From positions 6,359 through 70,358 of the forward strand of contig CAIKOA010000014.1 in NCBI GenBank assembly GCA_903828955.1: a stretch of DNA of 64,000 nucleotides, read 5' to 3'. The stretch is from an uncultured Candidatus Micrarchaeota archaeon (GTDB taxonomy: Archaea > Micrarchaeota > Micrarchaeia > Anstonellales > Bilamarchaeaceae). Shown in pieces: positions 1 through 64,000 of this stretch. Below the pieces are notes generated by a model. That model was not told the DNA's origin. It made no database searches and saw only the letters and a list, made by a program, of their open reading frames with translations. The translations under genes were made by a program, and so were the position numbers. Numbering within the stretch: position 1 is the stretch's first letter; each line of letters starts with the position of its first letter.

Positions 1-688
1 GATACATTGTTGTCTTATTACCCTTCTCCTCGAGAACTAACTCGGTGCCGCGTATTGAACAAGTGCTCTGGCCCGTACGTATTTCAAATCCTTTAAACCA
101 TGTCTTCATTCTTGATAACGCCACGTAAGTCTTGCCCTGCAGCAAATCGGCGCTGACGTCCCCCATCAAGGTGAGGAGAGTTCCTTGGCCGGTCTTGATA
201 ATGTGACCATCCGGATATTGGATCCTTGCATCTCCGCGGATGGTTTCGTCGCCCGATTCCAACGTGCATTTTGTGTTCTTGTAGAGATAGATTGTCCTTC
301 CGTCTTCAAGCGCAAGTGTCGCCGTCCCGTCCTTTGTCACGATTGCGTCTCCTTCCGAGAGAGTCGTTGTACCCGCAGTAGCCACAGAGCCGTCCGCGTG
401 CACGATTTGGAAAGTTCCGGTAACCTCCTTTATGCTCGCCACGATTTTTGGTTCAGGCGCCTTGCCCCCATTCGCAGCTGCGATGCAGTAAGGCGTGTTC
501 TGCCACACCAGGTATTGGCAGCATTCCATGCCGCTGCAGCAGCCGCCTTCGGACTTGGGGATCTTCACGCCTGCTGCAGTTACTCCGTATTCGCAGACAG
601 GCTCAGGGAGAGCTTGCGCATAGATAAGGGGAGCGCTAAGAACCAGAAGCCCGAGAGCCAATAACACAACCGAGGCAACTTGCGCCAT
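1..688 (-). CDS. Secreted protein, partial (C-terminus lies beyond window start); N-terminal signal peptide MAQVASVVLLALGLLVLSAPLIYAQA, Cys-rich segment, possible FecR-like beta domain
   Basis: Manual translation of the minus strand from ATG at 686-688 with no stop before position 1. It is absent from the ORF track because it runs off the window. It has a hydrophobic signal-like N-terminus. Confidence 0.5.
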   Translation of the reverse strand, partial: MAQVASVVLLALGLLVLSAPLIYAQALPEPVCEYGVTAAGVKIPKSEGGCCSGMECCQYLVWQNTPYCIAAANGGKAPEPKIVASIKEVTGTFQIVHADGSVATAGTTTLSEGDAIVTKDGTATLALEDGRTIYLYKNTKCTLESGDETIRGDARIQYPDGHIIKTGQGTLLTLMGDVSADLLQGKTYVALSRMKTWFKGFEIRTGQSTCSIRGTELVLEEKGNKTTMY

Positions 689-756
689 GCTTATTTACAA
701 TATTGGGCTATTATTTAATACTATCAGAAACACAATGCCATTCACTTTGAGTATTA

Positions 757-829
757 CGCCCCGGGGAGGGCTCGAACCTCCGGCCGCCTGATTAACAGTC
801 AGGCGCTCTGCCGACTGAGCTACCGAGGC
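757..829 (-). tRNA. tRNA-Asn (anticodon GTT)
   Basis: The reverse complement GCCTCGGTAGCTCAGTCGGCAGAGCGCCTGACTGTTAATCAGGCGGCCGGAGGTTCGAGCCCTCCCCGGGGCG folds as a cloverleaf. Acceptor stem is 7 bp with one G-U pair. D-stem is GCTC/GAGC. The anticodon loop CTGTTAA gives GTT. The T-arm is GGAGG-TTCGAGC-CCTCC. Confidence 0.9.
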
Positions 830-871
830 AAAAAGCGTGAATAGCAATTTACAAAAGAACTCTATTTAAAC

Positions 872-973
872 TTAACCTTCCGGGCAGTTGGTCCATCCGC
901 AGTTTTGGCATTCCACGCAGCCTTCTTTATGCAAAAGCTTGTTTCCACACTGCGGGCAGACCTCTTCCCCCAT
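872..973 (-). CDS. Mini zinc-ribbon ORF (MGEEVCPQCGNKLLHKEGCVECQNCGWTNCPEG); either a standalone ~33-aa C4 zinc-ribbon protein or the frameshifted C-terminus of the upstream 99-aa ORF
   Basis: Manual translation shows CPQC...CVEC/CQNC spacing typical of a zinc ribbon. The reading frame is open back to 1058 but offset by one from ORF 976..1275. Confidence 0.25.
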   Translation of the reverse strand: MGEEVCPQCGNKLLHKEGCVECQNCGWTNCPEG

Positions 974-975
974 CT

Positions 976-1275
976 CTATTCCTTCTTGAAAGGCTCCCAG
1001 AGCTTCCGTACGCTCTTCATGATGTCCAGCATCTCCGCGCTCCGATCCAGCACCTTGTCATCGTCATCATCGTCTCCGCCTCCCCCATAGCGCTGGTAAA
1101 TCTCAAAAAGAAGCTCTTCGATTCCCGCTTTCGTGTATCCCTTCTTGTTCCACTCGGAAACCATCTTCCTGGTCTTCTCTTTCCCCATGAAGTTCCTGAA
1201 AGCGGCAACGGAATCCTTCTTCTTTGCTTCCGGCTCTTTAGGCTTTTCGTCCTGTTCTCCTTTGTAAATCGGCAT
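976..1275 (-). CDS. Hypothetical charged protein with a GGGGDDDDDD low-complexity tract
   Basis: ORF track; no family recognised. It is followed out of frame by a zinc ribbon. Confidence 0.4.
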   Translation of the reverse strand: MPIYKGEQDEKPKEPEAKKKDSVAAFRNFMGKEKTRKMVSEWNKKGYTKAGIEELLFEIYQRYGGGGDDDDDDKVLDRSAEMLDIMKSVRKLWEPFKKE

Positions 1276-1306
1276 AAGTACCCTCTCTAATTTTCCCTAT
1301 AAAAAC

Positions 1307-1801
1307 CTATCTTTTATAGCCAATCTTGCGCAGGAAATCCCTTCTCCATTTCCGGTCCTCTTCCCCTTCCACTCCGAGAGGCTTCAACCCGTCAATTACC
1401 CCGAGTATTCCCCTTCCTTCGCCTTCAGTTGCAATAACCACTTTAAGCGGGTTCGCAGTAGCCGCATAGAGCGAAGCGACCTCGCTCACGTTCTTTATTC
1501 TATTCAAAACATTAATGGGAAAACCCTCCTTCATAAATACGATGAAGCAGTGGCCGGCTCCGATCCTGAGCGCTTCCTCCTCCGCCTTCTTTACCAATTT
1601 TTCATCGTTCCCGTCGGTCCTAACCAATCTTTTGCCGGAGGATTCGCAAAACGCAAGCCCGAACTTTATCGCGGTTCCGCTTTCCGCAACCGCCTCATAA
1701 ATATCCTCCACGCTCTTTATGAAATGCGTCTGCCCCAAAACCACATTGCAGCCTTCTGGAATAGAAACCTCGACAATTTCCATCTTCATCATTTTTCCCA
1801 C
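1307..1801 (-). CDS. Conserved archaeal protein, possibly adenosine-specific kinase family (COG1839/PF04008-like)
   Basis: ORF track. Motifs HFIKSVEDIYEA, GAGHCFIVFMKEGFPINVLN are recalled as resembling this archaeal family. The family assignment is tentative. Confidence 0.4.
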   Translation of the reverse strand: MGKMMKMEIVEVSIPEGCNVVLGQTHFIKSVEDIYEAVAESGTAIKFGLAFCESSGKRLVRTDGNDEKLVKKAEEEALRIGAGHCFIVFMKEGFPINVLNRIKNVSEVASLYAATANPLKVVIATEGEGRGILGVIDGLKPLGVEGEEDRKWRRDFLRKIGYKR

Positions 1802-1817
1802 CTCTAAAACAATCCTC

Positions 1818-2369
1818 TCAAATCCCTATCTTCTTCAATATTTCCGTAGTCTTCACATGCGCAGGGTCAATCTTGCTCTTTAATTGTATTATCTCTATTC
1901 CCCGCGGGCGAAGCAGTATTTCTTGGTCATACCCATATGCAATCGCATCCGGCTTCACCTTATTCAAGGTCGCAACAAAATCCTCCCCGCCCAGAATTGC
2001 AAGGTCCACCGGCTTCAAAGCCTGCACAAGCGCGCTCCGGTACCCCTGGTTATGCAGAGGTTTCCTGTTCTTTTTCGCAATGTGCTCATCGCGCGCAACC
2101 ACCACAACAAGAACATCCCCGTTCTTTTTCGCCTCCCCAAGTGTGATCACGTGCCCTATGTGGATCACATCAAACACCCCGCCGGTCATCACCACCTTGA
2201 AAAGTTTCCTGTACTTCTCCCTAAGATAGTAGAGCCCGTCCTCTTTCTTCTCGAGCATGAACTGCTCCATATGGTTTAGCTGATAGAATTCCTTGATATC
2301 GATTCCCTCTTCCCTAAGCTGCTTTAGATAGAGAGAAACCGCTGCCTCCTTTACACCCATGGGCAGCAA
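1818..2369 (-). CDS. Cytidylyltransferase-fold nucleotidyltransferase, RibL (archaeal FAD synthase)-like, with a ~55-aa N-terminal extension
   Basis: GGVFDVIHIGH (the HxGH nucleotidyltransferase motif), VARDEHIAKKNRKPL and ALKPVD..AILGG closely parallel Methanocaldococcus RibL. Confidence 0.6.
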   Translation of the reverse strand: MLPMGVKEAAVSLYLKQLREEGIDIKEFYQLNHMEQFMLEKKEDGLYYLREKYRKLFKVVMTGGVFDVIHIGHVITLGEAKKNGDVLVVVVARDEHIAKKNRKPLHNQGYRSALVQALKPVDLAILGGEDFVATLNKVKPDAIAYGYDQEILLRPRGIEIIQLKSKIDPAHVKTTEILKKIGI

Positions 2370-2412
2370 CTCTCAAATAAGCATTTTAAACCTGCTCTTC
2401 GCATTTCCTCGC

Positions 2413-4233
2413 ATGTCCAATATGAAGTATTTCATGGCACTTCTGCTTCTTTTTTCAACCGCTTTCTCTTTCTCGATCGATTCCTATACTTCCGATGTGC
2501 AGGTGCAGGGAAACGGGGACCTCAGTGTTCACGAAACAATGGTTTTCAATTTAGAGAAGGCCTACAATGAGGGCTTCCGCTCAATCCGCCCGCAGGATTT
2601 TGATTCAGATCTTAACAATATATTGGTCAATTCCGTAACCGTAAACGGCCAGCCCGTAGAATACGTAAAGCAAATGAATGGGGCGAATGCCGAAATAGTC
2701 TGGAAGAAAACCTTCCAGGGAATAAATACAGTGGATATTTCTTATACTCTCAAAAACCGGGTTGAGCTCTGGGACGATTACGCAAAAGTCTGTTTTGAGC
2801 ATTACGGGGCAAACTGGCCCGCCCCCGCAACCACTTTCTATTCCAAGATGACGATGCCAGAAGCAGCGCGTGGAAAAGACCTGCATTTTGAAATCTATTC
2901 AACCAAGCAGGGGGATGCGCACATAGACGACCTTTCCGTAATCACCCAGATGAACGATGTTCCCTCAGGAAATTACATAGGGGGCTGTTATCTATTCGAT
3001 AAGTCCGCAGTAAATACGAATAAAGTAATGAACGGCTCAGCCTACGCAATCCTGAAGGATGAGCGCCAAGCATACAACTCCCAGCCTCTGCTGAACCCCG
3101 CAGACAATTTCCCCTGCGCTCCCTGCTGCTGCCCGTTCGGAATTCTACTCCTCCTCATCGCAGGCTATCTCGCCTACCAGCAATTCGGCAAGAAAAAACT
3201 CCCCGAGAACATAATGCCGCCTTCAGATGAAGAACCGGTGGCAGTTGCGGTAATTGTAAACAATGATTACTCGGAAAAAGACATTCTCGCCTCCGCAATC
3301 CTCGAACTCATAAACAAGGGCGTTATCGACATAATGGAACTTGAAAAAGCCGGGGAAAAAGGAATGGAAATAAAGCGCGAGCGCACCATTCTTTTCCTGA
3401 AGAAGCGCCCGGCCACCCTTAAGCCCTACGAGCTTGCACTACTCGACATGATTTTCCAGGGAGGGAAAAAGGAAGTTGATTTGGACGCGCTTGCTGCGGA
3501 TTTCGACAAGATTAAGGGAAAAGACGATGCCTCCAAATCCATAATTCCGCAGAAAATGGATTTGTTCTCTTCAGAAATAACCAAGATATTGAAAGACAAA
3601 AACCTCTCCGGGGTTGCGAAGAAGAAATACCAGAAACGGGGGCTTGTGGGCGGATTGGGCGTCCCGATCTTTTTCTTCGGGCTCTGCTTCGTCGCCTCCT
3701 TCTTTGCAGGCGGATTCGATTTTCTTGGCTTCCTCTGGCAAACCGGGGATTATCTCTACCTGATTGCGATGGTTGTGGGGACTTTCCTGGTAATTGTCGC
3801 CGCCCCTTCGCTCATCTGGCTATACCTGCAGCCCGAAGTTCCAAAGGGCTTCGAAACCCAATATTCACAATGGAACGCGTTTGCGCGCGCAGTGAAGGCG
3901 AGCACATTGAAAACCCAGCCGCCTTCCTCAGCGCTTATTTGGGGGGAAATTCTTGTATATGCAAATGCGCTCGGGCTTGCGGAAAAAGTTAAGCAGCACC
4001 TTTCAGAACTGGACTCTTTCATTGTGAAGAGAATCGACAAGATGGACAGGGTAAGGCGCTCCACCTATGCCTTTTATTCCTCTGCATGGGGCGTGCGCAA
4101 CCTTTCCAAGTATGGAAGGAGGAGCGGCCCGATGGGCCACGGGGGCTTCTCCGGCCGCTCAAGCGGAGGCTGGAGTTCAGGGGGAGGCGGAGGCTTCTCC
4201 GGCGGAAGCTCAGGGGGCGGAGGATTCAGGTGA
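2413..4233 (+). CDS. DUF2207-family membrane protein (signal peptide, large extracytoplasmic domain, TM helices, C-terminal Gly/Ser-rich tail GGGGFSGGSSGGGG)
   Basis: The ORF track's 2359 start overlaps the divergent gene, so ATG 2413 is more likely. The domain order and glycine-rich C-tail are hallmarks of DUF2207/COG4907. Confidence 0.65.
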   Translation: MSNMKYFMALLLLFSTAFSFSIDSYTSDVQVQGNGDLSVHETMVFNLEKAYNEGFRSIRPQDFDSDLNNILVNSVTVNGQPVEYVKQMNGANAEIVWKKTFQGINTVDISYTLKNRVELWDDYAKVCFEHYGANWPAPATTFYSKMTMPEAARGKDLHFEIYSTKQGDAHIDDLSVITQMNDVPSGNYIGGCYLFDKSAVNTNKVMNGSAYAILKDERQAYNSQPLLNPADNFPCAPCCCPFGILLLLIAGYLAYQQFGKKKLPENIMPPSDEEPVAVAVIVNNDYSEKDILASAILELINKGVIDIMELEKAGEKGMEIKRERTILFLKKRPATLKPYELALLDMIFQGGKKEVDLDALAADFDKIKGKDDASKSIIPQKMDLFSSEITKILKDKNLSGVAKKKYQKRGLVGGLGVPIFFFGLCFVASFFAGGFDFLGFLWQTGDYLYLIAMVVGTFLVIVAAPSLIWLYLQPEVPKGFETQYSQWNAFARAVKASTLKTQPPSSALIWGEILVYANALGLAEKVKQHLSELDSFIVKRIDKMDRVRRSTYAFYSSAWGVRNLSKYGRRSGPMGHGGFSGRSSGGWSSGGGGGFSGGSSGGGGFR

Positions 4234-4238
4234 TTACG

Positions 4239-4520
4239 ATGAACACCAGATTAGTTTTAGTTGGGGCAATCCTTTTTTCCCTTCTTTTGTTCGGGTGCGT
4301 GAATCCGCCAAAGGAAAATAACGGGCAGACAGGAGCGGGAAGCACAAGCGGAACTGGCACAACCGGAACCCAAACCAGCGGGAATAGCGCAGGCGGAAAC
4401 GGCGGACAGGTGGTCGTAGTCGGAGGCACCACCTCCGGCGGAATGAGCGACCCGAGCAAATGCAACAACCTACCGCCCCAGCAAATGGCGGACTGCCTAG
4501 ACAAATCGATGGGAAATTAA
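4239..4520 (+). CDS. Small secreted/lipoprotein-like protein with a Gly/Thr/Ser-rich low-complexity region
   Basis: An internal ATG (MNTRLVLVGAILFSLLLFGC) gives a signal peptide followed by a Cys. The longer track ORFs 4067/4086 overlap the DUF2207 3' end. Confidence 0.45.
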   Translation: MNTRLVLVGAILFSLLLFGCVNPPKENNGQTGAGSTSGTGTTGTQTSGNSAGGNGGQVVVVGGTTSGGMSDPSKCNNLPPQQMADCLDKSMGN

Positions 4521-4537
4521 AAAGAAAAAGTTCTAGC

Positions 4538-5830
4538 TCATGGATAGCATCTGGAAATGCTTCTCGGGAACGGAATCGCGTCCCTGATGTGGTGGAGCCC
4601 GCAAATATATTTTGTAAGCCTTTCCACCCCAAGCCCAAAGCCTGAGTGCTGGACGCTCCCATACCTTCTCAGATCCACATACCAGGCGTGGTTTTTTGGG
4701 TTCAGCCCGAAAACTTTCATCTTGGTTTCCAGTTCCTCAAGGTTCCAAATCCTCTCGCTTCCGCCGATTACTTCCCCGTGCCCTTCGGGCGCAAGCAAAT
4801 CAGAGCAGAGCGCGGTTCCCGGCTTGTCCGGGTCGTCCCGCATATAGAATGCCTTTATTTTTGAGGGGAAGTTGTGCACAAAGAGCGGCTTGTCATAATC
4901 CCTGGTAAGCAGCGCCTCCTCATCCGCGCCAAGGTCGTCCCCGTCTTCCATCTTTCCGCCCAGCTCATTCACTTTCGCAACCGCATCCTGATAATCCATC
5001 CTTGGAAACGGCGCCTTCACATTCTCGAGCTTTTTCGGGTCCCTCTCGAGCTCCTCAAGCAAATCCGTGTGGTTCTTCAGGAACTTCTGCACCACGTACG
5101 AAACCATGTTCTCCTGCAATTCCATGTTCTCCTTCTGCCCATACCAAATCATTTCTGGTTCAAGGTGCCAGTATTCCGCAAGGTGCCTTATCGTCCTGCT
5201 TTTTTCCGCGCGGAAAGAGGGCGCAAAAGCGTAAACTTTTCCGAGGCTGAATGCAAGCGCTTCTGCATAAAGCTGCCCGCTCTGGCTCAAATATGCCTTC
5301 TCCCCGAAGAAGTCCAGTTCAAATAGAGTTGAGCCCCCCTCGCACTCGGATTTCGTAATTATCGGGGGAACAACCTCGTAGAATCCATCGTTGTTCAGGA
5401 ATTCCCTAAGGTAGTTCACAATGTGGTGCCGCGCCTTAAGGGAAGCGGTCAATTTCCTGCTCCGCAGCCACAAATGCCGCACATCCAAAAGAAACTCCTC
5501 GCTAAGGTCTTTGGAAATCGGGAAAGGCTCCCCTCTCCACACAGTCTTGAACTCCGAAACCTGGATTTCCATCCCGCCCGGGGCCCTCTCATCCTTTTTA
5601 AGCTCCCCGGTAAGCTGAACAGAACTTTCAATATACACTTCGGAAGCATCCTTCCAGCTCTTCTCATCGACCTTGTCCTTCTTCACCGCAACCTGGATTC
5701 TGCTGGTCCCATCGCGCACTACGAGGAAATTGAGGTTTCCGCTGGTCCGTTGCCTAAATACCCAGCCGCGTATGCTTACGCGCTTCCCCTCAGCTCCCTC
5801 TTTGAACACTTTATCTATATCCGTATACAT
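4538..5830 (-). CDS. asnS: Asparaginyl-tRNA synthetase (class IIb)
   Basis: N-terminal OB-fold anticodon-binding domain followed by a class II core. FRAEKSRTIRHLAEYWHLEPE, GGSERIW and WYVDLRRYGSVQHSGFGLGVERL resemble AsnRS rather than the AspRS encoded at 53174..54463. Confidence 0.8.
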   Translation of the reverse strand: MYTDIDKVFKEGAEGKRVSIRGWVFRQRTSGNLNFLVVRDGTSRIQVAVKKDKVDEKSWKDASEVYIESSVQLTGELKKDERAPGGMEIQVSEFKTVWRGEPFPISKDLSEEFLLDVRHLWLRSRKLTASLKARHHIVNYLREFLNNDGFYEVVPPIITKSECEGGSTLFELDFFGEKAYLSQSGQLYAEALAFSLGKVYAFAPSFRAEKSRTIRHLAEYWHLEPEMIWYGQKENMELQENMVSYVVQKFLKNHTDLLEELERDPKKLENVKAPFPRMDYQDAVAKVNELGGKMEDGDDLGADEEALLTRDYDKPLFVHNFPSKIKAFYMRDDPDKPGTALCSDLLAPEGHGEVIGGSERIWNLEELETKMKVFGLNPKNHAWYVDLRRYGSVQHSGFGLGVERLTKYICGLHHIRDAIPFPRSISRCYP

Positions 5831-5884
5831 ACGAATCTCCCAAACCGTTTTAGGATACCTTTCAAATGAATTGTTTTAAAAAAT

Positions 5885-6514
5885 TCACTCCCTGCATCTT
5901 TTCAGGATTTCAATCGCTTCTTCGTCTTCCAATTGGGGGAATTCCTCGTAGAATTGCCCAATCGCATAGAAGTCCGCAGTAGTTAAGAGGCAAACAACCT
6001 CGTCTGCCCCTTTTTTTATTCTAAATAGGGGCTCTGGAGGCGAAACCGGAACCGCAACCACTATTTTCTTCGCACCCATCTTACGGATCACGTGGATTGC
6101 AGCAAGCATTGTGCTCCCGGTCGCAATCCCATCATCCACCAAAAGCACAATTTTTCCTTTCAGGGAAGGAAATTTCCATTCCCCATGGTATTTCCTATAT
6201 CTCTCTTCCAGCAGGGCTGAAAGCCGCGCCCTCTGCCCTTTTATATATTCATTAGAAATCCCTTCAACAGCCGAAGGATCCACAAAATATTCCCCTCCAA
6301 GCCCCACTGCTCCAATCGCATACTCATCGCTAATCGGATGAGGTATTTTCTTAGTAAGAATTACATCAAGGGGCGCGCCCAATTCCCTATGCAAAACCTC
6401 CCCTATTTGCAAAGCTCCGCGTGGAATTGCCAAAATAAGCACATTTTTCTTATTCTTATAATTCGAAAGCGCCTCAGCAAGCTTTTTTCCGGCCTCAAAC
6501 CTATCCTTGAACAT
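5885..6514 (-). CDS. Type I phosphoribosyltransferase-fold protein (COG1926-like putative PRTase)
   Basis: VLLVDDGIATGSTM is the PRPP-binding motif. The start is set at the internal ATG (MFKDRFEAGKK). Confidence 0.65.
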   Translation of the reverse strand: MFKDRFEAGKKLAEALSNYKNKKNVLILAIPRGALQIGEVLHRELGAPLDVILTKKIPHPISDEYAIGAVGLGGEYFVDPSAVEGISNEYIKGQRARLSALLEERYRKYHGEWKFPSLKGKIVLLVDDGIATGSTMLAAIHVIRKMGAKKIVVAVPVSPPEPLFRIKKGADEVVCLLTTADFYAIGQFYEEFPQLEDEEAIEILKRCRE

Positions 6515-6662
6515 CTTATCCTCATTCCAAACCGCAGGGGGGACACCCCCCTCACATCGAGTAGCAAACCCCGCCAACGGCGGGAAAGTGATACTGGAAT
6601 ATTTGCTACTCAATGTGACCCTTCAGTTTTAGGTTAATCCTGATTCCCCCCGAGTGTGGGTA

Positions 6663-7670
6663 TCATTCGCAACCCGAACAGCTTCCCCCGCATCCTGAAT
6701 GCTCTCCTCCACCGAGTTCCTTCAAGTCCGAATGCGTTTTGCATCCGCAAAGGAATGCCGCAACCTTCATCTGGGAAACCCATTCCGCAGCCATTTCATT
6801 CAATTTTCCTTCCTGCTGTGCAACCAAGAAAGGCCTAGCAGCCCCGGCAATTTCCGCGCCCAAAGCAACCGCCTTCGCGCAATCTATCCCGCTGCGCACC
6901 CCCCCGCTTGCAATTAAAGGAAGGGTTCCCCTGCACATCATAATGGAATCGACAGTCCTTATGCCCCATTCCTCAAACCCGGCAGGCTTCCCTCCGCGTG
7001 CATATTCCACCTTGCTCCAGGAGGTTCCGCCCGCACCGGAAACATCAATCCAACTAACTCCAGCCTCTTTCAATTTCTTCGCAACGCCCCTGGAAACCCC
7101 TGCCCCGCATTCCTTCGCAATCACGGGCACTGAAAGCTTTGAACATAATTTCTCAATCAATTTAAGCGAACCCGAGAATTTCCTGTCCCCTTCCGGCTGC
7201 AATATCTCCTGAAGAGGGTTCAGGTGCACCGCCATCCCGTCCAGTTCCGCCTTGGATAAGAGCCCCTCAATCTTTTCAGGACCATATTTTGCAAGCTGGG
7301 CAACCCCCACATTCCCTACTAATGGAATTGAAGGGCAAATCTTCCGAACCAGGTAGCTCTCGCTCTCAACACCCTCAAGCATAGGGCGCATGCTCCCCAG
7401 CCCCAGAGGAAGCGAATTCTTCTCCGCAACAGAGGCAAGCTCCTGATTTATTTTAACTGCTCCCCGGAACCCTCCGGTAATCGCAGTAATCATTATCGGA
7501 AATGCCTTCTTCCCAAGGAATTTAACATTCAAATCCACTTCTGAAAAATCCATCTCCGGAAGCGCCTTGTGCGGAAGCTCGACCTGCTCAAACCCCGCTT
7601 TCCTTGAGTATTCCATATCCTCGCGCAACACCGCGTTAATGTGCTCCCCCTTCCTTTCTTCTATTCCCAT
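6663..7670 (-). CDS. fni: Isopentenyl-diphosphate delta-isomerase type 2 (FMN-dependent) with an unusual C-terminal Cys-rich tail (GGGEHSGCGGSCSGCE)
   Basis: TIM-barrel FMN-binding motifs (ITAITGGF, SGAGGTSW, ASGGVRSG) are typical of IDI-2. Confidence 0.85.
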   Translation of the reverse strand: MGIEERKGEHINAVLREDMEYSRKAGFEQVELPHKALPEMDFSEVDLNVKFLGKKAFPIMITAITGGFRGAVKINQELASVAEKNSLPLGLGSMRPMLEGVESESYLVRKICPSIPLVGNVGVAQLAKYGPEKIEGLLSKAELDGMAVHLNPLQEILQPEGDRKFSGSLKLIEKLCSKLSVPVIAKECGAGVSRGVAKKLKEAGVSWIDVSGAGGTSWSKVEYARGGKPAGFEEWGIRTVDSIMMCRGTLPLIASGGVRSGIDCAKAVALGAEIAGAARPFLVAQQEGKLNEMAAEWVSQMKVAAFLCGCKTHSDLKELGGGEHSGCGGSCSGCE

Positions 7671-7676
7671 CAATTT

Positions 7677-8495
7677 TCACCTTAGAAATGCAACGCTTGC
7701 ATAGGCAACGACGCTGGAGTAATCCCCGCTCGCCCTTCCCGAGTTAATATACATAAGCTCCAAACCTTTTTTAGAGCCCTTCTCCTGTGAATAAAGGGTT
7801 GCGGCAGTAATTGGCCCAAAGCCGCAGATGCTCCAATCCCTTTCCCTCCTTTCTTTCTGGAATCCTTCCGCATCCAATTTAGTGATATAAGAGAGCGCCT
7901 TCTCATCCTCCTTCTCGGCCCACTCCGCGCTTACGTAGTGTGAAAAGTCAGAACTCGCAATAAAAACTGCATCTCTCCCCAATTTCCTCTCCGCCCTCAA
8001 AATGGAATCCGCAACATCCCGCGCCGCCTCAATTCCCTGCTCAGCCATGCACAAAGGGACAATTTTCGCCTTCGGATTCACAATGGATAAAAACGGAAGC
8101 TGTACCTCAATCGAATGTTCAAACCTGTGCCCTAATTCATCTTTCTTAATGAAGGTTGCCCCCTGCAGCATCGCATTTCCAAACTCCACATCATTCTTGA
8201 ATATTCCCATGGGGGTTTCCCAGTCATCAGCGGAAAGCGAAACCAGAGTTCCCATTCCCGTATGGTTCGGCCCCGCAATCACTATCGTTTCCGCCCGTGT
8301 AAGTTCCTTAATGCTAATTAGTGTGCACGCAGCAGGAATCCCGGAGTAAATCAGCCCCGCATGCGGGCAAACCCCTGCATACGCAGAAACGGATTTTGAG
8401 GATTTCTTGGCCTCCTTCATGCACTCCAAAACCAGCCTCTCAAGGCTCCCCTTGTCAGCGGGATAGAACATTCCAGCAACTGCCGGCTTCCTCAT
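7677..8495 (-). CDS. MEMO1/AmmeMemoRadiSam system protein B family protein
   Basis: The MRKPAVAGMFYP N-terminus and overall conservation match the Memo-like family (COG1355). Confidence 0.75.
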   Translation of the reverse strand: MRKPAVAGMFYPADKGSLERLVLECMKEAKKSSKSVSAYAGVCPHAGLIYSGIPAACTLISIKELTRAETIVIAGPNHTGMGTLVSLSADDWETPMGIFKNDVEFGNAMLQGATFIKKDELGHRFEHSIEVQLPFLSIVNPKAKIVPLCMAEQGIEAARDVADSILRAERKLGRDAVFIASSDFSHYVSAEWAEKEDEKALSYITKLDAEGFQKERRERDWSICGFGPITAATLYSQEKGSKKGLELMYINSGRASGDYSSVVAYASVAFLR

Positions 8496-8546
8496 GGTAA
8501 GTACCTCTAAGAAAAAGAATTAAAAGAGGGCAGAAGGGGTTCGCCT

Positions 8547-9272
8547 TCAGTCCGCAAGCCCGTATTTGCCCATGTAAATTTCCGCCTGGTAGATAATTAA
8601 GAAGGGCAGAATCACAAGTGAATTCACAAGCAGCACCGCAATTGTCCCTATCGGATGCGGAAGCAGGAAAAGCACCAGTTCGCTCACCGTAAGCAGAACG
8701 GTCCCAATAAGCATCCAGAGGAATACCTCCGGGAACTTCTTCCTGACCATCGAAACCGATGCATCCAAAGCCTGCCCGAGGTTGTATTCATCAATTACCA
8801 TCGCCTGCGGAACAAAGAATATGCATATTGAAACAAGGAACATCAATATAGGCAATACGATTGTCCGGTAATCCATTTCAAAGGTAAGCAGTTGGAAAAC
8901 CAGTATCAGCAATGCGGCAAGGGTATACGCAAGGAAAACCGTAACCCCGTATTTCTCCATTCCCGCAAGAAGCTCCTTTGAGGGGTTGTTCTGCACCCTC
9001 TTAGTCTTAATCAGCAAAGTAATGTTCACAATGCTCTCCGCAATAATAAACATCGAAACAAGGTATGCAATCAATGTAATTGCAGCCCCCACCGGCTCTA
9101 CTTCAGGAATGCTCCCCGTTCGCAGGAAGACCCCTCCAAGGGCCACATAGTTTGGCCCGGAGACAAGAGAGGGAATGAGGAATGCAAGAATGAACGGAAT
9201 CGAGAAAAGCAGCACGAAGTTTGCATTTTCCCTGTAGAATTTCAGCGAATATTCCAGCGCTTTCATGCCCAC
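8547..9272 (-). CDS. Polytopic membrane protein, hypothetical
   Basis: ORF track; multiple hydrophobic helices. Confidence 0.5.
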   Translation of the reverse strand: MGMKALEYSLKFYRENANFVLLFSIPFILAFLIPSLVSGPNYVALGGVFLRTGSIPEVEPVGAAITLIAYLVSMFIIAESIVNITLLIKTKRVQNNPSKELLAGMEKYGVTVFLAYTLAALLILVFQLLTFEMDYRTIVLPILMFLVSICIFFVPQAMVIDEYNLGQALDASVSMVRKKFPEVFLWMLIGTVLLTVSELVLFLLPHPIGTIAVLLVNSLVILPFLIIYQAEIYMGKYGLAD

Positions 9273-9292
9273 CCACCTCTCTTTTATTCTTT

Positions 9293-9601
9293 TTATACCT
9301 TGCTCTCAATCCATTTTTTGAGCAGATCCTTGGGAAGCGCGCCCATCCTGCGGTCAACCTCCTTCCCGTTCTTGAAAATTATTAACGTAGGTATGCTCAT
9401 TACTCCGTATTTCTGGGCAATCTCCTCGCTTTCAGTTATGTCTACCTTTGCGAATTTAACCCCCTTAACTTCCTTGCTGAGTTCCTCGAAAATTGGCGCA
9501 AGCATCCTGCAGGGGCCGCACCAGCTTGCCCAGAAATCCACAACCGTCGTCCCCTTTGCAACAGTAGAATCAAAGTTCGCTGAATTCAATGCTTCTGGCA
9601 T
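9293..9601 (-). CDS. trxA: Thioredoxin
   Basis: WCGPC active site, 102 aa. Confidence 0.92.
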   Translation of the reverse strand: MPEALNSANFDSTVAKGTTVVDFWASWCGPCRMLAPIFEELSKEVKGVKFAKVDITESEEIAQKYGVMSIPTLIIFKNGKEVDRRMGALPKDLLKKWIESKV

Positions 9602-9726
9602 GACAAAACCTCAACCTGGATTTCCAAAACAGAATTTTAAATGCTTTCCCCCACTCACAGAAAAACCAATAACTACGAAATCCCATAAATAAACATTTTT
9701 ATACTCTTCCAGCCAAAATCATTTCC

Positions 9727-10230
9727 ATGCAGCTGAGGGTTTTACATTCGCAAGATGCGCCCAGCCCCCAGCAGGCGGCTAAGAAAAAACGGGCTCTGCG
9801 CCCAACCAAACATTTCCACGAAGGAAAGCGAATTTATGCAAACGAATTCGGGCAGGAGTTCTTCTCAAGGTCTTTCCCCACAAAAGGGGAGGAAGGAAAT
9901 CGACGCACTATCGAGGTTCTTCAGCTGGGAGAAGGAGAGCCAATCGTCCGCTACTCCGCAAAAATCATGCTCATGGGGAAAGCCCTGAAGATAGAATATG
10001 CGGAAAGGGCAAGCGGGGGCGCTATCCCGCATTTATCCGGAGCGCATCCTTCCGGCTACCGCGCGATGCGCCTCATTCTTAACGAGGCAATTTCGCTTGC
10101 GCAGTCACTTGGCGCAAAAACGATATATGCCGAAGAGGCAAATTTCAAGGTTTCCTCCAATTATCTGTCGCTCGGTTTCAAAAAAATTCCAAACTCGGAT
10201 TACATGGAGCTACCAGTGCCTAAAGCATGA
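9727..10230 (+). CDS. Hypothetical protein, possibly a GNAT-like acetyltransferase C-terminal half
   Basis: ORF track. The C-terminal pattern (RLILNEAISLAQSLGAKTIYAEEANFKVSSNYLSLGFKKI) weakly resembles GNAT motifs. Confidence 0.4.
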   Translation: MQLRVLHSQDAPSPQQAAKKKRALRPTKHFHEGKRIYANEFGQEFFSRSFPTKGEEGNRRTIEVLQLGEGEPIVRYSAKIMLMGKALKIEYAERASGGAIPHLSGAHPSGYRAMRLILNEAISLAQSLGAKTIYAEEANFKVSSNYLSLGFKKIPNSDYMELPVPKA

Positions 10231-10996
10231 GCCCAATCTCCTTAATTAGCAGCAGCACACCCATAGCGGCAAGCACGAGCGAAAAAGCCCTTTTGAGCGC
10301 GCCTTCGCTCCACCTTCTCGAAACCCTTGCGCCATGCCAGCCCCCGATTATCGCCCCAAAAAACATCCCCATGAATACCGGCGCATCAAAATTCCCAAGG
10401 GAAAAATGCGCAATTGAGCCCGGAATAGCATATACCACTATTATTGCAAGCGAAGTGGCAACCGCCTTCCTGTAAGGAATTCCCCGCAAATTAATCAGCA
10501 AAGGAACAAGCACAATTCCTCCCCCAATCCCCAGGAATCCGGATACAAACCCTGCCACAGCCCCTATGAAAACCGTTTTTGCCGCCTTTTCCTTCAAGGG
10601 AACCCAGTGGTACCATTTCTCAGTTTCCTTTTCCTTATACTCTGAGAATGCAAAGGCAAGCAATAAGATTCCGAAAATCCCCATCAGGAATTGCGAAGGG
10701 AAATAGGACGTGCAGAACGCCCCTAGCACGGAAGTAACTGCTCCTGCCAGGCCCGCAGTAATCACCGTCTTGTATTTCAATAGCCCTTCCCTCTGGTAAA
10801 CTATCGCCCCAGTGAGCGCGGCAGGAATAGTGAGCGGAAGCGCGGTCCCGATAATCTGGTGCGCATCCATCCCCAGGAAAAAGTTCATTAGCGAAATCGC
10901 AATGCTCGCCCCTCCCAGCCCGAAAAGCCCTGCAAGCGTTCCGCTGAAAACCCCTATGCAAAAAGAAATAATCATTTCCACTAAGGTTGGATCCAT
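10220..10996 (-). CDS. TauE/SafE (DUF81) family sulfite/anion exporter-like membrane protein
   Basis: Duplicated 4-TM halves with the GxGGG/LGIGGG motifs typical of TauE/SafE. Confidence 0.75.
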   Translation of the reverse strand: MDPTLVEMIISFCIGVFSGTLAGLFGLGGASIAISLMNFFLGMDAHQIIGTALPLTIPAALTGAIVYQREGLLKYKTVITAGLAGAVTSVLGAFCTSYFPSQFLMGIFGILLLAFAFSEYKEKETEKWYHWVPLKEKAAKTVFIGAVAGFVSGFLGIGGGIVLVPLLINLRGIPYRKAVATSLAIIVVYAIPGSIAHFSLGNFDAPVFMGMFFGAIIGGWHGARVSRRWSEGALKRAFSLVLAAMGVLLLIKEIGLML

Positions 10997-11049
10997 CTCT
11001 ACCAATCAATAATTGGAAATGTAGATATTATATGCGTGCCTTTTTTGCC

Positions 11050-12279
11050 TCAATCATAACTAAGCGCTTCAATTGCGGGAATCTTTGATGCACTCCTTGC
11101 AGGAATCGCACCCGCAATAATTCCCACAACGGTTGCAAAAAGCACTGCTCCAGCCGCAACTTCGATTTTCAGGTACGGGGTGAGGCTTACAATATGCGGG
11201 ATAATCTGTATCACAATGATCCCGAGCAATAGCCCCGCAAGCCCCCCGATCATCCCGATCATTCCCGCTTCCACAATAAAGAGGGCAAGCACCTGCGTGG
11301 AAGTTGCGCCTATTGATTTCAGTATCCCGATTTCCTTGGTGCGCTCAATAACGGTCATGAACATGGTATTTGCAATCCCTATTCCGCCAACAAGCGCGGA
11401 GATCAGCCCTATCAGGAGCAGGGCCATCGTAAGAGTATCCGATATCGAACTTATGTTTTGCCTTGTTGAAGTAGATGCGGTGGTTACCGTGAAATCCGGA
11501 TTGTCCACATCCACTCCGCGCGCAAGCGCAAGTGTTTGGGTTATCGCAGTGCCGACAGTGCTGCTGTCAACTCCGGCCTTCACCTTGACCGTTATCTGCC
11601 CGATTTCGTTTTTCCCGAGGTCTTTCCCAAAAAGGCTGTCCTTCTCCGAATAGGGGACGTATATCGCCCTGTCCCCTCCTCCGGACATCGTGTTCCCGCT
11701 TTGTGCAAGGATTCCGATTACTCTGTATTTTTCCCCATTTATCAGGATGTAGCTGTTTATCCCCACCTTATCCGACCCGAACATCCCGTTTGCAACCCCA
11801 TAACCGATTACCGCAACCTTCTGGTCTGAATTCTGCAGATATCTTCCCTCACTAAGCGCATAGGTTTCCGGGAACAATGCGAACAGGTTGTCCTCAACCG
11901 CGGTAATGCTGGCCTTATATTCCTTCTTTGCAAACCCTATCGTTTCCCTCTCAGAAACAGACATCGCAGTCCCAACAATGTCCATTATTCCCTTTATCCG
12001 CGTCGCATCCTTCTCGTGCAGCTTCCCATAATCCGCGCCCGTCTCCACATCCGGCCCCATCGCGCGCCCGCCCCCCGGAGTAATCAGTATGGTGTCAGCG
12101 CCAAGGGAATTCAGGTTTGAATTTATCTGCTGCCCAACCCCTTCCCCTATCGAAACAAGAACGACAATCGTGGCTATCCCTAACAATATTCCGATAACGG
12201 TAAGCCAGGAGCGCAGCTTCCTCCTTTTCAGGTTCTGCAGGCAATACCCAAAAACATCCCTTGAGCGCATATCACTCAT
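11050..12279 (-). CDS. ABC transporter permease, MacB/FtsX family
   Basis: N-terminal TM, large periplasmic-type domain and C-terminal FtsX-like 3-TM bundle. It lies in an operon with the ATPase at 15393..16145. Confidence 0.8.
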   Translation of the reverse strand: MSDMRSRDVFGYCLQNLKRRKLRSWLTVIGILLGIATIVVLVSIGEGVGQQINSNLNSLGADTILITPGGGRAMGPDVETGADYGKLHEKDATRIKGIMDIVGTAMSVSERETIGFAKKEYKASITAVEDNLFALFPETYALSEGRYLQNSDQKVAVIGYGVANGMFGSDKVGINSYILINGEKYRVIGILAQSGNTMSGGGDRAIYVPYSEKDSLFGKDLGKNEIGQITVKVKAGVDSSTVGTAITQTLALARGVDVDNPDFTVTTASTSTRQNISSISDTLTMALLLIGLISALVGGIGIANTMFMTVIERTKEIGILKSIGATSTQVLALFIVEAGMIGMIGGLAGLLLGIIVIQIIPHIVSLTPYLKIEVAAGAVLFATVVGIIAGAIPARSASKIPAIEALSYD

Positions 12280-13492
12280 ACCTCAGTGCTTCCACGGCGG
12301 GCACCTTTGTTGCCTGCTCGGCCGGGTAAGTCCCTGCAACTATCCCTATTCCAACCGAAACCGCAAACGAAAGCCCCACCATGAACGCGGAGATTAATCC
12401 TGCGTATCCGAAAGTGGCAGCAATCTGGATGAAGACCCATCCTGCGGCTATCCCGAGAATTCCTCCGGAAAGGCCGATCATTGCGGATTCCATCAGGAAC
12501 ATGTTCCTTATCTGGGAAGAGGTTGCCCCAATCGCCTTCAGCACCCCTATTTCCCTTGTTCGCTCAAGCACGCTCATGAACATCGTATTCGAAATCCCTA
12601 TCCCGCCAACGATGAGTGAGATTGCGGAAACAAGCCCAAGAAATATTGTAAGAGTCCCCATGATCGCCGCTCTTTGCTCTTCCATGAATGTCGGGCTCAT
12701 CACCATGAAATCCTGGTCATCCGCGGTTACCTGGTGCGCCTGCTGGAGCGTCCATGTTATGTCCTCGGTCACCGTGGTGAGGTTGTATCCCTTTGCCATC
12801 TTCGCCTGGATGCGCGTCACTTCGTCATTTGCAAGGTCGGTTCCTGCAAGGGCGCGCGCATCATCTATAGGGAGATATGCCCTGCCCCCAAAGCCTCCTC
12901 CCCCGAACCCTCCGTTGTCTTCTGCGAGTATCCCAATTACGCGGTATGCCTTCCCGTCCAGATCTATCCTTGAATTCACCTTGACCTTTCCATTGAAGGT
13001 CCGGTCAACCACGCTGCTGCTAAGGAGGACGACCCCCCTGTCGCCTTTTTCAAGGTACCTGCCTTCGGAAAGGTTTCCAAGGGTGTTTGTTTTCAGGTAA
13101 GTTTCGGTGTCAACTCCAGTTATGGTCATTTTGGAAGTTTTGTCCCGATAAGCCACATCCACACTTACGCTGATAGAGGGCGAAACTGTCTCCACCCCAT
13201 TTACGCCCTTCACTATTTCAACATCCTTCATGTAGAGCTTGTCTGCGGATGAAGACCCTCCCTCTTCCCCAGGCGGCCCCCGCATTGCAGTACCGCCCGG
13301 GCTTATCGTGATTATGTCTGAACCCAGTTGGCTCAGCCTTGCATCTATGCTGGAACTGAGGCCGTCCACAAGCCCCACCAACAATATCACTGAGGAGATG
13401 CCGACCACTATCCCAAGCAGAGTAAGCCAGGTGCGCAGCCCCCTATGCCGCAGGTGGTGAAGCGCATATCCGAAAAGGTCCGGGAAGTTCAT
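12272..13492 (-). CDS. ABC transporter permease, MacB/FtsX family (paralog)
   Basis: Paralog of the adjacent permease. The start is placed at MNFPDLFGYALHHL by alignment with its partner; the ORF is open to 13552. Confidence 0.75.
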   Translation of the reverse strand: MNFPDLFGYALHHLRHRGLRTWLTLLGIVVGISSVILLVGLVDGLSSSIDARLSQLGSDIITISPGGTAMRGPPGEEGGSSSADKLYMKDVEIVKGVNGVETVSPSISVSVDVAYRDKTSKMTITGVDTETYLKTNTLGNLSEGRYLEKGDRGVVLLSSSVVDRTFNGKVKVNSRIDLDGKAYRVIGILAEDNGGFGGGGFGGRAYLPIDDARALAGTDLANDEVTRIQAKMAKGYNLTTVTEDITWTLQQAHQVTADDQDFMVMSPTFMEEQRAAIMGTLTIFLGLVSAISLIVGGIGISNTMFMSVLERTREIGVLKAIGATSSQIRNMFLMESAMIGLSGGILGIAAGWVFIQIAATFGYAGLISAFMVGLSFAVSVGIGIVAGTYPAEQATKVPAVEALRYE

Positions 13493-13573
13493 TTTATTTC
13501 CTCCACCTGAACCATCCGTAGATGGCATTGATGGGGGTAAATTCCCCTCCAAGGGCCATCACATCATATTCAG

Positions 13574-13834
13574 TCATTGCTTCTTACCTTGCTTCCTCAG
13601 GTCAAACCACCATATTAACACTGCGAGGATTGCAAGCCCGATTCCAATCTCCAATAGCGGCAGCCCTCCGCCGCCCATCGCGCCCCTTGAAAAACCTCCG
13701 GTTGCATTGCTGGTTGCATTGCTGCCCCCGCCAGAATACCCTCCTCTTCCGCCCATCGGCCCGAGCAGCGCAAAGGAAAGCCCCAATGCCGCAATTCCAA
13801 TAAGTAATCCTTTTATGTTTGCAAAACGTTTCAT
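13574..13834 (-). CDS. Small two-TM membrane protein with Gly-rich loops
   Basis: ORF track. Hydrophobic N- and C-terminal segments flank GGRGGYSGGG; it overlaps the upstream gene by 4 nt. Confidence 0.45.
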   Translation of the reverse strand: MKRFANIKGLLIGIAALGLSFALLGPMGGRGGYSGGGSNATSNATGGFSRGAMGGGGLPLLEIGIGLAILAVLIWWFDLRKQGKKQ

Positions 13835-15360
13835 TTTCTCACCTCAACAACCTGCTTCTTCCCTCCCTTCCATCTCTTCCAGAGCAGGTATGCCGCTCCA
13901 CCCACAACAACGGTGCCCGCAATTACCAGGTAGTTCAGCCCGGAATTCCGCTGCGTATCCGAAGTCATTGCCCTCCCGCTTATCGTAATGGGTATCTGCC
14001 TCTTCACAGTCATCCATTTCCCTGACGCGTCCCTGAAAGAGACCGTCACGTTTGCAGGGTATTCCCCTGCCCGCACCTGGTTCACCGTAATGTCATACTG
14101 CACGCTGCTAAAATCGTCGCTGTCCAGCTCCCCAATGAACTGCTCGGGCTGGATCGTGTCAAGCGTAAATGCCTCGCTATCTACCCGTACCGTAGTTCCC
14201 TGGATGTTGTAATTGCCGAGGTTGGAAACGGTTACTGAAAGCGTGTTGTCCGCACCTGCGGTGAGCGGGTTGGTTTTTGCTTCCAGGTAAATTCCGACAC
14301 TTGAATCCGAAACAATCTCTACAGGAAGTGTTACGGTTGCCACCTGGTTTTCCCCGTTCTCTTCCCAGCTCAGCTCAACTGCTATGTTGTGCGTCCCGGG
14401 CTCAACATTGGCCTTTACCGGCACCGAGAAAGTTTTTGCTTCCCCGCCCGCGAGGTCACCTACCTTATATTCGTTCATCCCGATGAGGTAGGTGTCGTTT
14501 GTACCAAAGGAGAACCTCAGGTTGGATATGTCGTTTCCCTCGTTTGTGAGGTTGAGCGAGAGCCGGTCATTTTGCCCGCTCACTATGGGCGCGTTCTGGA
14601 CGAATACGAAATTCCCTTCGGATTTCTTTATCGTGACCGGAACTTCGACCACCTCGCTAATCGTTGTCCCGAGTTCATTCTGGTAAGAAAGCTGGAACTG
14701 CAGCTTGGTTGCCCCTTCCTTTGCCGCCCTTGCATCAATCGTTGCAGGGACCGTTGCCGATGCCGAAGCGTCAACAGAATCCACGTAGAGCTTGCCGGAA
14801 TTGAGGAAGCCCACATCCGGGTTCAGGAGGGTCACCTCTACTCTCCTTGCGCTGCCCCCGTCGTTTTTCAGGGAGAAGTTCACTTCGCTGATGTCTTCGA
14901 TGCTGTCCTTGGAAAGCGAGATGGACAGTACCGGCTGCTTCACGATCTGCACCGGAATTGAGGCGCTCTTCTCAAAGGTTTCTGTTTTGGAAGCAAGCTG
15001 GTTGTTGCTGTCCAGATAGTAACTCTCACCCGTTCCGGTTGCGCGCACTTCCACGGTATAAAATCCGTTGGATATGTTTTCAGATGCTGCAAAAGGGAGC
15101 GAGATTACCGTGGAAGCCCCGGATTCCAGGTCCCCGACCGCGAAGGTGCGGTCTATCCCCAATGCCTCTACGGATGAAACGGCTATGGCCACGCTTCTTA
15201 CGGTGTCGGTCTGCACTCCGGTATTCGTTATTGTAATCTGCAGCACCCCGGAGCCTCCCGGCTCGACCACTTCAGGGGAAAGTGTATACTTGTCTATGCT
15301 TAAGCCCGCAAAGCAAAATCCAAACAGCAAAAGCGCCATGAGCGCATACTTCATATCCAT
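13831..15360 (-). CDS. Secreted CARDB-like/COG1361 repeat protein with C-terminal TM anchor (partner of archaeal MacB-type ABC systems)
   Basis: Signal peptide, repeated beta-rich modules (..VSVTVSNLGNYNIQG.., ..LQITITNTG..) and a C-terminal hydrophobic helix plus KRWKGGKK tail. Confidence 0.65.
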   Translation of the reverse strand: MDMKYALMALLLFGFCFAGLSIDKYTLSPEVVEPGGSGVLQITITNTGVQTDTVRSVAIAVSSVEALGIDRTFAVGDLESGASTVISLPFAASENISNGFYTVEVRATGTGESYYLDSNNQLASKTETFEKSASIPVQIVKQPVLSISLSKDSIEDISEVNFSLKNDGGSARRVEVTLLNPDVGFLNSGKLYVDSVDASASATVPATIDARAAKEGATKLQFQLSYQNELGTTISEVVEVPVTIKKSEGNFVFVQNAPIVSGQNDRLSLNLTNEGNDISNLRFSFGTNDTYLIGMNEYKVGDLAGGEAKTFSVPVKANVEPGTHNIAVELSWEENGENQVATVTLPVEIVSDSSVGIYLEAKTNPLTAGADNTLSVTVSNLGNYNIQGTTVRVDSEAFTLDTIQPEQFIGELDSDDFSSVQYDITVNQVRAGEYPANVTVSFRDASGKWMTVKRQIPITISGRAMTSDTQRNSGLNYLVIAGTVVVGGAAYLLWKRWKGGKKQVVEVRK

Positions 15361-15392
15361 TTTTTCACCATTTTTATCATGTTTCTTCTTAC

Positions 15393-16145
15393 CTATCTTT
15401 TCTTATATCTCTTTTCATGGGGGGCATGGTCCCCTCCGTGCCATTTTAGCACGGTGCCGTCTTTAATGTGGACGCGCTCCTCAGCATGCTCCGCAACTTC
15501 CGCGTCGTGGGTAACAATCACGAGCGTCCTTCCCTCTTCGTGGAGAGTGTCGAACAGCCTGACCACATCGTCCCCCGTCTTTGAGTCCAGGTTCCCGGTG
15601 GGCTCGTCTGCAAGTATCAATTCCGGGTCGTTCACGAGTGCGCGTGCCATCGCAACCCTCTGCCTTTGCCCTCCGGAGAGTTCGCTCGGAAGATGGTCGA
15701 GCCGGTCGCCCATGTTCAGGCCCCTGAGAATTTCCGCGGCTTTCTCCTCGCGCTCTTTTTTCGGGGTTCCCTGTATCATCATCGGGAGCGCCACATTCTC
15801 CACGGCAGTAAGCGAAGGCACAAGGTTGAATACCTGGAAAACGAAGCCGATTTTCATCCCCCGCACCCGCGCAAGCTGGTCTGATGACATCAAATTGACG
15901 TCTGCCCCATCAATCAGCACCTGGCCCTGCGTAGGGACATCAAGGAGCCCCAGCATATGCAGAAGGGTGCTCTTCCCGCTTCCGCTCGGGCCGATTATGC
16001 TCATGTAGTCGCCATGGTGTATAGTCAGGGTGAAGTCGCGCAATGCGTGTATCTTTTCCTCGCCCATCTTGTAGGTCTTCCAGACCTGCTTGAGCTCCAG
16101 GATGGGCAGGTCTTTTTCCTTTTCCATTTTTTCACTTAATTTCAT
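15393..16145 (-). CDS. ABC transporter ATP-binding protein (MacB/LolD-type)
   Basis: Walker A GPSGSGKST, signature LSGGQRQR, Walker B ILADEPTGNLD. Confidence 0.92.
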   Translation of the reverse strand: MKLSEKMEKEKDLPILELKQVWKTYKMGEEKIHALRDFTLTIHHGDYMSIIGPSGSGKSTLLHMLGLLDVPTQGQVLIDGADVNLMSSDQLARVRGMKIGFVFQVFNLVPSLTAVENVALPMMIQGTPKKEREEKAAEILRGLNMGDRLDHLPSELSGGQRQRVAMARALVNDPELILADEPTGNLDSKTGDDVVRLFDTLHEEGRTLVIVTHDAEVAEHAEERVHIKDGTVLKWHGGDHAPHEKRYKKR

Positions 16146-16192
16146 TTACTTAAAAACACCTAAAAAATAAAATTAAAAGGATGGCGGGCAGC

Positions 16193-17005
16193 TTACTCGG
16201 TGTTGGGCACGAACTCCCCCTTGTGCCCGCCCATCCCCTTTGCTTGCATTCCTAAGCATTCCGCAGGAATAAGCGCATCAATCTGCGCCTTCAATTCATC
16301 TGCTTTTGCACTGTCCCCTGCATCCTTCGCAGTTTTCATCTGCCCCCTAAGGCTGGAAACCGCATCCTTATTGCCTTGCATTGCCTGCCTGCAAGTATCG
16401 TTCATTTGCGGAGGCATTCCTCCCATTCCAGGGGGTTGCCCTCCCTTCATCCCCATACGCACCCCGCACCCTTCAGGCATTAGTTGCTTGAGCTGCCCGC
16501 GCAATTCCCTTACGGTATCATTATCGCCGGATTCCATCGCGGTTTTTATCTGCCCCTGAAGTTGCGCAATCTGGTCCTTATTCTCCTCAAACGCCGCGGT
16601 GCAGTTCGCTTTCTTTTCCCCCATCAGGCTCTGCACAGTCTCCACCAGCTTGTCCTGGAGAACAACCGCCTCAACCCAGTTGCCGAGCTTTTGCGCATTG
16701 AATATCTGCGCCTTCAAATCGAACATTTGCGGAGTCGCAAAATCCATTTTCTTTCCGCCAAGCCCATATTCGTCATGTAGCTTCATTGCGGTTTCGTAAT
16801 CCCCCTCATGCGTTGCCTGCATGAACTCTGCGCGCGTTTCCACTGAAACATTCTGCATATTATCCGTTCCCTGCGGGCCCCCATCATGCCCAGCTCCCAT
16901 TCCGAACAGGTTTCCGAGTCCAAAATCCATTCCAAAACCCCCCCATGCAAAACTAGTGCCGAAAAGGCAGAGGATTGCAAGAAGCGCCTTATTTTTTCCG
17001 TTCAT
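16193..17005 (-). CDS. Secreted protein with internally repeated ~60-aa modules each carrying two Cys
   Basis: Signal peptide ALLAILCLFGTSFAWG and repeated N(C/D)T..C...KD....LRGQ(L/M)K...(PEG/PAE)C modules. Confidence 0.5.
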   Translation of the reverse strand: MNGKNKALLAILCLFGTSFAWGGFGMDFGLGNLFGMGAGHDGGPQGTDNMQNVSVETRAEFMQATHEGDYETAMKLHDEYGLGGKKMDFATPQMFDLKAQIFNAQKLGNWVEAVVLQDKLVETVQSLMGEKKANCTAAFEENKDQIAQLQGQIKTAMESGDNDTVRELRGQLKQLMPEGCGVRMGMKGGQPPGMGGMPPQMNDTCRQAMQGNKDAVSSLRGQMKTAKDAGDSAKADELKAQIDALIPAECLGMQAKGMGGHKGEFVPNTE

Positions 17006-17223
17006 TTGCCCCACCAAACTGAACGTCCGGGGCTTTTTATAAATACTTTTTCCAGAATAAGCCCCAAATTTACCCCAAATTACGCCGTAATAAGCTCTAA
17101 TTTCTGCCCTTTTTGAAAATTTTGCAGACTATCCGCTAAATCGGAAAAGGAAAAAGCCGCAGTTTTTTCAGTTCCCGCCCGGGGCGGAAATCCCAGAAAG
17201 GGAACCGATTCTGCGCGCTTAAG

Positions 17224-17694
17224 CTACCTTGAACTTACCCACGCAAGTATTGCGAGCGAAACGGTTGCAAAGAGCGGAGGGATTATCGAGAAAAGCCCCG
17301 GCCTCCCGAAAACCCCGAACAGCATGTGCAGGAGCGGATTTGCGCTTATCGCAAACAGCATGAACGAAATCACTGCGAGCAACACCCCGAGGGTGAAGCT
17401 GCTCCGGAGTTCCAGGTAGTCCTTCAGGTACACGAATATGAGGAATATGGAAATTATCAGCATTATCGTGGAAAGCGCCATGTCGATGTACATGTAGCTC
17501 GCCATAATCTCCCTCAAATCCTCGCGGTCCTCAAGCCCCTGAAAAGGAGTGAGCATGTTCGCAAGGAAGAATATCCCTATGCAGAAGGCGACTATCACCA
17601 GGGTAAAGCCTGCCGCCTTAAAACTGTAATTATTTCTTTTTTCCTTTTTTTCCGCTTTTTCGTTTTTCATTTTCATCACCATTTCCTTTTCCAT
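17224..17694 (-). CDS. Membrane protein, hypothetical
   Basis: ORF track; 4 hydrophobic helices. It overlaps the upstream wHTH gene by ~65 nt. Confidence 0.45.
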   Translation of the reverse strand: MEKEMVMKMKNEKAEKKEKRNNYSFKAAGFTLVIVAFCIGIFFLANMLTPFQGLEDREDLREIMASYMYIDMALSTIMLIISIFLIFVYLKDYLELRSSFTLGVLLAVISFMLFAISANPLLHMLFGVFGRPGLFSIIPPLFATVSLAILAWVSSR

Positions 17695-17971
17695 CCAAAA
17701 CTTCCTTCAGGAACTCGTTTTCTTCCCAGTCCGGGCTTATGAAAAGGACCTGCCCATAGCCTTGCTTCGGGGTATATACAATTCCATTCTCCACAAGCAT
17801 CTCTATGTGCCCCTGCACCGTCTTGTAATCCAGCGAAAGCGCTAGGGCGAGCTTCCTCAGATTCATGGGCTTATCGCTGAGCGTTTTCAGAATACGAATC
17901 CGCGTCGGCCCCCCCTTTGATGCGCTAAGCATCCAGTAGAGAAGCCGTGTTTTGGAATCCATCTGCAACAA
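17630..17971 (-). CDS. Winged-helix (ArsR/MarR-like) transcriptional regulator with a Lys-rich tail
   Basis: RIRILKTLSDKPMNLRKLALALSLDYKTVQGHIEMLVENGIV is a typical wHTH. Confidence 0.6.
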   Translation of the reverse strand: MLQMDSKTRLLYWMLSASKGGPTRIRILKTLSDKPMNLRKLALALSLDYKTVQGHIEMLVENGIVYTPKQGYGQVLFISPDWEENEFLKEVLDGKGNGDENEKRKSGKKGKKK

Positions 17972-18060
17972 TTAGTTCCGGCAGAATTTAAAAAGTGCGA
18001 ACATGCCATTGATAAAAAAACCTAAGAACTCACGAACCATTTTCCGGGATTATTGGTCGT

Positions 18061-18858
18061 TTGGCGCGCCCGCCGTTTTCCCCTTCTTTCGCAAGATTTA
18101 TATCCTTTCCCCGCGCACTCCTATCCGTGGAAGAGGAAAAGCAAAAGCCGAAGAACAGGCCGGTCCTTTTCGAACTGGACATAAACCACCTCTGCTGGTT
18201 CTGCGACATCACCGACAGGAACCCGGACGCCACTATTGTTTCCACCCTATCGCAAGTTGAAGGGGACCGGATAACCAACGTGATCCAGCTCAATTCCCCG
18301 GACCCGAAAAAAGACATTGAAAGGATGAAGGCGCACCCTCTCGTCAAAAGCGTGCAGGTCCTCACGATGTCCCAGAGCAGCGCTCTCCTGGTGGTGGTTT
18401 CCAGCTACAAGGCAATGACCTACAAACTCCTCCACCATACCAATGTGAAAATGCTGGAATCCCCCGTAACCCGGGCAGGGGTGGATTCCGAAATCCTCAT
18501 GGCGCCTTCCGACAAGGAGATGCGCGAACTGATAACCCGCTTCTCCGAGCACAAGGATTATGCAGATGTGAAACTCAAGAAGAAGAAGTACCTCAATCCA
18601 GAGGACGCGGTTTCGCTCAGCGCCTTCCGCACAAGCGGCTTCTTCGACCTGCAGTCCGCAAAGCAGCTCATCACTCCAAAGCAGCTGGAAATTTTCCAGC
18701 TTGCCTGCGACTATGGCTACTACGATATCCCGAAGAAAATCTCGATTGAGGAGCTCGCGGAAAAGACCGGGCTTTCCCCGTCCACCCTTGCGGAGCATTT
18801 GCGCAAAGCCGAGGCAAAACTCCTTCCCGTTTTCTGGAAAGTCATGAAAAAGCTCTAG
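18061..18858 (+). CDS. HTH_10 (bacterio-opsin activator/Bat-type) transcriptional regulator with N-terminal sensor-like domain
   Basis: C-terminal LTPKQLEIFQLACDYGYYDIPKKISIEELAEKTGLSPSTLAEHLRKAE is a canonical HTH_10. The precise start is uncertain. Confidence 0.65.
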   Translation: MARPPFSPSFARFISFPRALLSVEEEKQKPKNRPVLFELDINHLCWFCDITDRNPDATIVSTLSQVEGDRITNVIQLNSPDPKKDIERMKAHPLVKSVQVLTMSQSSALLVVVSSYKAMTYKLLHHTNVKMLESPVTRAGVDSEILMAPSDKEMRELITRFSEHKDYADVKLKKKKYLNPEDAVSLSAFRTSGFFDLQSAKQLITPKQLEIFQLACDYGYYDIPKKISIEELAEKTGLSPSTLAEHLRKAEAKLLPVFWKVMKKL

Positions 18859-18871
18859 AACTCCGGTAAAA

Positions 18872-18885
18872 CCGCTCTAGAGCGG
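18872..18885. promoter_or_regulatory. Perfect 14-bp palindrome CCGCTCTAGAGCGG, 38 nt upstream of the ATG of gene 18924; putative operator upstream of the TATA-like ACATATACAAG
   Basis: Seen directly. The same palindrome and the same 38-nt spacing recur at 19435-19448. Confidence 0.6.
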
Positions 18886-18923
18886 CATTACTAACATATA
18901 CAAGTTCACATAAATGTTATTCC

Positions 18924-19424
18924 ATGTACGAAATTCCGCTTAGGGGCAGAGGGGCAAAAGCGCTCAAATCCTCGCTCAGGGATGGCCTTCCCAATCAGTT
19001 TTATCCACTTGTTGACCGGATAGTAGGATGTACCAGGTTTTCATTAACGACATTGCGCATTCTTTCTGCATTCTTTGATGACATGAGGCCCAGCCCAGAA
19101 TGCCCCCCTGAAAAAATAATGAGGTGGAAGCGGGACACAATTGACTTTTTTAACTTTTTTCAACAGAAATGGGCTCGCTTGCGTACGGACGCGTTGTTAG
19201 CCCCTCTTAAAGATTATGCCAAGCATGTGGGCCTTGAAGATTATGCTGAGCAGGTAAGCAAGGGGGATAGGGAATCTCAACTCCAGCTCCTGCTTTTGGC
19301 TGCGCTCAAGGATTATGCCGAGTATGTCGGAGAGAGAGACAAGGAATTCCGGTTCCAGCTCCTGCTTTTGGCTGCGAGCATCGAAGCCGCAATCCCTAAA
19401 GAGAAAGCCCGGAGCGATCCCTGA
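18924..19424 (+). CDS. Hypothetical protein with tandem internal repeats (LKDYA(K/E)(H/Y)VG..D..... QLLLLAA)
   Basis: ORF track. It is preceded by the palindromic operator and is the first gene of the co-regulated module. Confidence 0.55.
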   Translation: MYEIPLRGRGAKALKSSLRDGLPNQFYPLVDRIVGCTRFSLTTLRILSAFFDDMRPSPECPPEKIMRWKRDTIDFFNFFQQKWARLRTDALLAPLKDYAKHVGLEDYAEQVSKGDRESQLQLLLLAALKDYAEYVGERDKEFRFQLLLLAASIEAAIPKEKARSDP

Positions 19425-19434
19425 TTGCCAGCAC

Positions 19435-19448
19435 CCGCTCTAGAGCGG
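19435..19448. promoter_or_regulatory. Second copy of palindrome CCGCTCTAGAGCGG, 38 nt upstream of the ATG at 19487, followed by CACTAAGAATATCTATAAGTT
   Basis: Seen directly. The downstream 38 nt align with the copy at 18886-18923 (CA.TA...A.AT.TA.AAGTT...A.AA.T.TTAT.CC). Confidence 0.6.
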
Positions 19449-19486
19449 CACTAAGAATATCTATAAGTTATTACAAGTATTTATCC

Positions 19487-21094
19487 ATGAATGACTCAGG
19501 CTCACAAGCATACGATTCAGTGAACAAGGCATGGAAATCTACCACCCGCGTCCTCTTGGGGGAAGAGATGGGCGAAATCCGCGAATACAAGGATTGGCTC
19601 CAGGAATACGGGCGCGCACCCAGGCATGAGAAGTCTTCGCTTTCAGGCAAGCCCGTCACACTTTCCCTGAACGAATACGGAAGCAACGCAAAGTTTATCG
19701 CTTTCAACGAAGTCGATTTCCAAAAGCGCTTTGCGCCCCTCAACATAAACGAGATTAAGGACATCGATTCCATAGTCGAGGCCCTGCAGGAGCGCTTCTG
19801 CTACGCAGGAGGGCTCACGCTCGGGAATTCCCGGTTCGTTGAAGGCAGCTCCGACATCCACAACTGCACTTACATCCTGGACTCCCACAACATAGTGGAT
19901 TCAAGCTACATCGCATGCACCTACATGGCGCGGGATTCTGAGATGCTTTTCGGATGCGACGCGATTGGGGAAGCAACGCATTCAATCCGCGGGCTGGAAT
20001 TATGGAAGAGCACCCGCTGCTTCGACGTTTTCGAAGTGAGGATGTCTTCCGACTGCTACTACTCGTTCAATCTGGAGAGCTGCCAGAACTGCTTCTTCTC
20101 CTTCAACCTCAAGGCGAAGAACTACAGTATCGGCAACCTGGAGCTGGGAAGGGATGCATACCTGAAAAGGAAGGAGGCGCTTCTCGAGGAAATCCGGGAC
20201 TCCCTTTCCAAAAAGAAGAAAGTTGCCGGAATCCTTGACATATTGCTCAATGCAAAAGACCGGAGCGCGGAAATCAAGGAAGAATTCGCGGAGGTTTCCA
20301 GGAAGGCCGAATACCACAAGGAGTTCTCGGATATGTCCGGAATCGACAAGGTTTTCTCCGGAACCTCCCAATTGCTTCTTGGGAAGGCGCTCGGCCCGAT
20401 CAAGGCATACGAGCCGTGGCTATCAAGGCACGTGCTCATGCCGGAATTCTACAAATCCGCAATAAGCGGGAAGCAGGCTGTGCTTACCAGCTACTCCAAA
20501 TTCGGGAGTTTCCCGAGAAACCGGCTGGTTGCCCTTGAGGAGGCGCCCCTTCTCTCGTGCCTGAAACTCAGCCAAAAGGAATGCGATTCCATTTCGATTT
20601 CATCGGCTCCTGAATACATCGGGAAGCTCGCTTACTCGACCGGGGATGCGGACATCCAGAACGCCCGGATGGTCGATTGCTGCATGATGGGATTTTCCTC
20701 CAACTGCTACAAGTGCACAGTGGCTCCGGATGTGAAGAATTCCGGGTGCTCGTTCTGGCCGCGGGCGTCCGAAAGCATATTCGGCTGCCATTCCAGCCAC
20801 GAATCCAAGTTCGTCATAAACGGGTATTTCTCGAGCAAGATCTCCCGCGCCTTCGAAGTGGATTTGTGCAGGGACTGCTCCGATATTTACTTCTCGCACA
20901 ACTGCGAGGCGATGCAGGATGCGATGTTCTGCTTCAACGCAAAGAACCTGAAGAAGGCGATAGGGAACGTGCAGTACCCGATAGAGGAATACAAGCGGTT
21001 CAAGTCCTCCCTTCTGGAGCAGATTTCCGGGGAGCTTGAGAAAACCAAATCCCTCCATTTCGACATCTATAGCATAGGCTCCGCAGAGGCGTAA
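19487..21094 (+). CDS. Uncharacterised Cys-rich protein, paralog A (two internally duplicated Cys-rich modules separated by a charged coiled-coil linker)
   Basis: ORF track; no recognisable family. Conserved modules end in NC..C..(F/M)(F/C)(S/F)FN.K(A/N)...IGN. Its stop lies 2 nt before the start of paralog B. Confidence 0.7.
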   Translation: MNDSGSQAYDSVNKAWKSTTRVLLGEEMGEIREYKDWLQEYGRAPRHEKSSLSGKPVTLSLNEYGSNAKFIAFNEVDFQKRFAPLNINEIKDIDSIVEALQERFCYAGGLTLGNSRFVEGSSDIHNCTYILDSHNIVDSSYIACTYMARDSEMLFGCDAIGEATHSIRGLELWKSTRCFDVFEVRMSSDCYYSFNLESCQNCFFSFNLKAKNYSIGNLELGRDAYLKRKEALLEEIRDSLSKKKKVAGILDILLNAKDRSAEIKEEFAEVSRKAEYHKEFSDMSGIDKVFSGTSQLLLGKALGPIKAYEPWLSRHVLMPEFYKSAISGKQAVLTSYSKFGSFPRNRLVALEEAPLLSCLKLSQKECDSISISSAPEYIGKLAYSTGDADIQNARMVDCCMMGFSSNCYKCTVAPDVKNSGCSFWPRASESIFGCHSSHESKFVINGYFSSKISRAFEVDLCRDCSDIYFSHNCEAMQDAMFCFNAKNLKKAIGNVQYPIEEYKRFKSSLLEQISGELEKTKSLHFDIYSIGSAEA

Positions 21095-21096
21095 AC

Positions 21097-22695
21097 ATGA
21101 ATTCCCAGAACTACGAAGTCCTGAATAGGGCGTGGAAATCCACCTGCAAGGTGCTCTTTGGCGCGGAAATCGGCGACATGAAGGAATACGAGCCCTGGCT
21201 CCTTTCCGGAGTGGACGCCCCCATGAAGAAGAAATCCGCGGTTTCCGGCAAAGATGTTTATGTGGGAATTGAGTTCTACAAGGATGAAAGCAGGTTCATA
21301 GGGCTGGATGAGATTGATTTCAATAAGAAATTCCAGCCCCTCAACATAAACGAGGTTAAAGACATCGACAGCATCGTTGAATCATTGCAGGAAAGGTTCC
21401 TCTACACCGGAAACATCGTCCTTGGAAATTCCCAATTCGTAGAAAAAAGCTCGAACGTAATCGATAGCTCATACATTTACAATGCAACCGAGCTCGTTGA
21501 TGCGAAATACATCGCCCACCTCACCTGCGCCCCTGAAAGCGAATACTGCTTTGGCTCGAATGGCGCAGGGGTGAGCAAGCAGTGCATCCACATATACGAA
21601 ACATTCGACTGCAACCGCTGCTTAGAAATCTGGAATTCGAGAAGCTGCGCAGACGGCTACTTCACCTACAACTGCGACGGGTGCAGGGAAACCTTCTTCA
21701 CGTTCAATTCCTACGGAAAAAAGTACTCTGTCGGAAATCTCGAACTTGACAAGGACAAGTACCTCCAATTGAAGAAGAAACTAATAGAAGAAATCCGGGA
21801 AGAGCTCGTTTCCAAAAAACAGCTCAAATCTCTAATGGACATCATTTCCTCGGCAAAGGAATACAGGAAAGAGAACGAGGAGCTCAAGCAGATTCTGAAG
21901 GGGCACAAGTTCGAAGAGCCCCGCGCAAACAAGGAACTGGTCGAAAAGGAGTTTTCGGAAACCGCCGCGATTCTTTTCGGAAAGCCGTTGCACGGAATCG
22001 ACAACTATTCCAGATGGCTGAGCCGCAACATCTGGGAGCGCAATGAATGCAAGTCCGCCCTCACCGGGAGAAGGACCGTGGTTGTGGATTACTGCAACCT
22101 TGGAAGGATTCCGGAGCCGCGCCTGATCCGTAAAGACGAGTGGGAAGTGGTAAAAGAGAAAATGAAATTGAGCGCAGAGGACGTTGATTCCCTCACCCTG
22201 AAGAATGCCGGGGAAACAATAGGGAAAATCTCCTACCTTCCCTTCGACTACAATACGAACAGCACGAACATGATTGATTGCACGACCACCCTCAATTCCG
22301 CGGACTGTTATCTTGTGTTGCCTGCGATATTCTCAAAGAAATCCGGGGTTTGCACCTGGATAAGGCATTCCTCGGATGTATTCGGCTGCTGCGCGGGATT
22401 CCATTCCTCCTTCTGCATGAAAATCAACTACTCCAAGAAGATGAACCGCTGTTTCGAAACCGATAATTCCAGCGGATGCTCCGGGGGCTACTTCCTGCAC
22501 AACTGCGAGAACGTGAACGATTCCATGTTCTGCTTCAATATGAAGAACCTCCGGAACGCAATCGGGAACGCCCCTCTCCAGCTGGATAAATACAAGGCGG
22601 TAAAGTCTTCCCTCCTTGAGCAGATGCATTCCGAACTCGAGAGAAACAAGGAGCTCAAATGGGACATTTACAACATCGGATGCCTTTCAGAGTAG
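21097..22695 (+). CDS. Uncharacterised Cys-rich protein, paralog B (tandem duplicate of 19487..21094)
   Basis: It is clearly alignable to paralog A along its full length (MN.Q.Y..LN.AWKST..VL.G.E.G...EY..WL..., LNINE(I/V)KDIDSIVE(A/S)LQERF, C-terminal SSLLEQ...ELE..K.L..DIY.IG). Confidence 0.7.
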   Translation: MNSQNYEVLNRAWKSTCKVLFGAEIGDMKEYEPWLLSGVDAPMKKKSAVSGKDVYVGIEFYKDESRFIGLDEIDFNKKFQPLNINEVKDIDSIVESLQERFLYTGNIVLGNSQFVEKSSNVIDSSYIYNATELVDAKYIAHLTCAPESEYCFGSNGAGVSKQCIHIYETFDCNRCLEIWNSRSCADGYFTYNCDGCRETFFTFNSYGKKYSVGNLELDKDKYLQLKKKLIEEIREELVSKKQLKSLMDIISSAKEYRKENEELKQILKGHKFEEPRANKELVEKEFSETAAILFGKPLHGIDNYSRWLSRNIWERNECKSALTGRRTVVVDYCNLGRIPEPRLIRKDEWEVVKEKMKLSAEDVDSLTLKNAGETIGKISYLPFDYNTNSTNMIDCTTTLNSADCYLVLPAIFSKKSGVCTWIRHSSDVFGCCAGFHSSFCMKINYSKKMNRCFETDNSSGCSGGYFLHNCENVNDSMFCFNMKNLRNAIGNAPLQLDKYKAVKSSLLEQMHSELERNKELKWDIYNIGCLSE

Positions 22696-24690
22696 TATTT
22701 GCCCCCTCTTCATTTTTTTTACCGGGCTCTTCTCTTCCTTCTCAAGCTTGCTTGCGCTCGCCTTGTCAATTATGGATTCAGGAAGGCTGAGCCTTTCCTT
22801 GAATGGAGAAGCAACCTCTCCTCCATCTCCTCCATCTGGATCCTCACCAGGCCCGTCTCCCGGCCCCTTTCCCTTTTCTCCAGAAGGCGAAGGAGGGGGT
22901 TCCGGAGGAACATAAACCGGAAGCGCATTCTCGTCGAACCCCCACTTCTTCATGTCCACAACCTTGAGTTTCATCGGAAGGAGGTAATTCACCCCATCGT
23001 AGAGCCTTGCAATGCACTCCCGCTGGTTGAGCCGGACAAACATCTCTTTCTTGGATTCCTCCAGCTCGGTCTGCCCGCGGTGCTTCTTGAAGTATTCCTC
23101 CAGCTTAATCTCCATCACCGAACTCAGGAGCGCCGCATCCTGCCGATTCAACTTGAACGCAACAATGTTCCTCACGTTCGAAACCATGCTATCCACGATC
23201 TCCTTGCTCAATTGGGAGAGGTACTGGCACGAGAAGTACGCGTATAGGTTGAACTTCCTGGTCTCGGAAAGGATGTCCCTTGCCACCTTGGTCTCAATCC
23301 TTGGGAACTCATCCATCACAAGTATGGTAGGCTTATCCATGAGCTTCCCGCTGATTGCAAGCAGGTACATCTGGTTTATGATCGCCCCGGAAAGGAAGCT
23401 TATCATCCTCCTTCCGAAGAACTTCGGGTCGAAGGACACAACCGTAATCCTGTTCTTCTGAATCAATTCCAGGAGGTTCTCCTGCTTCTTCTCCTTCCCA
23501 AGGTATAACTGGTATTCCCCGATGAAGTTCAATATCGGCAATATCGCGGTATTGAAGTGGTGTATGTAGATGTCATTGTACTCCTCATCGAAGAACCTCT
23601 TCACCTCATCGTTGTCGCACATGCTGACGAATTCCGCCTTTACCGTAGCATCCGTAAGCAAAGAGCTGATGTTCGTAAGTTCGAGCTTGTCTATTGAACT
23701 CAGGAGGTGCACCGCGTAGAACAGCACACGCTCCGAGTACTTGTTCTCCTGCCCAATCGAAGAGGCAAGCAATTGCGAAACCAGCTGCGTAAGCATCGGA
23801 GTCTTCTCCTTGCCCACATCCAGCGGCTCCACGAAATTGGTCACGAAGTTGACGAGCTTAGCCTTAGGGAAAAGGCGCACGAACTCTCCGTGCGGGTCGA
23901 TTATGAGTATCCTTGCCCCTTCCTTGTATTTCTGCTCAATCGCCTTCAACATGACGTATAACGCCTTGCTCTTTCCGGAACCCGAAGTTCCCACCACAAG
24001 GGTGTGCTGGAGAGAATCGAAATTATCCACTCCCATGCTAAAGCCGGTATCTTCGAAAACGGGAAAATTGGAGGTTGTCTGTATCCTTTTCGGCAGTGGG
24101 TCAAGCACCTCGATGTATACAGACGGGTTCTCCTCCAAATTTACCCTAAAAAACTTATGCGGCTCGGTAACCAATACCGCCCTTTTCCTGCCCTTCTCAT
24201 CCGTGGCTGACCCTACTGCCACAAAGCCCCCGAGAAACTTGGTGAAGCCCAGGTCGAGCTCCTCCATGTTTTCCTTGAGCATGAAATCCAGGAAATCGTA
24301 GCTGCCTCCCCCTATCTTATAGAACTTTGAGAGGGGCGTTCCCACCGCTTCCTGGAGGTCCATCTTCTTCGCATCCCCGAACCTGAAGGGGAAAACGAGC
24401 GCGGACTGGCTCTGGAGGTGCTTCCTCTCCTCTATGAAGAAGGATACGGTATTGTTCTTCCTCTTTACAATGAGCCTGAACGCATTCGGGGAAAACACCG
24501 AAGAAAAATCCAGGAACCCCAGAATAGGAACCCTGGGCTTTGCCATCTGGTTGAAGAAAGCCAGTATGTCCTCGGGCTCGACCTTCTCAGAATAGAGGAA
24601 CATCTCCCTTGCCGAGAGGGGCCCCCCAGTGAGGGTTTCATCCCTTGTAAGGGAAATCTTCATCCCGATTGGAAGCTTTATTTCTGCCAT
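22687..24690 (-). CDS. HerA/FtsK-superfamily P-loop ATPase (COG0433/DUF87-like) with C-terminal Pro/Gly/Asp-rich low-complexity tail
   Basis: Walker A VVGTSGSGKSKA, Walker B ILVMDEFPR. The ~230-aa N-terminal region may be a HAS-barrel. The 3' end overlaps paralog B convergently by 9 nt. Confidence 0.7.
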   Translation of the reverse strand: MAEIKLPIGMKISLTRDETLTGGPLSAREMFLYSEKVEPEDILAFFNQMAKPRVPILGFLDFSSVFSPNAFRLIVKRKNNTVSFFIEERKHLQSQSALVFPFRFGDAKKMDLQEAVGTPLSKFYKIGGGSYDFLDFMLKENMEELDLGFTKFLGGFVAVGSATDEKGRKRAVLVTEPHKFFRVNLEENPSVYIEVLDPLPKRIQTTSNFPVFEDTGFSMGVDNFDSLQHTLVVGTSGSGKSKALYVMLKAIEQKYKEGARILIIDPHGEFVRLFPKAKLVNFVTNFVEPLDVGKEKTPMLTQLVSQLLASSIGQENKYSERVLFYAVHLLSSIDKLELTNISSLLTDATVKAEFVSMCDNDEVKRFFDEEYNDIYIHHFNTAILPILNFIGEYQLYLGKEKKQENLLELIQKNRITVVSFDPKFFGRRMISFLSGAIINQMYLLAISGKLMDKPTILVMDEFPRIETKVARDILSETRKFNLYAYFSCQYLSQLSKEIVDSMVSNVRNIVAFKLNRQDAALLSSVMEIKLEEYFKKHRGQTELEESKKEMFVRLNQRECIARLYDGVNYLLPMKLKVVDMKKWGFDENALPVYVPPEPPPSPSGEKGKGPGDGPGEDPDGGDGGEVASPFKERLSLPESIIDKASASKLEKEEKSPVKKMKRGQILL

Positions 24691-24748
24691 TTTGACCCAC
24701 CTTTAAGCACAATCTATTACTAAGCGCCACTTGGATATATTCTTAGTG

Positions 24749-24762
24749 CCGGTGTAGAGCGG
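24749..24762. promoter_or_regulatory. Degenerate third copy of the palindrome (minus-strand reading CCGCTCTACACCGG) followed by CACTAAGAATATATCCAAG, ~58 nt upstream of the ATPase ATG at 24690
   Basis: Seen directly. The 3' half-site and downstream CACTAAGAATAT are identical to the 19435 copy. Confidence 0.5.
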
Positions 24763-24821
24763 TCTTTTGAAACTTCCACAAGCAAACATTTAAAAACACT
24801 ATCATTGATAATATATATTAT

Positions 24822-26420
24822 ATGTCCACCGAGGGAAGGAAACCAGGCATACCTTCGTTTTTGCTTTCACCCCCCAGCTGGAAGGCCGTCGGAAACACCC
24901 CCCTTATCAAGGTAAAAGAGCTTTGCGGGGCGTGCAACGGGGCGACCGTCTATGTGAAGGACGAGAGCAAGAACCGCTTCGGAACCTTCAAGGACAGGCG
25001 CTCGGCAGCCCTTTTTGAGCACTACAAGGACAAATCCGAGATCGTTTTCGTCCACATCACTTCCGGAAACTCCGGCTACAGCCTCGGGATGATGGCCGAG
25101 GAGGAGCGGAGAAGGACCAAAAAAGACATACGGGTAGTCAACATCATCGATAAGGGAACTCCGAAAACCATCCGCGAAAGGCTGGAATCATGTTCAAAGG
25201 TCGTTGAGATGGACCTCTCAAGCGGGCAGATGGGGCTTGATGAGCAGAGGGAGCTCGGGAGGTCCGCAGCGTCTTATGAGGGCCACCAGAGCAACATCGT
25301 CGGGGTGGAGGAATACCACATTGCAAACGGCTACAGCAACATACTGCGTGAGATTTATGCCGAAGGGATAAGGCCAAAATACGTCTTTTGCCCGGTCGGA
25401 AACGGGGAGCTCCTGGTTGAACTTGCGGATGTCGCAAAGGAATTGTGGGGTTACGACGCCCCATTAATCGTCGGAGTTACTATTCAGCAGAACATCCTGC
25501 ACCGCGCAGCGGACTTTGTCTCAAAAATAGGGAGGAGCATCGCAGACAAGCTCGTTGCCCCATACTCAATGTACAAGGAACTCGTGGAGGCCCGCGTGAA
25601 AGATGGAAGCGCGGAATTGATGAAGAAACACCCGAAAGAGGACGAAATCGCAAAGGAATACGAACGCCTCAACCGGATAGGCATAAATGTGGAGCCTTCC
25701 GCGGCGGTCGCCTTCTGGGGCGCAAAACACTACGAACTCACCCAAGACGATACAGTCGTAATCATTAATACTGGTAAGGGAGTTTACGACCCTTCCTCGC
25801 TCAATAAGGTCTGGAAGTACATGCTGAAGCCCAGATTGAAGAAGCTGGGGCTGGTTGCGGCAGGTGCGCTCCTCTCCCTAGGAATAGTGTTCGGAAACAA
25901 TCAATATGAAAAATACAAATCCCATGAGCACTTCAACCTTGCTACTCAGGTATCGCTTATTTCCGAAACCGGAGGCTTTTTCCGCACGGATGTGAAGAAA
26001 TTGCAAACATTGTGCATGAACATCCCGGATATGACTAAGGAGAGGTGCGGAGAAATTCGTTCCGCGTCCGACTTAACCGATAGGGAGCTCCAGTTCCTTA
26101 TCTACTGGGACGGGCTCAAAGATGACAATGCGAACATGGGGCTCCGCCTCATGGCAAGAGAGTGGTACCTCAAATATAATGGGCAGGGCCCGGATCGCCG
26201 CAAGGCTTGGATGCCATTAGATGATAACGAGCCGGAAGAATACGAAATGTACCCTGATGGTTCCATAAAACAGGCATCAAGAAAAACAACCTTTGATTTC
26301 ATGTCGGGCAGGGAAAGGCACGAATACACGTTTGGGCCAACTCCTCCCCCATCCATGACCGGCTACCCATGGGGCTCTGATACAGGCCCTGGCAATCCTG
26401 CTTCTGCCCCTAATAAGTAG
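24822..26420 (+). CDS. Fold-type II PLP-dependent enzyme domain (cysteine synthase/threonine synthase-like) fused to a TM segment and a ~170-aa C-terminal domain of unknown function
   Basis: GNTPLIKV and TFKDRRS (PLP lysine) motifs and ITSGNSGYSLG glycine loop. Then KLGLVAAGALLSLGIVFG as a TM helix, then an unrecognised domain. Confidence 0.65.
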   Translation: MSTEGRKPGIPSFLLSPPSWKAVGNTPLIKVKELCGACNGATVYVKDESKNRFGTFKDRRSAALFEHYKDKSEIVFVHITSGNSGYSLGMMAEEERRRTKKDIRVVNIIDKGTPKTIRERLESCSKVVEMDLSSGQMGLDEQRELGRSAASYEGHQSNIVGVEEYHIANGYSNILREIYAEGIRPKYVFCPVGNGELLVELADVAKELWGYDAPLIVGVTIQQNILHRAADFVSKIGRSIADKLVAPYSMYKELVEARVKDGSAELMKKHPKEDEIAKEYERLNRIGINVEPSAAVAFWGAKHYELTQDDTVVIINTGKGVYDPSSLNKVWKYMLKPRLKKLGLVAAGALLSLGIVFGNNQYEKYKSHEHFNLATQVSLISETGGFFRTDVKKLQTLCMNIPDMTKERCGEIRSASDLTDRELQFLIYWDGLKDDNANMGLRLMAREWYLKYNGQGPDRRKAWMPLDDNEPEEYEMYPDGSIKQASRKTTFDFMSGRERHEYTFGPTPPPSMTGYPWGSDTGPGNPASAPNK

Positions 26421-26536
26421 AAATATCGCCGAGGAGGTTGAGCGGATTTCTAAATAACAATTGAAGGGAACACCTAAGGGCTTTTGGGTGAACGTAAGCC
26501 TTTTGCCGTTAGCCTATGTTGGCCAAAAGGGTTCGA

Positions 26537-26621
26537 CGCCGAGGAGGAGATTTGAACTCCTAAGCCCCAGAGGGGCACCAGATCTCAAGTCTGGCGCGTT
26601 ACCGGATTCTGCCACCTCGGC
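26537..26621 (-). tRNA. tRNA-Ser (anticodon TGA), type II with long variable arm
   Basis: The reverse complement GCCGAGGTGGCAGAATCCGGTAACGCGCCAGACTTGAGATCTGGTGCCCCTCTGGGGCTTAGGAGTTCAAATCTCCTCCTCGGCG has a 7-bp acceptor stem, an anticodon arm CCAGA-CTTGAGA-TCTGG, a variable-arm hairpin GCCCC/GGGGC and a T-arm GGAGG-TTCAAAT-CCTCC. The D-stem pairing is weak in my reading. Confidence 0.8.
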
Positions 26622-26787
26622 ATAATATTTGGGATTGTTTAAGGGGAAAAAGAAATTATAAACCCTTACGAAGCAAACCTAAATTCTCTCTTAATTGATT
26701 CGAGCGTATGGGCCTTCCCTTCTTTGGGGCCCTTCTCTGCTCTCTTAAGGGATTTTTTTGTTTCTTCGGAGCTTTTTTCAGTTCTTC

Positions 26788-27786
26788 TCATAGGACTTCC
26801 GCTCTCCGGTCTATAATGTCGCGTGCATCCGGCCCGGTTCCAATTAAAGTAACCGGAACGCCCAGTTTCGCCTCAATCTGGTCCACGAACCTGCGCGCCT
26901 CTCCGCTCAAGTCCGCAAACTTCTTCACCCCGTTGTTCCCGGGGAACCGCACATCCAGTTTTGTGACCGCCATCTGCGTCGCGCCATTTACCTGCACCGC
27001 AAACCGAAGGTCTTCCCAGTGCAATTCAGGGGAAGTTCTGCGAGGACGACCGGTAACGGTCCCGTACTCCTGCATGTTCATCTTAACTGCTTCCTCAACC
27101 GGGATTTCCGCAGGGAAAGGCCCATTTCCAACACGCGTAGTATAGGACTTAATTACCATAATTACGTGGTCAATCGAAGTCGGCCCCAGGCCCACATCCG
27201 CAGCAACCGAAGAAGCGGAAACATCCTTGGAAGTCACAAACGGATAAGTCCCATAAAGGACCGAAAGCATAAAGCCCTGCGAGCCTTCCAGAAGCACATT
27301 CTTCGCATTATTGACCGCCTGCGCAACATCAATGGTGTATTTCTGCATTTCCGGAATATCCGCAATCAAAACCCCATCACGCCGCGCCCTGCTCACAACC
27401 GCAGGCCCGCACCCTGTTTTAGTAGTCCCTATTTTCTTGCTGAGTTCCGCAGACGCATCCTCGTCTTTATGCTTCTGCAAAATGGCCGTGCATCTTTTAT
27501 CCACAAATGCCCGCCCGGCGGTTCCGGTAAGTTCAAGTTCTTTCAGGAATACTTCCGGGTCCACGCAAACCCCCGCGCCAATCATGATTTTGGAATTCTT
27601 GTTCACGAATCCGCAGGGAAGCATGCGCAGCGAATACCAGTTGCCTTCATAGAGAACTTTGTGCCCCGCATTTGGCCCAACTCCCCCTCGCGCAACTATC
27701 TCCGGATTGTCTGAAAGCGCAAGGTGCGAAATAATTTTTCCCTTCCCTTCATCGCCGTACTGCCCACCCACAAGTATGTTTTTCAT
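26788..27786 (-). CDS. purA: Adenylosuccinate synthetase (short archaeal form)
   Basis: GGQYGDEGKGK P-loop, GPNAGH, TKTGCGP motifs. Confidence 0.9.
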   Translation of the reverse strand: MKNILVGGQYGDEGKGKIISHLALSDNPEIVARGGVGPNAGHKVLYEGNWYSLRMLPCGFVNKNSKIMIGAGVCVDPEVFLKELELTGTAGRAFVDKRCTAILQKHKDEDASAELSKKIGTTKTGCGPAVVSRARRDGVLIADIPEMQKYTIDVAQAVNNAKNVLLEGSQGFMLSVLYGTYPFVTSKDVSASSVAADVGLGPTSIDHVIMVIKSYTTRVGNGPFPAEIPVEEAVKMNMQEYGTVTGRPRRTSPELHWEDLRFAVQVNGATQMAVTKLDVRFPGNNGVKKFADLSGEARRFVDQIEAKLGVPVTLIGTGPDARDIIDRRAEVL

Positions 27787-28766
27787 TTTTCCACACCCAC
27801 ATTCTCTAGCTTCTCCGCAAGGACTTCTACGCAGCGTTCTAAAACCTTATTGGGTTTCTCCTTTGCAGAGCACCCCGCTGCTTTCGGGTGCCCGCCTCCG
27901 GAACCCCTGTATTCGGACGCGACCTGCGCCATCACTTCATTGAGCATGACCGGAACGCTTTTACGTGCACGCGAAGAGACCCTCGTTTCCTTCGCCTCCC
28001 CCCTCCAGTTTGCAGCAAAAGCAACGTCTGCAAATTCGGAAATTGAGGAAGAAACTAAGGATTCGTGCGCAGGCACTTCCACCGTTGCAATCGTATATCC
28101 GCTTCTTATGGAAATGTGCATTGCCTTGAATGCTTCCAGAACAGAAGCTTTCTTATCCAGTTCCAGTTCCGGCTCTGCAAATTCAAGAGCTTCCTTGTAA
28201 TCCTTCCCGGAAAGCTCAAGCATGCGCGCAAGCTCGACAAAAGTCGAGGGCTTGCCGGACTTGAAGCGCGCAGTATCCGAAATTATCGCAACAGAGAGCG
28301 CAAACGCAACATCCGGGGTAAATGAAGGAAGAAAAGTAGAAATAATTTCCGCGGTGGATTTCGCATCCTCATCCCGGATATTCTCTTTCCCCTCAATCAT
28401 GTTCTCATTTTTATGGTGGTGATCAATAACCAGCAGGACCTTCCCTTTCCACGCCTTCGCTTCTTTCAAAAGAACATAAGTAGAGCAATCCACAACAACT
28501 AATCCATCGTAATCTGCGGGCTTAAGCTTCTCAATAGGCTCGTATTCAATATCCATGTGTTCACAGAAAGATTGCGCAGGGGAATCCATTTTCTCAGGAA
28601 AAGCAAGAACTGCTTTAGGAAGAACGCTCTTCACCGCATAAGCAGAACACAACGCATCCAAATCAACATTCGAATGGCTGGCTATGACTAGTTTTGAGTT
28701 GGAATATTTTTGAATAAAAGAAAGAAAAATTTCTTTATGCGCCTTCATCCGAAGACCCGGAACCAA
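27783..28766 (-). CDS. DHH-family phosphoesterase (NrnA-like, DHH + DHHA1)
   Basis: HSNVDLDAL, DHHH and GGGHPKAAG motifs. Confidence 0.75.
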   Translation of the reverse strand: MVPGLRMKAHKEIFLSFIQKYSNSKLVIASHSNVDLDALCSAYAVKSVLPKAVLAFPEKMDSPAQSFCEHMDIEYEPIEKLKPADYDGLVVVDCSTYVLLKEAKAWKGKVLLVIDHHHKNENMIEGKENIRDEDAKSTAEIISTFLPSFTPDVAFALSVAIISDTARFKSGKPSTFVELARMLELSGKDYKEALEFAEPELELDKKASVLEAFKAMHISIRSGYTIATVEVPAHESLVSSSISEFADVAFAANWRGEAKETRVSSRARKSVPVMLNEVMAQVASEYRGSGGGHPKAAGCSAKEKPNKVLERCVEVLAEKLENVGVEK

Positions 28767-29100
28767 GTTCTGCGCTGAGCTTTTTCTGCAGGCGCATCAG
28801 TTCCCCCTTGAGCTTCTCGTACTGCCCGTCCATCATCTTTATTCTGCTCGTGAGCAGGGTTTTCTTGCCTTCAAGGTCGGTTTTTGCTTCAGCAGCGGTT
28901 GTTTTTATCATTACGCTCCCGATGCTCTTGTAAACTTCGCCCTTTGCCTTCACAAGCTCCTCAAGGGCAAGATCGGTCTCGCTCATCTGGAGCTGCATCT
29001 GCTGCTTCTGTATCATAACCGCCTGCAACTGCCTTTCCAGGTTCTGCAATTTCATAATCTCTTTTTCGATTTCTTCTTTCTCAGCCATCATCTTCACCAT
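28735..29100 (-). CDS. pfdB: Prefoldin beta subunit
   Basis: Coiled-coil/beta-hairpin/coiled-coil architecture of ~120 aa in its canonical position in the exosome superoperon. Confidence 0.8.
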   Translation of the reverse strand: MVKMMAEKEEIEKEIMKLQNLERQLQAVMIQKQQMQLQMSETDLALEELVKAKGEVYKSIGSVMIKTTAAEAKTDLEGKKTLLTSRIKMMDGQYEKLKGELMRLQKKLSAELGSGSSDEGA

Positions 29101-29359
29101 TCAACCCTTCAATTACCTTCATGTTACGCAGGTACGTATTCACAACCGCGCGCAATGCAACCGAATCAAGCGCTTCTGCAAAAACTTCCACAACGTTTCC
29201 GGAAGCCAAAGCCGAAACCTTGCACCGGCCACTCTCAGGCCCGCCCTTTCCCAATGCAATACGCGCATTCTCCGCAACAAGCGCGGAAGGGAATTCAAAG
29301 CGCAGCCTCGCGCTGCATTTCAAATAAAGCGCCTCAATCGGTCCCGATTTCCTTTGCAA
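29081..29359 (-). CDS. KEOPS subunit Pcc1-like protein (likely TTG start)
   Basis: RLRFEFPSALVAENARIAL and LRAVVNTYLRNMKV align with Pcc1. There is no ATG in frame, so the ORF track start is TTG. Confidence 0.5.
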   Translation of the reverse strand: MQRKSGPIEALYLKCSARLRFEFPSALVAENARIALGKGGPESGRCKVSALASGNVVEVFAEALDSVALRAVVNTYLRNMKVIEGLNGEDDG

Positions 29360-29471
29360 CCGGAGGCCTGACTTTGAAAAGCACTTTCGCGCCCGTAGGC
29401 GGGAACTCGAACGTCTTAAGGCTTGAAATCACTACTTTGTTTCCGTTTTCCCATTCCCTGTATTCTCCCAT

Positions 29472-29708
29472 TCATTCACCTGCTTCTCCGCCTGCAAGAA
29501 CCCTTCTTGCGGTCTGGCCGATATCGGTTGCGAGGAGGTATGCCCCACCTGCAATCCTTGCTCCGCATGAGCGGCATTCCCAAAGCGCATTCGATACCCG
29601 TTTAACGGATCTCTTCCCGCATTTTGGGCATTCGTACCTTTCATTCTTCTTAAGAAGGGACGCCTCTACGAGCTCTCTTATTCTTTTCCCGTACTTCGAA
29701 TTGTGCAT
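29472..29708 (-). CDS. rpl37ae: 50S ribosomal protein L37Ae
   Basis: C4 zinc ribbon YECPKCGK...WECRSCG plus RTKKVGI-type basic N-terminus. Confidence 0.85.
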   Translation of the reverse strand: MHNSKYGKRIRELVEASLLKKNERYECPKCGKRSVKRVSNALWECRSCGARIAGGAYLLATDIGQTARRVLAGGEAGE

Positions 29709-29725
29709 TCATTCCACCTATTTTC

Positions 29726-30523
29726 CTATAAGTATCTCCTTAACTCGTCCGACTTCTTGAGCGCGACATCCACGCAGTTCATCACTTCGTCCTTGCTTAA
29801 CCCACCTTGGCCGGACTTCTGGATGCTCGAGACCATTCCCTCCACAGTGCCCACCGTGAAGCTCATATCCTTTGCATACTCTTCATCGTGAGATGCGTCC
29901 AGCAGGAAGTTATTGGCCACCTTTATGAAAGTGGTTGTGAGCGGCTTGTATTTCATCTCCATAGATTGGGTTCCTTGGCCGCGGATGATTTTCCCGTTCT
30001 CCACTTTCGGCAGTTTTGTGTCCAGAAGCGCTGCGCACGCTGCAAGGGCTGCAGTGTCCGTGAGGTTTCCCTTGTGGTCAAGAATCCAGAGGTCCAGGAA
30101 CAATCCCAGAACTTTGCCTTCTTCCAAAAAGAATCTCGTCACATCAATGACTTCTGAGCTTCTGATTCCCCTGTCCACTACACGGGCAAGCTCTATGCAA
30201 TTCTCGTTAGGCGGCCCGGGCTCAAATCCCGGAGAAGCCATCGGAACGAATTCCGCATTCGTAATGAACGCCCCTTCATCCGGCCTGTCCGGAAAAGGCG
30301 TCATCACATCGAATTTCACTGCCGCAACAACCTTGCTGCCCCCTATGTTTGCAAGGGCAGAGCCTTCCGCAGTGGTGATTACCCCCTTTTGAACTTCCAC
30401 CGGCCTCCATTCATCAAGAGCGCGTTCATCAAACCTTTTCCCGCTGAGTAGCTGCTCCTGAAGAAAGTCTTTCCGCACTTCCCTCAAAATCTTGTCTTTT
30501 ACTTCTTCTCCCATTCCGAACAC
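29726..30523 (-). CDS. rrp42: Exosome complex RNase PH-like subunit Rrp42
   Basis: RNase PH fold, non-catalytic partner downstream of rrp41. Confidence 0.85.
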   Translation of the reverse strand: MFGMGEEVKDKILREVRKDFLQEQLLSGKRFDERALDEWRPVEVQKGVITTAEGSALANIGGSKVVAAVKFDVMTPFPDRPDEGAFITNAEFVPMASPGFEPGPPNENCIELARVVDRGIRSSEVIDVTRFFLEEGKVLGLFLDLWILDHKGNLTDTAALAACAALLDTKLPKVENGKIIRGQGTQSMEMKYKPLTTTFIKVANNFLLDASHDEEYAKDMSFTVGTVEGMVSSIQKSGQGGLSKDEVMNCVDVALKKSDELRRYL

Positions 30524-30524
30524 C

Positions 30525-31277
30525 TCACATTTTCAACTTTCCGCGCTCACCCTTCTCATAAGAGTTCTTGAGCGCCCTTGCCTGCTCCTGGTAAACCTGT
30601 TCGGATGCGTCGATTGCAGCCTGGATATCCTCTTCCAGCTGCTCCTTCGTAAGCAATCCGTCCATCTGGAGGAGAACTATCTCCTTGTCCCTGTGCGTTA
30701 TCGCAATCGGGACATCGGATTCACCGAAGTTATCTTCGTTCTTTCCAAGGTCAACTACGAGCGTTCCATCTATCTTCCCGACCGCAACTGCAGAGATAAT
30801 GTCCCTCATCGGGATTCCCGCATCCGCAAGCGCAACCGCCGCCGCAGTCAAAGAGGCAACCCTTGTTCCCCCTTCTGCCTGCAAAACTTCGATGTATACC
30901 TCGATTTGCGTGCGTGGGAACTGATTCGTGAGCACAACGTGCTCAAAGGCCTCCTTGAGCACTTTGGAGATTTCAATGCTTCTCCTGTTCGGCCCGCTTC
31001 TTCCGTGATCATCGGCAGAGGCAAATGGGCTCATCACATACCTCACTTTGAGGATTGCCTTGTAAGGGTCCGAGAAGTGTTTTGGAATGCATTCCCTTGG
31101 GCCGTAAACTCCTACAATGATTTTGTTCCCTCCCCATTCCACATACGCCGAGCCATCCGCTTCTTCAAGCACTCCTGCTTCAATGTGGAGCTTCCTCAAA
31201 TCATGCGGGCCTCTCCCATCGAGCCTTTTTCCATCCTTAAACAATACAATCCCTGGCATTTTTCCCATATCAATCAC
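30525..31277 (-). CDS. rrp41: Exosome complex exonuclease Rrp41 (RNase PH-like, catalytic)
   Basis: DGR..DLR and GTRVASLTAAAVALADAGIPMRD motifs. Confidence 0.9.
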   Translation of the reverse strand: MIDMGKMPGIVLFKDGKRLDGRGPHDLRKLHIEAGVLEEADGSAYVEWGGNKIIVGVYGPRECIPKHFSDPYKAILKVRYVMSPFASADDHGRSGPNRRSIEISKVLKEAFEHVVLTNQFPRTQIEVYIEVLQAEGGTRVASLTAAAVALADAGIPMRDIISAVAVGKIDGTLVVDLGKNEDNFGESDVPIAITHRDKEIVLLQMDGLLTKEQLEEDIQAAIDASEQVYQEQARALKNSYEKGERGKLKM

Positions 31278-32032
31278 ATCTCTTCAATATCAAGTTCCTT
31301 TTCCTTCTCCTCGCTTTTCTCGCGCGGAGCGTCCTGGTGCGGCCCCTCTTCGAATCCCTGGGACTGCTCCCCTCCCCTTTCCTCTGCGGTGGGTACCTTC
31401 ACGTTCGCCCCCTGCGAGCGCAGGTATGCGGCGATTGTGTCCGTAAGGCCGCGTGTGTGCGCCTTCTCGATAATCAGTTTTATTGTGCGGAGCACTAAGG
31501 GCAAATTCCCCTTTCCGCCAATCCAGATATATCCGTTATTCCCTACGAAAATCGTGCATCCGCTTCCGTCCCTGATCAGGTTGAGCATGCTGCTCTTCTT
31601 CCCAATTATTCTCGGAACCTTTGAAGCCGGAACCTTCATGAGCTTCCCGGTCGGAAGCCTCTTCGCATCCGTAATATCCACTCCGCCGACCTCATCCACG
31701 AATTTTATTTTTCCGTAAATGATGTCCGCCTTCCTGAAGCTCACGCGGGTAAACTTGGAGTTTATGAACCCGTCATATGCGAGGTTCAAATCCACAGAAT
31801 ACCCCGAGTGGCGCACATCCGTGACTATTCCGATCACGTTGTCGCCGACTTTCGGCTTGTACACAAGCTCAAGAGGGATAAACCTGTCTTCCCTGAGCAT
31901 CCCGAGCACAGTGGCGTACGTTTTCCCGTTCACTACTTCCGTGTTCGGCTCCCTGACTTCCTTTTCCCAGATTAATTCCCCGGGAACGATAATTTTCTCC
32001 GTATCAATCACCTTTTTGTTTTTCGAATGCAA
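31274..32032 (-). CDS. rrp4: Exosome complex RNA-binding subunit Rrp4 (S1 + KH)
   Basis: VPGE..IWEK N-terminal domain, S1 then KH with C-terminal acidic tail. It overlaps rrp41 by 4 nt. Confidence 0.85.
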   Translation of the reverse strand: MHSKNKKVIDTEKIIVPGELIWEKEVREPNTEVVNGKTYATVLGMLREDRFIPLELVYKPKVGDNVIGIVTDVRHSGYSVDLNLAYDGFINSKFTRVSFRKADIIYGKIKFVDEVGGVDITDAKRLPTGKLMKVPASKVPRIIGKKSSMLNLIRDGSGCTIFVGNNGYIWIGGKGNLPLVLRTIKLIIEKAHTRGLTDTIAAYLRSQGANVKVPTAEERGGEQSQGFEEGPHQDAPREKSEEKEKELDIEEM

Positions 32033-32042
32033 TTCAATTTTT

Positions 32043-32753
32043 CTAATCCATTTTCTTGGTTTCTACCTGCCCTGAAGTGAGCTTATTCAGCTTATCCAGG
32101 AACTCCCCCTGCATTCCCGCAGGCATTTCCACAACAACTATGAGGTATCCGTCTCTGAGCCACTGCTCCTTCTGGATTCCATAGCTCTTGATTGTCCCGT
32201 ATGCCCGATGCGCATATTCCGGGGGAACCTTCACCGCGAGTTTCACTTTCTCGAACTTTATCGGTATCAATGGGCGCAATTTCTTCAGGAGCTCGTCCAT
32301 CTGCGTTTTCGTATCCACATAAGGGTCCACATGGAAGCGCAATTCCTCCATTGCATTCTCAATCCTTTGCACTGGGATCGGCGCGCCCGTCCTCACATCT
32401 ATTGCTTCCCTGCAAATCATGTTTATGATCTGCTTCCGTTTATCTTCAACTTTTTTTCGTCTCTGCTCAGTTGTAAGCTGAACCTCTCCTTTCTCAAGAA
32501 AGATTTTGAGTATTTCGTAAATATCGGTGGTTCCGAATGCCTTCTGGATGTCCGCGGCCTTTGCGCGGTCTCCCTTCTTCGTATCCTCGTAAACCTCTTC
32601 AACCACCAATATGTTCCTCAGGTCCTTTTTGCTGCCCTCAAGATACTGGTAGGTGGGCGTGGGGTCCACATAGATTTCGAAGTGCTTCCCTTCCTTGTCA
32701 TAGGAAGCAAGGATTGCTTTGTCAAGGCTGACCATATTATCACTATATTTCAA
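32043..32753 (-). CDS. sdo1: Ribosome maturation protein SBDS/Sdo1
   Basis: FYSH N-domain (FEIYVDP..) and overall SBDS architecture; first gene of the exosome superoperon. Confidence 0.85.
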   Translation of the reverse strand: MKYSDNMVSLDKAILASYDKEGKHFEIYVDPTPTYQYLEGSKKDLRNILVVEEVYEDTKKGDRAKAADIQKAFGTTDIYEILKIFLEKGEVQLTTEQRRKKVEDKRKQIINMICREAIDVRTGAPIPVQRIENAMEELRFHVDPYVDTKTQMDELLKKLRPLIPIKFEKVKLAVKVPPEYAHRAYGTIKSYGIQKEQWLRDGYLIVVVEMPAGMQGEFLDKLNKLTSGQVETKKMD

Positions 32754-32994
32754 CTGTTAAACTGGCATATCACTCGCCAGAAGACGACATGGAGACTATT
32801 ATATATTATAATGGTTTATAAAGGTTTCCAGAAAACCGGCGCAGAAATCTGCCCCAAAAGAGTATGTTATTTGCACTCTCTTTTCCAAATTTCCCGCCTT
32901 TTCCCGCTTACCACGATATTTATAAACATTTCTCATCTTAATTTCAACTCAATCTACTTTACCCGCAATCACTGCTGGTAGCAGGAGGGAGTGT

Positions 32995-33630
32995 ATGGAC
33001 AAGAAAAAGCTAGTTGCAGGCATCGAAGAGATGCTGAAGGAAAAGGGAAGCAGGAAATTCACCCAGTCAGTGGAAATCATAGTGAATTTCCGGAGCATTG
33101 ATTTCTCGAAGCCCGAGAACAGGCTTAACCTGGACGTCGCCCTCCCGAACGGAAAAGGCGGAAAGGAGCCGAAGGTGGTCGTGGTCGCTGACCCGGACAC
33201 CGGAAACAACGCAAGGAAGGCCGGAGCAGACCTCGTTCTCCTAATCGATGAGATGTCGGCTTACAAGGATGACCTTCCAAAGATGAAGAAACTCACCGAG
33301 GAATCCGTTTTCTTAGTGCAGCCGAACCTAATGGGCCAGGTTGCAAAGAATTTCGGCCAGTACCTCGCAGTAAGGGGAAAAACACCCAAACCGCTCATCG
33401 GAAACCTTCCGAACGCAATCAACATGGCAAAGCGCACAGTCCGCATTGTTTCCAAGGGGAAATACATGCCGGTCGCGCAGGCGCTGGTCGGCTCGGAAAA
33501 GATGGAGCCGGAGCAGCTCGCAGACAATGCTGAAGCGATTTTCGAGGCAATCAAGAACAAGGCCAGCCTTCCCAACGTGAAATCGGTTTACATCAAGCTC
33601 ACGATGGGGAAGTCAATTAAGGTGATGTGA
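32995..33630 (+). CDS. rpl1: 50S ribosomal protein L1
   Basis: Clear L1 family similarity. Confidence 0.9.
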   Translation: MDKKKLVAGIEEMLKEKGSRKFTQSVEIIVNFRSIDFSKPENRLNLDVALPNGKGGKEPKVVVVADPDTGNNARKAGADLVLLIDEMSAYKDDLPKMKKLTEESVFLVQPNLMGQVAKNFGQYLAVRGKTPKPLIGNLPNAINMAKRTVRIVSKGKYMPVAQALVGSEKMEPEQLADNAEAIFEAIKNKASLPNVKSVYIKLTMGKSIKVM

Positions 33631-33631
33631 G

Positions 33632-34501
33632 GTGGCAACTATGAAGAAAACTGAAGCTCACAAGGAAGCCAAAAAAGAAAGAATTGCGATAACACGAAAG
33701 AAAGAGCAGGCGGCGTCTGTCGCAAAGGACATCTCTTCTGCAAAGAACGTTGCAGTAATCGATTTGCGCGGCCTTCCGGACTCGCTCCTCCAGAAATTGA
33801 GGAAGCAGCTCCGCGAGAACGGCTCAAAAGTCAGGATTGCAAAGGCAACCGTTCTCCAGAGGGCTCTTGAGGCAGCGGGAAAACCAAAGGAAATGATTGG
33901 ATTATTCAACAAGCCCGCAGCGCTTGTAGCAATGGACATCACCCCTTACGAACTAAACCAGTTCCTCAGGCAGAACAAGATGGAAGTTGCAGCAAAAGCA
34001 GGAGAGAAGTCCCCGAAGGACATCATTGTCCCGGTTGGTGAGACTTCGCTTCCGGCAGGACCGGCGCTTTCAGAATTGAAAACCGCAGGCCTGAACGTCC
34101 AGATCCGCGGAGGGAAAATCGCGGTCGTAAAGGACTCAACGGTCGTAAAAGCAGGGGATGTAATCACCCCCGAGAAGGCAAAGGCGCTCCAGACTTTGGG
34201 AGTTAAGCCGTTCACGGTGCGTGCGAACATCCTTCTTGCATACGACGGCGAGTACATATATGCACCGGAAATTCTTGACATCTCCGCAGAGGCGCTTCTT
34301 CTTGAGGCGTACATGCAGGGAGTCAACGTGGGCGTAAACGGCTCAATTTATTCTCCAGAATCGATAGAGCAGCTTCTCTCCCAGTCCGCAAGGATTGGTT
34401 TGGCTCTTTCTGATTTGACGTCCGCTGCACCCGCAGCGGCAAAGGAGGCCGAAAAGGCAGCAGAACCCTCAGCCGCTTCTACTGAGGAGAAAAAAGAGTG
34501 A
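33632..34501 (+). CDS. rplP0: 50S ribosomal protein L10 (acidic P0 homolog)
   Basis: P0 architecture with C-terminal Ala/Glu-rich stalk tail. Confidence 0.9.
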   Translation: MATMKKTEAHKEAKKERIAITRKKEQAASVAKDISSAKNVAVIDLRGLPDSLLQKLRKQLRENGSKVRIAKATVLQRALEAAGKPKEMIGLFNKPAALVAMDITPYELNQFLRQNKMEVAAKAGEKSPKDIIVPVGETSLPAGPALSELKTAGLNVQIRGGKIAVVKDSTVVKAGDVITPEKAKALQTLGVKPFTVRANILLAYDGEYIYAPEILDISAEALLLEAYMQGVNVGVNGSIYSPESIEQLLSQSARIGLALSDLTSAAPAAAKEAEKAAEPSAASTEEKKE

Positions 34502-34818
34502 TGAAAATGACTAAAGTAGACCCATATTTGCATGCAGTGCTCCTTTTACACGGAGCAGGGAAGGAAGTTTCCCAGGAAGGGATTCTGTCGGTAGTTAAAG
34601 CCGCAGGCGTCCACCCGGATGAGGCGAAAGCCAAAGTCCTCGCAGAGGCAGTCAAAGGAGTTAACTTTGAGGACCTTCTGAAGAACGTCGCGACAATGGC
34701 AGCGGCTCCAGCAGCAGGCGCAGCGCCCGCAGCAGCAGCCAAACCGGCAGAGGAAGAAGTTTCTGAAGAGAAGAAGGAAGCCGCAGCAGCGGAAGGCCTT
34801 GCGAACCTCTTTGGTTGA
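34498..34818 (+). CDS. rpl12: 50S ribosomal protein L12/P1 stalk protein
   Basis: Ala-rich hinge and conserved C-terminal EEKKEAAAAEGLANLFG. Confidence 0.9.
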   Translation: MMKMTKVDPYLHAVLLLHGAGKEVSQEGILSVVKAAGVHPDEAKAKVLAEAVKGVNFEDLLKNVATMAAAPAAGAAPAAAAKPAEEEVSEEKKEAAAAEGLANLFG

Positions 34819-34820
34819 AC

Positions 34821-34858
34821 TTTTTTCCTTTATTCCTTTTTATTTATTTTTTGTTTTC
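34821..34858 (+). terminator. Oligo-T tract immediately after the L12 stop; likely archaeal intrinsic terminator of the L1-P0-P1 operon
   Basis: The sequence cttttttcctttattcctttttatttattttttgttttc follows the TGA at 34816-34818. Confidence 0.4.
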
Positions 34859-34892
34859 TGCATTTTCCGGACTTATACACTTTTAAACCCTT

Positions 34893-35618
34893 TTGAGCAC
34901 AATTAATCCTATGAGTTCGGATAATCGAGATGATTCACAGAAGACGCGGCCGCGCGCTGCGCTCAACCCCCAGCGAATTGAACTCTGGTCAGGCATCCTT
35001 CCAAGCCAAGGGGTCCCGAAGGTGCCCAGGCCTACGTCACCAGTGCCCCGGACCGCAAAAATGCCTCCCCCTATTCCGCGGCAAGCACTCAGGAATTCGT
35101 ATGTAGCCCAAAGTGGCCATCCTCCAATTCCCGGCAATAGAGGGAGAGGAGTGCCAGAAGAGCCTGCGGACCAGTTCATGCGAGTGGAATATAGTTCGGC
35201 AGCAGTGGTTCGATATGTCAGGGAACTCTACCTAAAGGGAGCAAACCGCCCTGAACTTGAAAAAGGAAAACAGGCTATCCTGATGCGCCTTACTCAGGCA
35301 TGGAACGGCTTCATCGCGGGATTTGACTCCTGCGCCAGGCGTTTCTCCCATGTTCCGGCGAGGTGGATTGCCGCAAGTGCGGTCGCAATCGCGCTCGCTT
35401 CCGGAGGGGTGGCCGTGCATTCCTGCATAAAGGCAAATGACGCCCAGCAACAGCTTGAAAAGCAGAAGAACGAAATCCGGGATTTGAGAAAGCAGCTGGA
35501 GCAGGAAAAGGCAAAGCCCAGCCCGTTTAGCTCGTATATTCCGAAAGCGCTCCGCAACCCCCCGCAGGTTCCAGCGGGAATTCCGCAGAAAATTGCCAGG
35601 AATTCCCTCCGCGCTTAA
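34893..35618 (+). CDS. Hypothetical membrane-anchored protein with Pro-rich N-terminus and C-terminal coiled coil
   Basis: ORF track; one hydrophobic helix (WIAASAVAIALASGGVAV), then a heptad-like charged segment. Confidence 0.45.
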   Translation: MSTINPMSSDNRDDSQKTRPRAALNPQRIELWSGILPSQGVPKVPRPTSPVPRTAKMPPPIPRQALRNSYVAQSGHPPIPGNRGRGVPEEPADQFMRVEYSSAAVVRYVRELYLKGANRPELEKGKQAILMRLTQAWNGFIAGFDSCARRFSHVPARWIAASAVAIALASGGVAVHSCIKANDAQQQLEKQKNEIRDLRKQLEQEKAKPSPFSSYIPKALRNPPQVPAGIPQKIARNSLRA

Positions 35619-35620
35619 CC

Positions 35621-36355
35621 TTAATCAAGTATTTCTTTTCCTTTCAACTCATTCAGCTTCATTACTGCATACCCTAAATCCGCATCGGACAGGCAAACAA
35701 GAAGAACTTCTTTTCCCTTTTCCTCTTTTACCGCAAGCCAGTTGTAGTTCCTGCTCTTCCCAATTCCAAAAATAGGTTTTTTCATCTTCTTACGAATTGC
35801 ATTCTTGAGTTTTATCCCGACCCTCTGCCCGTTCCTGATCACATAGAGTATTTCGGAAGTGCAAATCGCAGCCACATCCGCATTCAGGACCGCACAAGTT
35901 GCCTCCTTTCCAAAATCAACTGCAGAATGCAATCTTTCCCCTCTTTCATTCAGGAAAACATATTCCTTCTTTTCCAAATCGCAAACAAGCAGGTTCTTTC
36001 CCAAAGCAGCTGCGCAGTATTTCTTGGAAAGCGGAAACCCAAGCGGATACGTATATGGATAAACTCCGAAGAACTCCTTCTCAAATGCAAGCTCAAGTGC
36101 AATCACATCTTCTGAACCTGGAACCAATACGTACACAACGTGCTCCCTTCCAGCCTTCTGCTCGGTAACAATGATCTTCGCATCTTTTCCAGGCCCCTTT
36201 AACTCAAAATCAGCAGGATTGATTACCTGCGCAACATTGTATTCCGGATTCCTTATGGAAATCGTATTTGAGCCGATTTCAATTTCCAGCTTCCCTATTT
36301 TTGCAGATTTAGATGGGGCGGATTGCGCAAAATCCGAAAACCATTTTTCCAGCAT
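35621..36355 (-). CDS. Hypothetical protein
   Basis: ORF track; no family recognised. Confidence 0.5.
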   Translation of the reverse strand: MLEKWFSDFAQSAPSKSAKIGKLEIEIGSNTISIRNPEYNVAQVINPADFELKGPGKDAKIIVTEQKAGREHVVYVLVPGSEDVIALELAFEKEFFGVYPYTYPLGFPLSKKYCAAALGKNLLVCDLEKKEYVFLNERGERLHSAVDFGKEATCAVLNADVAAICTSEILYVIRNGQRVGIKLKNAIRKKMKKPIFGIGKSRNYNWLAVKEEKGKEVLLVCLSDADLGYAVMKLNELKGKEILD

Positions 36356-36383
36356 CTTAGCGTTTATCTGCTCGTCCAGAAAT

Positions 36384-37673
36384 TCACCTATTTAGGAGTT
36401 CGTGCGCAACATCTTCCGCTTTCTCCAGCACCATTCCCTCATCCACAAATTCAATCTTCCCTTCCTTCATTACGAATTTCCCATCAATAATCATATCCGT
36501 AATGTTCGATGGATTAATCGAATATGCAATCATGCGCAAATCCGCCGGAAGCGGCTTCAGGTTAGCAGCCAACGCATCCACAATAACCAAGTCCGCAAGT
36601 TTTCCTTCCGAAATTTCTCCGGAGTGGATTCCAAGCGCCTTCGCCCCATTTAGAGTTGCAGAATCCCATGCATTCGCAACAGAGAACCTAGTAGGGTCCC
36701 AGTACTTATGCGATTGCAAAAGCAGGCTCATCTTCAGGCTTTCCAGCATATTCAATGAATTGTTGCTCGCCGGCCCGTCCGTTCCCAGGCAAACATTTGC
36801 GCCTTTTTCCATAAATTCAGAAATCGGGGCAATATCCCCAACCGCCAATTTCAGGGAACTCATCGGGCAGTGCGCAACGCTCACCCCGTTCTTTCCGGCA
36901 ATCTCAATCTCCTTTTTCGTAACCCAGCCCATGTGCGAAAATAAAGAAAGTGAATCCAAAACTCCCAATGATTCCAAATACTGCACAGGGCGCATTTTCT
37001 TCTCGGAAAGAAGAGTGAATACTTCTTCCCTAGTTTCGGATACGTGCATCTGGAAAAGCATTCCGTTCTCATTTGCAAGCTCCTTTCCCTTTTTCACAAG
37101 CTCTTCCGAGCACATGTACAAAGAATGCGCAGAAACAGAACCTTTAATGCGCGGATTTGCCTTTCCCAGTTCGCCGAGCATCTCCTTTGCCCTATTTAGT
37201 TCGCCTTCCAGGTTTCTTCCTTCAGGCTTGTCCATCATTCCGTAACCGAGCACTGCGCGCATCCCAATTTCTCCTGCCGCATCCGCCATCCTTTCCATCC
37301 CAACCGGATACATATCTGAAAAAGAGGTGGTTCCCGAGCGGATCATCTCAATCATTCCAAGAAGGCTTCCCCAGTAAATGTCCTCGGGTTTCAATTTTGC
37401 TTCCGCAGGCCAGATCTTCTCCGCAAGCCAGTTCTTCAATGGAAGCCCCTCCCCATATCCGCGGAGAAGCCCCATTGCGCAGTGCGTATGCGCATTCACA
37501 AGCCCCGGGAAGATTATTTTCCTGCTGCAATCAATCCTTTCCTCAATCCCTTCTGAAGAGATTCCTTCCCCGACCTGAACAATCTGGTTATCTTCTATTA
37601 GAATATCGCCGCGCAGAGTTTCCCGGTTTTCATTCTGGGTGATTATCCACGCGCCTTCCAGGAGAATTGACAT
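36384..37673 (-). CDS. mtaD: Amidohydrolase, 5'-methylthioadenosine/S-adenosylhomocysteine deaminase (MtaD/DadD)-like
   Basis: The metal-binding HTH motif (GLVNAHTHCAMG) and conserved downstream motifs. It lies next to ahcY-side methionine-cycle genes. Confidence 0.8.
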   Translation of the reverse strand: MSILLEGAWIITQNENRETLRGDILIEDNQIVQVGEGISSEGIEERIDCSRKIIFPGLVNAHTHCAMGLLRGYGEGLPLKNWLAEKIWPAEAKLKPEDIYWGSLLGMIEMIRSGTTSFSDMYPVGMERMADAAGEIGMRAVLGYGMMDKPEGRNLEGELNRAKEMLGELGKANPRIKGSVSAHSLYMCSEELVKKGKELANENGMLFQMHVSETREEVFTLLSEKKMRPVQYLESLGVLDSLSLFSHMGWVTKKEIEIAGKNGVSVAHCPMSSLKLAVGDIAPISEFMEKGANVCLGTDGPASNNSLNMLESLKMSLLLQSHKYWDPTRFSVANAWDSATLNGAKALGIHSGEISEGKLADLVIVDALAANLKPLPADLRMIAYSINPSNITDMIIDGKFVMKEGKIEFVDEGMVLEKAEDVAHELLNR

Positions 37674-37743
37674 GGAAGCGTTTTCGGAAGAAGGCTATAT
37701 AATGATTTTGAGAAGTTCTGAAAAAAGAAAAAGACTGCTGTTT

Positions 37744-37995
37744 TCAGCAGCCGGAAACAGTATTCACGTGCTCCACGTAGACTTCTATCGCTTCGGTCGC
37801 ATGCTTGAGCACTTCCTTTATGGAAACCCCCTGCGTGCGGCAGCCTGGCAGTTCCGGAACATGGGCGACATAAATCCCATTCCCGCCCTGCTCAATCACT
37901 ACGTCGTATTCCTTCAATCTTTTCCTGCCGTTCCTATCCACCGTTTCTATTCCCTGATTGGTATATTTTACGCTTTCCGGGATGTTTTTTTCCAT
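37744..37995 (-). CDS. hicB: HicB-family antitoxin (UPF0150/COG1598), second copy
   Basis: YVAHVPELPGCRTQGVSIKEVLKHATEAIE is 70-80% identical to HicB at 38397..38705. The start is set at MEKNIPESVKY because the promoter cassette is duplicated upstream of it. Confidence 0.7.
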   Translation of the reverse strand: MEKNIPESVKYTNQGIETVDRNGRKRLKEYDVVIEQGGNGIYVAHVPELPGCRTQGVSIKEVLKHATEAIEVYVEHVNTVSGC

Positions 37996-38022
37996 TGGCC
38001 TCACCACTAAAAGCATGCGGTT

Positions 38023-38073
38023 TTCAGGCTTATAAACAAAGGGAGGGGGTGGGTTTCCGGTGCTTCCGGTGAA
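38023..38073 (-). promoter_or_regulatory. Duplicated HicB promoter/operator cassette (TTTATAAGCC TATA box plus tandem CACCGGAA-GCACCGGAA), copy 2
   Basis: About 50 nt are near-identical to 38729-38780, positioned ~25-30 nt upstream of the hicB start. Confidence 0.55.
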
Positions 38074-38166
38074 TTTGCTCCAAAACAAATGACTTCTTTA
38101 CCCTTACAATTATAGATTTTATACGTTTTTTCCCAAAATGCAGGGGTAAGGACTGAAAGGGGCCGC

Positions 38167-38400
38167 TCATGCTTTTTTTAGCAATTCAAAATACTCCTCC
38201 CTTGAAATCCCAAGTTCCCTCAGGATTGTGCTAAGGAGCCCGACTCCAATCTCTTTGGAGGAATGAACCGGAACAACAACAATCCTTCCGGTTTCCTGAT
38301 TCTCCAGTATAACATGCGAGCCCTTCTGCCTTGCAGGGAAATAGCCAAGGAAGCCCAGCAATTTAATCAGCTTCTGCGGGCTTAACGGGGTGAGCTTCAT
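38167..38400 (-). CDS. hicA: HicA-family toxin (mRNA interferase, COG1724)
   Basis: KGSHVIL...VVVPVHSSKEIGVGLLSTILRELGI motif. Overlaps the upstream hicB by 4 nt. Confidence 0.75.
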   Translation of the reverse strand: MKLTPLSPQKLIKLLGFLGYFPARQKGSHVILENQETGRIVVVPVHSSKEIGVGLLSTILRELGISREEYFELLKKA

Positions 38401-38705
38401 GCGCTCGCAGCCCGCGGGACCGAAACCTTCTTTACGCTCACGAACTTCATCGGGTTCTCCACTTTGTTCTTGGAGTGCTCAAGGTAGAGTTCAATCGCTT
38501 CTGATGCGTGCTCAAGCACTTCCTTTATGGAGTCACCCTGCGTGTGGCAGCCCGGCAGTTCCGGAACATAGGCCACATATACCCCGTTCTCGTCCTGCTC
38601 AATGATTACGTCGTATTCTTTTACTTTTTTCCTGCCTTGCTTATCCACGGTTTCTATTCCCCAATTGGTATATTTAATGGTTTCTGGATTGTCCTTTTCC
38701 ATCAT
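38397..38705 (-). CDS. hicB: HicB-family antitoxin (UPF0150/COG1598), first copy, co-transcribed with hicA
   Basis: YVAYVPELPGCHTQGDSIKEVLEHASEAIELY matches HicB. Confidence 0.75.
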   Translation of the reverse strand: MMEKDNPETIKYTNWGIETVDKQGRKKVKEYDVIIEQDENGVYVAYVPELPGCHTQGDSIKEVLEHASEAIELYLEHSKNKVENPMKFVSVKKVSVPRAASA

Positions 38706-38728
38706 CTCACCATTGGAAATATGCGAAT

Positions 38729-38780
38729 TTCAGGCTTATAAACAAACGAAGGGGGTGGGTTTCCGGTGCTTCCGGTGAAA
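38729..38780 (-). promoter_or_regulatory. HicB promoter/operator cassette copy 1 (TATA box TTTATAAGCC ~26 nt upstream of ATG; tandem CACCGGAA repeats at the BRE/upstream position)
   Basis: Seen directly, and repeated at 38023-38073. Confidence 0.55.
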
Positions 38781-38828
38781 TCTCCGCCTCGCCGTTATTC
38801 TTTTATTGCTTGCCGAGGATAGAGGTAC

Positions 38829-39374
38829 ATGGAAAAACCAATCGCTTACATTCAATTGAAAGATGGAAGGGAGGCGGAAATCTCCTTCCTTTCCAAGAAA
38901 GATTCAACCCGCGAACTGAACCGCTTCATAAACGCCCTTGTTAAAGAGGAGGCGCCAATAATTGCCGGCAGCAGGGTTTCGCTGAAAGAAGAGCAGAAAT
39001 GGAAGGACAAAGAGCTTGCCGGCTTCAAGAGGGGAGAGCGTTTCCTCCTGATTGCAAAGGTGGATGGAAAAATCGTCGGGACCTCCGGAGCAATAAGGGA
39101 CCGGGGTAAATCCAAGGAGAATGTTTGCCTCGGGATTGCGCTTGCAGAGAAATGCCGCAGATTGGGTTTAGGCGGGGAATTGCTTAAACTCTGCATAAAG
39201 CTCTCAAAAAAATTCTTCAAGCCAAGGAACATCTACCTGGGGGTGCTTTCCTGCAACAAGCCCGCATATTCCATGTATAAAAAATTGGGCTTTAAGGAAT
39301 TCGCAAGGTTCCCAAAATGGATTATCCAGAAGGGAAACTACGTTGACCACATCTACATGAAGCTGCAAAAATAA
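38829..39374 (+). CDS. GNAT-family N-acetyltransferase
   Basis: Acetyl-CoA-binding motif A (CLGIALAEKCRRLGLGGELL) and YKKLGF motif. Confidence 0.75.
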   Translation: MEKPIAYIQLKDGREAEISFLSKKDSTRELNRFINALVKEEAPIIAGSRVSLKEEQKWKDKELAGFKRGERFLLIAKVDGKIVGTSGAIRDRGKSKENVCLGIALAEKCRRLGLGGELLKLCIKLSKKFFKPRNIYLGVLSCNKPAYSMYKKLGFKEFARFPKWIIQKGNYVDHIYMKLQK

Positions 39375-39443
39375 AACAGACAGCCTATTAATTCTTTTCA
39401 AATAAACTAAAAGCGGAAAACGCTTATTGAATGGTGAATAAAA

Positions 39444-40709
39444 ATGGACAAAGGAAAAAATTACGAAGTCAAGGACATCTCGCTTGCAGAGCAGGGAAAG
39501 ATGAACATAGACTGGGCAATCGCGCACATGCCCATAATGGGAAAGATTTCCGCCCGCTTCAAAAAGGAGCAGCCCTTCAAAGGACTCACAATAGGTTTAG
39601 CGCTCCACATAACCAAGGAAACCGCGGTCCTCGTGCACGCACTAAGGGACGGAGGCGCAAAGGTCGCAATAGCCGGCTGCAATCCGCTCTCTACCCAAGA
39701 CGATGTTGCCGCAGCGCTTGCCCAGGATGGATTTTCAGTTTATGGATACAAGGGCGAAACAACCGAAGACTATTACAGGTATATCGAAGGAGTTCTCGCA
39801 CAAGCGCCCCAGCTCACAATCGATGACGGAGGAGACCTCCTCACAATGATTCACACCAAGAAAACCGAATTGCTCAAAAACATGATTGGGGGCTGCGAGG
39901 AAACAACAACCGGAGTGATCCGCCTGCATGCAATGGCAAAGGATAACGCCCTCAAATATCCGGTAGTCGCGGTGAACGACAACAACACCAAGCATCTTCT
40001 GGATAATTACTACGGGACCGGGCAGTCCACACTGGATGGAATCATGCGCGCCTCCAACATCCTCTTTGCGGGAAAAACAGTAGTCGTTTCCGGCTACGGA
40101 GACTGCGGAAAAGGAGTTGCATTGAAGGCAAGCGGGCTCGGCGCAAGCATAATTGTCTGCGAAGTCAACCCGTTCCGCGCATTGCAGGCAGTCTACGATG
40201 GGTACAAGGTAATGCCGATAGAAGAAGCCGCAAAACTCGGGGACGTGTTCATCACGGTTACCGGGGACAAGCACGTGATCTCGCTTGAAAACATGAAGAA
40301 GATGAGGGATGGCGCGGTACTTGCTAATTCCGGGCACTTTGATTTGGAAATCGATGTCGCTTCCCTGCGGAAAGCGGCGCAGAAAACCAGGCAAATGAGG
40401 CCATCGCTCGAAGAATTCACACTAGGAGGAAAGAGGCTATACCTCTGCGCAGGGGGAAGGCTCGTAAACCTCGGGGCAGCCGAAGGCCACCCGTCCGAAG
40501 TGATGGCAACCTCTTTTGCGGGGCAATCGCTTGCGTGCGAATACCTCGTAAAAAATAAGGGCAAGCTGGGCAACAAGGTAATCACGCTTCCAGATGAAAT
40601 CGACCAGACTATCGCGGCAATGCAGATAGAGGCGCTGGGCGTGAAAATAGACAAATTAACAGCCGAGCAGGAGGCATACCTCCACAGCTGGAAGGAAGGT
40701 ACGTCTTAA
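39444..40709 (+). CDS. ahcY: S-adenosyl-L-homocysteine hydrolase
   Basis: NAD-binding GYGDCGKG and conserved AdoHcyase domains, ~420 aa archaeal form. Confidence 0.92.
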   Translation: MDKGKNYEVKDISLAEQGKMNIDWAIAHMPIMGKISARFKKEQPFKGLTIGLALHITKETAVLVHALRDGGAKVAIAGCNPLSTQDDVAAALAQDGFSVYGYKGETTEDYYRYIEGVLAQAPQLTIDDGGDLLTMIHTKKTELLKNMIGGCEETTTGVIRLHAMAKDNALKYPVVAVNDNNTKHLLDNYYGTGQSTLDGIMRASNILFAGKTVVVSGYGDCGKGVALKASGLGASIIVCEVNPFRALQAVYDGYKVMPIEEAAKLGDVFITVTGDKHVISLENMKKMRDGAVLANSGHFDLEIDVASLRKAAQKTRQMRPSLEEFTLGGKRLYLCAGGRLVNLGAAEGHPSEVMATSFAGQSLACEYLVKNKGKLGNKVITLPDEIDQTIAAMQIEALGVKIDKLTAEQEAYLHSWKEGTS

Positions 40710-40759
40710 GACGGTATTTTTAAACCTTCTCTCCTTAATCCAATATTATATTCGGTGAA

Positions 40760-41164
40760 TTGATGGATTATGATTCCTTATTGGAAAACGCATATGCGCA
40801 GCTCCCAGACAAATTGAAGGGCGGGGAGCGCTTTGAAATACCCGTTCTTGACGCATTCGTGGAAGGAAACAAGACGATAATAAAGAATTTCAACGCGGTC
40901 CTCCAGAAAATAAGGAGGGACCCGGAGCACTTGCTGAAATTCTTTACAAAGGAGTTCGCCTCCCCCGCAGGGATGGAAGGCGACAGGCTGATCATCCACA
41001 GGAAACTGCGCGTGGACGTCCTGAACAAGAAATTCGTGGAATACGTTAACACTTTCGTAATATGCCCGCAATGCAGCAAGCCGGATACGCATCTGGAGGG
41101 CACGGGGCAGAGGAGCAAAATTCTCGTCTGCGAAGCATGCGGAGCAAGGAGTTCGGTTAAATGA
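40760..41164 (+). CDS. eif2b: Translation initiation factor 2 beta subunit (aIF2-beta)
   Basis: C-terminal C4 zinc ribbon CPQC...CEAC and conserved aIF2beta core. Confidence 0.85.
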   Translation: MMDYDSLLENAYAQLPDKLKGGERFEIPVLDAFVEGNKTIIKNFNAVLQKIRRDPEHLLKFFTKEFASPAGMEGDRLIIHRKLRVDVLNKKFVEYVNTFVICPQCSKPDTHLEGTGQRSKILVCEACGARSSVK

Positions 41165-41526
41165 ATGGATATCGTGGTCATGGCGGAGGAGGCGGCTATC
41201 GCGGCGGTTATAGGAAACCCAGAGGCGCAGCAGGCGGCTCCCCGGACCAGATTCAGAGGGTACGCCTTCCAAGAAGGGAGGAGCTTTTAGGGGTAATCAC
41301 CGCAGTTGTTGGAGGGGGAAGGATGACCGTCCTCTGCAACGATGGAAGAGAAAGGATGTGCAGGATTCCAGGCAAGCTCAAGAAGAAAATATGGGTAAAG
41401 GAAGGCGACGCAGTTGCAGTAATCCCATGGGTAATACAAGGGGAACAGAAAGCGGATGTCGCCTGGAGATATGCTCCCAACGAGAAAAAGTGGCTTGTTG
41501 AGAAAGGTTATCTCAAGGTAGGATAA
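41161..41526 (+). CDS. eif1a: Translation initiation factor 1A (aIF1A) with unusual Gly/Arg/Tyr-rich N-terminal extension
   Basis: S1-like OB fold (GRMTVLCNDGRERMCRIPGKLKKKIWVKEGD). Overlaps aIF2beta by 4 nt. Confidence 0.8.
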   Translation: MNGYRGHGGGGGYRGGYRKPRGAAGGSPDQIQRVRLPRREELLGVITAVVGGGRMTVLCNDGRERMCRIPGKLKKKIWVKEGDAVAVIPWVIQGEQKADVAWRYAPNEKKWLVEKGYLKVG

Positions 41527-42264
41527 ATGGTTAAGAGGCCCGACCGCGATCACTTTTTGCTTAAGGAAAGATTTAAGTTGGAGAGCGAAGTCTTTGACAA
41601 GCAGACTCTCATGCTTCTCTCAAGCCTGATGAGCAAGGGGACAATCAACAACATGGATTACCCGATTTCTACAGGGAAGGAAGCGAATGTTTTCCGCGCA
41701 ACAACCCCCTCCGGCTCGCTTTTAGCGGTTAAAATCTACAAAATAGAAACCACTCATTTCATGAACCGAAAAGAATACATGATAGGGGACCCGCGCTTCA
41801 AGAAATTCCGGAGAAACGAGCGCGATCTGGTCAATGCGTTTGCCCAGAAGGAATTCAAGAACCTGCAGATTTGCGAGGAGGCCGGCGTGCATGCGCCAAA
41901 GCCGCTCCTCCAGGTAAAGAACATACTCGTAATGGAGTTCCTAGGGGAGGAAGGGCTTCCCTATACCCCGCTGAATACCCTTGGCCCGGAATCCATCGAC
42001 CAATTGAAATCCATTCTCACAGACTTAAGAAAGATGTACAAGGCAGGGCTTGTGCACGCAGACATCAGCGAATACAATGTCCTGGTTGGCCCGGTCCCAT
42101 ACCTTATTGATTTCGGGCAGGGAGTCGTCCTCTCTCACCCGAACTCGGAAAAATACCTGGAAAGGGATGTGCGCAACATCCTGAACTATTTCTCAAGGTA
42201 TGGGTTCGAGATAGAAATAAACAAGGCCCTCAGATATGTAAAAGGGGAAGAAAAGAAAATATAA
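41527..42264 (+). CDS. rio1: RIO-type serine/threonine protein kinase (Rio1)
   Basis: ISTGKEANVF, catalytic LVHADISEYNVLV, DFGQ; canonical aIF1A-Rio1 linkage. Confidence 0.85.
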   Translation: MVKRPDRDHFLLKERFKLESEVFDKQTLMLLSSLMSKGTINNMDYPISTGKEANVFRATTPSGSLLAVKIYKIETTHFMNRKEYMIGDPRFKKFRRNERDLVNAFAQKEFKNLQICEEAGVHAPKPLLQVKNILVMEFLGEEGLPYTPLNTLGPESIDQLKSILTDLRKMYKAGLVHADISEYNVLVGPVPYLIDFGQGVVLSHPNSEKYLERDVRNILNYFSRYGFEIEINKALRYVKGEEKKI

Positions 42265-42265
42265 T

Positions 42266-44077
42266 TCACATCTTGTCCGGAATCGGAACCCCTAAAATTC
42301 CCAATCCCTTGGAAAGTACGCTCTCAAATCCGCGGACCATCGCAAGGCGGGTTTGCGCAATCTCTTTAGTTTCCGCATCCAGAACCCTATTAGTTGTGTA
42401 AAATTTGCTGAATAGGTTCGAAAGATTGTATAAGTAAGAAGAAACAAGGTGCGGCTTCATCTTCTCCGCGGCAGCGTCCACCATTTCCGGGAAGGAAGCG
42501 AGCTCCAGAATAAGCTCCCTCTCTGCCGGATTGAACTCATGCATTCCCGCCTGCGGAAGGAATTCCGCCTTCTCCATTATTCTTTTTGCGCGCACGCATG
42601 CATACTGCAGATACGGGCCGGAATCCCCTTCCATTGAGAGCACCTCATCCCATTTGAAGATGAGCTTCTTTTCAGGGGCAATCTTCAGGAACGCATACCT
42701 TATCGCCCCAATCGCTACTTTGGAAGCAATTTCCTTTTTATCCTTTTCCGAGAATTCCAGTTTTACCTTCTCTTCCGCCCTCTTTTTCCCTTCCTCAACC
42801 AATTCATCAGTGGTATACCCTAGCCAGGTCCCCTTTCTTCCTGAGAATTTCGCTTCCGGAAGCCAGGCGTGCTCATAGGCGAGGTGCACCGAGTTATCGG
42901 ACTCATCCTTTAGCCCGAGGCAATCCAATACGTGCTTAATCACTTCCTGCGGGTACTTCTGCTCAACCCCGATTACGTTCACTACGATTTCCGCTTTCCC
43001 GAAATCCATTCCGTTTCCTTTTGCGGAAGTTATGTATGCGGTTTCCCCATTGGGTTGCGCAATGAATTTCGAATAGAAGAAGTTTCCGTGCAGTTTCCCG
43101 AATTTCCAGAGCTGGAAAATCACGTCCTTTCCAGTGTAAGTTGCGGTTCCATTGCTTCTAATGAGGATTTTATCCGGGTCTTCCATCCCCTTCATTTTTT
43201 CTCCTAAGCATACTAACCAGCAGCCGGTATTCTTCCCTTCTTTTTCCAGTTCAACCGCGCCGCTAGATCTTAGCCAGCCCATCCCCTCAGCAAATATTTC
43301 CCGAAGGACATCGCTCTCGCAAATCAATGCATCATGGTAAATTCCGAATTCAAAAGCTGTCTGGTATTGCGCCTTAACGCATTCTTCTGCGAGCCAGCGG
43401 GCTTTTCGCGCAACCTCGTTATCCCCTTCCTCCATTTCGTGGAGCAATCCTTCAGCAAACTTCACGGTTTCAGGATCCCTCTCCATCCTTTCGGAAACTT
43501 CCACGTACTCCCCGCCAAGCCAGTGGTCGAATTTCCCTTCAGGCTTTTTGCCAAGGTTGTCGAATCCCCATAAACTTTGAGCAACCTGCAAGCCCAAATC
43601 ATCAATATAGTCAATTCTCTGCACCTTGTCCCCTGCAAATTCCAGCAGGTTTGCAACCGAATCCCCCATCAATGCATTTCTAAGATGCCCGACATGCCAT
43701 GGCTTGTTCGGGTTTACCGAAGGGAATTCAATGATCACTCTTTTTCCCCGTCTTCCCTTTCCGTAATTGGGCCCATCCTCAAGAATCCTCTCAATCGCCG
43801 CGGAATAGAACGCATCCGAGAAGAAGAAATTCAGGTAAGGCCCGTTTGCCTCGATTTTCTCTATCCATTCGTGAGGCTTGATTTTTTTGGAAAGCTCGTG
43901 CGCAAGCGCCCCCGGGCTAGTTTTCCTCTCCTTTGCGAGAATGAAGCCTATCTTGGATGCGAGGTCCCCGTGCCCCTTCTCTTCAGTAGGTTCCAGGGAA
44001 GCAAGGCAAACGTCCTGAGGAGCTCCGCTTGCTTCGGACAGAATACGTGCAATTTCGTTCTTAGCTAGTCTAATCAT
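42266..44077 (-). CDS. argS: Arginyl-tRNA synthetase
   Basis: Class I HVGH motif (PNKPWHVGHLRNA) and ArgRS N/C domains. Confidence 0.9.
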   Translation of the reverse strand: MIRLAKNEIARILSEASGAPQDVCLASLEPTEEKGHGDLASKIGFILAKERKTSPGALAHELSKKIKPHEWIEKIEANGPYLNFFFSDAFYSAAIERILEDGPNYGKGRRGKRVIIEFPSVNPNKPWHVGHLRNALMGDSVANLLEFAGDKVQRIDYIDDLGLQVAQSLWGFDNLGKKPEGKFDHWLGGEYVEVSERMERDPETVKFAEGLLHEMEEGDNEVARKARWLAEECVKAQYQTAFEFGIYHDALICESDVLREIFAEGMGWLRSSGAVELEKEGKNTGCWLVCLGEKMKGMEDPDKILIRSNGTATYTGKDVIFQLWKFGKLHGNFFYSKFIAQPNGETAYITSAKGNGMDFGKAEIVVNVIGVEQKYPQEVIKHVLDCLGLKDESDNSVHLAYEHAWLPEAKFSGRKGTWLGYTTDELVEEGKKRAEEKVKLEFSEKDKKEIASKVAIGAIRYAFLKIAPEKKLIFKWDEVLSMEGDSGPYLQYACVRAKRIMEKAEFLPQAGMHEFNPAERELILELASFPEMVDAAAEKMKPHLVSSYLYNLSNLFSKFYTTNRVLDAETKEIAQTRLAMVRGFESVLSKGLGILGVPIPDKM

Positions 44078-44174
44078 GCAGGGGAATTAGAAGATAATAA
44101 ATAAAAAGAAGAATGATGGGTTTTTTGCCCGCTTGCTCGATCTCTTCTACAGAGTAGTTTGTGAAGAAACACAT

Positions 44175-44582
44175 TTACGCTGGAGTTCTCCTGATCGAGG
44201 CAATCTCTTCCCGTATCCGCGCGAGTTGCCTGCTTTCCAAGATAACCTGTATCACTCCGTATACTGCAGTGACTGCTCCGCCAACGGCGAACAACACCCC
44301 GGCCACCTCGCTCTCCAATGCAAAACCGGTTACAGAACAGGCTGCCGCGATTCCAACGACTTCGGCTGTTTCTGTCAGGCCGCTTTTTCTTTTATCCAGA
44401 ATGGCATCCCTCTTCTCTCTCAGGGGAGCGGTCTTTTCTGCGAGCGGACCGATTTCCATCATCCTATCCTTGACTTGGGCCCAGTGCCTTTCCCTCGCCT
44501 TTGCATTAGCCAGTGCTCTGGCCCGGAAATCCTCCAGAATAGTGTTTTTGTAAGAAACAGCCCTATGCATACCTGTCTTCAT
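44175..44582 (-). CDS. Hypothetical small protein with C-terminal hydrophobic hairpin
   Basis: ORF track. Confidence 0.4.
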   Translation of the reverse strand: MKTGMHRAVSYKNTILEDFRARALANAKARERHWAQVKDRMMEIGPLAEKTAPLREKRDAILDKRKSGLTETAEVVGIAAACSVTGFALESEVAGVLFAVGGAVTAVYGVIQVILESRQLARIREEIASIRRTPA

Positions 44583-44689
44583 AAGTAAATATATGCAAAG
44601 AACTCCTTTTAATTGTTTCTAAAAATGGAAAAAAGAGAAAAAGGGCATATCCTGTCAAAGAGTAGCGCATGTGCCGCCTTCGGCGTGCA

Positions 44690-45625
44690 CTACTCTTTGC
44701 CACCCATCAGTTCCAATAATATCGCGTTCTGCGCCCAGAGCCGGTTTTCCGCCTCGTCGAAAACAACGGACTGCTTTCCATCGATGACTCCGGCAGTAAC
44801 TTCTTCCCCTCTGTGCGCGGGCAGGCAGTGCATGAAGATCGCATCCGGCTTTGCCAGTTTAAAGAGCGCCTCGTTCACCTGGTAATTCTTCAATTCCGAA
44901 AGCCTCTTTGCCTTCTCTTCGTCCTGCCCCATGCTTACCCAAACATCCGTATAAATCACGTCCGCGCCCACAACCGCCTTCTTCGGGTCGTGCTCAATCG
45001 TAATCTTTCCGACAGCCTGCTTTTTCGCAGCCTCCAGAATCGGAGCCTTCGGGTTATAGCTCTCAATGTTCGGGCAGGAGCCAACCACGTCCGCACCAAG
45101 CTTGGAAAATCCAATCATTGTTGAGTGGAACATGTTGAATCCACAGTCCCCCAAATAAACGACCTTAAGCCCCGCAATCTTTCCCTTCTTTTCTTTCACC
45201 GTAAGCATATCCGCCATTGTCTGGCAGGGGTGGTGCATGTCCGTTAAAGCGTTAATCACCGGAACGGTCGCATACTTCGCCATCTCCTCAATATCTTTAT
45301 GATCGTTTAAGCGCGCCATTATCCCTTCCACATACCTGCTCATTGTGCGCGCAGTGTCCGCAACCGTTTCCCCGCGCCCGAGTTGCGTATTCTTCATATC
45401 CAGGAACATCCCGTGCCCGCCTAAGCGCGTCATTCCCGCCTCGAAGCTCATCCTCGTACGAGTAGATGATTTCTGGAAAAGCATCGCAAGAGTTTTCCCG
45501 TTCAGGTTCCTCTTCTCCTGCCCCTTCTTCATTTTGAGCGCGAGCTCCAGAAGATATTCCAACTCTTCCCTGCTGTAGTCCAGCATTGTGAGGAAGTGCC
45601 TGCCCTTAAATTTCATGGTTGCCAT
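44690..45625 (-). CDS. argF: Ornithine carbamoyltransferase
   Basis: STRTR carbamoyl-phosphate motif and HCLP (OTCase-type) motif. The start is placed at MATMKFKGRHF. Confidence 0.85.
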   Translation of the reverse strand: MATMKFKGRHFLTMLDYSREELEYLLELALKMKKGQEKRNLNGKTLAMLFQKSSTRTRMSFEAGMTRLGGHGMFLDMKNTQLGRGETVADTARTMSRYVEGIMARLNDHKDIEEMAKYATVPVINALTDMHHPCQTMADMLTVKEKKGKIAGLKVVYLGDCGFNMFHSTMIGFSKLGADVVGSCPNIESYNPKAPILEAAKKQAVGKITIEHDPKKAVVGADVIYTDVWVSMGQDEEKAKRLSELKNYQVNEALFKLAKPDAIFMHCLPAHRGEEVTAGVIDGKQSVVFDEAENRLWAQNAILLELMGGKE

Positions 45626-45674
45626 TTCATCCCACCTTTTTACCCTTTTCTTTGTTCCCACAATTTAAAAAACT

Positions 45675-48600
45675 TCATTCTCCGTATTCATCCATAGGCC
45701 GGATATCGAGCTCTTTTTTCTGCAATGTATCTATCGCTTTAAGGAGCGCAAACGCAGTATTCACATTCATTATGCAGGGTATCTTGTTCTGGATGCTCGC
45801 ATTCCGCATGAGGATGCCGTCTTCCTGCGCCTTTATCCTCTTCCCAGGGGTATTGATTACAATTCCAACGCGCCTCCCTTCAATCAAATCCAATACGTTC
45901 GGGTATCCATTGCTTATTTTCGGGATTGCAACCGCATTCTCCACCGCCCCAACCGTCCCAATCGTCCCGTATATCTTGAAACCGAGCTTCCGCAGCATCG
46001 CGGCAAGCTCATCCACATAATCATGGTCCTCATCGCGGAGGCTCAGGAAAGCCGCCTTGCTCCCTTTATCCAGGTCTATTCCGGATGCAAGCATCGCCTT
46101 GTAGTAAGCCATCTCAAAACTCTTCCCGATACCCATTGTTTCCCCGGTGCTCTTCATCTCAGGCCCCAGGCGGATATCGCTTCCAAGAAGCTTCAGGAAC
46201 GGAAAAACCACGCTCTTTACCGCGTAATGGCCTCCTTTAGGAGTTATTTTTGGGATTTTTTCCCCAACCATTGCCTTCACTGCAAGTTTTGCAAGCGGAA
46301 TCCCAATCGCCTTGCTCACAAACGGAACGGTCCTGCTTGCACGGGGGTTTGCCTCAAGTATGTATACGGTCCCCTTCTTCACAACAAACTGGATATTTAT
46401 GAGCCCGATTATCCCGAGCTCTTTGATTAGTTTTTCCGTATACTCGATTATTTTCTCCTCTTCCTTCTCGCTCAGCCTCATATTCGGGATTACAATGTTC
46501 GCATCCCCGGAATGTATTCCCGCAGGCTCGATATGCTCCATTATCCCGCTTATGAAATGGTTTTCGCCGTCGCTTATCGCATCCACTTCACATTCTATCG
46601 CATTGTCCAGGTATCTATCTATCAGAACGGGCTTGTTCTCGCTCAGCAATACCGCCTCATCAATATAATCAAGAAGCTCGTTCTCATCCATCACTATTTC
46701 CATTCCGCGCCCGGCAATTACGTAGCTTGGCCGCACCACAACCGGATATCCGATCCTGGAAGCAACCGCAACCGCCTCATCCCTTCCCATTGCAATTCCG
46801 TTTTCCGGCTGCGGAATCCCAATCTTTCTCGCAAGGGCGCTGAATTTCTCCCTGTCCTCCGCAACATCTATCCCTTCCACGGAAGTCCCGAGTATTTTCA
46901 CCCCGGCTTTATGCAGTTGCTCCGCAAGGTTGAGGCTGGTCTGCCCCCCAAGCTGCACAATCACCCCGTAGGGTTTCTCGTTCTCAATAATGTTCATTAC
47001 ATCTTCGAAAACAAGCGGCTCGAAATAGAGCCGGTCGCTTGAATCAAAATCCGTGCTCACCGTTTCCGGGTTGTTGTTTATCATGATGCTCTTGTATCCC
47101 ATTTCCCTTATCGCAAATGCGGCGTGAGAGCAGCAGTAGTCGAACTCTATTCCCTGCCCAATCCTTATCGGCCCGGAGCCCAGAATTACAATCTTCTTCC
47201 CGTCCATTTCGGCCGCTTCATTCTCTTTTTCATAAGTAGAATAATAATAGGGGGTCAGCGCCTCGAATTCCCCTGCGCAGGAATCCACCACCTTGTAGAC
47301 CGGAATAATTCCGAGCTCCTTCCTAATTTTCCGGATTTCCATTTCACCTTTGCCGCAAAGCTTCCCTATCTGCGCATCTGAAAAGCCCGCGCGTTTTGCT
47401 TCCAAGATTATTTCTCTGGAGAGCCCCGCTCCTCCTTCCGCTCCGCTTTCCTTAATCCCATTCTCAATTGCAATCATTTCAGCAATCCTATTCAGGAACC
47501 ACCTGTTGATTTTGGTTTTAGAGTGTATCTCTTCAGCAGTAGCCCCATTGCGCATCGCCATAAGTATTGCAAAAAGGCGCAAATCCGTAGGAGTCTGGAT
47601 GTGCTCCTCCATCTTCATCTCTTTTGGAATTTTCACTTCGAGGGAACGTATCGCCTTGTTCAGGGATTCGGGGAAAGTCCGTCCAATCGACATCACTTCC
47701 CCGGTGCTCTTCATCTGCGTCCCTATCCTTCTGGAGGTGCCCGGGAATTTATCAAAAGGCCATCTCGGGATTTTCGTAACAATATAATCCAATGCGGGCT
47801 CAAATGCCGCAGAAGTGCCGGTAATTGCATTCTTTATTTCGTGGAGCTTTTCTCCAAGTGCGATTTTTGCGGCAACGCGGGCAATCGGGTATCCGGTTGC
47901 CTTGGACGCAAGTGCGGAAGAGCGGGACAATCTCGGGTTGATTTCGATTACGCTGAATTCCCCGGTATCCTCGTTGAATGAGAACTGCACATTGCAGCTT
48001 CCCTTTATCCCGACCGCATGCACAATCTTCAGGGCGGCGTCCCTCAGCATCTGGTGGTCGCAATCGCTCAAGGTCTGGGAGGGCGCAACCACGATGCTTT
48101 CCCCGGTATGCACGCCCATAGGGTCAAAATTCTCCATATTGCAGATAATTGCCGCATTCCCGTCCGCATCCCGGATTACTTCGTACTCAAATTCGCCCCA
48201 TCCGATTACGCTCTTCTCAACGAGCGCTTCCCCGGTTGCGCTGAAACGGACCGCAGAGCCGACAATCTGCCGGAGTTCTCCTTCATTGTATGCGGTTCCG
48301 CCTCCGGTGCCTCCTAAAGTGAACGAAGGCCGGATAATAAGCGGATAACCAATCTCATCCGCAAACTTCTTTGCGCCCTCAAAATCCTTCACTGTTTTCC
48401 CCGGAAGAATCGGAACCCCTATCTTCTCCATCAAGCGGTTGAATTTCTCCCGGGACTCCGCAAGCTCGATCGATTCGGCATCGGTCCCAAGGAAGGCAAC
48501 CCCGTATTTTTTCAGGACCCCTCCGTTGTGCAATTCCATCGCAAGGTTAAGCCCGGTCTGCCCCCCAACAGTTGCAAGTATTCCATCCGGGCGTTCCTTC

Positions 48601-48839
48601 TCAATTATTTTTTCCAAAACTTCAAATGTAAGGGGCTCGATGTAAACCTTGTCCGCAACCTCCTTATCCGTCTGGATTGTTGCGGGGTTTGAATTCACAA
48701 GGACTACGGAAACCCCCTCTTCCCGGAGAGCCCTGCACGCCTGCGTTCCCGAGTAATCGAATTCCGCGGATTGTCCAATCACGATTGGGCCGCTTCCAAT
48801 CACGAGGACCTTTTTTATCGCCGCAGCCCTCCCTTCCAT
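45675..48839 (-). CDS. carB: Carbamoyl-phosphate synthase large subunit
   Basis: 1054 aa with duplicated ATP-grasp halves and an MGS-like C-terminal domain. Confidence 0.95.
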   Translation of the reverse strand: MEGRAAAIKKVLVIGSGPIVIGQSAEFDYSGTQACRALREEGVSVVLVNSNPATIQTDKEVADKVYIEPLTFEVLEKIIEKERPDGILATVGGQTGLNLAMELHNGGVLKKYGVAFLGTDAESIELAESREKFNRLMEKIGVPILPGKTVKDFEGAKKFADEIGYPLIIRPSFTLGGTGGGTAYNEGELRQIVGSAVRFSATGEALVEKSVIGWGEFEYEVIRDADGNAAIICNMENFDPMGVHTGESIVVAPSQTLSDCDHQMLRDAALKIVHAVGIKGSCNVQFSFNEDTGEFSVIEINPRLSRSSALASKATGYPIARVAAKIALGEKLHEIKNAITGTSAAFEPALDYIVTKIPRWPFDKFPGTSRRIGTQMKSTGEVMSIGRTFPESLNKAIRSLEVKIPKEMKMEEHIQTPTDLRLFAILMAMRNGATAEEIHSKTKINRWFLNRIAEMIAIENGIKESGAEGGAGLSREIILEAKRAGFSDAQIGKLCGKGEMEIRKIRKELGIIPVYKVVDSCAGEFEALTPYYYSTYEKENEAAEMDGKKIVILGSGPIRIGQGIEFDYCCSHAAFAIREMGYKSIMINNNPETVSTDFDSSDRLYFEPLVFEDVMNIIENEKPYGVIVQLGGQTSLNLAEQLHKAGVKILGTSVEGIDVAEDREKFSALARKIGIPQPENGIAMGRDEAVAVASRIGYPVVVRPSYVIAGRGMEIVMDENELLDYIDEAVLLSENKPVLIDRYLDNAIECEVDAISDGENHFISGIMEHIEPAGIHSGDANIVIPNMRLSEKEEEKIIEYTEKLIKELGIIGLINIQFVVKKGTVYILEANPRASRTVPFVSKAIGIPLAKLAVKAMVGEKIPKITPKGGHYAVKSVVFPFLKLLGSDIRLGPEMKSTGETMGIGKSFEMAYYKAMLASGIDLDKGSKAAFLSLRDEDHDYVDELAAMLRKLGFKIYGTIGTVGAVENAVAIPKISNGYPNVLDLIEGRRVGIVINTPGKRIKAQEDGILMRNASIQNKIPCIMNVNTAFALLKAIDTLQKKELDIRPMDEYGE

Positions 48840-48841
48840 GC

Positions 48842-49927
48842 TCAGCCCTCCATCAGTTTTGCAAACTCATCGAAAAGATGCGCCGAATCATGCGGCCCGG
48901 GGGATGCTTCCGGGTGGTATTGCACGGAGAATATCCCCAATTCCTTATTCCGTATCCCCTCAATGCTCTTGTCGTTCAGGTTCTGGTGGGTAAGTTCAAA
49001 CCCATCCGGGATTTTCCCGACCGCAAAACCATGGTTCTGCGTAGTGATTGCAACTTTTTTCCGGACAAAATCCATTACCGGGTGGTTCGAGCCCCGATGC
49101 CCAAATTTCAGTTTGTAGGTATCCCCGCCGAATGCATGCGCAATTATCTGGTGGCCGAGGCAGACCCCGAAAATAGGCGCGCTTCCAGCCAGTTCGCGGA
49201 CAACTTTATGGATGCTCCCCAGCATCGCCGGGTCCCCAGGCCCATTCGAGAGCATGATTCCATCAGGCCCGATTTCCCTTACCTCTTTTGCACTCGTATT
49301 CGAAGGAAGGATGTGCACTTCGCACCCTCTTTTTACAAGTTCCCGTACAATCCCCCCCTTCACTCCGAAATCAAGCAATGCAACCTTCTTTTCGCCCCCC
49401 GCACCCTCAATTGATTTTTCCCTGGGGCTCACTTCCGAAACAAAATCCATTTTTGAATAGTCGAAATTCTCAAGTTTTTTCAGGAGCGCAGAAGTATCTA
49501 TTTCTCCGCTCTGTGCAGAAATGATTGCGGGCATCACTCCCTTGCTCCGCACATGCCTTGCTAAAAACCGTGTATCCACCCCGCTTATTCCGGGAACTCC
49601 ATTCCTCTCCAGGAATTCATCCAGATTCTCCTGCCCAATCCGGTGCTGGAAATCCCTGCTCAGTTCCCGCACCACAAAGCCACGCGTGTGGACCTCCTTG
49701 CTTTCATAATCCTGTTTATTTACCCCGTAATTCCCAATCAGGGGGTAAGTCATGAGCAATATCTGCCCTCTGTAACTCGGGTCTGTGAGCGCTTCCTGGT
49801 ACCCGCACATTGATGTATTGAAAACAAGCTCCCCTTCAATCTCTTTTTTTGCGCCAAAGCCCGCCCCGTGGAGCACTGTCCCATCCTTTAGCACGAGCAC
49901 GGCCTTCATTAGTCCCACCTGCAGCAA
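48842..49927 (-). CDS. carA: Carbamoyl-phosphate synthase small (glutaminase) subunit
   Basis: Class I glutamine amidotransferase GxCxG (GVCLGHQ) catalytic motif. Confidence 0.9.
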   Translation of the reverse strand: MLQVGLMKAVLVLKDGTVLHGAGFGAKKEIEGELVFNTSMCGYQEALTDPSYRGQILLMTYPLIGNYGVNKQDYESKEVHTRGFVVRELSRDFQHRIGQENLDEFLERNGVPGISGVDTRFLARHVRSKGVMPAIISAQSGEIDTSALLKKLENFDYSKMDFVSEVSPREKSIEGAGGEKKVALLDFGVKGGIVRELVKRGCEVHILPSNTSAKEVREIGPDGIMLSNGPGDPAMLGSIHKVVRELAGSAPIFGVCLGHQIIAHAFGGDTYKLKFGHRGSNHPVMDFVRKKVAITTQNHGFAVGKIPDGFELTHQNLNDKSIEGIRNKELGIFSVQYHPEASPGPHDSAHLFDEFAKLMEG

Positions 49928-50218
49928 TATCGCTGGAAAACCCTTCTCAATATGCCGTAATTAGATTAAAAAACCCAGAATAGCCGGGGATTAAAAGCCT
50001 TCTTTTTCATAATAGTATTTTCTTCTCTTTATTGGATGGAAATATGTGCCTAATCTAGGATTTTTTGGATATTAGGCTAATTTTCCCGGTTCGCAAGCGG
50101 AAATCCTTCGCGGAGCCAGATATGCCATGCTTGGCAGAGGAGTGCATGCGCTCATGCCAAACTAGTAGGAATATGTGTTAAAATATGGTTTTTAAAGTAT
50201 TCGGTACATAATCTATTT

Positions 50219-51025
50219 ATGCAACAAGGCGCAATTACCCTCTTAGGGGTAAAAGCAGGATATCTGGAAGCGCGCAGGCTTGCAAAAGAAAAAGGCGGCA
50301 GGCTCCCCTCCAATGTCCTCCACGATGAATACCTAGTAAGGAGCGACAGATGGAAGGCAATAGCCAGGTATTACGCCGCATGGGCAAGGGAAATTCTCGT
50401 TTACCCCGCAAAAGGCGGGAAATTCAAAGAAGGAAAAGACATTGTTGATTCAGGAACCGGCTGGATTCTTCCTGCGTCCTACGTTCCAAAAGAGGCATTT
50501 GAGAAGACGGGGGTAGGGCTCTTCGTGGACCCCGCAGAGGTTGGGGAAGAACACGGCAGAATAATTGTTCACCCCAAAAGCGGGATGATCGTTCTTGCCC
50601 CGTTTATCCAGGAAAACGGAAATTTCGGGAAAGTTGAGAAGACAACCAGAATCCCGCTCGCGTTGAAATGCGAATCCGAAGCATCTCGGAGATGGCTCAG
50701 CAGAATTGACGGAGTTGGGGTAAGGCCTCTGGTTCGTGGCCGCATCCTCCTTTTCAACGGTCCGCAGGATGTAGATGCCAGCCAGCTGCCCGGCGTTTCT
50801 TTCGGGGTGGCGTTGGAAGATGCCCCTGCGGAGAGCTCTGAAGAAAACGGCTGGGCCCTCTCAGAGAAAAAGCCCCGCGCCGTAATTGCCGGAATAACCG
50901 CAGATCAGCTTAAGCTGCTTGTTGCCAATGCGCAAACTTCTTTGGTCGCGCTTGCGCAGGAAGGAGCTCCTGCAGAGATAGAACGTATATTAAAGCTTCT
51001 CCAGGCATTACGCAAGATAGAATGA
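50219..51025 (+). CDS. Hypothetical protein
   Basis: ORF track; no family recognised. It is preceded by an unusually long (~290 nt) intergenic region. Confidence 0.45.
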   Translation: MQQGAITLLGVKAGYLEARRLAKEKGGRLPSNVLHDEYLVRSDRWKAIARYYAAWAREILVYPAKGGKFKEGKDIVDSGTGWILPASYVPKEAFEKTGVGLFVDPAEVGEEHGRIIVHPKSGMIVLAPFIQENGNFGKVEKTTRIPLALKCESEASRRWLSRIDGVGVRPLVRGRILLFNGPQDVDASQLPGVSFGVALEDAPAESSEENGWALSEKKPRAVIAGITADQLKLLVANAQTSLVALAQEGAPAEIERILKLLQALRKIE

Positions 51026-51049
51026 TCTTCCTTTTGACGGAGGAAAATA

Positions 51050-52204
51050 ATGCTCCTAATCCTGATTTGCCTTATCCTCGGACTTCTTGCGGGCCTAGTT
51101 CCGGGCCTGCATGCAAATACGCTCACTTCCGCCCTCCTTTCCATAAACATCCAGGACGCAACCCTTCCCTTAGCCATAATGGCGATGTTCGGGGCGCAGG
51201 CAATCAGTTCGTATATTCCCGCAATTTTTTTAGGAATTCCGGATGAGCAGGTCGTTCTCTCCGTTCTCCCAGGACAAAGAATGGCTAAGGAAGGAAGGGG
51301 CCTAGACGCACTCACAATAATGGTTTTCTCTTCAATAATTGCAATCCTTGCCTGCATCGCGCTCTTTCCGGTCTCGCAAATTCTTTACCCAATTGTATTT
51401 CCTGCAATCCAGCCCTATCTTCCCCACATCCTAATTCTGGGAGTACTGCTCCTGGTAATACGGAGCAAGAACCCTTTCGGCTATCTATTCGTCTTCGCAG
51501 CAGCAGGAGTTCTCGGAAGGGAAGCCTTCATAGTGAGAATGACCGACCCGTTCCTTCCGCTCTTTTCCGGAATGTTTGCAATGGCGGCAATACTTACTTT
51601 TTCCACTTCCCCGCTCCCAGCGCAGAAGCCCCCAAAAGCGCCCGAAGCCTCAATTCTAAAATATGCACTTGTTGGAGTGCTTTTCGGCTGGATTGCGGAC
51701 CTTCTTCCAGGAGTGGGCTCGCCTGCGCAGATAGCAACCTTTGCTTCAATCCTGGTTCCTTTTGCCTCCGCGCCAGCCTACTTAGCGGCAATCTCCTCAA
51801 TCGGAGTAAGCCAGCCGATTTTCGCACTCTCAACCGCGGCAACAATAGGAAAGGGAAGGGTCGGCTCGGTTGCCGAAGTTTCCAACCTAATTCCAATTTC
51901 TGAAAACCTAATTCCCCTTCTAGCCTTATTCATAATCGGAACCGTTTTCGCCTGCCTTTTCATCATGGTGTTCAGGAAAAAGATTGGAGAGATAGCAAAA
52001 ATAGACTATAAGATGCTCAACCTTTTCCTTGCAATCTACCTGATTGCGATCGTTTTCCTTCTGGATTCCTGGGCAGGCATTTTAGTTTTCGCAGTTTCCA
52101 CCCTGCTCGGGCTTCTATGCATAAGAACCAATGTGGAAAGGACCGCAATGATGGGCGCGATTATTCTCCCGACGATATTGCTCCTTCTCTTCTCAATTAA
52201 CTAA
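51050..52204 (+). CDS. Polytopic membrane protein, TctA/DUF112-like putative transporter
   Basis: Repeated LVPG/LLPGVGSP motifs and >8 TM helices. The family call is tentative. Confidence 0.55.
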   Translation: MLLILICLILGLLAGLVPGLHANTLTSALLSINIQDATLPLAIMAMFGAQAISSYIPAIFLGIPDEQVVLSVLPGQRMAKEGRGLDALTIMVFSSIIAILACIALFPVSQILYPIVFPAIQPYLPHILILGVLLLVIRSKNPFGYLFVFAAAGVLGREAFIVRMTDPFLPLFSGMFAMAAILTFSTSPLPAQKPPKAPEASILKYALVGVLFGWIADLLPGVGSPAQIATFASILVPFASAPAYLAAISSIGVSQPIFALSTAATIGKGRVGSVAEVSNLIPISENLIPLLALFIIGTVFACLFIMVFRKKIGEIAKIDYKMLNLFLAIYLIAIVFLLDSWAGILVFAVSTLLGLLCIRTNVERTAMMGAIILPTILLLLFSIN

Positions 52205-53034
52205 TTCCCCGAAGCAATTTTCTTTATTTCCTCAAGCAGCTCAGGGCCCTTACTCTTGTCTATGAGGGGCCTTCCGGTCTCGGATATTTTCTTCAGGTTT
52301 TTCTTTTCCTTCTCTCCGCTGAAGAAGACTACCTTCCCCCTGCACTCTTCAGGGAGTTTCCAGAAAAGCTCGACTCCATTCTCCGACCCCATGTCAAAAT
52401 CAAGCACTATTGCATCAAAATTCCTATCTTTTGCCAGAATGCCCAGGGCGGATTTATGGGAACCTGCAGAAACAACCGAAGCATCTATGTTTTTAAGAAA
52501 CCGGGCAACGCCCTTCCTAACCATTTCCGTGTCGTCAACGTGAAGAACCCGTATCTGCCTTTGCCCTTCCAACTCAGGGCTCAGAGGGGACATTTCCTCT
52601 ATTTTCGCAACAAGCTCATGGAAGCTCATCTTGTCCAAGTGGGGCCTTCTGCTTTCATTTATTTCAAGGCCGTCACTAGCAGCGCATCCCGAGCTTAAGA
52701 AAATCACTTTTTGCTTTAATTCCGGAGGAAGTTCACGGAAAATTTGGACTCCGCTGAGCCCAACTCTCAGTTGAACCGTAATCAGTATCGCATCAAAGTT
52801 TTTGTCAGTTTCAAGAATCCTAAGTGCGGATTCGGATCCATTTGCAGATACTACCTGGGCCTTAGCCTTCCTACTGAGTAGACGCTCGGTTGCTTTACTC
52901 ACCTGGGGGTCATCTTCAATATGAAGAACCCTTATCCGCTTTTGCCCTTCCAGTGGGGGCCTCCCGCTGAAGCTTCCGCCCGGAGCTCCTTCTGGGGCCA
53001 TTAATCTTTTTGTAATCGGGACCATATTTTGCAC
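52201..53034 (-). CDS. Tandem double response-regulator receiver (REC-REC) protein without output domain
   Basis: There are two CheY-like modules (IRVLH(I/V)(E/D)D ... FDAI(L/V)). Phospho-acceptor Asp candidates are the D in FDAILITVQL and FDAIVLDFDM. Confidence 0.6.
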   Translation of the reverse strand: MQNMVPITKRLMAPEGAPGGSFSGRPPLEGQKRIRVLHIEDDPQVSKATERLLSRKAKAQVVSANGSESALRILETDKNFDAILITVQLRVGLSGVQIFRELPPELKQKVIFLSSGCAASDGLEINESRRPHLDKMSFHELVAKIEEMSPLSPELEGQRQIRVLHVDDTEMVRKGVARFLKNIDASVVSAGSHKSALGILAKDRNFDAIVLDFDMGSENGVELFWKLPEECRGKVVFFSGEKEKKNLKKISETGRPLIDKSKGPELLEEIKKIASGN

Positions 53035-53173
53035 CTATACGTAATACTGTGCATGTTGGTGTTTAAATATGCTCCCCTTCACCATGTGGGGGAGATCCCC
53101 CTCCTGGTGGAACCAACCCCCCTCGGTTTTCCCCTCGCCTCAGATCTCTGAAACGCATCGCACTGCCTTAGCA

Positions 53174-54463
53174 TCAGGGGTGTACCCTGGTCCTATCCCT
53201 TGGGAACATTGCGCACTCGCGTATATTCTCCACACCGCAGAGCTTCATCGTAAGCCTTTCCAGCCCGATGCTCCAGCCAGCATGCGGAGGCGCTCCAGAG
53301 CGGAACGCATCTATGTAAAATTTGAAATTCAATGGGTCCAGCCCCTTCTTCCGCAGCGCATCCTCAAGAAGCGAAGGAAGGTGGATTCTCTGCGCACCGC
53401 TCGAAATCTCAAGCCCGCGGTAAAGCAAATCATAAGCCTTGCAGATTTCCGTATTCGTTTCGTGCGGCATTGAGTAGAATGCGCGGGTTGAAGTCGGCCA
53501 ATCATGAATCATTACCAGTTCCTCCCCAAGAATCTCATCCAGTTTCTTCTCCTGCTCCTTTGTGAAGTCCTGCCCCCATTCCATCGGGCTCCCTTCCGAA
53601 TTCAATTTATCCACAAGAGCGGTATAAGTGTAGCGCGGAACCTTGGAAGGAATTTTCACTTCGCTCTTAAGAACGGAAAGCTCTTCCTGCATTTTGGAAA
53701 CCTCTTTCAGGATGTGCAGGGTAACATCGCTCAGCGTATCCATTCCATCATTATCATCTGCAAAGCCCATCTCCACATCCATCTGCAATACTTCATTCAA
53801 ATGAGTAGTCGTATTGTGCTTCTCCGCCCTCCAGACAGGAGTAGTTATCATTACCTTATCCATCCCGCCCACAACCGCAAGCTGCTTGTAGAGCTGCGGA
53901 GACTGCACAAGGAATGCCTGCTGCTCAAAATACTGGAGCGCAAACACATCGGTTCCGCCTTCGGTTGCCGCTGCAACTATGGAAGCGGGGTGGATTTCCA
54001 CAAACCCTAGTTCAGTGGTCCTCTTCCTGAAGGATTCAATCACTTTCGCCTTAATTGTAAATATAGCGGAAACGTCCCTCTTCCTCAAATCAACGTAGCG
54101 GAAATTCAACCTTGTATCAAGTTCCGAAGGGACAACCCCGGTAGGGTCCACCGGCAATTTCACTTCAACCTTTCCAAGAAGTTCCACTTCCGAAGGAATG
54201 AGTTCAACCCCTCCGGGGGCAACCTTGTTCTCGGAAATTTTTCCCTTAACCGAAATAACATCTTCCTTATTTCTCTTCATTAATTCCATTACCGAATCCG
54301 GAACAACCCCTTTTTTCGCAATTACCTGCATTATCCCGGTCCTGTCTCTCAGCTGGATGAAAATGAGCTTTCCAATATCGCGGATTTCGTGCACCCACCC
54401 CGCAATCTTAACTTCCTGCCCGGCTTTCTTTCTTGCCTCTGAAATGTAATCCGTTCTCATCAT
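53174..54463 (-). CDS. aspS: Aspartyl-tRNA synthetase (archaeal type)
   Basis: LPVDPTGVVPSELDTRLNFRYVDLR, FRAEKHNTTTHL, GGSQR-equivalent and GAPPHAGWSIGLERL motifs align with archaeal AspRS. Confidence 0.9.
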   Translation of the reverse strand: MMRTDYISEARKKAGQEVKIAGWVHEIRDIGKLIFIQLRDRTGIMQVIAKKGVVPDSVMELMKRNKEDVISVKGKISENKVAPGGVELIPSEVELLGKVEVKLPVDPTGVVPSELDTRLNFRYVDLRKRDVSAIFTIKAKVIESFRKRTTELGFVEIHPASIVAAATEGGTDVFALQYFEQQAFLVQSPQLYKQLAVVGGMDKVMITTPVWRAEKHNTTTHLNEVLQMDVEMGFADDNDGMDTLSDVTLHILKEVSKMQEELSVLKSEVKIPSKVPRYTYTALVDKLNSEGSPMEWGQDFTKEQEKKLDEILGEELVMIHDWPTSTRAFYSMPHETNTEICKAYDLLYRGLEISSGAQRIHLPSLLEDALRKKGLDPLNFKFYIDAFRSGAPPHAGWSIGLERLTMKLCGVENIRECAMFPRDRTRVHP

Positions 54464-54562
54464 GAGAATACACCGTTTTAAATTGAATTTTTATGGAATG
54501 TGCCTCTTTTAACACTAACGCTCGCAAAACCCGCTCCTAAAAATAAAATAAAAAACGGGAAA

Positions 54563-54898
54563 CTATTTCCCTATTGTAATCTCAATCGCAGAAACCTTGC
54601 TCAGGCTTCCGTCCTCTGAGGTAAGCTCCTCGGTCTTTACCAGGATGTCCCTTATCTTCATATCATTCAGGAACCTGTTGCGCACTATTTCCTCAACATC
54701 CACGGCCCTTGAGATTAGCTTTCCCCTTGCCTTAATCACAACATGCTCTGCACCGTTGTTGAACTGGGTGACTACCGCAAGCACGTAGCCCATCACGCCT
54801 TTCTTTCCTATGTACACTGTGTTTTCGTCCCGTCTTGGTTCGGTCCTTGGTTGTTCAGCCATTGCTGGTTGTTCTGTCCCTTCAGTCATTTTGCTCAC
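54563..54898 (-). CDS. albA: DNA/RNA-binding protein Alba with ~25-aa N-terminal extension
   Basis: NTVYIGKKGVMGYVLAVVTQFNNGAEHVVIKARGKLISRAVDV matches Alba. Confidence 0.8.
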   Translation of the reverse strand: MSKMTEGTEQPAMAEQPRTEPRRDENTVYIGKKGVMGYVLAVVTQFNNGAEHVVIKARGKLISRAVDVEEIVRNRFLNDMKIRDILVKTEELTSEDGSLSKVSAIEITIGK

Positions 54899-54974
54899 CC
54901 TTTAGCCCTTTCGGGCATCTAAATCTCGACGTATATCTTTTTTAAGATAACTGGCTTCCAATATACTTCCAATT

Positions 54975-56741
54975 GTGGTTGAAATGAGCCCAAGAGTAGC
55001 AATCCTTGACCGCGACCTCTGCACCCGCGAAAAATGCGGCTACCAATGCGAGAAAGTCTGCCCGGTGAACCGGATGGGCGAGGAGTGCATCATTACGGAG
55101 AAGGACACGGGTTTCCCGCAAATAAGCGAAACCCTCTGCATAGGCTGCGGCCTGTGCGTGAAGAGGTGCCCGGTGAACGCAATAACAATCATCAATTTGG
55201 CTGCGGAAATGAGCTCTCCCGTATATTCTTACGGAAAAAACTCCTTTCGCCTCTATAACATTCCGCTTCCGCAGGAAGGCCTTTGCGGAGTGGTTGGAAG
55301 GAACGGGATTGGAAAAACAACTGCGCTCAATCTGCTTGCGGGGAAAATGAAGCCCAATTTCGGAGACAAGAGAAGGTCGCCCACGCAGGAAGAAATCCTT
55401 GCGGAGCTTCCCATTTCCGCAAGAAGGTATTTCGAAGCGGAAGGCGAAGGCGCCAAGAAGGTTTCCTACAAGCCCCAGATGGTGGACAAGCTCAGGGACG
55501 CGTTCAAGGGAACCGTTGCAACGCTCCTGAAAAAGATGGACGAGCGGAATGCATACGATGAAGCGGTGGAAAAGTTCTCGCTCCAAAAAATCCTGGACCG
55601 GAAAATCGGCCAGCTTTCCGGAGGGGAACTCCAGAGGGTCTCAATTGCGGCCGCATTCGTGAAGAAGGCATCTATTTACTATATTGATGAGCCTTGCAAC
55701 TATTTGGATATTGAAGAAAGGCTGCGCACCTCCTTAATCCTGAAGGAATTCGCAGGGGGAAGAAAGCTCATGGTTGTGGAGCACGACCTTGCAATCCTGG
55801 ACTACATGAGCGACTATATTTACATTTTCTACGGAGAGGAGCACGGATACGGGGTCGCTTCCGGAGTGAAGAACACGCGCACTGGAATAAATGAATACAT
55901 GGCGGGGTTCCTCACCGAAGAAAACATCCGATTCCGGGACCGCGAAATAAAATTCAGCGAATACAGCGAAGGGGCGACAAGCGGAAAACCCAAGTTCAAG
56001 TACGTGGGGATGAAGAAGAAGTTCACAGGATTTAAGTTCTCTTCAGATGCAGGGGACATTCGCGAAGGAGAAATAATCGGAATCGTTGGAAAGAATGCGC
56101 TAGGAAAATCCTTATTCGTAAAACTTCTCGCAGGAGAAGAAAAGCCGGATGAAGGCGAATCCGGAGAATTTACCGTTTCCTACAAGCCCCAGTACATCCA
56201 GCCGGAAAAAGATACGCTCGTTCTTTCCTTATTCACCGGAGAGGAAATTGACCAGGTAGTTGCGGAAAAAGCAAAGAGGGAGCTTTCCCTCATGAAACTA
56301 ATGGATAAGGAACTCAGCAAGCTTTCCGGAGGGGAACTCCAGAGGGTTTCAATCGCGCACGCGCTTTCCAGGAAGGCGGACATTTACCTTTTCGATGAGC
56401 CTACCGCATTCCTGGACATCGAGCAAAGGCTGCGCTTCTCGGATTTGCTTCGGCACGTAATAAGCGAAACCGACAAATCCGCATTCGTTGTAGACCACGA
56501 CATCGTTTTCGTGGATGCGATTGCAAACCGATTGATGGTTTTTGAAGGGGAAAGCTCGGTGCAGGGGCACGCAAGCACTCCGATGGAAAAAAGGGAAGGG
56601 ATGAACTCCTTCCTGCACATCGCAGGAATCACGATGCGAAGGGACAAGGATTCCAGAAGGCCGAGAATAAACAAGCCGGGAAGCGTCCTTGACCGCGAGC
56701 AGAAGGAGAAGAACGAGTACTATTACTCTGCTAAAGAATAG
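54975..56741 (+). CDS. abcE1: ABCE1/RNase L inhibitor-type ribosome recycling ATPase (2x4Fe-4S + twin ABC)
   Basis: N-terminal C..CGYQC..VCP and CIGCGLCVKRCP ferredoxin motifs and two ABC cassettes. Confidence 0.9.
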   Translation: MVEMSPRVAILDRDLCTREKCGYQCEKVCPVNRMGEECIITEKDTGFPQISETLCIGCGLCVKRCPVNAITIINLAAEMSSPVYSYGKNSFRLYNIPLPQEGLCGVVGRNGIGKTTALNLLAGKMKPNFGDKRRSPTQEEILAELPISARRYFEAEGEGAKKVSYKPQMVDKLRDAFKGTVATLLKKMDERNAYDEAVEKFSLQKILDRKIGQLSGGELQRVSIAAAFVKKASIYYIDEPCNYLDIEERLRTSLILKEFAGGRKLMVVEHDLAILDYMSDYIYIFYGEEHGYGVASGVKNTRTGINEYMAGFLTEENIRFRDREIKFSEYSEGATSGKPKFKYVGMKKKFTGFKFSSDAGDIREGEIIGIVGKNALGKSLFVKLLAGEEKPDEGESGEFTVSYKPQYIQPEKDTLVLSLFTGEEIDQVVAEKAKRELSLMKLMDKELSKLSGGELQRVSIAHALSRKADIYLFDEPTAFLDIEQRLRFSDLLRHVISETDKSAFVVDHDIVFVDAIANRLMVFEGESSVQGHASTPMEKREGMNSFLHIAGITMRRDKDSRRPRINKPGSVLDREQKEKNEYYYSAKE

Positions 56742-56786
56742 CTGGGCTTGCCGCTATAATTCCATATCACTTGATACAAAATTATA

Positions 56787-57365
56787 TCAGTAATAAATCG
56801 TATTCACCGAAAGGATTCTCCCGTTCGTATCCACTTCCACCATATACCCGTATTTAGAGGAAGGCGATTTCCAGTCCACTTTCCATCCGCTCGCATCGCG
56901 GTAAACAGTGGGGACAGCATCCTTGTACGCAGTGACGTACTTGTTTACGCTCGTAGTCCCGGTATTCGTGTGCGAGGCAATAATTGCCTCCTCATCAAAT
57001 GCGATTGCGCACCCTTCCCCTTCGCAGACCTTGCATCCCGAAGTAATGTACTCGGGAGGCTCGGTTACGAAGTTCTGCACCGGGTAATAATAGAAATAAT
57101 GTATTCTCACAGGGCACGGGGTTTTCGACCCTTCGGAAACGCTCGCCCTTATGCGGAGGTATTGCTCCCCCTGGTCATTGGCCTTGGTTTCCCAGTCCAT
57201 TATCTGGATGGAATCCGCATCCGGGTGCTTTGCCCTCAGGTCCTCCAGCACATAGGAGGTTGCGCCAGCATCCAGCGTTTTGCTTTGATAGAATTTCATT
57301 CCGGCTATAATTACTAGGGAAATGACGATGACCGCAATAATTGCGTACGTAAGCCTGCTTGCCAT
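56787..57365 (-). CDS. Membrane-anchored extracytoplasmic protein, hypothetical (Cys-containing)
   Basis: ORF track; N-terminal TM anchor AIIAVIVISLVIIAG. Confidence 0.5.
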   Translation of the reverse strand: MASRLTYAIIAVIVISLVIIAGMKFYQSKTLDAGATSYVLEDLRAKHPDADSIQIMDWETKANDQGEQYLRIRASVSEGSKTPCPVRIHYFYYYPVQNFVTEPPEYITSGCKVCEGEGCAIAFDEEAIIASHTNTGTTSVNKYVTAYKDAVPTVYRDASGWKVDWKSPSSKYGYMVEVDTNGRILSVNTIYY

Positions 57366-57418
57366 GTGCCCATTATCTCAGAAAAAGTTAAATAATGCTT
57401 CCCTAAAAGTATTTTGCA

Positions 57419-57814
57419 ATGGACCCCCAGAAATTCAAGTGGTGGAGCCTGTTCATCAACTCCTGCCTCGCCCTATTAATTATATCTGTATTGGCAGAGA
57501 TCGTTTTCTACGATAGCATCGCTTCCATGGGCCTGGAAGGTGCAATGGAAATCGGAGAGCTCCTCCTTTCCCTGGTTCTTCTTACCGACCTCACGATTTC
57601 GCTCGTGAAGGCAAAGGACCGTGGCGCATTCCTCAGAAAGAACGCAATAATGATAATCGCGGTGCTCCCCTGGGGATTCATCTTCCGCGCCCTATCCTTT
57701 CTGAGGCTGGGCGAGCTCCCAATTTTTTCAGAGCTCGCGGCAGGCGAAGCCGCAATTCTCAGCAGGGGCGCCAGGCTTGCGGCAAAAACAAAAGAAATGG
57801 TTGAGAGGTTGTAA
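57419..57814 (+). CDS. Small membrane protein, hypothetical
   Basis: ORF track; three hydrophobic helices. Confidence 0.4.
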   Translation: MDPQKFKWWSLFINSCLALLIISVLAEIVFYDSIASMGLEGAMEIGELLLSLVLLTDLTISLVKAKDRGAFLRKNAIMIIAVLPWGFIFRALSFLRLGELPIFSELAAGEAAILSRGARLAAKTKEMVERL

Positions 57815-57820
57815 TGTTCT

Positions 57821-60800
57821 CTAAAACCGATATCCCCCAAAGAGGATGAAACCCCCATAAATCTCTTTTGTCCTGCTCGTATCAAGTTGCCCGAGCCGGT
57901 CCCTGAACACTCTCTCGATGCTTCCGACTACTCCTTTTCCCCCAAGGTACCAGTCTTCATTGCTGGAAGTGGTCCGGACCTCTACCCCGCCCTGGTCAGT
58001 AGTCTCTTCGTAGTGGGTAATGGCGCTTCCTCTTTCCCTGGCCATCATTTCCCTTCTAAGATACTCGAGATCGACAGTAAAGGTAACTCCGGAGTGCCCT
58101 ACCCACATCAGCCTGAGGCCCGGGCTATACCTGATTGTGTCAAGGTCCTCTACCATTTGGTAAGTATTTGTCCCGAGCTCTTTTGAGAGCGCCAGATACG
58201 GTTGCACACGGCCTGGATAAGGGGCTCCCTTCCACCACGGCGTCCAGCCAAGAACCATGGCTTCGTAAACATTTCTCGTGACGTCAACTTTAGCGGTGCT
58301 GGCCCCAGGTTCCAACATTCCAGTAACGCTGCTGGATCCCGTGCCGGTAGGATATTCCGTGCCGGTAGGATATTCCGTAGTCCCGGTAGGCTTATACTCC
58401 AATGTTCCGCTGCGCCACATGCCGCCGACTATCGCCCCGATTCCCCAATCGTTCTCGGGAAGAGTCACGAATCCCACATCGAAATTCGGCAATCCCTTGG
58501 TGCTCCTTAAATCCTTTCTCCAATATTCCCCTGCCGCAAGCGCGAGTATGACGTGCGTTAATGGAACGACTACTTTCCCCCCTGCGGAGCCCCAGGGCGC
58601 AGGCTGGATGTTGAACGAGAGCGCGAATGCCCGGTCAACCTCGACATATGAGTTAATCAGTGCGCTCCACTGGGCAGGCCCGCCCCATATCGCTTCAATC
58701 CCCGCCCTTGTCGTCTTATCCAGCGAGTTCCATTCTATTCCCGCGGTTCCAAAGTAACTTTGCACTTCAATGAGCCCAAGTGCGGTCTGCATCGTCCGCA
58801 GAAGGGTCTGCTTTCTTTCCAGCTCGGTTATTGCCTGGCTCCTGGACATCGCCTGGTCCAGCCTCCCCGAATAAATAAGCTCGTCACTCTGCCTGCTCGC
58901 GCGGAGGTCCTGCAAGTCAGCCTCCACTCCGCGCAGTTCTGAGACCACTTTCTTCAGGCTCCACTGTGTTTCCATCAGCTGCCAGAGGCTGCTTCCCTGG
59001 AATCTTCCACTGTTCCATTCTGTCGCGCCAAGAACTCCCGCACTGCTTACCTGGCCGCTTCTTTCAGCCGCTCTTTCCGAGAGCTGCCTCCAGTCCCCGA
59101 CAAGGAACGCATCGATTATTCCCGGATCCCTATACATCGTGCCAAGCAAGCCGGAATTGCTCTCATCACTGCGTATCTGCGCCATTGCAAGGGTGTAGAG
59201 CTCATTTCCCCCTGGAAGCGCGGGAACATTTGCCCCCTGCCATGCAAAAGTGTATTCCATTGCACTGTCTATCCAGGATTTCTCGGCTGCAAAACCAACC
59301 TCTGCCCCCCTTTCCCCTATTTTTATCTTTCCGACCCTGTCCACTGTTCCGCCGCCCCAGAACTTTTCCGTTTTTCCTGCGGGGGCTTCTCCAGGCGTTG
59401 TTTCCCCTATGGTAGAAGTGGCGGAACCCCTTTGGCTCTCATCAGTTTTTACTTCCCTCCCAACAAGGGTGACGAATCCTACCGCATTCTTCATGCCTAA
59501 GAAACCTTTCTCGAAAAGGACGCTTATCCCTCCAGCATATTCCTTTGCTATCCTTTGTGCATCCCCTTCTTGCACCACCTTCCCCTGTTCATCCACCTGT
59601 TCCCCTCTTTCAAGGGTTGGCAGCGGCTCCAGGAGATTCGTCCTTGAAATGGAAGGCCTTCCTCCGGCGTTATATAGCGTCGCCCCAACCACTGAAGGCG
59701 AAGCCGGCGGAGGAGCCCCTCCTGTGAATAAATTTGTGAAATTCACCCCTATCAGGCAGCCGTACATATGCCAATTCTGCTCAGCGCCCGGAACCTCCGC
59801 ATTTGTTCCCGCTGCCTGCTCAACGCCCGAAACTTCATTAGGAGCTCCTCCCACTTTATACTTCTGCTTTCCAAAGAGCCCCCTGACGCTCCCGTACTGT
59901 TCACCAGGCCCTATCTGGAATCCGGTGAATAGCCTTTGGACCTGCTCAGGGTCAAGGTCTATGTATCCAATCCTGTACCAGTCGCCCTTGATCCTTCCCC
60001 AGGTATACGCCCGTAACTCTTTCTCCGTAGGAATATTCTCTTCTGTTGTTGTAACCCCCGCCGTGGTAGTTTTTGTGACGTCTTCCTGCTCCTTTGCAAC
60101 TATCAGGGTTACCCCATCGGTATTGTGTTCCCGGGCATAATGCTCCAGCTGCGCCGTGATATTCTTATCGCTGACTTTTTGGTATGTTCCCTCTTCCCCA
60201 TGATAAATAAACGGCACGGGCTCTTGTAGCGGGTATTTTTTCTTTGTCGACCCCGGGGGCACACCCGGCTGAACAGTAGTAGGGGTCACACCCGGCTCAA
60301 TAGGAGGAGGGGGCACAATATCTGCAGGGGTTTTTGTTTCGCTTGTAGTTTCACCCCAGGTGCCGTTGACGCTTCCCGTAAACGAAACCCATCCGGGATA
60401 ATTTAAATCATTGAAAAGCGCATTGACACCCTGCCTTTCCTGCGTTGTCATTGTTTGCTCTGGAGGAGTGTATGTCTGTTCTGCGCCCTCGCCTTCCCAT
60501 CTTCCCTCAGCATTAGACTCGGTTGTCCCGGTTGTCACCGTATGAGCTCCGGCCGCCTTTGTCACCGGGCCGAACGCATATATTCTTTCAGTGCCCGTAT
60601 ATTTTGACGCGCTCTCGCTTCCTGTTTCATCCTCTACCGATTGTGCAGAGCCAGAGCCTCTTGCGTCAACCCCGGCGCGCTCTAGCCCCATGCCAGGCAC
60701 GTACCTTGGATATGGCACATCGGAGAGCAGTTCAAACAGCCTGCTGAGAGAGCCCGGGATGAAGCTGTTTACCCCATAGGTCCTCTCCGGAAGCAGTTTC

Positions 60801-63800
60801 GCCTTTTTTGGGCTGAAGAAATCAAAGAAATACTCGTGCAGGGAAGGCTCCCTGTTCCAGAGCGTTGCAAGCTCCGGGGGTGCAGAGGTCCTTATGTCTT
60901 CAAAGATCTGGTTCGCCTCAGCCTGATAATTCGCGTTGTCTTCGGATAGGGAGCCAAATCCAGACCTCGCTAAGCGGGCAAGGTCATATGCCCGCCTGTC
61001 CATTGCATCGGTTATGGCCGCGTCCTGGGGAGCCCTGTATATGGGTATCTCACCAGGGCGGATTGCGCCGCTCTTTCTTGAATATGTGTGCATGTAAGTC
61101 CTGAGTATTTCACCTATCGTCCTTGCTGCAAACATGCTCTTTTCCATGTTTGTCCCTTCATAGAGAATGGGGTTTAGCGTAAGCATGTCCTCAAGGACCC
61201 TCAGGTTCTCATTAAGCGCGTTTGCAAAAGCCAGGGGAACTACCACCATCATGTAGTCGGATAGCACCCTTCCTGAACCTATTTCCAGGTATGCGTTGCG
61301 GTTCGAAATCATGTTGGCAGTGGTATTTATCTTATTCAATATTGAAATTGCTTCCTGGTAGGAAGTTGCGGTTTCCAGTGCGAGCGGAACCGCATTCAGC
61401 ATGTACCCCAGGTGCCCGCCCCTGCCCATGTTCAGCAGTTGCGTCGATACGACATCCATAATCTGCTGAGCCGCCACTCCTTTATACCTTTGGTCGGTTT
61501 CGGTGTTTGCAATCTCAACCGTCCCGTCCACCGGCTTGGTGGTGTCAGTTAGCTGAAGCTCAAGATTGGTGCTCTTAAATGCCTTCCAGGTTACCGTGCA
61601 GAATGCACGCTGGGAAAGAAGGTCCATCTTTGAAAGGAAGGCTCTTGGCGCCTCCGAAAGCTTCCCGGTGGTTTGTTCCCTTTCGTTCTCCGGTTTCATC
61701 AGGTCGACAAGCTCATTAAGGTCATTCCTGCCCTCCATCTGGCTTATGAAATCCAGTTTCGCGTCTCTGAAATCATAGTTCTCCAGGGCATACTTGTGCA
61801 GCATGGCAAGCTTCACGATGCTCCTCGTTTCTGCGATAAAGCCGTCTCGCTCTCCGGGTGGAACTGCATAGTTGTGTTGCATCGACCCGACCGGAGCGAA
61901 GTCAAGCGTTGCCATCGCGCTCCAGTTGTATCCAAATACGGAATCAATCACATGCTGCGTAAGCGCGGCGTTTTTCCAAAGTATTTCTGCGATTTGGAAT
62001 ACTCCTGCTTCCATTCCGGAGCCAGCGTACTTCGCCCTCAGAGTTTCAAGCTCTGCCTTGTCCTTTGCGCCCACAACCTCCAGGAAAACATCCTGAAGGT
62101 GCGCGTTCCAGACCGAAGGGTCAACGCTTGAAGAGCGCTCTATGTATCCGTTGAAAGCCGCGATGACTTCGGCTATCGCTTTCTTCATTCTTTCAACATC
62201 AAACCCATCCGGCCCGACGAATTCTCCCATCACAAGCAGGAGCCTCATCACATTGTCGGCGCCTCCCAATTCAGGAGGTATGTTAAAATCTATATTGTGG
62301 TCCCTGAAAAACTGGTTCATGTCCCCAAGTGTGACCTTGCTGGCCGCCTTCTCTATTATCGCTCTCCTCTCTTCTTCGCTTATCCCTTTTCCCGCCTCTT
62401 CTATCAGGCGGTTTGCTTCCTCAGGGCTCTTGCCTTTTGCTTCTTCAACTGCATTCTCCATAAGCTTCCTGTTTCTTTGCTGTATCTGGAAAAACGGCCC
62501 ATTCTCCTTCTTTCCTTTGCCAAGGAGCTTGTCCAGCTCGTCCATCATGTATTTCTTGAACGAACTCAGCTGGTCCGAAGGTATGTTATCATAAGCAGAA
62601 AAGCCTTCACTCAGGCCCCCGCCATTTCTTGAAAGTGTATCCATGTTCATGAGCACATTGAACATGTATTTCATCTGCTTCTGGCCCTCATCCTGCTTCT
62701 CTTCTGAAACAGGCGCTTCCGCCCTTGCGCTCGCCTCTCTCTTGGCCTGGGCCTGCTTTGCCCTGGCCTCGGCCTGCCGCACGAATACGTCCAGATTGAA
62801 ACTAGCCCACAGCGCCCTCCCGCTGGCGTCCCCGTTCTTCTCAACTATTCCTTCCACTGCCTTCTTCAGGTCGCTATAATAGAGCTGCTCCTTCTTGCTC
62901 CAATTGCCGGTTTTTTTGCTGAGAATGTCCACCAGTGCAGCATTTACCCCGTTTGCGCTTATCAGGTTGTTTTTCATCAGCCAGTCCAGCTTCCACAGGG
63001 ATTCTATGAGCTTGGCATCGTCTCTTACATAACCAACCTCCTTAGAGTCCTTTCCGTAAGAAGGCATTATGTGCTCCCTTATCCCGTCCATCACTTCATA
63101 CTGTGCGCGCACGTCCCCCAGGCCTTCAACCCCCCTGGAAGCATCCATAACCGTCGTTATGAAAGAATCAAGGCTGAGAGCGGACCATAGCTTTTTCTTT
63201 GCACCTTCAGACATTCCCTCTATTGCTTCCTTCAGGCCCCAGTAGTAGCGTTGATCCGTATCTATCCATCCTGCCGTGTTCCCTTTGAGTATGTCAACAA
63301 TTGCCGCCTTAACTTCGTTTGTGCCTACCTTGCCTTTCCTTGCCCAGTAGTCTATCTCCCACAGCTTCTTTACCAGCTCAGGATCGCTCCTAACGAAGCC
63401 TTCGTAATCAGGATTTTCATAACAGGAAATGATTCGTTTTCTTATGTCCCCCATGAAAGGCTTCCAGTCGGCTACCTGCATCGCATCCAATAATTCTTTC
63501 ATATTGGTTATGCCGAGTTCATCTCTCCAGTAGTCTGGGCCTTCCTTTGCTTCGAGTTCAGGCTGCGCAGGCTTCGGAACCGTTTCTCCAAAACCTGGCG
63601 CAGGCCCTAACTTCTCCCCTGCCCTTATCGCCTTTGCATCTTCCGTGACCTTTGCCTCCATTGCAACATTTACGATTTCCGAGTTTATCTCTGCTATTTT
63701 TTCAGGGAAATACACGAAATTCCCTTTCCTGTCCCTCAGCGCCATGGTAAGCAGGCTTTGCACAAAAGGGTCTTGGAGAACTTTTGAAAGGTCTCCCCCC

Positions 63801-64000
63801 GCATTGGAGGAAATCATCTCGAACATTTTCAGGATTGTGGAGTATCTCGAGGCATCGGCGCCTTTCGGCTCAATGCAGACCGCGATGTCTGAAGCACAAT
63901 TGAGCGCATGGCGCGCATGGTCTATTTTTTTCGTATTCGCTTCAGGTGCAAACGCCTTCACGTTGTCAACCATCGGGTGTTCTGATTGCCCCTTGCGCAC
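57821..64000 (-). CDS. Giant protein (>2059 aa, N-terminus beyond window end) of unknown function with internal ~95-aa repeats and a TEYPTG tandem repeat
   Basis: A single uninterrupted ORF of 6.18 kb reaches the window edge; no catalytic motif recognised. Confidence 0.7.
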   Translation of the reverse strand: MRKGQSEHPMVDNVKAFAPEANTKKIDHARHALNCASDIAVCIEPKGADASRYSTILKMFEMISSNAGGDLSKVLQDPFVQSLLTMALRDRKGNFVYFPEKIAEINSEIVNVAMEAKVTEDAKAIRAGEKLGPAPGFGETVPKPAQPELEAKEGPDYWRDELGITNMKELLDAMQVADWKPFMGDIRKRIISCYENPDYEGFVRSDPELVKKLWEIDYWARKGKVGTNEVKAAIVDILKGNTAGWIDTDQRYYWGLKEAIEGMSEGAKKKLWSALSLDSFITTVMDASRGVEGLGDVRAQYEVMDGIREHIMPSYGKDSKEVGYVRDDAKLIESLWKLDWLMKNNLISANGVNAALVDILSKKTGNWSKKEQLYYSDLKKAVEGIVEKNGDASGRALWASFNLDVFVRQAEARAKQAQAKREASARAEAPVSEEKQDEGQKQMKYMFNVLMNMDTLSRNGGGLSEGFSAYDNIPSDQLSSFKKYMMDELDKLLGKGKKENGPFFQIQQRNRKLMENAVEEAKGKSPEEANRLIEEAGKGISEEERRAIIEKAASKVTLGDMNQFFRDHNIDFNIPPELGGADNVMRLLLVMGEFVGPDGFDVERMKKAIAEVIAAFNGYIERSSSVDPSVWNAHLQDVFLEVVGAKDKAELETLRAKYAGSGMEAGVFQIAEILWKNAALTQHVIDSVFGYNWSAMATLDFAPVGSMQHNYAVPPGERDGFIAETRSIVKLAMLHKYALENYDFRDAKLDFISQMEGRNDLNELVDLMKPENEREQTTGKLSEAPRAFLSKMDLLSQRAFCTVTWKAFKSTNLELQLTDTTKPVDGTVEIANTETDQRYKGVAAQQIMDVVSTQLLNMGRGGHLGYMLNAVPLALETATSYQEAISILNKINTTANMISNRNAYLEIGSGRVLSDYMMVVVPLAFANALNENLRVLEDMLTLNPILYEGTNMEKSMFAARTIGEILRTYMHTYSRKSGAIRPGEIPIYRAPQDAAITDAMDRRAYDLARLARSGFGSLSEDNANYQAEANQIFEDIRTSAPPELATLWNREPSLHEYFFDFFSPKKAKLLPERTYGVNSFIPGSLSRLFELLSDVPYPRYVPGMGLERAGVDARGSGSAQSVEDETGSESASKYTGTERIYAFGPVTKAAGAHTVTTGTTESNAEGRWEGEGAEQTYTPPEQTMTTQERQGVNALFNDLNYPGWVSFTGSVNGTWGETTSETKTPADIVPPPPIEPGVTPTTVQPGVPPGSTKKKYPLQEPVPFIYHGEEGTYQKVSDKNITAQLEHYAREHNTDGVTLIVAKEQEDVTKTTTAGVTTTEENIPTEKELRAYTWGRIKGDWYRIGYIDLDPEQVQRLFTGFQIGPGEQYGSVRGLFGKQKYKVGGAPNEVSGVEQAAGTNAEVPGAEQNWHMYGCLIGVNFTNLFTGGAPPPASPSVVGATLYNAGGRPSISRTNLLEPLPTLERGEQVDEQGKVVQEGDAQRIAKEYAGGISVLFEKGFLGMKNAVGFVTLVGREVKTDESQRGSATSTIGETTPGEAPAGKTEKFWGGGTVDRVGKIKIGERGAEVGFAAEKSWIDSAMEYTFAWQGANVPALPGGNELYTLAMAQIRSDESNSGLLGTMYRDPGIIDAFLVGDWRQLSERAAERSGQVSSAGVLGATEWNSGRFQGSSLWQLMETQWSLKKVVSELRGVEADLQDLRASRQSDELIYSGRLDQAMSRSQAITELERKQTLLRTMQTALGLIEVQSYFGTAGIEWNSLDKTTRAGIEAIWGGPAQWSALINSYVEVDRAFALSFNIQPAPWGSAGGKVVVPLTHVILALAAGEYWRKDLRSTKGLPNFDVGFVTLPENDWGIGAIVGGMWRSGTLEYKPTGTTEYPTGTEYPTGTGSSSVTGMLEPGASTAKVDVTRNVYEAMVLGWTPWWKGAPYPGRVQPYLALSKELGTNTYQMVEDLDTIRYSPGLRLMWVGHSGVTFTVDLEYLRREMMARERGSAITHYEETTDQGGVEVRTTSSNEDWYLGGKGVVGSIERVFRDRLGQLDTSRTKEIYGGFILFGGYRF

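What the first reader, a model, noticed from the sequence alone, without database searches (positions are those of the whole stretch)
57821..64000. Giant (>2059 aa) ORF of unknown function running off the window
A 6.18-kb uninterrupted ORF has no recognisable catalytic motif and no N-terminal end in the window. It contains ~95-aa internal repeats (YEGFVRSDPELVKKLWEIDYWARKGKV... versus VGYVRDDAKLIESLWKLDWLMKNNLISAN...) and an exact 18-nt tandem repeat at about 58341-58376 that encodes TEYPTGTEYPTG. Giant proteins in compact archaeal genomes are often surface or host-interaction factors.
Basis: seen in the sequence. Interest (0 to 1): 0.6.

Follow-up and report, generated by a model that had tools for sequence, protein, structure and literature searches.

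The report
Orphan exported giant protein of Micrarchaeota
The long open reading frame is a real gene for a roughly 2,093-residue protein, probably exported, from a tiny symbiotic archaeon (Micrarchaeota); it belongs to a very small family with no recognisable relatives, is probably a cell-surface protein, and its function is still unknown.

Summary
The ORF (57821-64000, minus strand, 2,059 codons plus stop), the 18-nt tandem repeat and the internal protein repeat are all real. The gene barely leaves the window. Two other assemblies carrying the identical neighbour gene call it complete at 2,093 aa, so about 34 residues are missing.

The organism is a Micrarchaeota (DPANN) archaeon. An exhaustive HMMER search of 1.84 billion proteins found six relatives. 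Those that carry a name are 'hypothetical protein'; three are labelled Candidatus Micrarchaeota and one, a fragment, 'bacterium'. Pfam, NCBIfam, PHROGs, PADLOC and PDB sequences give nothing.

Four of five complete relatives start with a Sec-type signal peptide. None has a transmembrane helix.

The architecture, in order:
- a variable helical N-terminus, which here carries a duplicated 121-aa module;
- a conserved all-alpha domain (pTM 0.69) with no structural neighbour;
- an acidic Thr/Gly/Pro/Glu spacer;
- a roughly 730-aa beta-rich region that ends in F or W in every member.

The best reading is an exported cell-envelope protein with a conserved C-terminal assembly or anchoring module and an exposed variable tip. 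It is not the known Micrarchaeota S-layer protein, a SPEARE-type giant or an autotransporter. The outer-membrane-barrel look of the C-terminus is only a lead.

The parts
57821..64000 (-). Giant ORF: 2,059 codons plus a stop at 57821-57823. The inferred true start is about 102 nt beyond the window, giving a full length of 2,093 aa.
63476..64000 (-). Residues 1-175: the variable N-terminal helical region. Residues 35-102 align with residues 104-164 of relative P0002.
   Evidence: 30% identity, pairwise E 1e-5
63113..63475 (-). Internal repeat copy 1 (residues 176-296).
62726..63112 (-). Internal repeat copy 2 (residues 297-425). The module was not detected in any other family member.
60701..62725 (-). 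Conserved all-alpha domain (residues 426-1100). It is modelled with confidence for residues of about 430-930. Residues 931-1100 are highly conserved but modelled with low confidence.
   Evidence: pLDDT 68.5, pTM 0.69; no structural neighbour
60026..60700 (-). Acidic low-complexity spacer rich in Thr, Gly, Pro and Glu (residues 1101-1325, pI 4.7).
60255..60317 (-). 27-nt tandem repeat (2.3 copies, 83% match) that encodes the Pro-rich part of the spacer (PPPIEPGV / TPTTVQPGV).
57824..60025 (-). Beta-rich C-terminal region (residues 1326-2059), rich in Gly and aromatic residues. About 25 long strands are predicted.
   Evidence: low-confidence model, DSSP
58751..58990 (-). Long helical hairpin or coiled coil inserted in the beta region (residues 1671-1750).
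   Evidence: helices at model residues 416-442 and 455-491, the best-scoring part of that model
58397..58618 (-). The most conserved stretch of the family (residues 1795-1868). It holds two hydrophobic segments rich in Gly and Ala, PWGSAGGKVVVPLTHVILALAAGEYW and WGIGAIVGGMW.
58339..58378 (-). Exact 18-nt tandem repeat (TEYPTG x2) in a hypervariable loop (residues 1871-1905).
57824..57859 (-). C-terminal amphipathic strand ...IYGGFILFGGYRF. All 10 family sequences examined end in F or W.
57419..57814 (+). 131-aa small membrane protein on the opposite strand. It is conserved next to the giant gene in L007 and L009 and absent in L001.
56787..57365 (-). 192-aa protein with an N-terminal membrane anchor and a four-Cys ectodomain, on the same strand downstream. 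It is conserved in L001, L007 and L009 at 59-62% identity.

Best explanation
The ORF encodes a roughly 2,093-aa protein of a Micrarchaeota (DPANN) archaeon that is probably exported to the cell envelope. It belongs to a very small orphan family known so far only from this lineage.

Proposed working: the protein is exported by the Sec pathway. The conserved C-terminal region of about 730 aa is rich in beta strands and Gly. It contains a helical hairpin, a hydrophobic core and a terminal aromatic strand, and it serves as the assembly or anchoring module in the envelope. The acidic Thr/Gly/Pro/Glu spacer holds the conserved all-alpha domain away from the anchor. The fast-evolving N-terminal helical tip, which here carries a duplicated 121-aa module, faces outward, where it most likely contacts the host or the surroundings.

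Shown here: the gene is real, its length is known, the family is small, the domain order and the conservation gradient are as described, relatives carry signal peptides, and known anchors and known domains are absent.

Inferred: export of this particular protein, because its first 34 residues are not in the window; the anchoring role of the C-terminus; and the contact role of the N-terminus.
For: - The gene is real and complete at 2,093 aa.
- The lineage is archaeal and Micrarchaeota.
- An exhaustive HMMER search of 1.84 billion representatives gave only 6 hits, with 90% clusters of 1-5 members. Four of the six representatives carry a name, always 'hypothetical protein': three are labelled Candidatus Micrarchaeota and the P0003 fragment is labelled 'bacterium'. 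Four more loci came from JGI metagenomes.
- P0001, P0004, P0005 and the corrected start of P0006 carry Sec-type signal peptides, with a basic n-region, a 13-20-aa hydrophobic core and ASA/ARA | Q/E.
- There is no transmembrane-grade hydrophobic segment in the mature part; the highest 19-residue Kyte-Doolittle mean is 1.54.
- Identity to the window protein by region: N-terminal regions (residues 1-425) 1-15%, alpha core 26-69%, spacer 11-42%, beta core 41-81%, TEYPTG loop 3-26%.
- Variation and tandem repeats sit in the tip, the spacer and one loop.
- Invariant residues are mostly Gly, Pro and aromatic, which suggests a structural role rather than a catalytic one.
- The gene keeps a fixed place among housekeeping genes, and beside the 16S rRNA gene in two relatives. 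It has no viral or mobile-element signal.
- A membrane-anchored 192-aa partner is conserved downstream on the same strand.
Against: - The first 34 residues of this protein are unseen, so its own signal peptide is unverified.
- One complete relative (P0002) has no signal peptide and no room for an upstream extension.
- N-glycosylation sequons are not enriched, unlike many archaeal surface proteins.
- There is no expression, localisation or binding evidence.
- The beta-region model is unreliable (pLDDT 38.9).
- The alpha domain has no structural neighbour that would hint at binding or catalysis.
Confidence: 0.5

Rival explanations
1. It is a structural lattice component of the cell envelope, either an alternative S-layer protein or a protein associated with the S-layer. 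In this reading the 192-aa membrane-anchored neighbour acts as its stalk or anchor, by analogy with SlaA/SlaB of Sulfolobales.
For: - Relatives carry signal peptides.
- The protein is acidic (pI 5.2) and has few Cys, 5 in 2,059 aa.
- Its size is near the upper range quoted for S-layer proteins.
- It is a single-copy gene at a conserved housekeeping position.
- An anchored partner is conserved downstream on the same strand.
- 11 of 49 Micrarchaeota genomes had no homologue of the known S-layer protein (10.1101/2021.04.28.441871).
Against: - The characterised Micrarchaeota S-layer protein is a different family: 101 kDa, with the PF05123, TIGR01564 and TIGR01567 domains. None of those domains is detected here.
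- Sequons are not enriched.
- The partner gene is missing from the distant members.
- A fast-changing N-terminus carrying lineage-specific modules is not expected of a lattice protein.
Confidence: 0.2
2. The C-terminal region is a membrane-active module that makes or docks the conduit between the symbiont and its host. It could be a large beta-barrel like those of bacterial outer membranes, or a pore-forming or fusion-type element.
For: - About 25 strands are predicted, most of them 9-17 residues long, with tight hairpins.
- All of the top 50 PDB matches by Foldseek are outer-membrane barrels, including TbpA, BauA, SprA, Toc75, TamA, BamA, LptD and porins.
- All 10 family sequences end in F or W, and 9 of 10 have a hydrophobic residue at position 3 from the end.
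- The best-conserved stretch is a pair of hydrophobic Gly/Ala-rich segments flanked by Trp, next to a long helical hairpin.
- An unidentified 21-nm barrel-like docking structure has been seen in the envelope of the related DPANN archaeon ARM-1 (PMC11329633).
Against: - The model is of low confidence (pLDDT 38.9, pTM 0.29).
- No Foldseek hit reaches E 1e-3, and TM-scores are at most 0.19.
- No Pfam barrel family matches.
- No outer membrane or BAM machinery is known in archaea, and the supposed outer membrane of a cultivated Micrarchaeon proved to be an S-layer (10.1101/2021.04.28.441871).
- Amphipathic strands that end in an aromatic residue also occur in soluble beta proteins.
Confidence: 0.12
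3. It is a secreted toxin or effector of the polymorphic-toxin kind, released to act on host or competitor cells.
For: - It is a large exported protein with no anchor.
- The organism is an episymbiont.
- In one distant genome the gene lies beside other giant ORFs and a GDSL-lipase protein.
Against: - In polymorphic toxins the C-terminal tip is the variable toxic part. Here the C-terminal region is the most conserved and the N-terminus varies.
- No toxin, RHS/YD, peptidase or nuclease domain is found, and no immunity-like small gene is consistently downstream.
- Conserved residues are mostly structural.
Confidence: 0.08
4. It is a cytoplasmic giant protein, such as a scaffold or cytoskeletal protein, and the hydrophobic N-termini of relatives are incidental or are uncleaved anchors.
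For: - P0002 has no signal peptide.
- Sequons are not enriched.
- The window part shows no hydrophobic N-terminal segment.
Against: - Four of five complete relatives have a textbook n-h-c signal with a conserved A-x-A site.
- The Thr/Pro-rich acidic spacer and the near absence of Cys fit an exported protein better.
Confidence: 0.08

Closest known systems
SPEARE-type giant surface proteins of Nanohaloarchaeota (for example SVXNc_0300, 9,409 aa; PMC10266531)
   Same: Both are very large, Sec-exported proteins of a DPANN episymbiont. Both are poorly conserved between lineages and are suspected to mediate host contact.
   Different: SPEARE proteins are 4-5 times larger. They are built from Ig-like and fibronectin-like arrays, are membrane-anchored and carry a VirB4/TraG-like ATPase domain. 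None of these features is detectable here. No sequence similarity was found.
S-layer protein of Ca. Micrarchaeum harzensis (SLP_Mh, Micr_00292; 10.1101/2021.04.28.441871)
   Same: Both come from the same phylum, both are exported, acidic and poor in Cys, and both are candidate envelope proteins with an unresolved anchoring mechanism.
   Different: SLP_Mh is 101 kDa, has the PF05123, TIGR01564 and TIGR01567 S-layer domains and many glycosylation sites. The present protein is about 230 kDa (my estimate from its length), has none of these domains, and its sequons are below expectation.
Bacterial autotransporters (type V secretion) and other outer-membrane beta-barrels
   Same: The order of parts resembles an autotransporter: a signal peptide with a long n-region, a large N-terminal 'passenger', a spacer and a beta-rich C-terminal region ending in an aromatic residue. 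Foldseek ranks only outer-membrane barrels at the top.
   Different: There is no match to any Pfam barrel or autotransporter family. The structural matches are not significant and rest on a poor model. The organism is an archaeon, in which no outer membrane or BAM machinery is known.
SlaA/SlaB two-component S-layer of Sulfolobales
   Same: Both pair a large exported protein without a membrane anchor with a small membrane-anchored protein encoded just downstream on the same strand.
   Different: No homology was found. The partner here is anchored at its N-terminus and is only 192 aa long. The pairing is confined to the closer relatives, and in this window a gene on the opposite strand separates the two.

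Membership tests
Archaeal S-layer proteins of the SLP_Mh type | An S-layer domain (Pfam PF05123 S_layer_N; TIGR01564/TIGR01567) | tested here: not met
   No Pfam or NCBIfam hit at E <= 1 for the window protein and none at E <= 0.1 in Pfam for five relatives.
Archaeal S-layer proteins of the SLP_Mh type | Dense N-glycosylation sites | tested here: not met
   6 N-x-S/T sequons against 10.4 +/- 3.1 in shuffles.
Archaeal S-layer proteins of the SLP_Mh type | Among the most abundant proteins of the cell; forms a 2-D lattice | not testable with these tools
   This needs proteomics or electron microscopy.
SPEARE / nanohaloarchaeal giant surface proteins | Arrays of Ig-like or fibronectin-like domains | tested here: not met
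   No Pfam hit of any kind.
SPEARE / nanohaloarchaeal giant surface proteins | A membrane anchor plus a VirB4/TraG-like ATPase domain | tested here: not met
   No transmembrane-grade segment and no ATPase domain.
Autotransporters (type V secretion) | An N-terminal Sec signal peptide | tested here: inconclusive
   Present in 4 of 5 complete relatives. The first 34 residues of this protein lie outside the window.
Autotransporters (type V secretion) | A C-terminal translocator barrel recognisable as PF03797 or a related family | tested here: not met
   No Pfam hit.
Autotransporters (type V secretion) | A C-terminal strand ending in an aromatic residue (beta-signal) | tested here: met
   All 10 sequences end in F or W; 9 of 10 have a hydrophobic residue at position 3.
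Autotransporters (type V secretion) | A producer cell with an outer membrane and BAM machinery | not testable with these tools
   No BAM-like gene was seen among the genes scanned in the window. The literature shows an S-layer, not an outer membrane, on a cultivated Micrarchaeon (10.1101/2021.04.28.441871).
Outer-membrane beta-barrel fold in general | Significant structural similarity of a confident model to known barrels | tested here: inconclusive
RHS/YD-repeat or Tc-toxin shells; polymorphic toxins | YD/RHS repeats, or a variable C-terminal toxin domain with an immunity gene | tested here: not met
   No Pfam or PADLOC hit. The C-terminus is the conserved end.
Virus or mobile-element structural proteins | A match to PHROGs or a location on viral contigs | tested here: not met
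   No PHROG hit for the window protein, P0004, P0005 or P0006; P0002 has one non-significant hit at E 0.1. No relatives in IMG/VR. BFVD matches are generic helices with TM-scores of about 0.1.

The most novel reading that the evidence does not exclude
The conserved C-terminal 730 residues form a membrane-inserting module made by an archaeon. It would be either a giant beta-barrel with a bacterial-style aromatic C-terminal signal, or a pore- or fusion-type element built from the helical hairpin and the Gly-rich hydrophobic segments flanked by Trp. Such a module would supply the unidentified protein of the envelope barrel or cytoplasmic bridge seen between Micrarchaeota-like symbionts and their hosts.
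Probability: 0.12. Interest if true: 0.9.

Novelty: new variant of a known kind. Interest (0 to 1): 0.45.

Why it matters
DPANN archaea depend on physical contact with a host, and the proteins that make this contact are almost all unknown. This family is vertically inherited and single-copy. It has been seen only in Micrarchaeota-type genomes, and its members are probably exported.

It combines an alpha domain that has no structural neighbour with a beta-rich C-terminus that looks superficially like a bacterial outer-membrane protein. That makes it a concrete, testable candidate for an envelope or host-contact component.

If the barrel or pore reading held, it would bear on how these symbionts bridge to their hosts and on the old question of whether some Micrarchaeota have a second membrane. 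If it does not hold, the family remains one more large hypothetical surface protein.

Tried and rejected
- The word-indexed protein search was run three times, with the whole protein, the family alignment and the 133-aa conserved core. It returned nothing each time, although the relatives are in that collection. I treat this as a tool limitation, not as absence.
- Single-protein scans of JGI metagenomes and IMG/VR found nothing. Only the alignment-based metagenome scan found loci.
- The beta-region model is unreliable, so its fold matches count only as a lead.
- The S-layer identity was considered and rejected, because the known Micrarchaeota S-layer protein is a different family.
- A search for the 121-aa repeat in other members found nothing.
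- A viral or mobile origin was rejected.
- Codon and GC composition are unremarkable.
- The DNA of the assemblies that contain the complete gene is not held. The missing 34 residues and any strain variation of the repeats therefore could not be read.
Full report
**Observation.** The minus strand is open from the window edge at 64000 to a stop at 57821-57823, a run of 2,059 codons. By my arithmetic, chance gives such a run with probability about 1e-43, and the frame is conserved in another genome. The 18-nt tandem repeat is exact, at 58339-58378, in 2.2 copies, and encodes TEYPTG twice. A second tandem repeat of 27 nt lies at 60255-60317 in a Pro-rich stretch. The internal protein repeat is real. 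Residues 176-296 and 297-425 share 36% identity over 105 aa with a pairwise E of 3e-21. The period is about 121 aa rather than 95.

**Length.** The gene does not run far beyond the window. I looked up the 131-aa ORF that lies 7 nt from the giant gene's stop. It is found on two other assemblies, of 14,358 and 13,021 nt. Both have the same order and lengths of neighbouring genes and the same 7-nt spacing. Both call the giant gene complete at 2,093 aa and leave about 1 kb of gene-free sequence beyond its start. The start codon is therefore about 102 nt outside the window, and 34 residues are missing. Window residues 35-102 align with residues 104-164 of relative P0002, which fits a short missing N-terminus. 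The DNA of those assemblies is not held, so the missing residues could not be read.

**Organism and setting.** The neighbours are archaeal housekeeping genes: RLI/ABCE1, aspartyl-tRNA synthetase and carbamoyl-phosphate synthase, and Alba in the gene calls. The one relative among 185,579 species genomes is in a MAG titled Candidatus Micrarchaeota. That relative shares 59% identity over residues 420-2059. It keeps the same downstream genes and starts about 700 nt from the 5' end of an archaeal 16S rRNA gene. A second relative, P0002 in L007, is likewise next to 16S-like sequence. The position among core genes, the lack of relatives on viral contigs and the absence of significant PHROG or PADLOC matches argue against a mobile or viral origin.

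**Family.** Pfam, NCBIfam and PDB sequence searches find nothing for the window protein. Pfam also finds nothing for five relatives, and a profile of the family finds nothing in the PDB. An exhaustive HMMER search with residues 860-2059 against 1.84 billion representatives gave six hits, of 1,550-1,989 aa plus one fragment, at 34-65% identity over the matched stretches. Their 90% clusters hold one to five sequences. Four of the six representatives carry a name, always 'hypothetical protein'. Three of them are labelled Candidatus Micrarchaeota and the P0003 fragment is labelled 'bacterium'. An alignment-based scan of JGI metagenomes added four loci. In one distant genome the family member lies beside further giant ORFs. 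One of these, of 1,590 aa, shares the member's N-terminal helical module (28% identity, E 7e-31) and also ends in ...GGEF.

**Architecture.** Comparing regions across the alignment gives a clear pattern. The figures below are identity to the window protein.
- The N-terminal regions (residues 1-425) are barely conserved, at 1-15%. In this genome they contain the duplicated 121-aa module, which no other member has.
- Residues 426-1100 are conserved: 14-50% for residues 426-600 and 26-69% for residues 601-1100.
- Residues 1101-1325 form an acidic spacer rich in Thr, Gly, Pro and Glu, conserved at 11-42%.
- Residues 1326-2059 are conserved again. The peak is at residues 1751-1870 (41-81%). A hypervariable loop at residues 1871-1905 carries the TEYPTG repeat.

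Invariant residues are mostly Gly, Pro, aromatic or hydrophobic, which points to a structural rather than a catalytic protein. The best-conserved stretch holds two hydrophobic segments rich in Gly and Ala, PWGSAGGKVVVPLTHVILALAAGEYW and WGIGAIVGGMW.

**Structure.** With a six-sequence alignment, residues 430-1100 gave a usable model with pLDDT 68.5 and pTM 0.69. It is all-alpha and confident for residues of about 430-930. Foldseek found no neighbour in the PDB (best E 0.2, TM-score about 0.1). In BFVD it found only generic long-helix matches. Residues 1260-2059 gave a poor model with pLDDT 38.9. Its secondary structure is about 25 strands, most of them 9-17 residues long, plus a helical hairpin of about 75 residues, which is the best-scoring part. 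A Foldseek search with this poor model gave no significant match (best E 2.7e-3, TM-scores <= 0.19). However, all 50 top matches are outer-membrane beta-barrels. I treat this as a lead only.

**Export and anchoring.** P0001, P0004 and P0005 begin with a basic n-region, a hydrophobic core of 13-20 residues and an ASA/ARA | Q/E site. The annotated start of P0006 is too short. The in-frame upstream sequence in two loci encodes MAGVPRMTLPWLAAAALALGAPDARA | QS. P0002 has no such signal and no room for one. No member has a transmembrane-grade segment in the mature part. I saw no lipobox and no C-terminal hydrophobic sorting signal in the sequence. All ten sequences end in F or W, and nine of the ten have a hydrophobic residue at position 3 from the end. 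In the closer relatives a 192-aa protein follows on the same strand; it has an N-terminal membrane anchor and a four-Cys ectodomain.

**Comparison with known systems.**
- The characterised Micrarchaeota S-layer protein is 101 kDa, has the PF05123, TIGR01564 and TIGR01567 domains and is heavily glycosylated (10.1101/2021.04.28.441871). None of these holds here.
- The giant SPEARE-type proteins of Nanohaloarchaeota are Ig-domain arrays with a membrane anchor and a VirB4-like ATPase (PMC10266531). None of that is present here.
- The order of parts and the aromatic C-terminus recall bacterial autotransporters. No barrel family matches, and no outer membrane is known in archaea. The supposed outer membrane of Micrarchaeota turned out to be an S-layer in the cultivated strain (same preprint).
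- Cryo-tomography of the related ARM-1 archaeon showed an unidentified 21-nm barrel-like docking structure in the symbiont envelope (PMC11329633). This leaves room for, but does not support, a role of this family in such a structure.

**Verdict.** The finding is a real gene for a roughly 230-kDa protein (my estimate from its length), most probably exported, from an orphan family so far seen only in Micrarchaeota-type genomes. The best-supported reading, at a confidence of about 0.5, is a cell-envelope protein. In this reading its conserved C-terminal beta module assembles or anchors in the envelope, and its spacer, alpha domain and variable N-terminal tip are exposed.

The rivals are a lattice or S-layer-associated component (0.2), a membrane-active barrel or pore (0.12), a released toxin (0.08) and a cytoplasmic protein (0.08).

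It is a new variant of a known kind, namely large exported proteins of DPANN symbionts. Interest is moderate. It would be high only if the membrane-active reading were confirmed.

Noticed in passing
window 60255-60317: A second tandem repeat inside the giant gene: 27 nt, 2.3 copies, 83% match. It encodes the Pro-rich spacer motif (PPPIEPGV / TPTTVQPGV). The closest relative has a deletion in this stretch.
   Followed up: partly
window 56787-57365 (-) and 57419-57814 (+): Two small orphan membrane proteins stay next to the giant gene in related genomes. One is a 192-aa protein with an N-terminal anchor and four Cys, including a CxxC. The other is a 131-aa hydrophobic protein on the opposite strand, which is absent in L001. 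Neither has a Pfam family.
   Followed up: partly
L001 1-747 and L007 about 1-740: In two relatives the giant gene is transcribed divergently from the 16S rRNA gene, about 700 nt away, and the contigs end inside the rRNA gene. The two assemblies with the complete gene of this population also have about 1 kb without gene calls at that place.
   Followed up: partly
L006 1-9885: In a distant Micrarchaeota MAG the family member is preceded by three large ORFs. They are a 3,373-aa ORF, a 737-aa protein with a GDSL-lipase domain, and a 1,590-aa protein that shares the member's N-terminal helical module and aromatic C-terminus. This may be an island of large exported proteins.
   Followed up: partly
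window 19487-24690: A HerA/VirB4-like ATPase (DUF87, TrwB-like; 667 aa; 22687-24690, minus strand) lies next to two adjacent orphan ORFs of 535 and 532 aa with 20 and 22 Cys and no Pfam family (19487-22695, plus strand).
   Followed up: no
window 11050-15360: A 509-aa acidic protein with a CARDB domain, one Cys and many sequons is a likely surface protein. It lies directly beside two MacB/FtsX-type permease genes.
   Followed up: no
window 4538-5830 (-) and 53174-54463 (-): There are two separate class II aminoacyl-tRNA synthetase genes of the Asp/Asn/Lys type (tRNA-synt_2 plus an anticodon OB fold), of 430 and 429 aa, in the same 64 kb.
   Followed up: no
L007 7187-8353: An IS605 OrfB / TnpB-like (Cas12f-like) gene is inserted between the giant gene and the 193-aa partner gene in one relative.
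   Followed up: no
L001 1047-1373; L006 19218-21683; L012 (ORF running to the contig end at 7150); L004 2116-3021: Small or acidic proteins with lipoprotein-like signals (hydrophobic segment followed by G-C or A-G-C) occur near family members in several genomes.
   Followed up: no
The word-indexed protein search returned no hit, even though the relatives are present in the same collection by exact look-up. Negative results from that tool should not be read as absence for this family.
   Followed up: yes
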